Assembly: GCF_006345805.1 (NCBI RefSeq) | Contig: NC_043004.1 | Location: 103,602,001-103,666,000 of the forward strand | Source of the DNA: Octopus sinensis | Lineage: Eukaryota | Length of the DNA stretch: 64,000 bases | Reading direction: 5' to 3' | Shown: piece after piece, positions 1-64,000 of the stretch | How the letters are laid out: each line of letters begins with the position of its first letter | Numbering within the stretch: position 1 is the stretch's first letter | Made by a program: the position numbers and the translations under genes | Notes under the pieces: generated by a model | The model's database searches: none | What the model was told of the DNA's origin: nothing | Seen by the model: the letters and a program-made list of their open reading frames with translations, nothing else

Positions 1-456
1 GGACCTTATGGAGGGGGTGCCTGAGGACTCTACCCCCATCAACCTCTTAGTAATAGTGGGCGGAGAAGATGGGTGGAGAAGATGGATCCTCTGCACAATA
101 TACTAACTGGAACAATGTGGTCTGAGACTCAGCATATCGGTTGCCCTGTTTGTAGACCGTAGACATGTTATTTAGACTGAAAGAGAAGGCTTGTGGTCAA
201 AGCTGCTCTAACCTTGCCTACCCTGTCTTTTTGTATATCAAGGTTTACAATATCCAGTATATCTTTCCTTTACTTTTTTTTAAGATGGCCTTGTATGACT
301 TGAGAGACATTTGGCTGCTAGTTCTTGCAGCCTGCACAACCATTAAGTGGCTTCTTTATTGGATTGTGAGGATTGGCATTTTGGTTTGGCATGTGATTAG
401 TGGTAGCTGTGGTTGTAAGAGTAGTAAAGATTTAAAAAGCAGATTGAACTTATTCT

Positions 457-672
457 AAGGTGGCAAGCTGACAGAAATGTTAGCACACCAGGTGAAATGC
501 TTAGTGGTATTTCATCTGTCTTTACGTTCTGAGTTCAAATTCTGACAAGGTTGACTTTGCCTTTCATTCTTTCGGGGGCAATAAATTAAATACCAGTTGC
601 TTACTGGGATCGATCTAGTCGACTGGCCCCCTTCCCCCAAATTTCGGCCCTTGTGCCTAGAGTAGATACGAT
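457..672 (+). mobile_element. tRNA-derived SINE family B (MetaSINE-like)
   Basis: Head AAGGTGGCAAGCTGACAGAA and B-box-like GAGTTCAAATT. The core GACTTTGCCTTTCATTCTTTCGGGG..ATAAATTAAATACCAG resembles the Meta domain. Many similar copies occur in the window. Confidence 0.75.
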
Positions 673-954
673 TGAACTATTTTAATAGCTGACTATTTTA
701 ATTCCAGTTGGCTGCCGAGTGGTAAAATATTTTACCATTAAATATATAATACTTGAAATACAGAAACTTTTCAGAAAGATATTTGACAGTGGGGAATTAT
801 TATTATGAAGGATGTTCAACTGCAAAAAAGATATTGTAATATGTAAACTTGAAGTGGTGTTAGAAAAATTGAATGTGAATCTATGTTAAAAAGCAAAATG
901 TACCAAACAAAAAAGAAAATTGTGATGTTTGTTAGTGTTTTAATTGTGTAGTCG

Positions 955-1390
955 TTTGGTTGTGTGGTTAAGAAGTTTGCTCCTCTAGGTTCGGTCTTAC
1001 TGTGTGGTGCTACCTGTGTCATCTCTTGTGAAAGGTAGGAGAGTCCAGTTTGCTGGACATTGTTGTAGAGCTGAAAACGAGGCAATTTCTTCTCTTCTCC
1101 TCTGGAAGCCATCTACTCGCAATACCAGAGGGCGCACACTCTCCTACCCTGATGTAATCTCCAGGGATACAGGCATCCAGCAACAGGACCTCCGTAATGC
1201 TATGATGGACCATGAAGTCTGGCGTAGCATGGTAAATTCCATTGTCTCGACCACGGTTGAACAATGATGATGATGACCTTGGACGAGTGCCTTCTACTAT
1301 GACACTGGGCCAACCAAAGTTTTGTGAGTGGATTTTGTAGATTGGAAACTGAAAGCTCATCCTGTGTGTGTGTGTGTGTGTGTGTGTTGG
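955..1390 (+). mobile_element. SINE family A head/body, interrupted by a LINE fragment
   Basis: TGTGTGGTTAAGAAGTTTGC..GGTTCGGTCTTACTGTGTGG resumes after the insert as CCTTGGACGAGTGCCTTCTACTAT..GGAAACTGAAAG followed by (TG)n, collinear with the intact copy at 1661. Confidence 0.75.
1008..1276 (+). mobile_element. 5'-truncated RTE-like LINE, ORF2 C-terminus plus (TGA)n tail
   Basis: Open frame ...KGRRVQFAGHCCRAENEAISSLLLWKP..RGRTLSYPDVISRD..MMDHEVWRSMV..stop (1265-1267) matches the RTE C-terminal pattern RRLxW/FxGH..GRP..D..W. A (TGA)4 tail follows immediately. Confidence 0.8.
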
Positions 1391-1572
1391 TGGCATGTAA
1401 AAAGTATCCAGTACACTCTGCTAAGTGGTTGGCATTAGGAAGGGCATCCAGCCAGAGAAACCATGCCACAACAGACAATTGGAGTCTGGACAGCTCCCTG
1501 CTAGCCAATTCCATATCAAACCATCCAACCCATGCCAGCAGGGAAATCTGACTTTAAACAATGATGATGATG
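1388..1572 (+). mobile_element. RTE LINE 3' UTR end with (GAT)n tail
   Basis: Reverse complement of the 3' UTR of the RTE at 54661-54840 (GTGGTTGGCATTAGGAAGGGCATCCAGC...CCAACCCATGCCAGCA...GATGATGATG). Confidence 0.8.
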
Positions 1573-1588
1573 ATATATATATATAAAT

Positions 1589-1656
<68 letters not shown>

Positions 1657-1660
1657 TATA

Positions 1661-2058
1661 GGCGCAGGAGTGGCTGTGTGGTAAGTAGCTTGCTAACCAA
1701 CCACATGGTTCCGGGTTCAGTCCCACTGCGTGGCATCTTGGGCAAGTGTCTTCTGCTATAGCCCTGGGCCGACCAATGCCTTGTGAGTGGATTTGGTAGA
1801 CGGAAACTGAAAGAAGCCTGTCGTATATATGTATATGTATATATATGTGTGTCTGTGTTTGTTCCCCTAGCATTGCTTGACAACCGATGGTGGTGTGTTT
1901 ACGTCCCCGTCACTTAGCGGTTCGGCAAAAGAGACTGATAGAATAAGTACTGGGCTTACAAAAGAATAAGTCCTGGGGTCGATTTGCTCGACTAAAGGCG
2001 GTGCTCCAGCATGGCCGCAGTCAAATGACTGAAACAAGTAAAAGAGTAAAGAGTAAGA
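1661..2058 (+). mobile_element. Full-length SINE family A
   Basis: GGCGCAGGAGTGGCTGTGTGG (A box), GGTTCAGTCCC (B box), internal (TA)n/(TG)n and a 3' (GTAAAAGA)n tail. Near-identical copies recur throughout the window. Confidence 0.9.
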
Positions 2059-2574
2059 GTATACACACACACACACACGTTTGTGTCTCCTTGTCTTTAT
2101 ATCATTTATCAGTGGTAAATGAGCATCACCACCACACAAGCAGTGTCATTCATTTCTAATATTCTGTGAAAACATGTCTGACCATGGGTGGGGGGGATAT
2201 TACCTTGCTTGGAAACTGGTAAGGGCTGATGTCAAGGGAGGCATTGAGCTGTAGAATATCTGCTTCAATAAACTCTATCTGATATGCAAGCATGGAAAAA
2301 TGAACATTAAAAATGATGATGATGATTTTAACTCTACAGTGTTGTACATATTTTTGTCATATCCTGTATACATTTTAACTGTAAAGTGAACTTCCTTTCC
2401 GTGCCACACCGTCATTCCTTGTCCTATCCCTTTCCTATGCTAAACTTGTGCCAGCCTGGTGACAGGGACATTTAACTCTGTAATGACAAGGATATTTTGG
2501 TCCAAGAATTGTATAAATAAATAGCATTTGTTCTGTTGTTTTTATTTCCACAAAACCACTTATAAAAGGACTAT

Positions 2575-2751
2575 ACATACATACATACACACACATGTAC
2601 ATACACACACCTATCTTTCTCTTTCTACATATGTACGTTCATATATGTATATGTACACGCACACACACACACATATATATATATACATGTGTGTGTATAT
2701 ATATATATATATGTGTATATATATATATATATATATGTATATACATACATA

Positions 2752-2805
<54 letters not shown>
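2575..2805. repeat. Compound (TA)n/(CA)n/(CATA)n microsatellite
   Basis: Seen directly in the sequence. Confidence 0.95.
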
Positions 2806-2806
<1 letters not shown>

Positions 2807-3523
2807 AAAAGACATAAAAATAAAACAAGATACTGAAGCCAATAAACTGAGCAATCCCATACAAAGCCTAGACTACATTACCAAGACAGCTGTTATTGAA
2901 TATAACACAGACATAATCAGTTTGTTTGTGAGGCTAAATGACCGAGCACTATAATTTAGCATGGTGTTCGCTGGCTTTTCTCTGCAAGTATTTTATTGAA
3001 AATAGTTTTACACTATCAATAATTAGAGAGAGAGAAAAAACAAGAGAAGCAACAACAAAATGTTTGGCATTTGTTGTTTTATTGACTTCTTTAAATTGTT
3101 TGTTTTCCGTCTTCTTTGTTGTTCTCTGTAATTTCTTTGCTTAACATGTTACGACTAAATGTCAGTTGTTGTTAACCTGAGCAGGAGTACAACTGGGACA
3201 ACCGGCCTGAACCTTTTTTTTTTGAGCTTTTAGTGCTTGTGTGTTTTACAGTTTAACAGTGTCTAAGCCTACCTCATAGCTGCTGTCCTTCACACAGACT
3301 GACCCCCCTTTTCATTTTGAACACAGCCAGGAGCTGTTTAACTCTTCTCATACTAACCTGCTTCAGACTGTCTCTGGCTCGAAGTCAGAACCCCCCCCCC
3401 CATTTTAAAGTGATCTAAATCAAAGACTTACATCAAAATTTCACATTAATTATGTCTCAAATACCAGCTTAATGATGACAGTTATTTGACTAAATTTGTC
3501 GTTATTTTTAACAGTAATTTTTA

Positions 3524-3830
3524 GGTGTAGGAGTGGCTGTGTGGTAAGTAGCTTGTTTACAAACCCCATGGTTCCAGGTTCAGTCCCACTGCATGGCACC
3601 TTGGGCAAGCGTCTTCTACTATAGCCTCGAAAACTGAAAGAAGCCTGTCGTATATATATATGCGTGTGTGTGTGTTTGTGTGTCTCTTTGTCCCCCCCCA
3701 ACATCGCTTGACAACCAATGGTGTGTTTACATCCCCGTAATCTAGCGGTTCAGCAAAAAGAGCCCAATAGAATAAGTACTAGGCTTACAAAGAATAAGTC
3801 CTGGGGTTGATTGAAACAATTAAAAGAGTA
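3524..3830 (+). mobile_element. SINE family A with internal deletions
   Basis: Same head and tail as 1661-2058, with two segments missing. Confidence 0.8.
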
Positions 3831-4559
3831 ATAGGAATGAAAGCTGAATACGGAAACGAAAGGGCCAAGTCTGATGTATGGAATTGCAATGACAACCACG
3901 AATGGTGCCATGGTTATTACTGGTGATGATGTTATCTTGATCTCTATGATTGCATAGATCTACAGCATGGACAACGGGGTTGGTTCCACAGAACTAAAAC
4001 CTTATGTATAATATGGCTCTACCTGTTGTGGACCATATTGCACACCCAATATGCAATGTAGGAATCTGTTTTCATTGCATTTCTCTAATGACCAGCCTGT
4101 CCATATATGTTTTGGTGGTGGTCATGGTAGAGGTGTGCATGGTGGACTTGATCAGAAAATTTACCTCTGGCAGCAAGTGATAGCCACCACACATAGGGTT
4201 CAGTTCTTGTTGCAGTGTGGTGGTTTGTTTACCTCAATGACCCTTAAGACCAGCATTGCACCCACTCTGGGGCCCAACAACCCTATTTAGAAAAATGCAA
4301 AGTTACTGAAGCATCAATGACAATTAAAAACCAACAAAACCTGGGAGAAAAGGCAGCCCTCAATTGAGAACAGTGGCAGAAAAGTCTTTGATTGCCCTAT
4401 ACTCCCTAAGGAACGAATGGCTTCAATAAATAACTAGTGAGTAATATATCTATCCCATTTTAAGATTTGTGAGAGATTTGATTATTTCTAATAGGATAAG
4501 TGACCACATACATGCTTCGTTGTTTGCGATGTGAATAGTTGAAAGTGTTCTTCAGTTTA

Positions 4560-4980
4560 ACAATTCCTTGAAACTGTTTCCAGTGAATGTTTATGATTTT
4601 GTCAGTTCCTGGGGTTTTCCAATATTCGTATTTTCATATTTTTACTAGTCTGTTAGACAGGAGGAATAGGTCGAGTGAAAGATGTATATCACTTATTTTG
4701 TGTTCGTGTTGGGGTGGTGTTTTTCAGTGACCGATGTTGGAAAACTGTTTGATAAGGGAGTTGCTTGTGTGTCATTAGGTTGTTTAAAGTTATTACTGCA
4801 ACTTGTGATGTGGTATTTCACTGTTTGTTCTGTGGTGATATTGGAATGTTGGCCAGTTGTCTGGGTTTCCTTTTATTTGTTTTGTTTCCTTGTTTAGTTT
4901 CTTCATGTTGATTAAAAAATTTTTTTTTATTTGACGAGTTCCTGCTTTTGTGGGTTGTGTTTTGATTGTTTGTACAAGTC
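4560..4980 (-). pseudogene. Degenerate LINE ORF2 relic (pre-RT region)
   Basis: Minus-strand translation includes KTPGTDKIINIHWKQ, similar to the conserved K(A/S)PGPDGI motif upstream of non-LTR RT domains. Many stop codons. Confidence 0.45.
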
Positions 4981-5062
4981 GAGGGAGCTTTTATCAGTCA
5001 TTTAACAAGCTAGAAATAACAGCTAAATCATCTTCAAGGCATATCTTATTCCATGAAAAATC

Positions 5063-5375
5063 ACCATCATCATCGTCGTTTAATGTCCGCTTTCCATGCT
5101 GGCATGGGTTGGACTGTTTGACTGAGGACTGGCAAGCTAGAAGGCTGCACCAGGCACCAATCTAATTTAGCAAAGTTTCTACTGCTGGATGGCCTTCCTA
5201 ATGCCAACCACTCTGAGAGTGTAGTGGCTGCTTTTTACGTGCCACCAGCACAAGGGCCAGTCAGGTGGTACTGACATTGACCATGCTCGAATGGTGCTTT
5301 TTACATGCCACTGGCATGGGAGCCAGTCAGGCGGCATTGGCAATGACCACATTCGAATGGTACTTTTTATGTGCC
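5063..5375 (-). mobile_element. RTE 3' UTR fragment
   Basis: CATCATCATCGTCGTTTAATGTCCGCTTTCCATGCTGGCATGGGTTGG.. plus the internal GGTGCTTTTTACGTGCCACC repeats, as at 54661-55000. Confidence 0.85.
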
Positions 5376-5577
5376 TCGTAAAGGTTTTTATGTAGCCCTT
5401 GGTCAGGCTTGCTCAAGCAGATCTATCTGAGGTACCTAAGTAGTCTGCTGGATGATTGTGTGTGATCTATAAATCTGAAGCACTGGATATACCATACCTC
5501 TGACTAGTAGTGGTTAATCATATGAGGTACAGCGTTGAGTTTGGACTTGTACTTTCACTACCATCCAGGATGTTTTT

Positions 5578-6102
5578 GCATCATCATCCTCCTCCACTCT
5601 TTCATGCTTGCATAGGTCAGATGGAATTTGGTTGAGACAAATTTTCTATGGCTGGATGCCGTTTCTGTACTGAATCTTCACTTGTTTCCAGGCAGATAAT
5701 GCTTTCTACGACCAGACACATTTTTCACAGAAGGTTGGAAACAAACGCCTCTTGTACGACAGTGATGCTCATTTACAACTATCACGTGATGTGATGACAG
5801 GGGCACACACACACACACCACACACACACACATACATGCACAAGCTCACACACGCGCATACACACATACGCATGCACACACATACACATACATGCGCACA
5901 CACACACACACACGCTCACTCACACACAAACATATGTACAGATGATGGTCTTTTTCTTTCTGTCTACCGAACCTACTAGGCTTTTAGTTGCTCTGGGGCT
6001 ATAGTAGGAGACGTTTGCTCGAGGGGCTACACAGTAGGATTGAACCTGGAACAGAGTCTTTTGGGACGCACACTTCCTAACCACACAGCTATCCTTGTGC
6101 TT
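5578..6102 (-). mobile_element. Older SINE with family-A-like head and RTE-like tail
   Basis: tRNA-like head near 6100, (CA)n hinge at 5805-5930, and a tail with GGCTGGATGCC..CATGCTTGCAT..(CAT)n. Similar copies at 2090-2330, 17860-18260 and 44395-44610. Confidence 0.6.
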
Positions 6103-6900
6103 GTATATATGGTTATAGAATTTCCCTGTGTCCACAAAGGAGGCCGCCAAGTTGAACTCAGTGTAGTCATGACAGCTGTTGCTTTTCACTGTTAATTATT
6201 GTTTTTTCTGTTTTTTTCTGAGCAGTTGTTTGGAGTCAATGATACAATTGCTGTTATGTTTTTTTTTTTTTGTTTTACTTACTTTAGTCATTAGGCTGCA
6301 TCCGTGCTGGGGACATTGACTTAGATTTTGTACTTGAACATATTGACCCCTGTACTTATTTTTAAGTACTTATTATTCTATCAGTTCTTCTATGAGTTAT
6401 TTACTTAATCTATCAGTTTCTTTTGCTGAACTATTAAAGTTATGGGGACATAAACAAACCAACACTGGTTGTCGCTCATACACACAAGCACAAACATACT
6501 CACCTATTTTTTACTTGTTTCAGTCATTTGATTGCGGCCATGCTGGAGCACCATCTTGGAGGGTTTTTTTTTATCAAACAAATCAACTCCAAGACTTATT
6601 TCTTAGGTCTAGTTCTTATTCCATTGGTCTCTTGCTTCTGCTAAGTTACGAGGATGTAAACACACCAACACCGGTTGTCAAGCAGTGAAGGGGGACAAAA
6701 CAGACACAGTCACATGCACATAGATACACACACACACACACACATATATACAGTGGGTTTCTTTCAATTTCTGTCTACCAAATCCACTTACAAGGCTTTG
6801 GTTAACCCAAAGCTATAATGGAAGACACTTGCCCAAGGTGCCATGCTGTGGGACTGAGCCCGGAACCTTCAAGCTTCTTACCACACATCTGCGTCTGTGT

Positions 6901-6933
<33 letters not shown>

Positions 6934-7019
6934 CATGACAAGCTTCCATACAATTTCCACCTACCGAATTCATTTACAAGGCTTTGGTCGGCTGACTGAG
7001 TGTGAAAGATAATGTTTTT

Positions 7020-8130
7020 AAGAAGCTCTCCTGAGGCATTGTGTATGTATCTTTATTCAGAATTGGTCCTGCATTTAATGGCAGGACTGTGAGAGCAGGA
7101 GTTTGTTACAGCCAGAATCTGTACATCTCACAGTGTTCAGATAGTCTTTCATTTTTGTTTCATTGAGCAAGTAGTCTTTGGGTGTGGTCTGTATGAATCC
7201 TGTGAAGTATTCTGGTTTGTATCTTTTATAGAATAGGATTTGTTGAGGAGGGATTAAGAGCAGAGACAGAACTAGCATAATCCATGATGGATCTGAAAAG
7301 TTAAAGCTTTTTAATGCAGTGAGGAGGATGAAAGAAGAATGAGAAATAGTTGTTATATATAATTCAACAATTCTTTCCATTTGTTCTTTCAAAAAGTGAT
7401 TACTGAATGTAATTCAATAGATTTACATAGCAAAAGATTGAATGTTCTTTTTTTAAAATTTGTGTGAGAGAGAGAGAGATAGGTAAATGGCTGTATTTTA
7501 TGAAGTCATGTAGCTGTAGTCACATAGGGAAGATTATAATGATGGCAGCATAGGAATGTTTTGTTTGTTTGAGTTGAAGATGAGAGAAAAATAATTTGAG
7601 ATCTTGTTCAATGCGATTTGTGTGACAGCATGTTCAAAGGCAGCCATCTCTGTCAGAAAGAAAGCAATCGAGATGGCTTCTTTAATGCTATCTTTTTAAG
7701 TGATATATTAGAAGATGTACGTTTCTATAAAAGTGAAAAATATTTCAGAGTTGAGAGATTGTCTTATATAACATTGTGTCCAGCTGCAACTAAAATGGAC
7801 TCTAATCAAATTTGAAATCCAGGGTTTATAAAACCTCATATAAAATTTAAAAAATCCTTTAGAAAGTTCTATTGGTAATTTTCACTTGGACATCACTTGT
7901 GTCCACCTTCAAATGTGATTGTCCGCAATATATGCCTGCAGGTGGGTTGATCTTCTGCATGGATGTTGTGTCACTAGCTGTTGGCAAACATTACCAAATT
8001 TGGTAAGATTTTTCAAACAAAGATTCAGAAAATCTGAGATTGAATCCAGAAAGCAATCTGTTGTTGATCTGTTGTATTGATTATGCTTGAAAGACATTGT
8101 TTTCATGCAGTGATCAATTGTATTGTTTCT
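7020..8130 (-). pseudogene. Highly degenerate LINE RT relic (possibly Jockey/I-like)
   Basis: A-rich minus strand with broken frames and weak resemblance to the post-RT region (..KIHTQCLRRA). No intact motif. Confidence 0.3.
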
Positions 8131-8236
8131 GTATCCTCTAATTATAGATGTGCACCATTTTTTCATTATATCTTTTATATGTGCTGTGAATGTTGTTGTG
8201 GTGTAATTTTTAGTATTTTGCCTTGTGTGAATCTGT

Positions 8237-8670
8237 TCATCATCGTTTAACGTCCACTTTCCATGCTAGCATGGGTTGGACAATTTGACTGAGGAATGGC
8301 AAACCAGATGGCTGCACCAGGCTCCAATCTGATCTGGCGGAGTTTCTACAGCTGGATGCCCTTCCTAACGCCAACCACTCCGAGAGAGTAGTGGGTGCTT
8401 TTACATGCCACCAGCACAAGGGAAAGTCAGGCGGTACTGGCAATGGCCATGCTCAAATGGTGTTTTTTATGTGCCACCTGCACAGGAGCCAGTCCAGCTG
8501 TGCACTGGCAACGACCTCGCTCGAATGTTTTTTTCATGTGCCAGTAAGGCAATGGTGCTTTTTACGTGCCACCGGTACGGAAGCCAGTTAGCTGCTCTGG
8601 CAACAATCATGCTCAGATGGTGCTCTTAGCGCTCCACTGGCACGGATGCCAGTTATCGAATTTGATTTCA
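8237..8670 (-). mobile_element. RTE 3' UTR fragment
   Basis: Collinear with 54661-55040, including the tandem GGTGCTTTTTACGTGCCACC units. Confidence 0.85.
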
Positions 8671-9467
8671 TTGTTTTTTGAATGTGCTGACTAAATAATT
8701 GAATGTGTAATTGATGCTACTGATAAGTCGTGCAGTGGATTTAGTGGGTATTACTCTTTGTTTTAAAGCTCAGTGCATTAAAGCTAAGAGCAGCTGAATT
8801 TGGTGAATAGTGGGCAGTAAGGGCAATGTCATCTGCATCTGAGATGTGGCAGAGCTTAAAATGAGTGTCTGAGCGGGGATACTCAATATTTGGGCTGTGA
8901 ACCATTTAATACCAGGTCATGCAGAAAGGATAAATTTCTAAATTTTATTTCATTTTACTATCACAGTCTGCAGGGTGTTTCTGCATTCTATATGTTTTAT
9001 ATATGTCATACATATCTATATACATATATATGTAATAATTTATATATCATGTACTTTATTGTTTTGTCATGCACATAACTTGGTCTGTAGGAAAAGTTGT
9101 CTCTCATGAAATTGGTCTACAGTAAAAAAAGAGGTTGGGTCTCTATGGGTCAGTCTGGAATGATTCAAACTCTAAGTGTTGTATACTACATAGGCTTGGC
9201 GACCTAAGAGGTAGTTAACCAATGTTTTATACTTTCTTGGGGTACTGGGTATTTTGTGTTGAAGTGGGTAACACCAACAAGGAGAATTTTATGTTAATAT
9301 ATGACCATCTAAGTTAGTCATGGGCAAATTGCAGCTCAAAAGACTTTTCTGAGTGGCACAACCAATAAAAGATTTCTTGGAATGATTTTAGTAGTGCAGC
9401 CTGTCTGATGATGAGCGATGTCTTGTGGCCTGCTTCTTGAAAAATGTTGCCCTCACCTGTGCTAGAT

Positions 9468-9678
9468 AATCCTTTCTTTTAAAAGCACAGGGTCTGAAAT
9501 TTTAGGGGAAGGAGTTGGTTGATTGCCTTGATCCCTGTACTCAGCCGGTACTTATTTCATTAACCTTGAAAGGATGAAAGGCGAAGTTGACCTTGGAATT
9601 TGAACTCAGAATGTAAGGACAAAATACCGCTGCACATTTTGTCTATCGTGCTAATGACTGTGGCAGCACATTGCCTTA
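9468..9678 (-). mobile_element. SINE family B (MetaSINE-like)
   Basis: GGTACTTATTTCATTAACCTTGAAAGGATGAAAGGCGAAGTTGACC..TTTGAACTCAGAA. Confidence 0.75.
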
Positions 9679-10370
9679 ATACCTGTGCTAGAGAACACAG
9701 CCAAGTCTCCCTCAAGCTTCCCCATACAAACTTAAAAATGAATGAATATATGAGGTAATGTTGATGGTAGTTTTGTAATGATACTAGTCATGTTGCTGGT
9801 GTTGTTTAGCCCCGGGTCAGTCCTAATAGATTAAACTGACCTATGATGAAAGGCATTCCAGCCATAACCATCCCATCTGTTGCTCAAGTATTATCAGTGT
9901 CCTTTTATTTTCGAGATGGTTGAGTGTAACTCATGGTAGATTTGGCTGATATTTTCAGCAGATCAGCTGACCACTTCAAGAGGCTTCCTTATTAGCTTTA
10001 TGGCACTGTTGTCATCGGTGGTGTCATGTCATGTGGTGGTGGTGGTGGTGGTGTTGGTGGTGCTTGGTTGGTCTTGGTGGTGCTACGTGGTACTTTGACC
10101 AAGTTTCAGGAAGACATTAGGTTCAGTTTTCATTAACCAAACAAGCAAACAAACACCTGATCACAATCATAAAATATATTTCATTGAACTTCCTTAGCTG
10201 GTTGCCTTCATACATGCCTGTGTGCGTGCATGTGTACTGCATTCGTGTGTGTGTGTGTGATCGTGTAGGTGTAGGTCAATAATTAAGTGCACTTTCCTGC
10301 TACCTGTCCACTCGTTGACCCTGACTTCTCTCAGAACAAGTTCATATTTCCATACAATCCATATACGTAC

Positions 10371-10402
<32 letters not shown>

Positions 10403-10712
10403 ACATATATATTGCCTGGGTCTGTTTCAATATGTTCCATCAATACATGATAAAGGTTGGATTTTGTTGTTGTTGTTGGTAATGATGATGGGTGGTTGAG
10501 GGTGGAGACTTGTCTTTTCTTTTTCTTCTCGTTTGTTTGTTTTTACTCTGCCGTCCCCACCCACCCAGAGAACCTGCTAGGCTGGCCTATCTACCCCCAG
10601 CTGTCGCCAGTGGGTGCAATTATTTCCAATTCTCTTTTGTACTTTGTGTTTTATTTTTGTGTCAGGAATGTGTGGACTTTATTAGTGGTCCAGGTTCATT
10701 GAGTGCAGAATA

Positions 10713-10794
<82 letters not shown>

Positions 10795-10807
10795 ACACAC
10801 ACCACAC

Positions 10808-10874
<67 letters not shown>

Positions 10875-10972
10875 TATGTGTATATGTATATACACACAGT
10901 CACACACTTGTTAATGTTTATCACTATCTATCAGACACAGCCCTTTGTGTGTGTGTATATATATATATATAA
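10713..10972. repeat. Compound (TA)n(CA)n microsatellite with a repeated higher-order unit
   Basis: The unit (TA)n-(CA)n-TATGTG is repeated three times. Confidence 0.9.
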
Positions 10973-13419
10973 GTATATATGTGGACATTCACATGTCCTC
11001 ATATATACTCCAATCAAACTCCATACGAAGCAACTCACTACAGGTTTTAAATAAATAGCCACAAACAAATATAGAAACACGTGTGTCCACACACACACAC
11101 ACACTGGATGAGTGCCTATGTTTACCTTTATATGTATGTGCTTATGTGTTAACTGTCTCTGTTTTTACAGTACAATACACATATGCACGCGTACATATTT
11201 TCATGTGTGCATACATTTGCGTGTGTATGTGTGTGTGTGTATGGACCCCCCTAATCTTTTCTTTTCGAGGAAGAAGACCTGAAAAAACAATGGCATTTCC
11301 ACCCCCCAAACTAAATAAAATAAAATGTTTTTGTGCTCTCCTTTCTACCACCAGTGTACAATGTAGTAATATGTACAGTTTGTATGCCCTGTTTTATTTA
11401 ATTACCATCTCTAATTAGTAGACTTTATATTTAGCTAGCTCGTTACTTAGCTAACTAGAAACCGTTAGCAGTTGTAATATTAACAGTACATAGGACAGCA
11501 ATGTATTTCAACAAAGTTTAACGTTGCATGAGTTTTCTCAAACGGTGTTAATTAAAACAAATCCATAAATTATCTGAATCTGTAGTTATAATTTGCAGAA
11601 GATCTTATAATTAATTAATTAGCAATAACTAATATTATGATGATTTGTAACTCTAGCACAAGGCCATACATTTTGGAGAGTGAACAGTCAATTAAGTCAG
11701 ACCTTACTACTTTGCTGGCACTTATCTTAGCAATCCCACAAGAATGGAAGCTAAATGAGTCTGGCAGGATTTGAAATGAAAACATAGAATGCCACTAAAT
11801 ACCTCAAGATATTTAGAAGAATATTCTACAGATTCTGTTAATTCTTGTCCTTATAAGGTTTCTGATATAGGCACAAAGTTTGAAATTTGGGTGAGGAGCT
11901 TAGTCTTTTTTTTTTTTTTTAAATCCTTTTCGTACATGTTACAGTCAGTGGACTGCGGCCACACTGGAGCACCGCTTTGAGGAATTTTAGCTGAAATAAT
12001 CGACTCCATTTCTTATTTCCTTTTATTTCCTTGTACTTGCTCTATTGGTCACTTTTGCCAAACCACTAAGTTACAGGGACATAAACACACCAACACACAA
12101 ATACATACCTATATATATAAAACAGTCTTCTTTCAGTTTCCATCTACCAAATCCACCCACAAAGCTTTGGTTGACCCAAGGCTATAGTAGAAGACACTTG
12201 CTCAAGGTGACACATAGTGGGGGAACCATATGCTTAGGAAGAAAAACTTCTTACCACATAGCCATACCCACACCTCACCTTCATTCCCAGTGTATGACTG
12301 GGTATTTTATTTTATTAAACCTGAAGAGATAAAAAGTAATGTTGATTTTGGCATGATTTGAACCCAGAATATTGAGAGCTGGAAGAAAAAGCACATTTTT
12401 CTAGCACTCTAACGAGTTTACCAGCTAATTTCTTTTATTTTTGACGAGGGTAATGGATCAATTGAATATTGTAGGTATGTTATAAAAATTATCGGAGTTT
12501 ACACAGAACTGACTGGAAAAATAGAAATGGAAAACAAAAGTACACAACATGGGATGTCCCAATAAGGGTATATGTTGTGCCTCTTGTGTACTTTTGTCGA
12601 AGAATCTTATGCCAAAGAACTCCACAGATTCAGAATGACCCTTACTCTCAAGGGGAAATGTTCTCTGATTTAATGATGTGGACTAAATGCAGTTCCATTC
12701 ATTTAGGCCATTCTTACCTCTCACATGCACCTCCCAATAAATTTAATGAAGGGCAACATCTTCTTGTCCAAGTGGAACTTTAAAAGCTTGATGAGGACAA
12801 GGCCAAAGAAGATAATGTCTCTTCAGAACTCTCAATCTTGTTCATCATGTGGTCACTTTTGCTTGCTGTTCCTACCCAATAGTGGGTAGCATGGTTGCAC
12901 TCACAGTAGATTTAGCTGATAACTCGATCTGTCCTACATGTGACAACAGTTGTTTCATAATGAAATAGTAATAATGGTAGTAGTTGCAGTAGCAGCAATA
13001 ATGACGGACTCTCCTGTCAAAGACAACATATCATTGTTCAGTTTTCTTGCCAAATGACCTGCACAAATGATTAGTTTATGGTGGTCAAATGTATGTCCTG
13101 TACATTAGTTCGCTTACTCCATCAAATTGACGTTACCTTAGCAGGTGCATGGTGTACCATGTGTCAGGTGTTGAAGTGATTGCTGAGCAATGCGAGATGA
13201 AGTGTTTTGCTCAAGAACACCACACACCAGCTGGTCTGGGAATTGAAACCATGATTTCAGAATTGTGAATGCAACACCTTAACCACTAGGCCGTGTACCC
13301 TTGCTGTAACAATAATAATGATAATAATAATAATAATAATAACAATAATAATGATGATAATAATAATAATAATAACTAATAATATAAATACAAGGGTCCA
13401 CAAATGGAAATGGAAAGTA

Positions 13420-13700
13420 TACTCTTTTACTTGTTTCAGTCATGTGACTGTGGCCATGCTGGAGCACCGCCTTTAGTCAAGCAAATTGACCCCATGACTT
13501 ATTCTTTGTAAGCCTAGTACTTATTCTATTGGTCTCTGTTGCTGAACCGCTAAGTCATGGGGATGTAAACATGGGCTTCTTTCAGTTTCCATCTACCAAA
13601 TCCACTCACAAGGCTTTGGTTGGCTACACAGTGGGACTGAACCCAGAACCATGTGATTCATAAGCAAGCTACTTACCACACAGCCACTCCTATGCCTGTA
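13420..13700 (-). mobile_element. SINE family A, internally deleted
   Basis: Tail CTCTTTTACTTGTTTCAGTC.. through head ..CCACACAGCCACTCCTATGCC. The central microsatellite is missing. Confidence 0.8.
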
Positions 13701-14539
13701 TAGTTAATACGATTCTCTGTTGTTTTGCTTATTCAACAATCTTTGAAAAATACAAAGTAAAGTAGCCTCTGATAAAATTTGAACTCAAAACATAAAAGGA
13801 CATAACTAATTATCATGATTTGTTTTGTCTGTAACTCAAGGAATATGGTTTTTCTTATTAGCAGTACATTAGTGTTTGCCATTCCGTACCATCATGATTT
13901 GATTGGTTCTGTATGATAACATATTCTCACATGATATTGTCTGATATCCTTACTTCATGTACATGTAATTTCTAAACATATTGTCTATTTGCTTTGTTTC
14001 TCTTGAGCAACTCCTGCAATTTTCCATAGACGCAACTGATTTTTCATCACTCCATGCTGGGTTGCTGTTGCTATATTTCTCAAGTTATCTTTTGTTACTC
14101 TGTATTATATCACTCCCTTGGGCCTTTTTCATCACTTCTATCTACCTGGGGTTAGACAATCTTCTGGAGTTGACATCCTAGTGGTGACACAACAACTCGG
14201 TTTCCTATACATATACCACAGAATGCACCCAGCAGATTTTGTAAGGTGGTTGTGAAACGTAATATAGAGAGAATTATCTGGTTTTACTGGAGACAAAACA
14301 ATCTCTCTAGTGCAGTGTGTCACAATAGAATGCACTCAATGCACACGGTAAAGTGTGTGGTGATGGGAAGAGAATTCAACCATAGAAATCATGCCAAAAA
14401 GGAAATGTACAACTGAAATGTAGTCCTTGACCCTTCTGCTATTCATTAGATGGCAGTAACTCCAAAAACTAATTGACTTCGTTTGTAACATCCTGTTCAG
14501 TTCATGCCAGCATGGAAAATCACATGGAAAATTATCATA

Positions 14540-14726
14540 GGCGCAGGAGTGGCTGTGTGGTAAGTAGCTTGTTTACCAACCACATGGTTCCGGGTTCAGT
14601 CCCACTGTGTGGCACCTTGAGCAAGCGTCTTCTACTTTAGCCTCGGGCCGACCAAAGCCATGTGAGTGAATTTGGTTGACGGAAACTGAAAGAAGCCTGT
14701 CGTATATATGTATATATATATGAGTG

Positions 14727-14757
<31 letters not shown>

Positions 14758-14963
14758 TGTCTGTGTTTGTCCCCCTAACATTGCTTGACAACCGATGCTG
14801 GTGTGTTTATGTCCCCGTCACTTAGCGGTTCGGCAAAAGAGACCGGTAGAATAATTACTGGGCTTACAAAAGAATAAGTCCCGGGATCGAGTTGCTCGAT
14901 TAAAGGTGGTGCTCCAGCATGGCCGCAGTCAAATGACTGAAACAAGTAAAAGAGTAAAAAGAG
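14540..14963 (+). mobile_element. Full-length SINE family A
   Basis: Same structure as 1661-2058. Confidence 0.9.
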
Positions 14964-15190
14964 TATTATTGTAAAATTATTATCATTGTTGTTGTTCATT
15001 CCACCCTTTTTATTGTTACATTATAGAATGTAAGCGAAGCAAAAAAAAAAAAAGTAAAAAGAGAAAAAGACCTAAATATTAGAATAGTAACTTATTGAAT
15101 GTTTAAGATAACTTCCCTGATCTATTTAGACTGACTTTCCAGAGTGTGTCTGTGAAAACTGATATTCTTTTTCATCTTTTAACTTTACAG

Positions 15191-15266
15191 GTGTCACTGT
15201 CCTGAGCCTTATTGACAAACTTCATGACAGAAAGGAATCTTTTAGCCTGAAGGTCCTTAACATAAG
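15191..15266 (+). other. Candidate 76-nt internal exon of an unidentified host gene
   Basis: Strong acceptor TTCTTTTTCATCTTTTAACTTTACAG|G and donor AAG|GTATTT, in non-repetitive sequence. One open frame (VTVLSLIDKLHDRKESFSLKVLNI); no homology recognised. Confidence 0.35.
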
Positions 15267-16164
15267 GTATTTGCTTTATTACTTTCTTACGTTATATAGA
15301 CTTTATTTGCTTTTGTTCATTTTTTTTTAAACAATCCTCTGTTTAACTCTTGATATCTTGGTATCCAAATTTGATCTCGTTTCAATTATTCAGATCCAAA
15401 AGAATGGAAAGTCTGAAGCAATCCTTACAGTATTTGTCAGTGTGGGCGACACATCTGTGGAATTATTGTTGTGTTTAGGATCTGGGAAGCGGCATTGATG
15501 AATTGTCTGAAATCTTAGATTTCCTAAGTAGAAGTGATCTCAGTATTGGAGTGATGTCATAGTACAAGTGACATTTATTTTTAGAGTTGTGTATGGAATA
15601 CTTATATGTTGAGTACAAGTGATACTAGCATTTGAAGGGTGTCTGGCTTGTCGATCTATTACAAGTAAAAAGTCACACTAATGATTAGTGGGTGGGGTGT
15701 TCTTGGTACATCACAGCCTTGTTTTTCATCAATCAAACTAATGAGGTATTTGCATCTTCAATGTTCTGTTATTCTAAGGACAAATGTCACCAACACAGTA
15801 ACACACTTCTGTGCAATTGCATTGTTCTGAATACAAAGCCTTCAACATGCCATAGACTCTAATATAAGGATTACAGGCAAGTTCACCAGCATCAGTTCAC
15901 GACGAGGAAGATTCTCTGTGAGGAAAGCTTACCAAGAAAATATATCTATATCTCACCACTAATAGTTAAAAACTATTTTATTGAAAAAAAACTGAATTGA
16001 TGACGGTGAACATACTAGACATGTATATAAAGGTTAACTGTTAACTTTTAGCCCTTGGACAACTGTTTGACCATAGCTAGGATGAAAGGTGTTCTCTCTG
16101 TGACTAGTTTAACTTTGGGCGAAGCTTATCTGTGATTACTGTATCTGATATGTTCTCTTTTTAA

Positions 16165-16610
16165 CCGTTTTCATACCAACCCACCTGAGAGACTGTTCCA
16201 GGTTCTGTGATTAAAAAAACTTATTTTATAGTAATCTAAATTAAAAACCTTATGTTAAAATTTTGTGTTAATGTATGCTAGAAACACCAACTTAACCCTT
16301 TAACATTCAAACTAGCCATATTTGGTTGAAATATTCTACCTGCTTTATGTTGAAACCAGCCAGATCAAGCCTCTCACACTTATCCTACAATGTCATTTGG
16401 AATGTAAGCGATTACATCATCAAACTCCCAAAGCTATGAAATAATACATGATTACTTCAAACCAATGTGAATGAGAAACTATTACATTTGACTGAGTAAT
16501 CTGAATGCTAAAGGCTTAAAAGTTGCAAAGTTATTTTACGAAATTCTTCTCCTTTAAAATTAATTGAAACAAAGGCAGTGAATTTCAACAGGAATGTGGT
16601 AATGAAAGGG
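16165..16610. mobile_element. piggyBac-type MITE family 2 containing a nested family 1 MITE (16296-16515)
   Basis: Outer element TTAA|CCGTTTTCAT...ATGAAAGGG|TTAA; inner element TTAA|CCCTTTAACATT...AATGCTAAAGGC|TTAA. Mirrored at 17053-17497 and 17148-17367. Confidence 0.85.
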
Positions 16611-16774
16611 TTAAGGTGGTAGGGCAGGTCAAATGACTACATAAAGGCTCTCTCATTGGCTCCTGTCAGGTGTTGTGTTGTAATACACCCATAAAAGAAC
16701 AAGCAAACAAACAACAGATTTTTTTTCCTTTTCAGCCCTTCAAATAGTCAGGTTTAAAAATGGAGTTCATTGCA

Positions 16775-16990
16775 CATGGCTTAGTGGTTAGGGTATTCGG
16801 CAGTTTGTGAGTTCAATTCCTGGCAGTGTGTTGTGTTCTTTAGTAAGACACTTTATTTGATGTTGCTCCAGTCCACTCAACTGGCAAGGAAAAGTCATAC
16901 CTGTAATTCAAAAGGACATTCTTGTCATTATTGTCTCACACTAATTCTCCTTAAGAACTACGTCAAGTGTACTTGTATGAGTGGAGCACA
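16775..16990 (+). mobile_element. tRNA-derived SINE family C fragment in the inverted-repeat spacer
   Basis: TGGCTTAGTGGTTAGGG..GAGTTCAATTCC..GTTGTGTTCTT..AAGACACTTTATT..CAGTCCACTCAACTGGCAA, similar to 31402-31545. Confidence 0.7.
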
Positions 16991-18396
16991 CATACAAGTA
17001 CAGCCAATGAGAGAGCCTTTATGTAGTCACTTGACCTACCCTACCACCTTAACCCTTTCATTACCACATTCCTGTTGAAATTCACTGCCTTTGTTTCAAT
17101 TAATTTTAAAGGAGAAGAATTTCGTAAAATAACTTTGCAACTTTTAAGCCTTTAGCATTCAGATTACTCAGTCAAATGTAATAGTTTCTCATTCACATTG
17201 GCTTGAAGTAATCATGTATTATTTCATAGCTTTGGGATTTTGATGATGTAGTTGCTTACATTCCAAATGACATTGTAGGATAAGTGTGAGAGGCTTGATC
17301 TGGCTGGTTTCAACATAAAGCAGGTAGAATATTTCAACCAAATATGGCCAGTTTGAATGTTAAAGGGTTAAGTTGGTGTTTCTAGCATACATTAACACAA
17401 AATTTTAATATAAGGTTTTTAATTTAGATACTATAAAATAAGTTTTTTTAATCACAGAACCTGGGACAGTCTCTCAGGTGGGTTGGTATGAAAACGGTTA
17501 AAAAGAGAACATATCAGATACAGTAATCACAGATAAGCTTCGCCCAAAGTTAAACTAGTTACAGAGAGAACACCTTTCATCCTAGCTATGGTCAAACAGT
17601 TGTCCAAGGGCTAAACGTTAACAGTTAACCTTTATATACATGTCTAGTATGTTCACTTCCACTTGCTTAATTTCAGGATCAGGCTGTTCCATTGATCAGA
17701 TCATTTGGAACCTTCATTGTCATAACCGACAGCATGCCAATGGCTGTAACATTTCAGAACTCTACTTGCCAGAATAATTGGTGTAGATGGGGCTGGCACT
17801 TGATCTTCCAGTAAAACTAAGGGAAAATGTTGCCTTTTTTTTGTTCTGGTTTTTCAAATTCATCTTCATCGTTATTTTGATGTCCACTTTTCCATGCTTG
17901 CATGGGTTAGAGGGAATTGTATAAAGATGGATTTTCTTGTCACTTACACTCAACCTATTTCCAACGAAGGAAGGTAATACTTTCCTATGACCAGATATGT
18001 TTTCACAGAAGATTGAGCTTGAAGGACACCGCTTGCATGTTGGTGATATTTGTTTTCAACTGTCACACGATAGCAAAGCATAGAGACACTAACACACATA
18101 CACATGATGGGTTTCTTTTAGTTTTCCTCTACCAAATGCTTTCACAAAGCCTTGATTGACCCATGGTTATAACAAGAAATTTGCCCAAATTGTTATACAT
18201 GAGGCTAAACCCAGAACTATGTGGTTGGAAAGCAAACTTCATACCACACAGCCATGCTATAGCATTGATTGCCGGTACTATCTGTTGATTGTAATTCTTG
18301 ACAGAAATGTCACTACTTTTTGACCACAATAATTACAGTTACCAAAAAAAAAAAAAAAAAAACGAAATACATCACCCTTATACTATTGTCTTTTAA

Positions 18397-18616
18397 CCCT
18401 TTAGCATTCAGATTACTCTGTCAAATCTAATGCTTTTTCATTCACATTGTTTTCAATTAATCCTGCATAATCTTGTAGTTCTGAGAATTTGTTGATGTGA
18501 TGGTTTATTTTGAGGATGACATTGTAGGATATGAGTGAGAGGCCAGATCTGGATGGTTTGAACATAAAAGAAGTAGAAAATTTGGGCCGGACATGGCCAG
18601 TTTAAATGCTAAAGGG
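18397..18616. mobile_element. piggyBac-type MITE family 1 (220 bp)
   Basis: TTAA TSDs at 18393-18396 and 18617-18620; 12-bp TIR CCCTTTAGCATT / AATGCTAAAGGG. Confidence 0.9.
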
Positions 18617-18929
18617 TTAAAGTCATAAACAGTGTCACTTATTGATGTGATATTCCTGCATTCCAAATGGCACTCCTACTTTCCAAGTGTAGCAAAATTT
18701 TAATTTATATTCCTTACTTGTTTCCCATTGATTCTTGCTCCTACTTCAGAAGTAATAACTTCTTGTGGGGATGAGTTGATTCCCCTACCATCAAGGAGGT
18801 TGAATCATCTACAAAGGTTACTCAGACCAGTATTGTATTACTAGAGATTAGTCATTGACTGTTGAAATGGTAATATCCTGATGAATATCTGTCAGAAGTT
18901 TGGATCTGATGACTGAAGTGAACAGTTAA

Positions 18930-19133
18930 CCCTTTAGCATTCAATCCAGCTCTGTCTAGCCCTAATATTCTACCTGTTTTATATTAAAACTGACCAGATC
19001 AAACTCTCACACCTACCCTACAATGTCATTCTAAAGACATACAAATGTACCGTTGAAATCTTGAAGCTACAAGATAATGTGTGATTAATTCAAAAGTAAT
19101 GTGAATAAAAAAGCAATACGTTTAATGAAGAAA
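18930..19133. mobile_element. piggyBac-type MITE family 1, right end lost at an RTE fragment
   Basis: Begins TTAA|CCCTTTAGCATT; body collinear with 44162-44382. Confidence 0.75.
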
Positions 19134-19582
19134 TCATCATCATTTAGCGTCCACTTTCCATGGGTTGGGCGGTTCAACTGGGGTCTGGGAAGCCAGAAGG
19201 CTGCATCAGGCCCAGTCTGATCTGGCAGTGTTTCTACGGCTCGATGCCCTTCCTAACGCCAACCACTCCGTGAGTGTAGTGGGTGCTTTTTACGTGCCCC
19301 CTGCACAGGTGCCAGACGGGGCTGGCAAAACGGCCACGATTGGATGGTGCTTTTTACGTGCCACTGGCACGGGTGCCAGGCGAGGCTGGCAACGGCCACG
19401 AACGGATGGTGCTTTTTACGTGCCACCGGCACGGAGGCCAGTTGGGGCGGCGCTGGCAACGGCCACGATCGGACGGTTCGCTTACTTGTCACCGGCACTG
19501 GTATCACAGCTGCAATTTCCATTGATGTTGATCGACTTCGATTTTGGTTCTGCTTTCTGATATCTGATTTGATTTTGATTTT
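19134..19582 (-). mobile_element. Young RTE 3' UTR fragment
   Basis: CpG-retaining copy of the 3' UTR seen at 54661-55040, with tandem ~55-60 bp internal units. Confidence 0.85.
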
Positions 19583-20055
19583 ATGGTAAAGGGTGAAGTC
19601 AAACTTGTGTGAGTTTGCAGTGACAGTGTTGTTGATTGTCATACAACCCACAACAGCAGCTTCTAATGAGCCCTTGACTTCATGGGACTGACAATTGATT
19701 CCTCGTACTTCCAATGCACCAAACCCAGCACTACAGAGGGTTCAAATCAGAAGAGCTAAGGTGTCGGGTATTACATGATAACCTTGTTCTCTTCAGTATC
19801 CCTAGGCATTGGCTACTCTCCTTTCATCAAATAGAACTTGAACCTTATGTCTTAGTGTGCCACAGGAGATAGATGACACAGCCACTTGTAGTTGCTCAGA
19901 TATGTCAGAGACCAGCAGGACAAGCTAGGTTGTCTTGACAAATTCTGACCACTGAGGATGTTTATTTTTCTTGGCTTCAGATATCATGTCCTTCCTTATC
20001 CTTTCTTTCTTAATTGTGAAATCAAAAGGACCAACCACATTAAAAAAAACAAAAA

Positions 20056-20146
<91 letters not shown>

Positions 20147-20769
20147 TTCAACACAGACATATCACACACATACACACACCACTATTTTTATAAAGTCCAC
20201 TACTTCCCCCACTTCATTGATTTTCATTACCTCCTACTTTCCCTCATCCTCTCACCCTCTGCCTCCTTACCGTTTCCCCAGGTGTTTTAATTGTCTGCTT
20301 TTCTTTCTTATTGTTTTTCATCTTTTGTGCTTTAACTTTCTAAATACACTGCTTTACAAGTAAATTACCTTTTGTTGTTCTTTGTTATTTTCTTTATTTT
20401 ATTTTCTTATTTGTTTTTTTTTTGTTTGTTTTCCAATGCCAAATGGATTTTTAATTTATTTGCCGCTTTTTATACCTGTCTCACATGTTCATCTGCAGGA
20501 CCTTCACTGAATTTTTTGTTCTTTTTTACTTTAGATGTATTTCTTTTTCTCACTCCTACTTGCTGTTTGTTCTCTCCCTGACACCTCTCTCTCTCTCTCT
20601 CTCTCCCTCCCCCGTTTTCATTTTCTTTTTAGTTTTTTTTCCCCCATAATTATTAAGGGAAGCTTAACGAAGAATGTTCTGGTGAAAATAGTAGTAATCA
20701 GTATAAAGTTTATGTATGTGTTGGAGTCAAGAAGATATTGACTGACTGGCTGGTTGGCTCACTGTAATG

Positions 20770-21170
20770 TGCACATGCGCACAGATCCAACTGCAGACTG
20801 ATGCACGCATACACACAAGTGTGCATGGACACACACTTACATTAAGGTGTACACTCATACGCTAAGGTGCACAGACAGGTTTGCTAAGATGCAGATACGT
20901 ATGCTATGGTGCTTAGACATGTACATTAAAGTACACAGATACAGACAATAAGGTGCATAGATGCATGTTCTAAGGTGCATACACATGCTAAGGTGTACTA
21001 AGGTTCACAGGTACAGACAGTAAGGTGCACAATATGTGCTGAAGTGCAGACATGCTAAGGTGCACAGGCACATGCATTGAAATTCATAGGCAGACATATG
21101 CTGAGGTGCACTGACATGCAGTGTAGTGCACACATTGATTCATAGACGCATGCACTGAAGTGCATAGTAA
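20770..21170. repeat. Degenerate ~20-bp minisatellite (approx. CATGCTAAGGTGCACAGA)
   Basis: The core TAAGGTGCA recurs about every 18-24 bp. Confidence 0.75.
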
Positions 21171-21639
21171 ATGGATCACTATCAGTTTCAACTATGAGTA
21201 TTGAGTTGTTTAATTGACTGTACCTGCTCAATGATTTGGATTGTTATATGGCTGAGTATTTCATAGATGTGTATTCTTCATGCAATTTTTAGGTAGAATC
21301 AGGGTGTTGGTGTATGTGAGAATTCTAGACATTTGGATTATTCTATCAAATGTAATGCTTATTTATTCACTTTGTTTTGACTTTATCCTCTATTATCTTG
21401 TAGCCTTAAGTTTTCGATTATGTTACTGTACATTTGTTTAGACTAACATTGTAGGTTAGGTGCAAGAGGCTGAATCCAGCCAGTTTGAACATAAAACAGG
21501 AAGAATATTTTGGCTGAATATGGCTAGTTTAAAATCCGAGGTATGATAAAAGGTACCTTCCCAAAATGCTATGCCATGGGATTGAAACCTGTACCCTATG
21601 ATTGTTAAGCAACCTTCTTGATCATTTGGCAGTCATGTA

Positions 21640-22340
21640 TCTATCACATGCTGACACATGCTTGCAGTGTTGCATAGACAAATACAACTGTGCACTCATA
21701 TTTGCATACAGATATGCACATGTCATTGTTTTTATGCATGCAGGGACCTGCAGACTGCAGGGATGTGCACACATAGACATGCTCACACATGCAGACATGC
21801 ATGCATATATACATACAGTGGTGCACATACATACAGGCACATGCATTCATACAGGTATGAATGCAAGGTTACACAAATGCAAGGACACGATGACACTGAT
21901 GAGAACACACACACACATGTACACAAACAAGCATGCACACACACACTTGCATACTGACAAGGAAACACACACAGATGTATACATACAGGGTCTCTCACAT
22001 ACACACACACACTCTTGCATACATACAGGTACATGTACACATACATAGAGGGACGTGCACTCACTCACATATATACATACAGGATATAAAATACGTGCTT
22101 AGAGGGACATGCACATATAGGTACATAACGGGGACACACATGCATATACATATATACAGGGACGCACACATGTACGTACAGGGAGGTCACACATATATGT
22201 GTACAGGGACACATACGCATATAGATATATGAATACAAACATATATAGACGTCTGTACACACTCAGTCACACCTTCGCACACACACACACACACATGCAT
22301 GTACTCATGCACACACACACACACACATAGAGCTACATAT
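21640..22340. repeat. Degenerate CA/CATG/CAGG low-complexity tract
   Basis: Alternating purine-pyrimidine sequence with recurring ACATACAGG motifs. Confidence 0.75.
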
Positions 22341-22759
22341 ACACAGGTAGTTGAGTACATCCGGCAGACAATGTGCTTACCCACCTAGACTTTGTTACAA
22401 GACAGAGAGAAGCTACAATTACTGGTCACAGTGCTCTTTTGTATGTAGTTTACAACATGGGAGATGAGATAATTGTCTAAGATCAGGCGTGGGAGGGAGA
22501 AGGCTAAAGGTCGTGACTGCTGCTTGTTTACTAATGGTTTACTTGTATACTTTATGGCGTCGCATGGAATTTCATGTTTCCATTTTCTCAACCTCCTAAT
22601 AGCAACACTTCCTATCTTTGCTCAGGTGTGTGTGTGTGTGTGTATCTGTCTATTTGTATGCTTGTGTGTGGAAGAGTGTATGCGTAATTATATTTATGTA
22701 TAAGTTTTGTGTAAATATACATATGCATATGCAGGTTTTTATACTTGTGTGCGTGTATA

Positions 22760-22965
22760 TACTCTTTACTCTCTTTTACTTGTTTCAGTCATTTGACTGT
22801 GGCCATGCTGGAGCACCGCCTTTAGTTGGGCAAATCGACCTTAGGACTTATTCTTTGTAAGCTTAGTACTTATTCTATCGGTCTCTTTTGCTGATTTGCT
22901 AAGTTATGGGGACGTAAACACACCACTATCGGTTGTCAAGCGATGTTGGGGGAGGAAAAACACAA

Positions 22966-22999
<34 letters not shown>

Positions 23000-23170
23000 G
23001 ACAGGCGGCTTCTTTCAGTTTCTACCAAATCCAGTCATAAGGCTTTGGTCGGCCTGAGGGTATAGTAGAAGACACTTGCCCAAGGTGCCACACATGCCAC
23101 ACACTGGGAATGAACTCGGAACCATGTGGTTAGTAAGCAAGCTACTTACCACACAGCCACTCATGCGCCT
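22760..23170 (-). mobile_element. Full-length SINE family A
   Basis: Reverse complement of the 1661 structure. Confidence 0.88.
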
Positions 23171-23171
23171 G

Positions 23172-23202
<31 letters not shown>

Positions 23203-23204
23203 AT

Positions 23205-23254
<50 letters not shown>

Positions 23255-23256
23255 AT

Positions 23257-23311
<55 letters not shown>

Positions 23312-23324
23312 CACACACATACCT

Positions 23325-23385
<61 letters not shown>

Positions 23386-23539
23386 ATGTAAAAGTACATA
23401 GCACACTCTGTAAAGTGGTTGGTGTTAGGAAAGCATCCAGTCATAGAAACCATGTCTAATCAGACTGGAGCCTAGTGCAGCTCTCCAGCTTGTCAGCTCT
23501 GGTCAAACCATCGAACACATGCCAGCATAGCAAATGGAC

Positions 23540-23767
23540 CCTTTTCCTTCCGGTCTTTCAAAATGTGACCTCGTGTGTACCGTTGGTGATTTTTTTTCCT
23601 CTTTCTTCCCTTCTCTGGATCTTTCCTTCTCCTATGTTTCCGACGAAGAGCTCCGCTCGAAACGTTAAACCCTCCTTTCCTTCTTTCCTGAGCGTCCAAT
23701 AATACTATATTTGTTCCACGTCCTCGTGTTGTTGTGTTTTTTTGTGCTTTCTTGTTTGGATTAACTA
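23540..23767 (+). mobile_element. Penelope-like element terminal-repeat fragment, copy 1
   Basis: Shares about 170 bp with 54462-54634 and the same 3' end GTTTGGATTAACTA before a dinucleotide repeat. Contains a hammerhead-like motif. Confidence 0.65.
23636..23670 (+). ncRNA. Minimal type I hammerhead ribozyme-like motif (GUU site)
   Basis: GTTT-CCGACGA-A-GAGC-tcc-GCTC-GAAA-cg-TT-AAAC: stem I GTTT/AAAC, stem II GAGC/GCTC, palindromic ACGT minimal stem III. Confidence 0.6.
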
Positions 23768-24140
23768 TATATATATATATATATCATCCATACAATTTCA
23801 AAATAAGGTGATTAAAATCAAATTAAATGCAGAGCAATCCTCAGTTGCATAAAGACATAGAATTTTATTAAATTAAAACAGGTGGATGTAATGATTGCAT
23901 TGTTCGATTAAATGGAGTTGCTTGAAACGATCGTACTGCATTATCTCTGGATATATATATATAGTTATCTAATGTCCATTTGCTATGCTGGCATGTTTTC
24001 AATGGTTTGACCAGAGCTGGAGAGCTGCACCAGGCTCCAGTCCGGTTAGACATGGTTTCTATGACTGGATGCCTTTCCTAACACCAACCACTTTACAGTG
24101 TGTGCTATGTGCTTTTACATGGCATATATATATATATATA

Positions 24141-24440
24141 TCATCATCATCGTTTAACGTCCGTTTTCCATGCTAGCATGGGTTGGACGGTTCAACTGGG
24201 GTCTTGGAAGCCCGAAGGCTGCACCAGGCCAGTCAGATCTGGCAGTGTTTCTACAGCTGGATGCCCTTCCTAACGCCAACCACTCCGTGAGTGTAGTGGG
24301 TGCTTTTTATGTGCCACCGACACAGGTGCCAGACGAGGCTGGCGAACGGCCACGCTCGGATGGTGTTTTCTACATGCCACCGGCACGGAGGCCAGGCGAG
24401 GCTGGCACGGCCACGATCGGATGGTGTTTGTTACGTGCCC
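24141..24440 (-). mobile_element. Young RTE 3' UTR fragment inserted in (TA)n
   Basis: (CAT)n tail, body as at 54661-54960, flanked by TA repeats on both sides. Confidence 0.85.
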
Positions 24441-25228
24441 ATAGCACGTATATATATATATATAATGTGTGTGTGTGTGTATGTAAAATTTCATAAGTTG
24501 CATGTACCTGTATGTGTGTGTTTCTGTAATATGTTTGAGTTCTAAACATCAGTATTATAAGTGAATATATTTTCTAACCTAGCTGTCCAATATAGAGATC
24601 AATAAACTAAGAACAGGCCGAAGGGTATGAGCTAAACTCAGTTCTGCGACAAAACTCAATAAGAAACTGAAAGAATGTATATATGCATATACAAGTGTAT
24701 ATACTAATGTGTGTGTGTGTGTGTAATGCTAGTACATATTAACATGTTTATGCTAATGTGAATGTGTCTATTCATGTGTATGTAGTTGCAATGTATGAAA
24801 AGGTTTTAAAGAAGCAAGTGGGAGTCATTAGTCAGTGACCTTAGGAGCTGTCTTTTATAGAGAAGGGACATAACAGTAGAGGAAGGTGAACTGGTATCAT
24901 CCCTAATGTCTGACTTTTCAGTACTTGCTGTCATCATTATTATAGGGGACCCAATAGGGTGGGTTTGTATTTCAGCTGTCTTTGTGCTGCACTGTTTGAC
25001 TGGCTAGAATGGCTGTTGTATTATGGGTTGTCATATGACTGGGATAGTGGTTATTATTTAGCCCCAGGTCAGCCCTGATTGAGCAGACCTATGATCAAAT
25101 GTGTTTTAGTTGTAACCTTCACATCTCTTACTCAGACATAGTGTATCTAGCACTGCTTTATGTAATGTGTGTTTCCTACTTTTAGGTAGTAAGAGGTAAT
25201 TTGAGTGAGTTTTGTCTGCTATCTTTAT

Positions 25229-25600
25229 AGGCACAGGAGTGGCTGTGTGGTAAGTAACTTACGTACCAACCACATGGTCCCACTACGTGGCACCTTGGGC
25301 AAGTTTCTTCTATTATAGCCTTGGGTTGACCAAAGCCTTGTGAGTGGATTTGGTAGGTGGAGACTGAAAGAAGCCCATCATATATGTATGTATGTGTTTG
25401 TGTGTCTGTTCTTTGTCCCACCCCACCATCACTTGACAACCGATGCTGGTGTGCTTACGTCCCCATAACTGAGCAGTTCGGCAAAAGTGACCGATAAAAT
25501 AGATACTAGGCTTACAAAGAATAAGTCTTTGGGTCGATTTGTTCAACTAAAGGCAGTGCTCCAGCATGGCTGTCAAATGACTGAAACAGATAAAATAGAA
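25229..25600 (+). mobile_element. SINE family A (diverged)
   Basis: Head GGCACAGGAGTGGCTGTGTGG through tail AAATGACTGAAACAG. Confidence 0.82.
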
Positions 25601-25709
25601 GGATACTTCTATCAGGTCAAGCAACCCTCATATATATTCTCTTATTCTTTTACTTGTTTCAGTCATTTGACTGTGGCCATGCTGGGGCACCATCTTGAAG
25701 GGTTTAGTT

Positions 25710-26031
25710 CAGGGTTTCTCAACTATTTCTTATCTATGGACCCCTTCAATTACTATTTTATTCTGGTGGACCCCTATAGCCATTTGCTGTTTAAAAACTA
25801 GTTTTATAGAAACTTCTTTCAAAATTCCTATTCTATTTTTCACAAATTAACTTGTGTAGGTTGAACTATGTAAAATGTTAGAGAAAGAAACTTTTCTGTT
25901 TCTTGCAATACATACATCTAGCGCAAAAATTTTTTCTGGGGTCCTTAAAATACAACTGTGGGTCCCCAATTTGCTAATTTGCTTGTGTGGACCCCGAAAA
26001 ATCTTATATGGACCCTGGTTGAGAACTACTG
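25710..26031. mobile_element. hAT (Charlie-like) MITE inserted in a minus-strand SINE
   Basis: TIRs CAGGGTTTCTCAAC / GTTGAGAACTACTG; perfect 8-bp TSD GTTTAGTT at 25702-25709 and 26032-26039. Confidence 0.9.
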
Positions 26032-26495
26032 GTTTAGTTGAACAAATCGAGCCCAGGACTTTTTTTTTAAGCCTAATATTCTATCGGTCTCTTTGCCAAA
26101 CTGTTAAGTTACAGGGATGTAAACAAACCAACAACGATTGTCAAATGGTGGTGGGAGACAAAGACACACATGCACACACAAATATATATACATGCATACA
26201 CATACAACGGGGTTTCTTTCAGTTTTTATCTACCAAATCCACTCAGGGCTTTGATCAGCTCCAGGCTATAGTAGAAACGACTTGCTTCTTGCCACACAAC
26301 CATGCTTGTGTCTATATATACGTAATATATGTATGTGTATATATACATACACACACACATTAATATTGAAAAGTGAGAATGAATACTCAACACCGCATTG
26401 CTGGATAAATATTCTTTGAGTGAAGCATATATACATATATATATAAAAGGCGGTGCTCCAGCATGGCCGCAGTCAAATGACTGAAACAAATAAGA

Positions 26496-26570
<75 letters not shown>

Positions 26571-29499
26571 TATACAGGGCATCTCATAATAATGGGGCAC
26601 ATTTTATTTGTCATTTATGAGGGTGTGAGTACTTACCAATTCTTGTTCCACTCCTAGTTACTTGTATTTAAAGTGTGTCCCTTCATTATGAGTGTGTGTG
26701 TGTTTATATATGTATGTATGTGTGTTGTATCTTCTGTACAAATAGATGTGTGGCTGCTAATGTTAGATTTAGAGCACCACATAGCTCATCACACTCCCGT
26801 CTGCTTCCTGTGTAGTGGTTAAGCATCTGCTATACTTAGTAGTGTTACTAGTTATGATGATATACAGAGCAAGTGTAATAGAAATTACTATAAACACAAG
26901 TTTATATAGTTGGTTCCTACACATGTTTCACCATTGTGGTTGGTTTTGAACTCTGCATTGGATGTGCCAAGTGCAACTGGATGCTTAATCACAATGGATC
27001 ATCATATAAATGCAAATATAATTCTCTTTCTCTCTCTACTGATTTCCACATTCTATGCTTGAGTAGTTTCTTCACAGGACCTGAATTATGAGTTCATTTA
27101 AGACCTCAGATTGAATCAAGTGTGAATGTACACACCCCCAAGGTGTTTTTCTTTTTTCATTTTATTATTTTGGCAGTTACAGGCAACAGTGGTCCTTGTC
27201 ATAATTACATATTCTGTAAAGATTAAAGAGCTTTGATCTACGTTGAAGCATATAATTGGTTATTTAGATTTATCTTTGATATCTAACCTATCTAACAAAA
27301 CTCTGAGTTCAACTACTATCATTTTTTTTTCACTTAATAAAAAGCAAAGTGTTTTAGTGTCTTGATAAATATAACTACTATTTCTTAGTCTTGATTGGTT
27401 AGCTTCCTCTCACTTATAATGTCATTGCACTCTGACTAAAACAAAAGCAAGTATTTCTACAGTATAAGTCTGAGGGGAATTGGACAGGATTGAATTTCTT
27501 TTCTTTCTCTTTTTTTGGTCAGGAATGTGATTATGACAATGATGTGATACAATGTTAAAATAACATTTTCTCAAGTCCACAAGGAGCAGTATAATGAATT
27601 AACTTGATCATAGTATATAGCTGGTACTGGTTTTCATCATTATCAGTGTTATGTCCACTTTTCTACAGTATTGGTTAAACAGGAATTTTTGAGATTGCTT
27701 TGTAGTTGGATGTCCTTTCTAAGGCTAAACCTTTTCGTTGTCCCATTATATGCAAGGATATGGTAACCCTTATCTAAAAACTTGGACACAAGGACATATG
27801 TTATCAAGTCTAAACAGATGGACAGCTCACTGCTAATCAATCATTAAGATGTTGGCCTACTGCTGAAAGGGTCAAAAGTTTGTACCCTGTTTCTAGTACT
27901 TATGCTCTCTTTGCCTACTCACAGTAGCTCAGTTCATCACCATCCTTGTTGAATGCCCTGTTTCCCCTGCCGGCATGGGCTGCATTGTATGACAGAAACC
28001 AATAAGCCAGAGGACTTCCCTGAGCAACATCTGTTTTGGCATGATTTTTTTTACAGCTGTATGCCCTTCATGAGTTCAACCACTTTACAAAATGTTCCAA
28101 GCTGTTTTTTTGGTGGCATCAGCACTAGTGAAGTCACCAAGTACTCACAAGACAAGACTCCTCAACTGAGTGGGGTATAATATTGAAGAATGCAAAAGTA
28201 TGGTGGGACAGGACCAAGCATCTTGCTGAAGAAGAGAATACATGGATTCTATATTCTGTTTTCTGTAGAGCATCAATAGTTGAAGCTGAAGTATCTATGG
28301 GCCCTGAACAGAAGGGCCAGTCATTGGAATGTAGTCCTTATCTTAAGGAAGTGCTTTCTCTTAGAGTTCCTTGGTGGTGATAGAACCCAACAGTTGGACA
28401 GATTTTTGAATGCTGCTCATGATTGAGTGAGAGGAGGTGTAACGATGTTTTCTTGATATAGTGTTTGTGTTTTCAGCCAGGGCTGTGTGGTAAGACACTT
28501 GCTTCCCAACCACATGGTTCTGGGATCAGTCCCTCTACATGGTACCCTGAACAATTGTCTTCTATAGTCTTAAGCTGACCAATGCCTTGTGGGTGAATTT
28601 AGTAGATAGAAACTGAAAAATGCCCATTATATATGTGTGAGAGTATGTTTATCTTTCGGAATGGTCATTCCGAAGTATAACAATATCTGTTTCAACACAT
28701 GACTTCACATAAAAAATCTTGCACAACAAATATATTATGTTTATCATTATGTTTGTCTCTCACCATTTGACAACCAGTGATTGCTTATATCCCTGTAACT
28801 TAGCAGTCGGCACACGAGACTGATAGAATGTGTCCTGGGGTAAATTTGTTCAACTGAAACCCTTCAAAGTGTTTGCCCCAATATGGGTGCAGTCCAGTAA
28901 CTGAAACAAGTAAAAGGTAACAGATAGTTCTGGATCCCCTTGATTTGATTAAAGCAGTGGATCATCATAGAGTTTATAAAGAAAGTCCTTGTATATAAGC
29001 GCTTGACACAACTGGGTTGCAACAATATTGTACACTTCATGTGGCACGTTTTGATTTATTACTCAATATTTACAAATATATTATGAAGATCTGGATGTTT
29101 ATATCTTTGATGTATTATTAAACTTTCATAATATTTTGCAGTCATAATTTTTATAAGTATCAAGTGGGCATGTGAGTGTATAAATTGTAATGTCAACATA
29201 GTTTTTAATTTTGTTTTGTGTTTCTTGGTTTGAAGTGAAGACTGTTTTATTTTAACTTTTTTTTAAAGCGTCCTTTGTTTGATCATGGTTGTTGGCGACT
29301 TCAATTATGCTAAAGACTTGTTTTATTTTCATGTTGCTTTCATTTATTTCTTGATTTATTTTATTGTTGCTGGAAATTTTGAATTTCTAAATTTTTTTTT
29401 GTTTGTTTCAGTTTATTTTTAGCATGTAATTGTCACTTTTGAATGTATGATGAAATGAAAAGCAAATAAAAGGAAAACAACCCTGTTTTTAACATGGTT

Positions 29500-29554
<55 letters not shown>

Positions 29555-30576
29555 TGTTTCAATCTGATCCTTGTGTCCAATGGATGAGATTAGTGGAAGT
29601 TAATCTGGAAGTGGAGGTTAGTGTGTTTTAAGGGGATGTTTCATTGAGAAGCTGTTCAAAGACCGAGCAAAATGTGTACAGGATTAAGGGAGCATTTGAT
29701 AGAGTCCAGGCAGTGTGAAGAGCCATAAAAATATGGTGACAATGTCTCTGAAATACAACTCACCCCCTTAATCTCCGAGTTCAGCAGAGCATTCACTAAA
29801 TTAACATTGAAATGTAATTGTCTTGCTAAAGGTTCAATGTTCAGTGAAATATCTGCGTTCGGGGCTCTTACTGTACAGAAGCAAATCCATGGGAAAACAT
29901 GCATGATTGAACATGCAATCATGCATGCTGTCACGCAGTCTCGTGTTCTTGTTCGCATACATATTCATCCACATGTACTTGGTGTGCGGATGTGTACTCA
30001 CTTTCATGCTCTTTAGCTCCTGTGTGAATTTACACTTTTTTCACTCTCTCCTCTCTCTCACTATCCGACATTTTTTTAATTTTTGTTTTCCAGCTCTCCC
30101 CCCTTTCATTCTCTCTCTCTCTCCTTCGCTCATGCAGGCATACTTACTCTCCACTCTCACTTTTTCATTTTCACATCCTTTCTGTCTTCGATGCATACAT
30201 TGTTTTTTGTTTTTTTTTCTTTCTTTCTATTTCATCTATGCACTCGTGTGTGTCCTGCCTTGTGTTTTATTTACTCCCTCTTACTTGTGTTCTGGCTGTC
30301 TCATATTTGCACACCGTCTCATTCTCTCCCTCATTCCCTTCTGCGTCTGCATATTACAGCTTCATATCCAAATTGGAGGCCTTTTTTTTTTTTTCTATCG
30401 GGTCCCTTGTTTGGAATCTTGTGAGATTAAATACTACTACTACTACACACACTATGTATTATATATATATCTTGTATCTTCCATAGTCTGGCAACATCTC
30501 TTTAGGACTATTTGTTTCTCTTCCATCATTTAGCATTAAATAGATACTTGAAAAAAATTACCATGAAATTACCACA

Positions 30577-30972
30577 GGCGCAGGAGTGGCTGTGTGGTAA
30601 GTAGCTTGCTAACCAACCACATGGTCCCGGGTTCAGTCCCACTGCGTGGCATCTTGGGCAAGTGTCTTCTGCCATAGCCCTGGGCTGACCAATGCCTTGT
30701 GAGTGGATTTGGTAGACGGAAACTGAAAGAAGCCTGTCGTATATATGTATATATATATGTGTTTGTGTCTCTGTGTTTGTCCCCCTAGCATTGCTTGACA
30801 ACCGATGCTGGTGTGTTTACGTCCCTGTCACTTAGCGGTTCGGCAAAAAGAGACCGATAGAATAAGTGCTGGGCTTACAAAGAATAAATTCCGGGGTCGA
30901 TTTGCTCGACTAAAGGCGGTGCTCCAGCATGGCCGCAGTCAAATGACTGAAACAAGTAAGAGTAAAAAGAGT
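30577..30972 (+). mobile_element. Full-length SINE family A
   Basis: Near-identical to 1661-2058. Confidence 0.9.
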
Positions 30973-31401
30973 ATGAACCAACAGGTTTTTTTTTTTTTTT
31001 GTGTTTTAATCTAAAGAAATACATATTTTATTGAGGAGATAAATGTTGCAGAGATACAGTAGCTTATTAAGAGGTTTATAAAGTGTAATTAATTTAAAGG
31101 GTGAAGCATTGAATGCCTTATGCAAATGTTTTTTACATTGAAATTTTCCCCCTTTGTTGGAGAAAACTAAAATAATCTAGCAGCAGAAAGGAGGAAGATA
31201 GTTTTGAGGATTTAATTATTTTTCAGATTTTCAACTGAATTTATTTGCTTAGAGAAAGGACAGTCTGATCTGTGTAAACATGGGACAGCTATGACTTATG
31301 ATATCATCTTTTAAGCCTCGTCAGTATAGTACAGTCTAACCAAGTTTGATTTTGCTACCACTTGGTTTTGGGTTTCATGTCATTGTGCTGCACCTTGGGG
31401 A

Positions 31402-31630
31402 GGCGTGTGGCTTAGTGGTTAGGGCATTGGACCCACGAGCATAAGATTGTGGTTTCTATTCTTGGACTGGGCGATGCGTTGTGTTCTTGAGCAAAACACT
31501 TCATTTCACGTTGCTTCAGTCCACTCAGCTGGCAAAAATGAGTAATCCTGTGACAGACTCTTGTCCCGTCCAGGTAGGGAATAAATACACCTTGGCAACA
31601 GGGAAACCGGCCATAAAGAGTCAGTATGAC
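31402..31630 (+). mobile_element. tRNA-derived SINE family C nested in an old family-A-like SINE
   Basis: Head GGCGTGTGGCTTAGTGGTTAGGGC. The host SINE breaks at CACCTTGG (about 31398) and resumes at about 31640. Confidence 0.7.
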
Positions 31631-32139
31631 TCAAGAAGGTCCTTTTTTTTCTTTACCTTAGTCAAGCCAGTTGTGAATTTGGTAGATTGGAAACTGTGCT
31701 GAAGCTCATCGCATATGTGTGTCATTGTGTTTGTTTATCGCTTCTCCACCACTTGACAGCTGATGTTGTTTCGTTTACATCACTGTAACTTAGTGTTTCA
31801 GCAAAAGAGATTGATGGAATAATCGCCAAACTTAAAAAAATAATCAGATTGATTAGTTTGAAACCCTTCAAAGCAGTGCCCCCATATGGCTGCAGTTTAA
31901 GTAATGGATAAAATATATACAAAATAGTTATGAATACCTTGAATGATGATAATAATAATAATAATCCTTTTTAATATAGACATTAGGTCTGAAATTTTGT
32001 GAGCGGAAGTTGATTATAAGGTCCCCAGTTTTTCACTGGTACTTATTTCATTAACCCTGAAAGAATGAAAGGTAAGGTCACTGCCAGCTTCCACCTTAAA
32101 TGATGATGATTTTTATAATAATAATAATAATGATAATAA

Positions 32140-32495
32140 TAAGAGCACTCAGAGATCACAAACCTCCGCCAAAGCAACACCAACATCCTCTCAACTATTA
32201 GCCAGAGATGATTTTTAAAATGAGAATATCTGGAATAAACTTGACTGCTCTCACAAATGAGAATACTAAAAAGGAACCTGACCACTCTCAAAAATTAAGT
32301 AAAAAAACAGGAAAAATAATCCAGAATCCTTGTCCAGTACCAGATTGATCCGAAAATCTAATCATTTCATGCTAGTCATGAGGCCAAACATCTGAAAGTT
32401 TCACCCAAATCCATCCAGCGATTCTTGAGATATCTTTCCATGGACAAACAAACAAACACGACTGAAAACAATACCCCTGCCTTCACTGAGGCGGA

Positions 32496-32500
<5 letters not shown>
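32140..32500. mobile_element. Helentron-associated (HINE/DINE-1-like) non-autonomous element
   Basis: Sub-terminal inverted repeats ACCTCCGCC (32162-32170) / GGCGGAGGT (32490-32498), short (CAAA)n near the end, inserted in (TAA)n. Confidence 0.65.
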
Positions 32501-32529
<29 letters not shown>

Positions 32530-33110
32530 TATTCACCACTGAGGGTTCACAAGAATGTTACAACTCAATACAATGTGGGCTTACATAAAGAAGCATATAA
32601 AAAGTAGTAAAACAATATAAATTCTAACTGAAAATGGTTCTCTAAGAGAGGGAGACTGCCAGGGGTTGCTTGTGAAAACCCCACAAAACCACAATTGCCC
32701 TGGCCACTTGGGTAAGTGCCCCTTCCACATCTTCCTTCAATCTACAGGGACATGCTTACAGCACACCTGTTTACTTGGACCATTCTTGTCGCATTCACCC
32801 TCCTTTCAATGAAATTGCTGGGAGACAGCACTTACCCTCTCTACTCTCATTTTCCTTTCAAGTGAAACTTTTTCAAGTTGATGAGAAATGTGTCTGTATT
32901 CAGCCCTTTCAATCTGGTCTGCTACACAACCTCTTTCACTGAGACTACCAGACAAATGAACACCACCTGCCCTCCACAGCGAAAGGAAGGAGGCATGACC
33001 ATCTTCATAATGAACTTAGCTGATAGACAGATCCATTCTACACGTGATAGCAAGTGTTTTGACATAAACTCACAAGTCAGCAATACTCTGGCACTGGACG
33101 AGATCATGTG
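32500..33110 (-). pseudogene. L1/Tx1-like LINE 3' fragment
   Basis: Minus strand reads HDLVQC..(frameshift)..ICLVVSVKEVV*QTRLKG, resembling the zf-RVT end and downstream W..R motif. It ends in AATAAA followed by (TAT)n. Confidence 0.6.
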
Positions 33111-34751
33111 AAACAGTTATAAGAATGATATGCTCACCATATCTAAAAAGGGGAGCCTTACAAACCAACTGGGGGAGCTTCTATGTGGTTGCTCAACCTG
33201 TTATAAATAGTCTATAAATCTCCCCTCAAACCAAATTCTACCACCTTAAAAAAAAAGGACACAAAGAATAGTGTAGTCTTTGATACTCATAAAAGAAATA
33301 GAAAGATCTCAACTGGAACAGTATCGGTCATTAGACCTGGTGGATCAAGGCTGACCTAGTGCTAAACACCAACAGAGGAACGTTACTGTTTTTCTTTTCT
33401 TTTACTTGTTTTAGAGTGTAAAAAGAAATAATGAAGAGGTAGAATATGGTGATTTGAACCAGGAATGTTTTAAGAGCCAATGTAAGAAGAAGATTGGTTG
33501 TAGACCGAGTTTCTTTTGTTAAGTAACTGGTTTAATGAGTGGAAAATTATATAGTTGCTGGTTACTCTGCTCTGGATAGCTGATTACTGACCTTTGCTGA
33601 TCTTTTCATACATTAACACACTTTTTTTTCATTCACACTGGACATTATCATACTCCTGACTTGGAGGTGGGGTGGGGTGGCGGCTAGAGAGTAAATTGGA
33701 TAGACTTGGCTCGTTTTTCTTTTGTCATTCTTGTATTCTTTGATCTTCCCAACTCTCGTCTATTGTATAATAAACATTTTACTCTGAGCCAGTGATGTAG
33801 CTTCTTGCTAGAAACAGCAGTCAAATCTCCCTCAGATTACTCCCTATCATTTTAAAATGTGTTGTCCTTGGGATATTAACAAGGTGGAAGAGTTTTTATG
33901 GAATACTTTCGATCTTAAGTGTGCTGGACAAGGGGCATTTAAACTGGCCATATCCAGCCCAAGTATTCTACTTGATCTATGTTCAAACTGGCCAGATTTG
34001 GCCACTCACACCCACACCTTCCCTATAATGTCCATTCTAAAAAGTCAACAGTTCCATCATTGAAATCTCAAAGCTAGGAAATAATGCAGGATTAATTCAA
34101 AACAATGTGAATATATAAGTAATCATTACATTTGACTGTACCATTGAGTGCTGAAGGAATAAACAAGCAACATTTTACTCAGCTCTCTCTCTCTCTCCTG
34201 CTCACACATTTTGAGCAAAAACATATTTATCTGGATTTAGCCTTTTTAGTTGTAGTCAAGAAAGAGCCATCAAGAAAGTTACTAACAATCGACCATTTTT
34301 TTCCCTCTTTTTATCTTATTTTTTCCCGTTTTATGTTAATTTTTTCCCATACTATTTTTCCCATTATAAAGGTGGTGCTCCAGCATGGCCACAGTCAAAT
34401 GACTGAAACAAGTAAAAGAGTAAAAAGAGTATACTGTCATGAGTGGGCTGATTTTCTTTAGAGCCATTTAAAGTTCCAACTTGTTGTTTATCCCGGGTCA
34501 GCTCTGTCCAAATGTCTTGGTATTCTTTGCCGATCTATTGTTCATAGTTGAGAACCACACAGTATCCTCTGAATTAAACAATATACATGATAGAGCTGTC
34601 CTTTCTCTTAATTTCTGTGTTAATTGGTGAGCTGTGCTACAGAACACCAATGCAGTGGCAAGGGAAAGCTAATATTTTTAGATATATCCACCGGACAGTA
34701 GAGCCAGCCTATCGCGTGATGTGTCTTTGAACAGTCTTTGTGTGGTGTGAC

Positions 34752-35180
34752 AGTGTGTGTGTGTGTGTGTCTGTCTGCTTTGCTCTATCTATCTATCTTG
34801 GTCTGTGTATGTGTCAGCCTGTCTGTCTGCTTGTCCATGTGTCTACTAGTCTGTTCATTTATGCACTGATGTCTGCCTCAGTCCATGGATGTGTATGTGT
34901 GTTTGTCTCAGTTAATGCATATGATTGTGTCTGTCTGTGCACTTGTATGCTGGAGTGCACACATACACATTTGCATGTGCACTTGCATCAGTACATGTAT
35001 CTGCATGCAAGTCTGGGTGCCATATATGGATATGGGTGTATTTACACATGTGCACACATGCATGTGTGTGTGTGCATGCCAGTGCTAATAGCTGGCTATG
35101 TTCCTTTCTACCAGTGGATGCATATTTCCAGCTTAGCTTATCTAAATATGTGTGCGTGTTTGTATATACGTACATGTGTA
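34752..35180. repeat. Degenerate TG/TCTG/TGCA low-complexity tract
   Basis: Seen directly in the sequence. Confidence 0.7.
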
Positions 35181-35385
35181 AATTTGATCTTGTCATCAGT
35201 AAAGGCTTTCTCCACTCCTCGGATGAACTTTTGTAATCTTTTCAACTCTGTGTTTGTTTGTGTGCCTGTGTATTTTAGTTATAATACAACATTAAACACT
35301 CCCATTTCGAAAAAATATATATATTTGTGTCTATATGTGTAAATCTGCATATGTATGCACACACATTGTGTGCATATTATATATT

Positions 35386-35425
<40 letters not shown>

Positions 35426-35456
35426 GGAAATATGCAAATATATATATATAAATTAT

Positions 35457-35510
<54 letters not shown>

Positions 35511-36974
35511 TTATAATAATTTTCTTAAGGTTTTCATGTCATTTTAAATGCAAGTTGATAAACCGTGTCACTTAAGCAGTGTCTCATCCAAGAAATCCCC
35601 ACATGGGTTTCAGAACTTGGTCTTTCAACAATACCTCCATTTCTACACAATACGTAAGATCTGAATTTCATTGCCTAACTCTAGAATCTATTTTCGGTGA
35701 TGTTTTTTTTTTTATTTTCTTGTTTCTATTTTTTTTTTATATATTTATTGATAACTTTAGCAGCACAGCAGCTTCCATTTAAAAGTGACTTGAGGCGGCA
35801 AAACACATTACTTTGTTATGAGTTAATTGTCTTGATAGCTTCCATGTTGGATTGCATTTAGTGTAACTTTAGCCGAGGATGTCTTTAATAACAGCCTAAT
35901 TAAGTCTCTGCGTCTTTCTAAAGGTTTTTCACTGTAATGCTAGCTGCCTGTGAATCCGATCACAAAGAGTTCAGTTACCACTGTAACCAGCTTCCATATC
36001 CCTTCCACCTTCAGGCAGTTGCATCCTGTTTCTCTTTCGTACACATACAATAGATCCATACACAAACATACGCAAAACAGTGGAATTTACATTTGGTTAA
36101 AATGATTAAGAGAGTGAGTAAGAATAAAGTAAAACTTCAAAGGAAAGGCATTGACTTTTGGGGTGATTCCATGAACTAAAGGCAGAGTGAAAGGTTAAAT
36201 CTTGTGCGATGAGATTGAAGGAGGTCACACTTGTGTGTTTGTTGGTGGGGTAAGCATGTAGGTAGGATGGTGGGATATGTAAGGGTGCCATGCTTGTGTT
36301 GGTATATTTAAGACTGTCATATGTGTATATTAAAATGATTAAGAAGCCATGCTTGTGTAAGGAAAGTTTAAATGATCTGTGATTATGAGAGTTTAGGGGA
36401 TTCTCTATGGATGTAGAAAATTGAATGAATTATTTCATTTTAAGAGTTCTTTGTTTCTGTCGAGCTAATGACGAGGAATAAGGCTGCTACAGTTAGCAGC
36501 TGAACTTTCCCCAACTCAGAAGAGTTTTAAAGAGTAGTATACATTAGGTTTGATGGACATTACCTTAAAAAAAGAAAAAAAAAGTAAGTTTAAAATGGTT
36601 GAAATGTCTTTAACCACGAATCTATTGGATAAAGGATTTCCTGAACTACAGTGGCCAATAATAGACTTGTATGGGTTAGATATGTCTACTAAGGTACATT
36701 GATGACTACATTGTTGTTTGGTTATTTAGCCACAGGTCAGATTCGACAGTTTGATCAGCCTTCTTCCAATCAAACCATTTCCTCTTTTGTTTAGGTACAG
36801 TATATCTAGGGCTACATTATTCAGTGTGTTTTTCTAGTCTTACTATAATGGGATTTGAAGGAATATTGGAACCATAATACAGTGTGTTCAGTACTCTCAG
36901 TAAAACGGTAGGTGTTAGGAAAGTCATTCAGTTGTAGAAACCATGCAAAAAAAAAAAAGGAAATTTTTTTTAAG

Positions 36975-37860
36975 GTTTCAAATTTTGGCACAAGGCTATC
37001 AATTTTAAGGGCAGTGGGTTAATTGATACCATTGACCACAGTACTTGACTGGTGCTTTATTTTATTGACCCTAGAGGGATGGAAGGCCAAGTTGACCCTG
37101 GTCGAATTTGATCAATAAATGTAAAAAGCTGAAAGAAATTCTGTGTAGCACCACCCCTCCCCCGCAAAATCTTTTAGGGATTCTGCCAACTTATTTATTG
37201 CCTTTGGTAATTTACTAATGTAGACAAGGCCAGCAATTAACAGGATAGATTTCTAGTTGATCCCATCGACCCCAGTACATGGCTGGTATATTATTTTATT
37301 GGTCCTTAAAAGATGAAAGGCAAAATTGATGGTTGTGGGATTTTAACTTAGAATGTAGGAAGCCAAAATAAATACCACAAGGCTTTTTGCCTCAAGCTGT
37401 CATGATTCTGCCTATCTATAATAATAATAATCCTTTCTACTAAAGGCACAAGGCCTGAAATTTGGGGGTAGGGGACTAGCCAATTACATCAATCCCAGTA
37501 TTCCATTGGTACATAATTTATCAACCCTGAAAGGATCGACCTTGGCAGAGTTTGAACTCAGAATGTAAAGACAGACAAAATACCACTAAGCATTTTGTCT
37601 GTCATGCTATCGATTCTGTCACCTTACTGCCTTAATAATAATAATAATCCTTTCTACTTTAGGCACAAGGCCTGAAAATTTGGGGGAATGAGCTAGTCAA
37701 TTAGATCAACCCCAGTACTCAACTGGTACTTAATTTATTGACCCTGAAAGGATGAAAGGCAAAGTCAACCTCGGCAGAATTTGAAATCAGAATGCAAAGA
37801 TTGATGAAATACTGCTAAGCATTTTACCCAGTGTGCTAATGATTCTGCCAGCTTGTTGCC

Positions 37861-37890
<30 letters not shown>
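36975..37890 (-). mobile_element. Head-to-tail cluster of about four SINE family B copies
   Basis: The core GGATGAAAGGCAAAGTCGACC..TTTGAACTCAGAA recurs about every 210-240 bp; the later copies are separated by (TAA)n. Confidence 0.8.
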
Positions 37891-37891
<1 letters not shown>

Positions 37892-39898
37892 CTAATATAG
37901 GTCTGTATTAGTAAAAGAATTATAAAATGAATTTTGTGTTTTACCTTTACTTGTTTCAGTCATTGGACTGCAGCCATGCTGGGGCACCACCTGGGTGGGT
38001 TTATTCAAGCAAATTGACCCCAATACTTATTTTTTAAGATTGGTACTTATTTTATTGGTATCCTATGCTCAACCACTAAGGGTACAGGGTCATAAACAAA
38101 CTTACACTGGTTGTCAAATGGTGTAGGACACACACACAAACAAGCAATTACTGTCAATCAAATTCACCCACAGGGCATTGGTTGGCCCTGAGCTATAACA
38201 GAAACACTCAAGGTGCTGCACAGTTGAACTGAACCCAAAACCACTTGATTGCAAAGCAAGCTTCTTAACTACACAGCCATTCATTCACCAATATTTGGGT
38301 AAGTTTGCACCACTATAGAGAGAATAGAACTCTGATGAGATTCTCTCTTTGACTGAGAGGAAAGAAGAAATTTTTTTTCTATGAGCAAGGGACAGTCCCA
38401 AAATGCCAGATTTCTATTTCCAACCTCACTGATTTCTCTAAACTCCCAAACTTCACTACTTAACACATTTGGTTACATGTGTGAATTATCAAGTGGCAGA
38501 TCGGTCTTCAACAATAGCACTGGGTCTAAGTAAAATAGATTCTAGATTGTAGGGTAGATATAATTGTTCTCGGTCTGCTTGCTAAATTCTACTAATATCT
38601 ACTGTTGGCTACTACAACACTGTTTATTCAACTACAACTGATCACTAACCGGTCATTTACTAGGTATTTTTAGTCATTGAGCCAATATACATTTTGCTTA
38701 AACTACTTGTGTGTGTGGGGGGGGTGGCTATGGGGGGAGGCGGTGGGGAAGGTGTGTTCCCTATTTCCTGCAACTATTCAACTTTACTGTGTATGTTTGT
38801 ACTTATAATTAATTAGCAGTTTCCCACCTCTAGTCTCCTGTCCACTGCTACATATTCTGATTTTGTTCCAAGGTGCAACACTGCCAACCTTCTAACTCTC
38901 TCTCTTCTCTCTCACACCCACACATACATACACTCCTACACTCCTACACACACACACACACCCTCTCCGTTCTCTCCATATTCTAACATAGTAATTAGGT
39001 GTCAACTGGGACCATTGAAAAGTCTTGTACTCAATGAATTTCACATTGTTACCATTCTCAATGGGAAGGGAAAGGGGGTAGTTCTGGCGACCATTTCAAG
39101 ACAAAATCTTAATAATTACTGCTAGCAGGGAAGCTTTCTTGTAACAATGTCTGGTGGTGGTGGTTGGAGATGATTGCTAGTGAGTGGTGGTGGTGGCATG
39201 GCTAATAATTGTTGTGGTGGTGGTGGGAGGCATGCTCTTTGGAAGATTACCCTCTTCTGCTGCTAATATTAATTTCATTTGCTAATTTGACATTTATTAT
39301 TAGAAATGGTAAAGTACTGTAGAAAATAAATGCCTTGCTGGATTTAGTTAATTGGGAGTTCAAGCTCTACTCAGGGTTGTCTATCATTTTGGGGATTTAT
39401 TGAATTATGTGCTTGTCATATATCTTTTGTCCGTTACTGGTTTCAGTCATTGGGCTGTGACCATGCTGGGGCACCACCTTGAAATCAACCCCAGTGCTTG
39501 TGTTTAAGTCTCATACTTATTCTAGTGATCTTTTTGTCTGAACCATTGTTACAGGACGTAAACAAACTAACACTGATTGTCAACCAGTGTTGAAGATATG
39601 CACACACACACACACACACACACATACATACACACACACAGCAGGCTTACATGTAATGTCTGTCTAACAAATTTTCAAGGCACTGGTGTTCCCAGAGCTA
39701 TTGTAGAAGACACTTGAGATGCCGTGCAGGGAAATTGAACCTGAAACCAATTAGTGGCAAAGTGAGCTTCTTAACCACACAGCCATGCTTATTTATTCAG
39801 CTAGTGTTTCTCTTAGGGTGTTATGGCAGAGGGACTTGAGAAATGGGGCTGGCAGATTGCTAGGCTTGATAAAATTAAGGTGATTTTAATCTATTTAA

Positions 39899-40114
39899 CC
39901 TTCTCGTTACTATATTCTTGTTAATGCTTTGTGTTTCAATTAATTTTAAATATAACAAAAAATTTAGTAAAATAACTTAGTTTTCATTAAGATGATGTTA
40001 GGAACATAAATTCTGACTAAAGTTTGGTGGAAGATTTTAATTCAAAGCTTATGAAAACAAGACATTTGTACTACAGAGCAAGAGGCAGTTTCTAGCAGTT
40101 TGGTATCGAAAGGG
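39899..40114. mobile_element. piggyBac-type MITE family 2 (uninterrupted)
   Basis: TTAA|CCTTCTCGTTAC...GTATCGAAAGGG|TTAA; body collinear with 17053-17497 without the nested element. Confidence 0.8.
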
Positions 40115-40401
40115 TTAAAGGACAGATGAATGGCAGGATCATTAGAGTATCGGACAAAATGCTTAGTAGGAATTGTTCCAGTACTTTGTGTTCTGAGTTC
40201 AAATCTGGCTGCAGTCAACTTTCTTATTTTTGTCTCTCTGGGACTGATAAAGAGCCACTCAAGTGCTGAGATCAATTTATTGATAACCCTTCTTCAAAAA
40301 TTTTTGGCCTTAGAGAACTAGATTAGAGGATTTGTGATCCTTTATAAAGTTTCTGTACATTTGAATGCAAATTTTACCAGAGTTGGTTTTGATTTTTTAT
40401 C

Positions 40402-40444
<43 letters not shown>

Positions 40445-40726
40445 AGGCTTCTACATAGTCTCCATCCACCCGGTTTACTTGCAATCCATTAATTGACTTA
40501 GACCTATACTAAAAGACACATTCCCAAGGTGCCACAAAATGGAACCAAACTCAAAACCATTGTGGTTGCAAAGGTGAGCTTTCTAACCATGCAGCCATGC
40601 CTGTGCCTATGTAAGAATTCTTCACAGTAATTAAGATAAGGAAATAAAAGTGTGAAAGAGACCAAATAGTTTATATTATCAGGTTTCCTGCTTCAAGTCT
40701 TGCCAAAGTATTTCAATGTGTCTATA

Positions 40727-41152
40727 TACTCTTTTACTCGTTTCAGTCAGTTGACTGCGGCCATGCTGGAGCACCGCCTTTAGTCGAGCAACTCGACCCC
40801 GGGACTTATTCTTTGTAAGCCCAGTACTTATTCTATCGGTCTCTTTTGCCGAACCGCTAAGTATCGGGGACATAAACACACCAGCATCGGTTGTCAAGCA
40901 ATGCTAGGGGGACAAACACAGACACACAAACCCACACACACACACACACATACATACATATATATATATATATATACATATATACATATATACGACGGGC
41001 TTTCAGTTTCCGTCTACCAAATTCACTCACATGGCTTTGGTCGGCCCGAGGCTATAGTAGAAGACACATGCCCAAGGTTCCACGCAGTGGGACTGAACCC
41101 GGAACCATGTGGTTGGAAAACAAGCTACTTACCACACAGCCACTCCTGCGCC
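40727..41152 (-). mobile_element. Full-length SINE family A
   Basis: Reverse complement of the 1661 structure. Confidence 0.9.
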
Positions 41153-41493
41153 TATATATATATATATAAAACTATATAAATATATATATAAACATATATA
41201 AAACAATTTCAGTGTAGAAGATAAATAGCCATTCAAAAACATACAAAATCTTCACAAGATGGTGACACTAAATAGTAATGAAGTTATATTCTTCGTGTTT
41301 TGAATGTCTAAATTGCGTTGTCCTTGCTGTAATTATCTTAGTTTCAACTTATGGTCTCTGGTCAAATTGCCACACAAATGCATCTTTGAAAAAATATATA
41401 TACTCCCAGTATGGTAATTTAACACTTTAGCATTGAAATTACTTTGTCAAATGTATTTCATATATATTCACATTTTATAAAATTAATCCTGTA

Positions 41494-41655
41494 GGCGCAG
41501 GAGTGGCTGTGTGGTAAGTAGCTTGCTTACCAACCACATGGTTCCGGGTTCAGTCCCACTGTGTGGCACCTTGGGCAAATGTCTTCTACTATAGCCTCGG
41601 CCCGACCAAAGCCTTGTGAGTGGATTTGGTAGACGGAAACTGAAAGAAGCCCGTC

Positions 41656-41699
<44 letters not shown>

Positions 41700-41912
41700 G
41701 TGTGTGTTTGTGTTGTCTGTGTTTGTCTCCCCAACATCGCTTGACAACCGATGCTGGTGTGTTTACGTCCCCATTACTTAGCGGTTTGTCAAAAGAGACC
41801 GATAGAATAAGTACTGGGCTTACAAAAAGAATAAGTCCCGGGGTCGAGTTGCTCGACTAAAGGCGGTGCTTCAGCATGGCCGCAGTCAAATGACTGAAAC
41901 AAGTAAAAGAGT
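41494..41912 (+). mobile_element. Full-length SINE family A inside a piggyBac MITE (about 41422-42087)
   Basis: Flanked by a 33-bp direct duplication (41461-41493 / 41919-41951). MITE ends are ACTTTAGCATT and AATGCTAAAGGG. Confidence 0.9.
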
Positions 41913-42884
41913 ATTACTTATATATTCACATTTTATAAAATCAATCCTGTATTATCACATAACTTTTGGGATTTCAAAGATTTGTTTAATTTTAGAATGA
42001 CATTACTGGGTTGGTGTGAGAGGCTGAATCTGGCCGTTTTGAATATAAAACAGGCAGAATATTTGGACCAGTTTAAATGCTAAAGGGTTGAATACAAGCC
42101 AAAGGGAGAAAGGCTTCCATGTGATAGCTTGATCTGCTTGAAATAATAGCTGCCAAATTTTCTTCAGTTCAGAGCTTTTCATTTCATTGTTAAAAAAAGA
42201 AAAAGAAGGAAAGATTTACATTAGATTATGTAATCCTAGACAGATTTTGTTCTGTCTGAATAAAGGATTGATGGTGACGATCACAATGGGAACATCATTT
42301 AATCATGAATCTGCTGAATAAAGAGTGATATGGAGTTTAAAAAAAAACAAAAAACTGTATTGCTGAAATTGGTGTGCAAGACAAAAAAAAGAAAAACAAA
42401 AAACAACCCTAAAATAATAGAAAGAAAAAGAAAATTGTTTGAAATATTGAAACTGAATTGGTGGTGGTGGCTAGATAGCTGGGGCTGGGGAAATGGGCTC
42501 TCTCGCCTGGAACAGCAAGTCAGGTGCAGGAACTGTCACCTGGCTCAGTAGTGAGGGAGAGGAGAGATAAATAAGGGCTGGCTGTGGCTTGGGATGTTAG
42601 GGTAGGGTGTGCTGTTAGAGGGGCAGAATTATGAATGAATCTCTCTCACAAGATGAAGAAACTTGAAAAGAAATGAGATTGTGGCTGCTCTTTTCATTTT
42701 GTGAAATTAGAGGCATTGAAGGATAGTCATGTTTCAGTTGAAATGTTCTTGATTCCTTGGGGGTCATTGTTTTGGAGATCTTTTCATTTCCTTCAGGTCT
42801 TTTGTTTTGGTAAAATATCATCTCTCTTATTTCAATTTTATTCTGTTTGATATATATATATATATATATATATATAATACACAT

Positions 42885-42939
<55 letters not shown>

Positions 42940-43419
42940 GAGAGAGAGAAAGAATAACCTTTTCAATGACTTGGCAGGAAGAATTCTTGGCTTTGAGCTA
43001 AACAGTATGTGTGTCTGTGTGTCCGTGTGTGTGTATGTACTGTGCTTCGTGTTTATGCGTGCATTTTATGTGTGTATTTGTGTAAATATTTTATAATTCT
43101 GTTCTGTGTGATTTGTTAATTTTTCAGATATGTCTGATGAAAACAGTTTGCTTGTTTGTAATATATTAATGTATTGTTTGATGGTTTTTTTTTTAGCCCT
43201 AGGTCAACCCTGAGTGAATAGACATATGATCAAAGGCATTTCAGCCTGGACCACCTCATCTTTGTGCATTTCTAAGACTGCTTTGTTTAATGTTGCTTTC
43301 CCATTTTAAGACAGTAAAACAGTGTGTGATGATGGGATTTAACTTCTATTTTTAGCAGTGCAAATTACTACATAATGACTCTTGCAGTATTGTGGAATGG
43401 TAATGAAGCTGTTTATCCT

Positions 43420-43809
43420 TTTTTACTTGTTTCAGTCATTTGACTGCGGCCATGCTGGAGCACCGCCTTTAGTCGAGCAAATCAATCCCGGGACTTATTC
43501 CTTGTAAGCCCAGTACTTATTCTATCGGTCTCTTTTGCCGAACCGCTAAGTAACGGGACGTAAACACACCAGCATCGGTTGTCAAGCAATGCTAGGGGGA
43601 CAAACACAGATACACAAACATACACACATATATATATATATATATACGACAGGCTTCTTTCAGTTTCCGTCTACCAAATCCACTCATGAGGCTTTGGTCG
43701 GCCCGAGGCTATAGCAGAAGACACTTGCCCAAGATGCCACGCAGTGGGACTGAACCCGGAACCATGTGGTTGGTTAGCAAGCTACTTACCACACAGCCAC
43801 TCCTGCGCC
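43420..43809 (-). mobile_element. Full-length SINE family A
   Basis: Reverse complement of the 1661 structure. Confidence 0.9.
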
Positions 43810-44161
43810 TATTCTTTTTTTATTCTTTTTTACACTTCTTTATTATCTGCAATATGGATTCAAAGCAATGTTGCTACTTTATTTTATACTCCATTACTGG
43901 AATAGTTCCTTGGGTTTCTGCCTCAATTGTATGGCATTTGACTATTTAAGATGGTTGATGCTTATTCTGGCATTAGAATGTACCCCTTCTTCAATTTTTA
44001 CCTAGCAAACCTGGCTATAAATAGGACTGAACGACTCTGCAGTTATTCAACCTGCTCAAACCCAACCCTGTTGAAAGGACAGTAGGATTGAAAACCTTTA
44101 ATCAAAGAACTGCTCATTAAAAGGAAAGTCTGTCTGTAGATCATCCTCATCATTAATTTAA

Positions 44162-44382
44162 CCCTTTAGCATTTAAACCGGCCATATCCGGCCAAAAGTA
44201 TTCTGCCTGTTTTATGTTCAAACTGTTCAGATCTGACTTCTCACACCAATCCTACAATATTGTTTTAAAAATTAACAGCTACCTCATCAAAATCTCATAG
44301 CTACAAGATAATGCATGATTAGTTCAAAACAATTTGGATAAAAAAGCATTAATTATGGTAGAATAATGTGAACACTAAAGGG
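44162..44382. mobile_element. piggyBac-type MITE family 1
   Basis: TTAA|CCCTTTAGCATT...AACACTAAAGGG|TTAA, in the opposite orientation to 18397-18616. Confidence 0.88.
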
Positions 44383-44654
44383 TTAATGCTCACATCTTCA
44401 TGCTTGTATGGGCCAGAGGGAGCTTATTGAAGCAGATTTTCCACGGTAGGATGCTGTTCCTGTCACCAACCCTCACCTGTTTCCAAGTGAAGTAATATTT
44501 CTCCATGGCCAGACATGTTTTTTTAGCAAAATTTTGGAAATGAATGACACTGCTTATATGACAGTGATTCTCATTTACAATTATTACTCAATGTCAACAC
44601 AAAGAAACACTCACCCATTTTGTTCAGCATGCTAACAATTCTGCCAGCTTGCCT

Positions 44655-44689
<35 letters not shown>

Positions 44690-44692
<3 letters not shown>

Positions 44693-44890
44693 CCATTCTA
44701 TTAAAGGTACAAGACCTGCAATTTTTGGATAGGGGACTAGTTGATTACATTGACCCCAGTGTTCAACTGGTACTTATTTTATTGACCCTGAAAGGATGAA
44801 AGGTAAAGTCAACCTCAGCAGAATTTGAACTCAGAATATAAAAGCATTTTGCCCAGCATGCTAACAATTCTGCCAGCTCACCACCTTAAT
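44690..44890 (-). mobile_element. SINE family B in (TAA)n
   Basis: Same core as 37645-37860. Confidence 0.78.
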
Positions 44891-45297
44891 AATGATAATA
44901 ATAATAATATAATAATGGTTAACCCTTGGTGTTGTGCTCTTGTAACATGGTTTCTAGGTATTTCAATTTGTTTCTCTTGGAATGTTCCTCAGATATATTC
45001 ATTTTTTTTCTACTTGTTTCAGTCATTGGATTGTGGTCATGCTGGAGTAATCCCTTGATGGGTTTGGTTGAACAAATCAATCCCAGTGCATATTTTTTAA
45101 GCATGGCACTTACTTATTCTATTGGTATCTTTTGCCAAACTGTTAAGTTACAGGGATTTAAGCAAACTAACAACTGTTGTCAAGCACTGGTGGACATGCA
45201 CATATAGATACACATGATGGGTTTCTACCTTGAGAGGACTTGCCCAAGGCACCATGCAAAGCAAACTTCTTAACCACCACACACACACACACACACA

Positions 45298-45358
<61 letters not shown>

Positions 45359-45775
45359 GTCACTGAAACTTTTGTATTGAGTTCTTGTAAATTTGGTAAA
45401 TGATGGGTTTGAATTTGATTCGGATTTTTCATGTTTATGTGGGGCTAAGATTTAGACAATAATTAAAGAGCAAATTAGTGGAAGAGGTTAGGAATGGTAA
45501 AGGAGGAAGATGAAAAGAAAACAAAGTAGAACAAAGCAAGAGAAAATACAATAACAAATAGGAGGTATAAGGAGGCTTGTTTTTTTTGTGTTTTTTTGTT
45601 TTTTGTAATAGGTTTATGGATATAATAGTTTTAAAAGTTCATGGATATAAAAGTATAGAAGTAGATATAAAAGTAGATAATCAGATGAATAGACAGACAC
45701 AGCTTGATCAATAGACTGATGAATAAATAGACAGGCAGGTGCATAGATAGATAGATATAGATATGCAGATAGATA

Positions 45776-45937
45776 GGCGCAGGAGTGGCTGTGTGGTAAG
45801 TAGCTTGTTTACCAACCACATGGTTCCGGGTTCAATTCCACTGCTTGGCACCTTGGGCAACTGTCTTCTACTATAGCCTCAGGCCAACCAAAGCCTTGTG
45901 AGTGGATTTGGTAGATGGAAACTGAAAGAAGCCTGTC

Positions 45938-45987
<50 letters not shown>

Positions 45988-46193
45988 CTGTGTTTGTCCC
46001 CCTAGCATTGCTTGACAACCGATGCTGGTGTGTTTATGTCCCCGTTACTTAGCGGTTCGGCAAAAGAGACCGATAGAATAAGTACTGGGCTTACAAAAGA
46101 ATAAGTCCCGGGGTCGAGTTGCTCGATTAAAGGCAGTGCTCCAGCATGGCCGCAGTCAAATGACTGAAACAAGTAAAAGAGTAAAAGAGAGAG
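45776..46193 (+). mobile_element. Full-length SINE family A within a (GATA)n tract
   Basis: Standard structure; AGATATAGATATGCAGATAGATA is present on both sides. Confidence 0.9.
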
Positions 46194-46211
46194 TATAGAT
46201 AGATAAGTAGG

Positions 46212-46245
<34 letters not shown>

Positions 46246-47079
46246 TAGATATGCAGATAGATAGATAGATAGGTCAGTTGGTAGGTATTAATAATTAAAC
46301 AGTTTAGATTCAATCTATCCATATACTAGAACTTAAGGCCAGGAAAAAGCAAACCTCAACCTTGACTAGAATTTTACTGAATCACCATGTGTGTTGGATA
46401 CAGCATAGAATATATAGTTGATTTTTCTCTACTAACTGCTCTCTCTCTCTCTCTCTTTTTCCCTAATTAGTTTCCCCCTCCCCCGAGAGCAATTACTCTC
46501 AATTTCATTCATACATACAATTTCATGAAATGTTTAGGTTAATGGTGGTGGTGGGTTTTAGGAAAACATGTGTGGATGAATAAAGCAGTCATGTAAAAAC
46601 CAGGTATAGGTCAGGAACATTATACAAAGAGGACCCTTTTAAAATTCTATGTACAAATAAGGACATAGTATAATTAAATAACTATAATGGTGGTTCTCTC
46701 ACAAATATCAGGCCCTGAAATTTTTGGCCCCTTTCCCTCTTTTTTTTTTATTATTAGGATGACAAAATACTTTGCATTCATGTAATTCTTCTTTTCTTTG
46801 CTGTGGTCTTGGACAAGTTTAAAAGTTTAAACTCCTCTTAATCTTATTAAATATAGCAATTTAATCTTTTCAATTATCACAGTCCCCTCTTCAAATGGGT
46901 GGTGGGGAGAGAGGGTTGGCTTCCCAACCCTATGCCTATGAGAAACTTTTTCTGTAAAGAAAATATAACTAAAACGAATTATAATAATGATATTTAAATC
47001 TGAAATAAAATTGTTTCACTCGGCTGAATAATAATCCTTACTTTCTTGATTGTTACTTATTTTATTGGGAGTGTGTAAG

Positions 47080-47620
47080 TCATCATCATCATGATCCTTT
47101 AACATCAGTTTTCCACACTGGCATGGGTTGGATGGATTGACCAGAGCTGGCAGGCCGGAGAGCTACACCAGGCTCCAGTCTGATTTGGCTTGGTTTCTAT
47201 GGCTGGATGCCCTTCCTAACACCACCCACTTTACATTATGATGTACTGGGTACTTTTTACATGGCACCAGCATGAGTACTTCAGTGTGACACTGACATGC
47301 GTGCTTTTTATGTGGCTCCAGCACAGAATTCTTGCAGGTCAATCTTCTTCATTAGCAGAAATGAATTTAACACATCTATGGTGCACAGGTTTCCTTGAGT
47401 ATCATCATTATCGTTCAACGTCTGTTTTCCATGCTGGCATGGGTTGGATGGTTTGACTGAGGACTGGCGAACCACATGGCTGCACCAGGCTCCAATCTCA
47501 TCTGGCAAGGTTTCTACAACTGGATGCCCTTCCTAATGCCAACCACTCTGAGAGTGTAGTGGGTAGCTTTTTAGGTGCTACCAGCATGGGAGCCAGTCAC
47601 GTGGCACTGGCATCAACCAG
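47080..47620 (-). mobile_element. Two tandem RTE 3' UTR fragments
   Basis: (CAT)n tails at about 47080 and 47401, each followed by the CATGGGTTGGATG..GGATGCCCTTCCTAA body. Confidence 0.8.
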
Positions 47621-49430
47621 GTGCCACGCAGTGAGACTGAACCCAGAGCAATGTGGTTGAGAAGCAAGTTACTTACCACACAGCCACGGGTATTTTGCAG
47701 ACCATTAGGCTATTATTTCTAGCAGTTCTAGAGGCCCCCTTAGTAAATAAGTATGTGTGTGAGGACAGCAGGAGTGGTTGAAAGGGAGCAGGTGTATTGG
47801 GGATATCGCGTGTGTGTGTGTGTGTGTGTGTGTGTGTCTGAGAGTGTGTGTGTGTATGTATGTATGTATGTATGTGTGTGTTGTAATGTATAGGTGTGCT
47901 GCTCTAACATAACAGTTTATATAGGTGGGTGGTACAACAGTGTGTAGGTGTAGACATCACCTCACCTACCTACCTTCCCTACCTGCCTACCTACCCGTAC
48001 CCCCACCCCTTACCCCCACCCCGTACCCTTACTCCCAACTTGAGTCTACAGTTGACTTTCATTCAGCTTTGTTGTTGTGTCTACCCTCCACTACAGGATA
48101 CTGGCTCCCCATTAATCCTTTCTTCTTCTACTGAAAATGGGGGGTTGAAGGAGGTGGATGGATTCTGAAACTCCCTTCACAAACCTCTCTCTCTCTCCAG
48201 CTTACAAGCAAGGGGCGGAGGTGGAGTGGGGTGGGAAAGAACGCCCCCCCCGTCTCTCTGCTCTTCCCCCCCCCCCGCCATCATAATTGCTATAGTATTG
48301 TGTGTTTGTGTTAAGTCAATATAGGGAGTTTAGTTGAGATGGTGGGGAAGGAGGAGGAGACTGCTGCTGATGCTAGCGGGGTGTGGGGTGGGGGTGGGGG
48401 TGATAAAGAGTGAGAGAGGGAATTAAAAAAAAAAAGAAATGGCGAAGGGGAGGTACCCTCCTACCTCTGCCTGCATATCAGTCCTCTACCTCCCACCTTG
48501 TTCTCAGCTATTGCCAGAACTACTAACACTACTACCACCACCACCGCTTAATTACTAGTACTATGATAATTACTATTACAACCACAGTTGTTACTACTCT
48601 CATAATCCATACTACTACTACTACTACTATTTCCACCACCATTATTATTGTCAGCTTCATCTCTACAACTACCACCCCCACACATTACTACAACTACCAC
48701 CTCCACAACAACTATTATTACCACACTATAACCACTACCACAACCGATACTACCACCCATGCGTGCTGTCACCTTCACTCCTCACCATCATTGCCACCTT
48801 TCTTTCACAATCTTTTCTGATATTTATTTTCCCTTTCATCTTCCTGCCCCACCAGAGGGGCTGTGGGGCAGGGGGGGGGGCATTTCAATACCACTACTAC
48901 TACTACTACTACTACATTATGATTGTGATAGTAGTTGTGTCCTTCCCTCCCCCGGGGTGGGTGGGTAATGGTTGTTCCCCACCCACCCCTGGACTTACCT
49001 TTTTTTTTCTCTCTCTACCTTCTCTTTACTCCAACACAACAACCCTGTATCCACCTCCCACCTCCATCTCTGTCTCCGGTTCCCCCCTCCATCTTTTTTT
49101 TCTCACATTTCTCTCTCCCTTCCACCCCCCCCCCCGCCAACACCATCATTCCCAGCCACTGATCTACCATCTTTAGCTGTCTTCTAGACCCTCACTCCTC
49201 ACCCCACCATCCTTCCTCTGTCTCTGCTATCTCTCGATACCCCTCACCCTCTCACAGCAACACCCCCCCTCGTGTATTTGCGACTCCATTAAATGTATCC
49301 TCATATATAAATATGAGTGAGTGTGTGTGTGTGTATGTTTGTGTGTTATCAGCACAGGTAAAATACAGAAGGGAGAGGGTGTGCTTGTCTTTTCTTGATA
49401 ACTCATATTGAAAAGGAGGAAGATGGCATA

Positions 49431-49461
<31 letters not shown>

Positions 49462-50123
49462 TGTGTGTGTGTGTGTGTGTAACTCTATATACTAAGGTTT
49501 GTCTCTGGTGTGTGCTTGCTCTGACTGTCTGCACAAGTTTGTCTGGTAAAGTCTGTGTGAATGCATGTTAAATAAACTGCGTAAATACACATGTTTAAAG
49601 TGTGTACGTATGCCATGTGTGTAGGTGGGTTTCTGGAGTTGTGGGTGTAGATATGGAAGGGGGGTGGGGGACTGGTTTTTAGTGCATGGAGAGTTAAGTG
49701 GTTGAGCGGATGGATGGATGGATTTGTGTGGGAAGTCAATATTTGGGATATATGGTGCAGACTCCAGCTGGAGTTAGTATGTACGTATATGTGAAGGTGC
49801 TCCCTTTCTGTATTCCTCACACACACACACACACACACAACCACACATGTCTCATTCATGGTCTCACCACAGCCAGCCCCCTCCTCCATATGTGTTTGTG
49901 TGAATGTTTGAAGATCAATTGATTTTACCTGAGAAAAATCTAAGACTTCGTTCACTTTATGGCTACCCTGAGTTTTCTATTTTTATTCTTAGTTACTAAT
50001 TTTGAGATGAGCAACTCTAAGGAATAGAAGTTTAGCATTGCTGGGTTTATATCACACACACACACACACAGCGGCTTCTGCACAGTTTTCACCTACCAAA
50101 TTCTTTTGCCAGGCATTAGTCGA

Positions 50124-50265
50124 CGACCGCTCGGTTCAAAGTCTCCCTTGACCACAAGTGGCCTGAACTCTTTACATGAACACCACCCGGTACATAACTC
50201 CATGTCCTCCTACATGGCCTTGCTTTTTGCTTTTTGAGCCAAAAAATTAACTAACTAACTAACTA
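50124..50265 (+). mobile_element. Short LINE-like 3' fragment with (TAAC)n tail
   Basis: A GC-richer insert that truncates a SINE and ends in TTAACTAACTAACTAACTAG. Family not identified. Confidence 0.4.
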
Positions 50266-50716
50266 GTAAGCCCAGTTTTGAATGAACCATCATTGTTTTG
50301 TAACCCCAAGATTTCAATGTTGCGATTGTTTATTTTCTGAATACCATTGTAGGGGAGATTACGTGAGAAATCAGACTCAGCCAGTTTGAACATAGAGCAA
50401 GTAGAATATTTGGTCCAGATATAGCTGGTTTAAATGCTATAGGGTTAGAGGAAGTTTGGGGGAAAACAAGTACGCTTACCAGACAAGAATGTGGATGTGG
50501 TCCAGGTAAATTCAAAGAACTACTTATTTGGGCGACATGACAGTGCTAATAAAAAAAAATGAATAGCCATGGTTAAGGAGCCCACTTTGCAGCCATGTGG
50601 TTTCAGATTCAGTCCTACTGCCTGGCACTTTAGGTGAGTGTCCTCTGCTGTAGCTCTGAGCGGACCAATGCTTTGGAAGCGAATTTGGGAGACAGAAACT
50701 ATGTGAAAGTGAAATT

Positions 50717-51131
50717 AAGGCAGCAAGCTGGCAGAAATGTTAGCACACCGGATGAAATGCTTAATGGTATTTCGTCTGCCGTTACGTTCTGAGTTCAAAT
50801 TCCGCTAAGGTCGACTTTGCCTTTCATCCTTTCAGGGTCGATAAATTAAGTACCAGTTATGCACTGGGGTTGATGTAATTGACTTAATGTTTGTCTGTCC
50901 TTGTTTGTCCTTTCTGTGTTTAGCCCCTTGTGGGTAGCAAAGAAATAGGTATTTCGTCTGCTGTTATGTTCTGAGTTCAAATTCTGCTGAGGTCGACTTT
51001 GCCTTTCATCCTTTCAGAGTCAATAAATTAAGTACCAGTTGTGTACTGAGGTCGATGTAATCAACTTAATCCCTTTGTCTGTCCTTGTTTGTCCCCTCTA
51101 TGTTTAGCCCCTTGTGGGCAATAAAGAAATA
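50717..51131 (+). mobile_element. SINE family B variant with an internal ~182-bp tandem duplication
   Basis: GGTATTTCGTCTGC...CCCCTTGTGGG..AAGAAATA occurs twice; 16-bp flanking direct repeat AGAAACTATGTGAAAG at 50694-50709 and 51132-51147. Confidence 0.82.
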
Positions 51132-51295
51132 AGAAACTATGTGAAAGCATGTCATGTGTGTGTTCACATGCCTCTTTGTGTTTGTCCTGTCTCACTGCTC
51201 GAGAACTGGTGCTTGCTTGTTTATGTCTCCATGACTTAGCAGTTTGGCAAAAGGGATGAACAGAATTAGTATTAGACATCAAAAATAATGAGCAA

Positions 51296-51465
51296 GATGC
51301 AGGAGTGGCTGTATGGTATGTAGCTTGCTTACCAACCACACGGTTCCAGGTTCAGTCCCAACGCATGCCACCTGACCAAGTGTCTTCTACTATAGCCTCA
51401 GGCTGACCAAAGCCTTGTGAGTGGATTTGGTAGACAGAAATTGAAAGAAGCCTGTTGTGCATATG

Positions 51466-51512
<47 letters not shown>

Positions 51513-51705
51513 ATTTGTCCCCCTAACATCACTTGACAATCGATGCTGCTATGTTTACATCCCCGTAACTTAGCAGTTCAGCAAAAGAACCAATAGAATA
51601 AGTACTAGGATTAGAAAGAATAAGTCCTGGGGTCGATTTGCTCGACTAAAGGCGGTACTCCAGCATGGCCATAGTCAAATGACTGAAACACGTAAATGAG
51701 AGAGA
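51296..51705 (+). mobile_element. SINE family A
   Basis: Standard head, microsatellite and tail. Confidence 0.85.
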
Positions 51706-51888
51706 GTAATGCAGTCAGTTTTTTTGACAAGCAAGTAAAAGCTGAGAGAGAGAGAGAGAGAGAAAGAGATGATGCATGTTAAAGTGCAATAGAAATGGTT
51801 AAGTTTGACTTCAATCTGTGGCATGTGTTTGGTTAAGTTTTTAACCATTCTGTCTCTTGCCTATCTAGGACTACATTGGCCATTATAT

Positions 51889-52100
51889 ACTCTCTTTTAC
51901 TCTTTTACTTGTTTCAGTCATTTGACTGCGGCCATGCTGGATCACTGCCTTTAGTTGAGCAACTCGACCCCGGGACTTATTCTTTGTAAGCCCAGTACTT
52001 ATTCTATCGGTCTCTTTTTGCCGAACCGCTAAGTGACGGGGACATAAACACACCAGCATCAGTTGTCAATGCTAGGGGGACAGACACACAAACATACACG

Positions 52101-52142
<42 letters not shown>

Positions 52143-52277
52143 TACGACGGGCTTCTTTCAGTTTCCGTCTACCAAATCCACTCACAAGGCTTTGGTTGGC
52201 CCGAAGCTATAGTAGAAGACACTTGCCCAAGGTGCCATGCAGTGGGACTGAACCTGGAACCATGTGGTTGGTAGGCA
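51889..52277 (-). mobile_element. SINE family A
   Basis: Reverse complement of the standard structure, missing the first ~10 nt. Confidence 0.87.
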
Positions 52278-52907
52278 AGCTACTTACCACACAGCCACCT
52301 TGTTTTTTTTTGTTTTTTTTCTTTGTTAATGTGTATGATTTGAGATTTGAGTGCTATTTCTACCAACTCAAGCAATTGCATAAAGACAGGTTTCCCTGTT
52401 GGCTCATTTGCAAGGGTTTGGGACCCCAAGTAATTTGTCTTGTGTGACCAGGGTGAGGACATATTAATTGCAAGAGGCAAATCTTTCAGCGACAACCAGC
52501 TGCTAACCCCATACAATGTGCAATTTTCATCTTTCATAATACACCTCTGTTATCTTGGATTGTGCTTGCGTGCACAAACACATACACACAAGCAGACACA
52601 CACACACTCCCTTTTTTTACTGTATCTCTGTCACAAAAGGGCCACCTGCTTGATAACCCTCCTCTCCCTAAACATGATGGGTGTCTTTTCCAGTTTTGTT
52701 GGGTGTGGTTAGAAGCAAGGTGTATGGGATAAGTGAATAGTTTAGCAACTGATGTCAGGGATAGTTTTGATAGCCTTATTTATCTTCTTACTTAATAAAA
52801 GGGCTTTAAATGTTCCCCTCACATATTTGAAAAGGTTTCATTTCAATCCTGGGCCTATAAAATATCAACACCAACAACACAAAGAAGTTTCCTGTTTATT
52901 TGCTACC

Positions 52908-52938
<31 letters not shown>

Positions 52939-53019
52939 TCTCTCTCTCTCTCTTGTATTCCCTTCTCTTCTGTTTTATTTTCTCTTTACTTTCATTTCAC
53001 TCTATATACTTACTCACTC

Positions 53020-53512
53020 CCTCTTTCTTTACTCAGTCTCTCTCTCTTTACTCACTCTCCTTCTCTCCTCTCCCTCTCTCCCTCTCTCTCTCTCCCTCTT
53101 TACTCGCTCTCCCTCTTTACTCGCTCTCCCTCTTTCCTCGCTCTCCCTCTTTCCTCGCTCTCCCTCTTTCCTCGCTCTCCCTCTTTCCTAGCTCTCCCTC
53201 TTTCCTAGCTCTCCCTCTTTCCTCGCTCTCCCTCTTTCCTCGCTCTCCCTCTTTCCTCGCTCTCCCTCTTTCCTCGCTCTCCCTCTTTCCTCGCTCTCCC
53301 TCTTTACTCACTCACTCTCACTTTATTCACTCACTCACTCTCTTTACTCACTCACTCTCTTTACTCACTCACTCACTCTCACTTTACTCACTCACTCACT
53401 CTCACTTTACTCACTCACTCACTCTCTTTACTCACTCACTCTCTCACTTTACTCTCTCTCTCTCACTTTACTCTCTCTCTCTCTCACTTTACTCACTCTC
53501 TCTTTACTCTTG
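53020..53512. repeat. Pyrimidine-rich minisatellite: 17-mer CTCTCCCTCTTTCCTCG grading into (CACT)n units
   Basis: About a dozen tandem 17-mers at about 53090-53305. Confidence 0.92.
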
Positions 53513-54461
53513 TCCTCTCTCCATTCACATTCTTGCCCCTTTTCCACTCACCCATCATTATTCTCTTCACCCACCTACCCCCTCTCTTTCTTTACTTACC
53601 ATTTTCCCCCACCCCCACCCCTTCTTGAACTCATCACTCATCCCCTATATGACAGGATATGTTCAGTAACTCTGTCTACATCTACAACACAATATCAATA
53701 AGTTTCCCAAGCTGGTCACAGAATCTCTAATAAACGGGGTCACTGAGTGACCTTTGTTGTCTAGTGAAATCCCTAGTAATCTTCTCCTTGGCAGATTTCC
53801 CAGTCCGAACTTTCAGATAAAAATAGCCCCCATCCTTCCATTGAACTCTTGTTAATTTATCCTATTGCTGTAACTAACATGCTGGAGGTGATGGAGATTA
53901 TTAGGTTCCCATGGACTGGGGCACAACTGTTTGTGGTCACCCAATGACCTGCTAGAAATAGCTGCCAAACCTTTCTCTGATTATGTACTGTTATCTTAAT
54001 AAGGAAAAGACTCACTGAATAATGTAGTCTAGTCTACATACACTCTATGACTGCATAGAAGGCACCTCTTATTTATCATCATCATCATTGTTTTAATATC
54101 TACTTCTCCATACTTGCCTGAGCCAGATAGAATTTGTTGAGAGGAAGATTTTCTACAACTGGACGCTCTTCCTGTTGCCAACCCTTGTCTGTTATCCACT
54201 GAAGATTGGAAACAAAAGATATCACTTGCATCTTGCATGACACTCGTTTACAACTATTATGCAATATTAAGACAAGGAGAGAATAACACGTACACATACA
54301 TACATATATAACAGACTTCTTTCAGTTTCTATCTCCAAAATCCACTCATTGGTAGAAGGCACTTGCCCAAAGCCCCACACAGTAGGACTGAATCTGGCTG
54401 GAACCTTGTGGTTGGTAAACAAGCTTCTTACCTCATAGCCACGCCTATATATATATATATT

Positions 54462-54634
54462 CCCCTGTCTTCCCTTCTCGGGATCTTTCCTTCTCCTATG
54501 TTTCCGACGAAGAGCTCCGCTCGAAACGTCAAACCCTCCTTCTTCCCTTCTTTCCAGAGCGTCCAATAATACTATATTTGTTCCACGTCCTCGCGTTGTT
54601 GTTTTTTTTTGTGCTTTCTTGTTTGGATTAACTA
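54462..54634 (+). mobile_element. Penelope-like element terminal-repeat fragment, copy 2
   Basis: Matches 23600-23767; lies between (TA)n and (CA)n. Confidence 0.65.
54500..54534 (+). ncRNA. Minimal type I hammerhead ribozyme-like motif (GUC site)
   Basis: GTTT-CCGACGA-A-GAGC-tcc-GCTC-GAAA-cg-TC-AAAC; predicted cleavage after C54530. Confidence 0.65.
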
Positions 54635-54660
54635 CACACACACACACACACACACCCACC

Positions 54661-56679
54661 GTCGTCGTTGTCGTCGTCGTCCGTTTTCCATGCTAGCATT
54701 GGTTGGATGGTTCTACTGGGGTCTGTGAAGCCAGAAGGCTTCATCAGGCCCAGTCAAATCTGGCAGTGTTTCTACGGCTGGATGCCCTTCCTAACGCCAA
54801 CCACTCCGTGAGTGTAGTGGGTGCTTTTTACGTGCCACCCGCACTGGTGCCAGACAGAGCTGGCAAACGGCCACGAACGGATGGTGCTTTTTATGTGCCA
54901 CCGGCACGAGGGCCAGGCGAGGCTGGCAACGGACACGAAACGGGGCGGTGCTGGCAACGGTCGCGAAACGGAAAGTTCTCTTACATGCCACCGGCACTGG
55001 TAACACATCTGCAATTTCCATTGATCGATTTCGATTCTGATCCTCACTTGCATCAATGGGTCTTCACAAGCAGAGTTTCGACATGCCACCGGCACTGGTA
55101 ACACATCCGCAATTTCCATTGATCGATTTCGATTCTGATCCTCACTTGCCTCAACACGTCTTCACAAGTAGAGTTTTGTGTCCCAAGAAGGGAAGGTATG
55201 CATACGTAGGCTGGCTCCATCCCATGTAGAAGGCCACGGGTTGTGGACTCACTTGTCCTGCCGGGTCTTCTCGCGCACAGCACACTTCCAGAGGTCTCGG
55301 TCTCTAGTCATTTCCTCAGTGAGACCTAAAGTTCGAAGGTCATGCTTCACCACCTCGTCCCAGGTTTTCCTGGGTCTGCCTCTTCCACAGGTTCCCTCAA
55401 CCGCTAGGGTGTGGCACTTTTTCACACAACTATCTTCATCCATTCTCGCCACATGACCATACCAGCGCAAACGTCTCTCTTGCACACCACAACTGATGCT
55501 TCTTAGGTCCAGCTTTTCTCTCAAGGTACTTACACTCTGCCGAGTGTGAGTACCGGCATTACACATCCATTGGAGCATACTGGCTTCATTTCTAGCGAGC
55601 TTACGCATATCCTCAGCAGTCACGCCCATGTTTCACTGCCATGTAGCATGGCTGTTCGTACACACGCATCATACAGTCTGCCTTTCACTCTGTGCGAGAG
55701 GCCTTTTGTCACCAGTAGAGGTAAGAGCTCTCTGAACTTTGCCCAAGCTATTCTTACTCTAGCAGTTACACTTTCAGCACACCCGCCCCCGCTGCTGACT
55801 TGGTCACCTAGGTAACGGAAACTATCAACTATTTCTAGTTTTTCTCCCTGGAAAGTGACGGAAGTTGGTCTCAGAGCATTTTCAGTGTTTATTGTTCCTG
55901 AGCATCTGCCACATACAAAAACCTTCTTCCTAGTTAGCCTTCCTTTGACATTGCTGCATCTCTTATGTGTCCATAGCTTACACTTGGTGCATCTTATAGA
56001 GTTTCTACCTACACCTTTTCTACAGATCGAGCAGGGCCATCTACCTGAAGGTGTTTGTGATTTGTCTACCTTCCTACTGATTACGACTTTGGTTTTAGCT
56101 AGATTGACTCTGAGGCCCTTCGATTCTAATCCTTGTTTCCACACCTGAAACTTCTCCTCCAGTTCTGATAGCGACTCAGCAATTAGAGCAAGGTCATCAG
56201 CATAGAGGAGCTCCCAAGGGCATCCTGTCTTGAATTCCTCCGTTATTGCCTGGAGGACTATGATAAATAGGAGGGGGCTGAGTACTGAGCCTTGGTGGAC
56301 TCCTACCTCTACCCGGAATTCTTCACTGTACACATTTCCAACCCTCACCCTACTAGCGGCGTCCCTGTACATGGCCCGCACAGCTCTCACTAACCATTCA
56401 TCTATCCCTAGTTTCCTCATTGCCCACCAGATAAGGGATCGGGGGGACCCTGTCGAAGGCTTTCTCCATGTCAACAAAAGCCAGGTACAGGGGCTTATCT
56501 TTGGCTAGGTATTTCTCCTGCAGCTGCCTTACCAGGAATATAGCATCAGTAGTACTTTTCCCTGGCACAAACCCAAACTGCATCTCATCTAAACTAACTC
56601 TCTCTCTAATTAGTTGGGCTATGACCCTCTCCGTAACCTTCATCACCTGGTCCAACAGCTTGATACCTCTGTAGTTATT
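54661..56679 (-). mobile_element. 5'-truncated RTE-clade LINE (RT, 3' UTR and (GAC)n tail)
   Basis: Motifs NYRGIKLL, QFGF, AFVDMEKAFDRV, GVHQGSVLSPLLF, LLYADDL, FRYLG, RRLRWYGHV and GRPRKTW. The 3' UTR has tandem repeats and the 5' end abuts (TA)n. Confidence 0.97.
55249..56679 (-). pseudogene. Reverse transcriptase ORF with two frameshifts and an internal PHD finger
   Basis: Three consecutive ORF pieces (56398-56706, 55620-56477, 55249-55629) join via frameshifts near 56445 and 55625. C4HC3 finger at 55902-56033. Confidence 0.95.
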
Positions 56680-58079
56680 TATATATATATATATATATAT
56701 ACACACATTACTGTTCTGTTCTCAGATCAGTAAAAAGAAGTACTCCATCCATTGAGAGATAAATATCATTTAATGTACATTGTATTAAAATAAGACCTAC
56801 TAAAAGTTTCTTGCTGTGAAGACATGTGGCCAGACAGGTTTTTATAACATGCTTTGTGTCTTCAAGCAATCTTCAAGCCTGAAGCTACTGTGTACATTAA
56901 ATGATATATTTGTGAGAGAGAGAGAGCCGGGGGCGGGGGGAGCTAGCACCTGGATCAACGTTGACCTGGGGTTAAACAACAACCACAACTAAGTCCTTAG
57001 AGTCTGGGGGGTTTGTGTTTAACACCTTTTGCTGCTTTTTTTTCACCTACCCCCCCCCCCCCTCGTCAGATATTCCATACCTATGATAAACTGCTCTCAC
57101 TATCTCTTCCTCCTAACTCTCTGAAGGAAGGACAATAGTTTCTGACTAATCACTGCCCCCCCCCCCCCACCATCAGCCATTAATTGTTTATAATTCATGT
57201 CCTACTCTCATTATACTATCATTTATCTTTTTCAGGCCCCTCCCCCCCAATCTGTGATTCCAGTCTCTTTCAGCCTGCCTCTCTTTACCTTTCCTTCTCC
57301 TCATTCTTCACCCCCCCCCCCCTATCAGTTCTATTTTACTCCACCTCGCATCTCTGCATCTCTCGTTTTAGTCTTATATATATATATATAATTGTCAACA
57401 TTTAATGTCCATGGGTTGGATACGCACATGCATGCACACATGCATATGTAGATGCACATACACACACATATATAAACCTCCATCTCCCTCACTCCCTCTC
57501 TTCTCCCTCTTCCTCCCCTTCTTACTCTCCCCTCTTTCCACCTCTCTCTTCCCTTTGTCTCTCTTTCTCCCCCTCCTTCAATTTGACAATTACTTAGAAT
57601 CTTCTTTCCTCCACTTCACTTTACTTAATGAAATTCACACGTTTCTTCTTTCTCTCTTTCCCAATTCCTCTGCTTCCCATCTTCCCCCCCCCAATTCCTC
57701 TCCTCTATCCCTGCTCCTTTTCCCTTCCTCTCTTCTCTCCCTATCTTCTCTCTTTCTAGTTTCTTCTCCTTCTATCTCTATCTCTCCCTTCCACCCTTCA
57801 CCTGTTCTTCCACTATTGTATTATTACCTCACCTTCACCACCACCACCACCACCACTCTCACTTTAACAATCTTGACTTCTCTATTTTTTTATTATTACA
57901 AACAAAACACTCTCCCCCTCTTCCCTGAGCAGCTACCCTCAAATGTGCCACACCCACATCACTCCCTTACTCTACAAATGCCCCACTTCTACCACCACCT
58001 GCAATAGTGTCTGTTTCTTCTAATATTGTCTCCCATCTCTTGTCACTGTCTCATTTATAAGTCCTTGGTGTTGACTAGA

Positions 58080-59100
58080 AATTACTAGTTCTGTACACTG
58101 AGTTCAAATGACACTCAGACAGCTTAGTCTTTAATCCCATTCAAGGGTCAATAAAATAAGTGTCAATTATATATACTGAGGCCAGTTCAAAATTATGGCC
58201 TTGGCACCAATGTAAGAAATGATTATTATAAAGGCCAGTCAGCCAAGGTCAGCTTTGCCTTTCATCTTTTCGGTGGTGGTGGTTGGTGGGGAGGGTTGAT
58301 AAAATAAAGTACTAGCCAAGTACTGTGTAGCACTTTGGCCAAGTGAGTTCTACTATAGCCCCAGGCCAACCAATACCTTTTGAGTGGATTTGGTAGACAG
58401 AACCTGAAAGTAGCTTGTTGTGTGTGTGTAATTCAACAAAAAAGTTCTCCGCCTGTTGAGAGATAAATATTATTTAATAGACACGATACATGTTTTTGTG
58501 TGCTACTAATAGCTTAGTAGAATTTTGTCCATCTACATTCTGAATTCAAATTCAGCCAAAGTAGACTTTGCCTTTCATCCCTTCACGGTTGATAAATAAG
58601 TACCAGTTGAGTACTGGGTTTGAGGTAATCAACTTGCTTCATTCCTTGAACTTGCTGGCCTTCTGCCAAAATTTGAAACCATTATTATGATCAACATTTA
58701 ATGCAGCAAGCTCGCTGATTCGTTTGCATGCTGGGCAAAATGCTTAGTGGTATTTCATCCATCCTCGTGTTCTGAGTTCAAATTCTGCCAAAGTCAACTT
58801 TGCCTTTTGTTCTTTTGGTGGTGGGTGATAGAATAAGTACCAGTTACACACTGGGATCAATATAATCAACTTACTCCCTCCCCCAAATTTCAGGCCTTGT
58901 GCCTATAGTAGAAAGGATTCTTATTATTATAATCCATGTCAGTTAATTGATAGCAAAATTTGGAGACAGCCAGACAACTTTTACTTTGCAGTTTATCTGT
59001 GATCTGAGTTCAGATTCTTTGAGTCAACTTTTGCTTTGCAATTTTCTGGTTTGATAAAATAAATACCAGAAATATATATTTGCTTCAATCAGTTGTACTT
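58080..59100 (+). mobile_element. Cluster of SINE family B copies and fragments
   Basis: Repeated CTGAGTTCAAAT..ACTTTGCCTTTCATC..GATAAAATAAGTACCAG. The best copy is at about 58700-58930, with a (TTA)n tail. Confidence 0.72.
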
Positions 59101-59328
59101 TTCATACAAATTTGTGACTTGTCCTAATTATGTTGAGTTCCAATGGCCCCTGCTTTAAATTTTATGTCTCTTAGAACAATGAAATTATCTACCAGTAATA
59201 CAATGGACTAAAATTGGAATTTGGGACTTAATAATAATTGCAATATTTCACATTTTTGTTACAAGGTCAGCAATTTTAGCAGAAGGGGGTTAGTCAAATT
59301 TATTCAGTACTTAGATGGTACTTTATTT

Positions 59329-59607
59329 CAGTGGTTCCCAAAGTGGGCAGTATTGCCCCTCTGTGGGCAGTGGAGAGATCAAGAGGACGTTGAAGAAAAG
59401 TAGGGAAATAATAGGGTGGCCAAAAGAAAACCACCACCACCAAAAAATATAATGGTTTAATTATGTTAAGTTTTATTTGTGAAATACTGTTTTGAATTTG
59501 CTGCAGAAAGTGGTCTATGTTTGTAGGGCTGAGTGATGTTGGAGGTGGCTAGGAATTTGGTTCGAGTGTCAAGGGGGCGGCAGCCTGAAAAAGTTTGGGA
59601 ACCACTG
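59329..59607. mobile_element. hAT (Charlie-like) MITE
   Basis: TIRs CAGTGGTTCCCAAA / TTTGGGAACCACTG. The TSD is degenerate (CTTTATTT / TTTTCTTT). It interrupts a family B SINE. Confidence 0.82.
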
Positions 59608-60197
59608 TTTTCTTTTGTTTATCCCAGAAGGATGAAAAGCAAAGTTGACTTCAGTGGATGAGGAAGTAATGGTAAACATGTTAGTTAAAGACTTGAGAAT
59701 ACAAAGAAGGTTGATTCTCATAATGTTAATTTCTATAGGTTAATATGCCTTGGAAAAGGGTGTGTGTATGTTGGGTGGTGAATTACATAGTAAGGATGTT
59801 GATTAGAGGTGAATGAATCTGTTGAAGTCTTCTTGTTTAATTTTCCTATACTCTTTAAAACTGTTTGGCTCTGAAGTAGAACACTTATTCAATGACCGAC
59901 ATATATCAGTCCTTATTGGGATTTAGAGACAATGAGGCCCTCGCTAGGAACTTTTAAGAATACAGAAACTAACATAAAATCTTATTAGAATTTATATTTC
60001 AACCTTTTTGTAACCCTATTTTTGTTGAAATACACTACTTTTGTTTGAATTAATTTTGAAGAAACAAATTGTGAAATTTTGATGGACAGTTTTAATTCAA
60101 ATCAATTTAAAATAGGAACTTTCTGTCAAAGATCTAGGGGCAGCCTGTTGTAGGCTGACATCAAAAGGGTTAAAGCAGTAAGTTTGTAATATAGAAT

Positions 60198-60997
60198 CAG
60201 GAGTGGCTGTGTGGTAAGTAGCTTGCTTATGAACCACATGGTTCTGGGTTCATTCCCACTGTGTGGCACCTTGGGCAAGTGTCTTCTACTATAGCCTCAG
60301 GCCAACCAAAGCCTTGTAAGTGGATTTGGTAGATGGAAGCTGAAAGAAGCCCATCGTATATATGTATGTATGTATATATATACTAGCAGTATCGCCCGGC
60401 GTTGCTCGGGTTTGTAAGGGAAATAACTATAAAGCATTTTTAGAGAGTTATAGCCAAAAAATAGCAAAAAAATGGGAAAAAAAATTATGATAAATTTTTT
60501 TTTGATAGTTAAAAAGGTTGAGTTGTGTCCCCTAGACCATCTGTGGTTTGTGTTTCTGATTCTCGACCCCATGTCGAATTTATCGATCTTTTTCAGAACT
60601 GGGGGAACTTTTCAAAATTTTCGCTGCGTAGTTTTGAATTATGACATTGGGCTATGTGTGTGTCAAGTTTCATCAGAATCGGTTGAAAGCCGTGGTCAGA
60701 GTGAGGGTACAACCAAACAGAAACACACACGGACAAACTGCCGTTTATATATATATATATATATATATACATACATGTGTGTGTATATGTGTATATGTTT
60801 TTGTGTCTGTGTTTGTCCCCCCCCAACATCGCTTAACCGATGATGTGTTTATGTCCCCGTAACTTAGCGATTCGGCAAAACAGACCGATAGAATAAATAC
60901 TAGGCTTACAAAGAATAAGTCCTGGGGTTGATTTGCTTGACTAAAGGCGGTGCTCCAGCATGGCCGCAGTCAAATGACTGAAGCGAGTAAAAGAGAG
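60198..60997 (+). mobile_element. SINE family A interrupted in its (TA)n hinge
   Basis: Head at 60198-60360, tail at 60780-60997. Confidence 0.87.
60383..60746 (-). mobile_element. Non-autonomous Helitron-like element
   Basis: The minus strand ends CCCGAGCAACGCCGGG (hairpin)-CGATACTG-CTAG followed by T. Inserted in (TA)n with no TIRs. Confidence 0.75.
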
Positions 60998-61599
60998 TAA
61001 TCAGAGGTGGTTCCATTTGGTTTGGCATCAAAAGGATTAAACATAATTTATGATTGGGTCAGTTTCGTTAGTGCTAATTAATGTGTAATTAGGTTTATTC
61101 AGTTAAGTTTTTAATGACACATAATTTATAAATCTGATGCGACTGAAAATAAATTCTTGTGATTGAGCGGGGTGGTAAGGGATAGAAAAGCATTGGAGGG
61201 GGTGCTATCTTGTTGGAAAACGTTTGGAGAGAGAGAGAGAGAATGGTTGAGCCCTCTTCAATTTTAAGCCTTGATAATGGTCACACCCATATTGTGACGT
61301 GTTGATCTAGTGTCATCTTCTTGGCTCAACTAGTCTATAACCTCCCACCTTTTCAAATCTGTAGTATAGAATGTCTAGATTAGGGTACACATGCCTTCTT
61401 ATTCCCTTTCTTAGTTACTCCCTATTATTTTTCTTACTTTCTGATCCACTCCCTATAGTTCTCTGACTTGACTTGACTCCCCATTGCTTGCTTACTCTGC
61501 CAGACAAACCCCCTCACCCCCCATACACTACCCTGCCTATGCACATGTTTGTTGCCTTCAGCAACTCATTCTCTCTACCCACTGCCCTCAGTTCTTGCC

Positions 61600-62760
61600 C
61601 ACCTTCTCTATCTCCCTCTCTCTCATTCACACTTCTTGCCCTTCTGCTCTCTCATGCTTCTTTCTCTCCCCTCACTCTGTCTCCTCTCCTTATTCTCTTT
61701 CCTTATTCTCTCTTCTCTCCTCTCTTTACTCTCTCTCCTCTCTTACTCTCTCTCCTCTCCTCTCCTCTCTCTCTCCTCTCCTTACTCTCTCTTCTCTCCT
61801 CTCCTTAGTCTCTTCTCCTCTCCTTACTCTCTCTTCTCTCCTCTCCTTACTCTCTTCCTCTCCTCTCCTTACTCTCTTCTCTCCTCTCCTTACTCTCTCT
61901 CTTCTCTCTTCTCCTTAATCTCTTCTCTCCTCTCCTTATTCTCTCTTCTCTATTCTCCTTACTCTCTCTCCTTTCCTCACTCTCTCATCTCCTTACTCAC
62001 TCTCCTCTCCTTACTCACTCTCCTCTCCTTACTCACTCTCCTCTCCTCACTCACTCTCCTCTCCTCTCCTTACTCACTCTCCTCTCCTCTCCTTACTCAC
62101 TCTCCTCTCCTTACTCACTCTCCTCTCTCTCCTTACTCACTTCCTCTCCTCCTCACTCACTCTCCTCTCCTTACTCACTCTCCTCTCCTTACTCACTCTC
62201 CTCTCCTTACTCACTCTCCTCTACTCTCCTTACTCACTCTTCTCTCCTCTCCTTACTCACTCTTCTCTCCTCTCCTTACTCTCTCTCCTCTCCTCTCCCT
62301 CTCTTCTCTCCTCTCCTTACTCTCTCTTCTCTCCTCTCCTTACACACTCTTCTCTCCTCTCCTTACACACTCTTCTCTCCTCTCCTTACACACTCTTCTC
62401 TCCTCTCCTTACACACTCTTCTCTCCTCACTCACTCTTCTCTCCTCTCCTCACTCACTCTCCTCTCCTTACTCACTCTCCTCTCCTTACTCACTCTCCTC
62501 TCCTTACTCACTCTCCTCTCCTTACTCACTCTCCTCTCCTTACTCACTCTCCTCTCCTTACTCACTCTCCTCTCCTTACTCACTCTCCTCTCCTTACTCA
62601 CTCTCCTCTCCTTACACACTCTTCTCTCCTTACACACTCTTCTCTCCTTACACACTCTTCTCTCCTCACTCACTCTTCTCTTCTCTCCTTACTCACTCTC
62701 CACTCCTTACTCTCTCGTCTCTCTTCTCCATACTCTCTTTCCTCCTCTTACACTCTTCAC
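61600..62760. repeat. Polypyrimidine minisatellite, core 18-mer CTCCTCTCCTTACTCACT
   Basis: More than 1 kb almost devoid of G on the + strand; near-perfect array at about 62450-62620. Confidence 0.95.
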
Positions 62761-63204
62761 TCTCTTATTCACTCCTTCACTCACTTTCTCATGCTCACTC
62801 GTGCTCTTTTTACTCTCATTACTTCTTTTCCTTAATATTTTTCCAATTTCTTGCTCTCCTACTTTTCTCTACCTCACTACAGTCTGTCTGTCTGTCTAAC
62901 ACCACATGTGTATGTATGTGTGTACACCCCACCCACACAGTTAGTGTATAATTCCGTTCTTCTCTGTGTACATCTCTACAAACTCCCTAACCAAACTGAC
63001 AACCAATCTCCAGCCTGTGGATGTTCTTAAACTTCCCTACCCTCCACTCCTCCACTACACCCTGTCTGAGGGATTGTAAATACATGCAAGTGTATAATTC
63101 AACTGCCACATTTGTATCAAATGTATAGACAACTTATATATATATCACTACAAGATGCTAACCACATCAAATCTCTCTCTCCCACATTCTCAATGTCCAC
63201 ACAA

Positions 63205-63650
63205 TGTACACTCTCTTCTCTCCTCTCCTTATACTCTCTTCTCTCTTCTCCTTACTCTCTCTTCTCTCTTCTCCTTACTCTCTCTTCTCTCCTCTCCTTA
63301 CTCTCTCTTCTCTCCTCTCCTTACTCTCTCTTCTCTCCTCTCCTTACACTCTCTCCTCTCCTTACACTCTCTCCTCTCCTTACACTCTCTCCTCTCCTTA
63401 CACTCTCTCCTCTCCTTACACTCTCTCCTCTCCTTACTCTCTTTTCTCTCCTCTCCTTACTCTCTCTTCTCTCCTCTCCTTACTCTCTCTTCTCTCTTCT
63501 CCTTACACTCTCTCCTCCTTACTCTCTCTTCTCTCCTCTCCTTAAACTCTCTTCTCTCCTCTCCTTACACTCTCTCCTCTCCTTACACTCTCTCCTCTCC
63601 TTACTCTCTCTTCTATCCATATCTCCTCGTTCTCTCTCTCTCTCTCTCCA
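63205..63650. repeat. Second block of the same minisatellite family (CTCCTCTCCTTACACTCT and 23-mer variants)
   Basis: Seen directly in the sequence. Confidence 0.93.
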
Positions 63651-64000
63651 AATATTTCTCAGGGAGATAGCACCCCTTCCACACCACACATACTTTATCT
63701 CTTACCACCCGCTCTCTTTCCAAGAGGATTAAATCTGTAGTGGCTGATCCATGGTATGCTAAGCTGTTGTTGGCAAGTTTGAGGATATCCACCAAAATGT
63801 TGGAGGAAGGATGAACGATATGTGTTCAAGTAAAGATGGTGTAATATCAATTGACACAGAAATTTGTGTGATATTTTGTGTTTGCCTCTGTGTGTTTGTG
63901 TGTGTGCATTTATATTTATGGTCTGTTTTTAAATGTTTGTCTTTATACATTTATGGTTTGTGTTCGAATGTGTGTGTGTGTGTGTGTGTGTTTGTGTGTG

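What the first reader, a model, noticed from the sequence alone, without database searches (positions are those of the whole stretch)
16006..17656. ~98% identical 656-bp inverted duplication able to form a long hairpin
Seen: arms 16006-16661 and 17002-17656 are reverse complements, with about 11 substitutions (about 9 transitions) and one 1-nt indel by hand count, around a 340-bp spacer. The arms include flanking sequence on both sides of the same nested MITE pair and share its damaged GGC end. This points to a local duplication after MITE insertion, not two independent insertions or a TIR transposon. The transition-rich divergence argues against a simple assembly artefact. Inference: if transcribed (a candidate exon lies 740 bp upstream), it would give ~650 bp of dsRNA. 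That is an ideal ADAR hyper-editing or Dicer endo-siRNA substrate, and siRNAs from it could target both MITE families in trans. Extensive A-to-I editing is established for coleoids.
Basis: partly seen in the sequence, partly recalled or inferred. Interest (0 to 1): 0.72.

Follow-up and report, generated by a model that had tools for sequence, protein, structure and literature searches.

The report
Fold-back repair scar in octopus intron
A 655-base piece of an octopus intron was copied backwards into a neighbouring repeat 340 bases away, likely during repair of a DNA break, so the unspliced RNA is predicted to fold into a long hairpin that is likely an ordinary editing target rather than a gene-silencing device.

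Summary
Observation confirmed: arms 16006-16661 and 17002-17656 differ by 9 transitions, 2 transversions and 1 indel. Not an assembly error: contigs of other public runs bridge both new junctions. Not a transposon: no third copy found, no target duplication. New here: the right arm is the copy. It splits a SINE-like repeat (23 of 29 copies run straight across), and its inner junction carries a 12-base backward copy of adjacent DNA plus microhomologies, the scar expected of fold-back template switching at a break. The unit lies 740 bases into the 56.6-kb last coding intron of an LRRC41-like gene. Editing is plausible but not shown. The siRNA idea is weak: molluscs reportedly lack DICER2 and siRNA Argonautes (PMC11114477), and 1 of 636 arm 21-mers has a perfect match elsewhere in 1.66 Mb. 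Equally tight inverted repeats occurred twice in 1.4 Mb of control DNA, both multi-copy repeats. The scan reached similar repair-scar readings on other genomes (e1-9930471, e1-7152427, e1-9557319), none at this place. Verdict: new member of a known kind; low interest.

The parts
15191..15266 (+). Penultimate coding exon of an LRRC41-like gene (about aa 1069-1094 of P0002)
   Evidence: Internal piece of spliced contigs in 4 of 4 RNA-type runs laid; tblastn with P0002; family name from a UniRef title of cluster member P0005, Pfam gives only sub-threshold LRR hits
15267..64000 (+). Last coding intron, 56.6 kb, running on beyond the window to window position 71890; holds the inverted repeat near its 5' end
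   Evidence: Next exon at 71891 in fetched neighbouring DNA
15870..16030 (.). Dispersed repeat that is cut by the outer end of the duplication; continuous on the left, truncated on the right, so the left arm is the donor
   Evidence: 13 of 13 genome copies fetched align across position 16006 (several only 4-5 nt past it)
16006..16661 (+). Left arm, the original (donor) sequence
16161..16614 (.). Outer TTAA-flanked MITE-like element (limits include the TTAA), interrupted by the inner one; mirrored at 17049-17501
   Evidence: Genome copies at 73-80% identity, many joining 16160-16295 to 16514-16614 directly; ends read from the sequence
16292..16519 (.). Inner TTAA-flanked MITE-like element with the damaged right end; mirrored at 17144-17371
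   Evidence: Window copies at 70-81% identity; ends
16662..17001 (+). 340-nt spacer (loop of the predicted hairpin)
16772..16990 (+). 5' part of the SINE-like repeat that received the insertion
   Evidence: 40 scored of 986 candidates match at 76-81%; alignment
16968..16983 (+). Template of the first fold-back; 16978-16983 can pair with 16987-16992 over a 3-nt loop (5 of 6 bases today)
16991..17002 (+). 12-nt exact reverse complement of 16968-16979: the snap-back templated insert at the inner junction
   Evidence: Absent from 29 of 29 intact copies; chance rate 82 of 159,398 random complex 12-mers; bridged by contigs of X6 and X9
17002..17656 (-). Right arm, the derived backward copy; its first 5 nt equal the bases that 19 of 29 intact repeat copies have at the break
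17654..17658 (+). Outer junction: 3-nt microhomology with the repeat's remaining part and 2 extra bases that make a 5-nt direct repeat
   Evidence: Read from the sequence against the copies; bridged by a contig of X1
17659..17740 (+). 3' part of the split SINE-like repeat
   Evidence: 23 of 29 copies continue into it; gap in the copy as small as 1 nt in L020, L035, L040

Best explanation
This is a single-copy backward duplication inserted into a SINE-like repeat inside an intron, likely made when one end of a DNA break folded back on its own strand twice and copied it, and it is likely a neutral passenger whose pre-mRNA hairpin would be edited by ADAR and then discarded with the intron. Shown: direction of copying, the split repeat, the 12-nt inverted junction insert, near-zero loss at the target (0-4 nt), intronic position, presence of both new junctions in other runs. 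Inferred steps: (1) break in the repeat near 16990 and resection leave the top strand single-stranded; (2) its 3' end snaps back over a 3-nt loop and adds 10 nt; (3) it releases and re-primes on the same strand about 340 nt upstream (5-nt microhomology if it first touched the far end of the break, otherwise 1-4 nt) and copies about 650 nt; (4) it rejoins the far end by a 3-nt microhomology with a small slip. Both templates lie on the same strand upstream of the break, which is why a fold-back in cis is the simplest route. The arms have since drifted apart evenly (1.7%). Because about 54 kb of intron must still be transcribed before the 3' splice site exists, the hairpin would stand on nascent RNA for many minutes (elongation rate recalled, 1-4 kb/min), time enough for ADAR.
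For: Split repeat: 23 of 29 copies. Donor side: 13 of 13 copies of the flank repeat cross 16006. Junction insert: exact 12-nt inverted copy, 0 of 29 intact copies have it, chance 5e-4. Microhomology bases in 19 of 29 copies; the primer allele in 3 of 29. No third copy among 40 scored of 330 and 40 of 786 candidates; no target-site duplication round the unit. Junctions in other runs: inner junction X6 record 17 (16875-17068, 0 differences) and X9 record 30; outer junction X1 record 5 (17350-17903). Neutral drift: of 7 differences that could be polarised, 4 are derived on the left and 3 on the right; 5 of 9 transitions give G-U and 4 give A-C in sense RNA (read); longest identical run 163 nt, p = 0.39. 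Mechanism precedents: snap-back SD-MMEJ (PMC5728401, passages); local fold-back inversions at breaks (PMC11724301, abstract and section 15). Editing prior: octopus is among the two most hyper-edited species tested and long near-perfect duplexes are the target (PMC5625713, passages); ubiquitous squid edits fall in introns, 3' UTRs and repeats (PMC9068888, passages).
Against: The 650-nt tract is far longer than the fold-back inserts in the yeast study (mostly 5-34 bp, some over 150) so the enzyme is not identified, and a fork template switch leaves the same letters. The 5-nt microhomology rests on the family majority, not on a pre-insertion allele of this locus; no empty allele was seen. No single read or contig spans both arms. 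In X8 no right-arm junction was listed and only left-arm letters were read at 17560 and 17616, which is unexplained (low depth, collapsed contigs or true absence). X3's outer-junction contig has only 30 nt on the arm side, under the tool's 31-nt rule, and X3 may be the source sample. No editing was observed; the RNA label of the runs is a guess and DNA may contribute to intronic cover.
Confidence: 0.7

Rival explanations
1. Same structure, made at a stalled replication fork by template switching (FoSTeS/MMBIR) instead of by a resected break end folding on itself.
For: Long templated tract, several switches, short microhomologies, almost no loss at the target.
Against: The 3-nt-loop snap-back and the use of one strand for both templates are explained most simply by a free single-stranded end. 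The sequence cannot separate the two routes fully.
Confidence: 0.13
2. The copy was templated by the nascent pre-mRNA (reverse transcription at the break by a repair polymerase or a retroelement enzyme).
For: The template is the sense strand of a transcribed intron, so RNA would give the same orientation; the window holds reverse-transcriptase fragments.
Against: No poly(A), no target-site duplication, ends fall inside repeats and not at transcript ends; no A-to-G excess in the copy: 1 of 3 right-derived changes is A>G in donor sense.
Confidence: 0.06
3. The hairpin has acquired a cis role: it recruits ADAR to the exon 740 nt upstream, or shifts splicing or intronic 3'-end formation of the LRRC41-like gene.
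For: Inverted Alu pairs induce editing several hundred nt away (PMC4053975, abstract); low-depth contigs cover the intron just behind the exon in X9 and X20, and one X9 contig leaves the reference near 15990; ATTAAA at 16210 and 16240.
Against: The exon has 0 differences in 4 of 4 spliced contigs (contigs drop minor variants); its longest predicted helix is 10 bp and it has no long complement within 12000-19500; the same intronic cover is seen in X20, whose intron is 5.8% diverged and likely older than the duplication; no sign of selection on pairing.
Confidence: 0.07
4. Hairpin-RNA locus that feeds Dicer and silences both MITE families in trans.
For: A 650-bp near-perfect duplex is predicted; 36 of 636 arm 21-mers have a match with at most one mismatch in 1.66 Mb, which scales to many sites genome-wide.
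Against: Reported loss of DICER2 and siRNA Argonaute in molluscs (PMC11114477); intronic position; 1 of 636 21-mers with a perfect outside match; the families are old, median 75% identical to the arm.
Confidence: 0.03
5. A long-TIR (foldback-type) transposon, or an assembly artefact.
For: 4 of 4 other tight inverted repeats tested in this genome are multi-copy repeats, so this is the usual source here; no read spans the whole unit.
Against: No further copy, no target-site duplication, outer left end inside an intact repeat, right arm alone splitting a repeat; both new junctions in contigs of other studies.
Confidence: 0.01

Closest known systems
[quoted passage not shown]
   Same: Short inverted primer repeat with a small loop, limited synthesis that makes a longer inverted repeat, rejoining by microhomology.
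   Different: Here a second switch copies about 650 nt from 340 nt away; the passages read describe use of repeats up to about 30 bp from the break.
Local fold-back inversions at double-strand breaks (yeast; PMC11724301, abstract and section 15)
   Same: A resected end pairs with its own strand, extends, is displaced and joined to the other end with 0-5 bp of microhomology, leaving an inverted duplication with a spacer.
   Different: Mostly 5-34 bp (some over 150 bp) and a 41-nt loop with a 10-bp primer; here 655 bp, a 340-nt loop, a primer of at most 5 nt, two rounds, and fixed in a germ line.
Intronic inverted-repeat dsRNA substrates of ADAR (inverted Alu pairs; palindromic Harbinger repeats of frog; PMC5625713, passages)
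   Same: Long, nearly perfect duplex predicted on a pre-mRNA, built largely from repeat DNA.
   Different: Formed by a one-off local duplication that includes unique sequence, not by two insertions of a family or a palindromic element; editing not shown here.
Endogenous hairpin-RNA/endo-siRNA loci (Drosophila hpRNA, plant inverted-duplication loci; recalled, not from a call)
   Same: Origin by inverted duplication; long fold-back.
   Different: No own transcription unit seen, no small RNAs tested, pathway genes reported lost in molluscs, few perfect targets.

Membership tests
Templated fold-back insertion (snap-back SD-MMEJ / template switching) | Inserted DNA is an inverted copy of DNA near the break | tested here: met
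Templated fold-back insertion (snap-back SD-MMEJ / template switching) | Inverted primer repeat able to form the priming hairpin | tested here: met
   5 of 6 bases pair today over a 3-nt loop, 6 of 6 with the allele in 3 of 29 copies
Templated fold-back insertion (snap-back SD-MMEJ / template switching) | Microhomology at the switch points | tested here: inconclusive
   5 nt inner (from 19 of 29 family copies, not from an empty allele) and 3 nt outer
Templated fold-back insertion (snap-back SD-MMEJ / template switching) | Dependence on polymerase theta or delta and on resection | not testable with these tools
   historical event
TIR / foldback transposon | Further copies of the whole unit in the genome | tested here: not met
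   2 full matches only, among 40 scored of 330 candidates
TIR / foldback transposon | Target-site duplication and an empty site that joins the two outer flanks | tested here: not met
   no duplication; the left flank repeat continues into the left arm and the right flank continues the spacer's repeat
ADAR hyper-edited intronic dsRNA | Both arms on one transcript | tested here: inconclusive
   both lie in one intron on the sense strand; RNA-type contigs of X9 bridge both inner junctions at depth 5.6 and 7.9 against 49.6 for the spliced exon, but the RNA label is a guess
ADAR hyper-edited intronic dsRNA | Long stable duplex | tested here: met
   predicted only:
ADAR hyper-edited intronic dsRNA | Clusters of A-to-G changes in RNA against matched DNA | not testable with these tools
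   only contigs were served, no matched DNA; none listed
Endo-siRNA hairpin locus | Phased 21-22 nt small RNAs from the arms | not testable with these tools
   no small-RNA reads served
Endo-siRNA hairpin locus | Dedicated siRNA Dicer and Argonaute in the organism | tested here: inconclusive
   one Dicer_dimer match; Argonautes not searched; loss in Mollusca reported by PMC11114477
Endo-siRNA hairpin locus | Well-matched targets in trans | tested here: not met
   1 of 636 21-mers perfect in a 1.66-Mb sample (0.06% of the genome), control SINE 299 of 404
Known structured RNA family (Rfam) | Match to a covariance model | tested here: not met
   0 matches at E <= 1 in 15300-18300

The most novel reading that the evidence does not exclude
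A two-step fold-back repair event planted a 650-bp perfect duplex next to a coding exon in one octopus lineage, and it now acts as an ADAR landing pad that creates lineage-specific editing or a shifted isoform of the LRRC41-like gene; alleles or sister species without the right arm would make it a natural experiment on how new editing sites arise in coleoids.
Probability: 0.07. Interest if true: 0.6.

Novelty: new member of a known kind. Interest (0 to 1): 0.22.

Why it matters
As it stands it is a well-preserved record of break repair in a mollusc germ line: the junction lets each copying step be read, and the tract is longer than those in the experimental papers read. As double-stranded RNA it is one of probably thousands in this genome (2 equally tight pairs in 1.4 Mb of control DNA, about 3,900 genome-wide, 95% range 470-14,000), so it changes little. 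It would matter more if it proved to drive editing or isoform choice of its host gene, because a dated, single-copy hairpin beside an exon gives a clean with/without comparison.

Tried and rejected
1) A terminal exon at 15394 that would put the hairpin in a 3' UTR: rejected; no 15266-to-15394 joint, the exon is internal in 4 of 4 spliced contigs and the next exon is at 71891. 2) A genome-wide class of single-copy inverted duplications like this one: rejected for now; of 12 other pairs (>=100 nt, >=92%, spacer <=1.1 kb) in 1.66 Mb, 7 had whole-arm matches in the sample, 4 of the remaining 5 were searched and all 4 are multi-copy (for the 2.1-kb pair only the inner arm end was searched), 1 was not tested. 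3) Gene conversion between arms: no sign (p = 0.39). 4) Selection for pairing: no sign (5 G-U, 4 A-C). 5) RNA edits fossilised in the copy: no sign (only 7 of 11 differences could be polarised). 6) RNA runs: no RNA holder on record was listed; bin 16064-16132 and the intron before the exon have no cover in 4 of 4 RNA-type runs, which is not used as evidence either way. 7) 8 of 24 listed runs were laid, each on a stretch with one arm only, so no contig could be shown to span the whole unit; long tables were cut, so an empty-site joint may be among rows not shown. 8) Rfam: nothing. 9) Paper search for LRRC41 with octopus: 0 papers; no other search for this locus was made, and no supplements were read, so editing-site tables in cephalopod papers may already list sites here. 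10) An exon-like stretch at 7943-8003 seen by eye has no match in P0002 and was dropped.

Full report
Observation. The arms 16006-16661 and 17002-17656 are reverse complements with 9 transitions, 2 transversions and a 1-nt indel (alignment), around a 340-nt spacer. This is the longest inverted pair in the window. Both arms contain an outer and an inner TTAA-flanked MITE-like element and flanks on both sides; other copies of these families are only 70-81% identical in the window and 75% at the median in the wider sample. The TTAA-CCC ends resemble piggyBac-type elements (recalled, not tested). The shared damaged end is real but 6 of 29 other copies share it.

Organism and gene. A search with the candidate exon found one protein, P0002, named by its source as an uncharacterised Octopus protein; its cluster holds proteins of three Octopus species, one titled LRRC41 by UniRef; Pfam gives only weak LRR hits. 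Mapping P0002 on the window plus 200 kb of fetched neighbouring DNA puts all other exons outside the window: the previous one about 430 nt before it, the next at window position 71891. In 4 of 4 RNA-type runs laid, from four studies, 15191-15266 is an internal piece of a spliced contig with 0 differences. The inverted repeat therefore lies 740 nt into a 56.6-kb last coding intron, on the sense strand.

Is it real? Contigs of 4 DNA-type runs were laid on 16662-18300. The inner junction of the right arm is bridged by X6 record 17 (127 nt and 67 nt on the two sides, 0 differences), the outer junction by X1 record 5 (307 and 247 nt). X8 shows the left inner junction but no right-arm junction among the rows shown, and only left-arm letters at 17560 and 17616; this is left open. 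In the RNA-type run X9, record 30 bridges the right inner junction (59 and 172 nt) and record 29 the left one. Three studies other than X3's thus hold a right-arm junction; none spans the whole unit. The reference letter at 17560 was read in 0 of 4 DNA runs, so one of the 11 differences may be private or an error.

Which arm is the copy? The spacer ends in a SINE-like repeat with about a thousand candidate copies. In 23 of 29 copies fetched, the part matching 16777-16990 runs directly into the part matching 17659-17740, with a gap of 1 nt in the best three. The right arm therefore sits inside this repeat, with almost no loss. The outer end of the left arm lies inside another repeat that 13 of 13 copies cross. 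So left is donor, right is insertion. No third copy was found (40 candidates scored in each) and there is no target-site duplication. The head of the split repeat looks tRNA-derived by eye; family membership was not tested.

The junction scar. Between the repeat and the arm stand 12 nt (16991-17002) that are the exact reverse complement of 16968-16979. No intact copy has them (0 of 29), and random complex 12-mers have such a match within 50 nt in 82 of 159,398 trials. The bases before them can pair over a 3-nt loop, as a snap-back primer would. The first 5 nt of the arm equal the bases that 19 of 29 intact copies have at the break; the last 3 nt equal the start of the remaining part, followed by 2 extra bases that form a short direct repeat (low weight). 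Both templates are on the top strand upstream of the break. I infer two rounds of fold-back synthesis by one resected end and microhomology rejoining. This matches snap-back SD-MMEJ (PMC5728401, passages) and local fold-back inversions in yeast (PMC11724301, abstract and one section) in kind, but the tract is longer than reported there, and a fork template switch or an RNA template cannot be excluded.

Age and drift. The arms differ by 1.7%. Intronic contigs of run X20 (organism E) differ from the window at 37 of 640 nt, 5.8%, so the duplication is likely about 0.3 of the age of that split if the arms evolve independently. One X20 contig spans the outer-inner MITE junction (16213-16378, 12 differences), which suggests that the nesting is older than the duplication. 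Derived changes are split 4 left, 3 right among 7 that could be polarised; there is no bias towards G-U pairs and no unusual identical run.

How unusual? In seven control blocks (1.4 Mb) two other pairs reach 300 nt and 95% within 10 kb, which scales to about 3,900 (470-14,000) genome-wide. I first thought these were a class of local duplications; 4 of 4 tested proved to be multi-copy repeats. So a duplex this tight is common here, but its single-copy origin was not met again in the sample. PMC5625713 (passages) already reports an exceptionally high share of near-perfect dsRNA-forming loci and hyper-editing in octopus.

Function. The duplex is predicted with confidence. Low-depth contigs cover the intron just behind the exon and both inner junctions, which fits nascent RNA at the start of a long intron but could include DNA. 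No A-to-G cluster was listed; the A>G at 16698 is also in three DNA runs, and contigs drop rare variants, so editing is neither shown nor refuted. On prior knowledge (PMC5625713; PMC9068888, passages) editing is likely. The siRNA reading is weak: PMC11114477 (passages) reports loss of DICER2 and siRNA Argonaute in molluscs and a diverged helicase box in cephalopod DICER1; one Dicer_dimer match was found here; 1 of 636 arm 21-mers has a perfect outside match in the sample, 36 with one mismatch allowed, against 299 of 404 perfect for a young SINE. An editing-inducer role of the kind shown for inverted Alus (PMC4053975, abstract) is not excluded, but the exon has no long predicted helix and no change in the contigs.

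Literature searches: listings only, apart from the papers named above; LRRC41 with octopus, 0 papers. No supplements were read. Earlier scan notes: none near this place; similar repair-scar readings on other genomes are unchecked notes, not support; two notes on fossilised RNA edits prompted the polarisation test, which was negative.

Verdict. A real, single-copy, templated inverted insertion with a readable repair scar, in an intron; likely neutral and likely edited. New member of a known kind; interest 0.22.

Noticed in passing
L178:8598-9452 (G000:C17 near 20.129 Mb): Young multi-copy element with 341-nt inverted ends; many copies 98-100% identical, often in arrays with about 476-nt spacing, one end abutting a (TA)n run.
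   Followed up: partly
L124-L125 (G000:C3 60,189,926-60,195,057): 2.1-kb inverted arms, 96.9% identical, 981-nt spacer; the inner arm end has at least 39 further copies at 99% that stop at the same base. A strong dsRNA source if transcribed.
   Followed up: partly
L224:2986-3842 and L158-L159 (G000:C8 near 50.183 Mb; C12 near 30.130 Mb): Two more long-inverted-end repeat families, 81-96% identical copies. Such families may explain much of the high dsRNA potential reported for octopus.
   Followed up: partly
window 15670-15990: X9 record 27 (478 nt) matches perfectly to an A-run at 15990 and then carries 157 nt that were not placed on 14960-17001: chimeric path through the repeat, allele difference, a skip across the hairpin base or an alternative RNA end; unresolved.
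   Followed up: no
window 15267-15990: Low-depth RNA-type cover directly behind the exon in X9 and X20 (depth 5-9 against 16-50 for the spliced contig), with an open exon-like frame at 15395-15478 ending in a stop; no splice to it was seen.
   Followed up: partly
window 17560: Reference letter of the right arm not read in any of 4 DNA runs; private change, collapsed contigs or consensus error.
   Followed up: no
window 18390-18620 and 18926-19123: Two further copies of the inner MITE-like family within 2.5 kb, 71-79% identical, in both orientations; they could form weaker alternative duplexes.
   Followed up: no
window 55252-56721, minus strand: Three open frames with reverse-transcriptase-like text including a YADD motif: fragments of a non-LTR retrotransposon inside the same intron (family not tested).
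   Followed up: no
P0004, P0007: These two cluster members end differently just before the last three exons of P0002; annotation gap or alternative 3' end.
   Followed up: no
window 52800-53700 and 61470-63730: Long pyrimidine-rich low-complexity arrays with strong strand skew.
   Followed up: no
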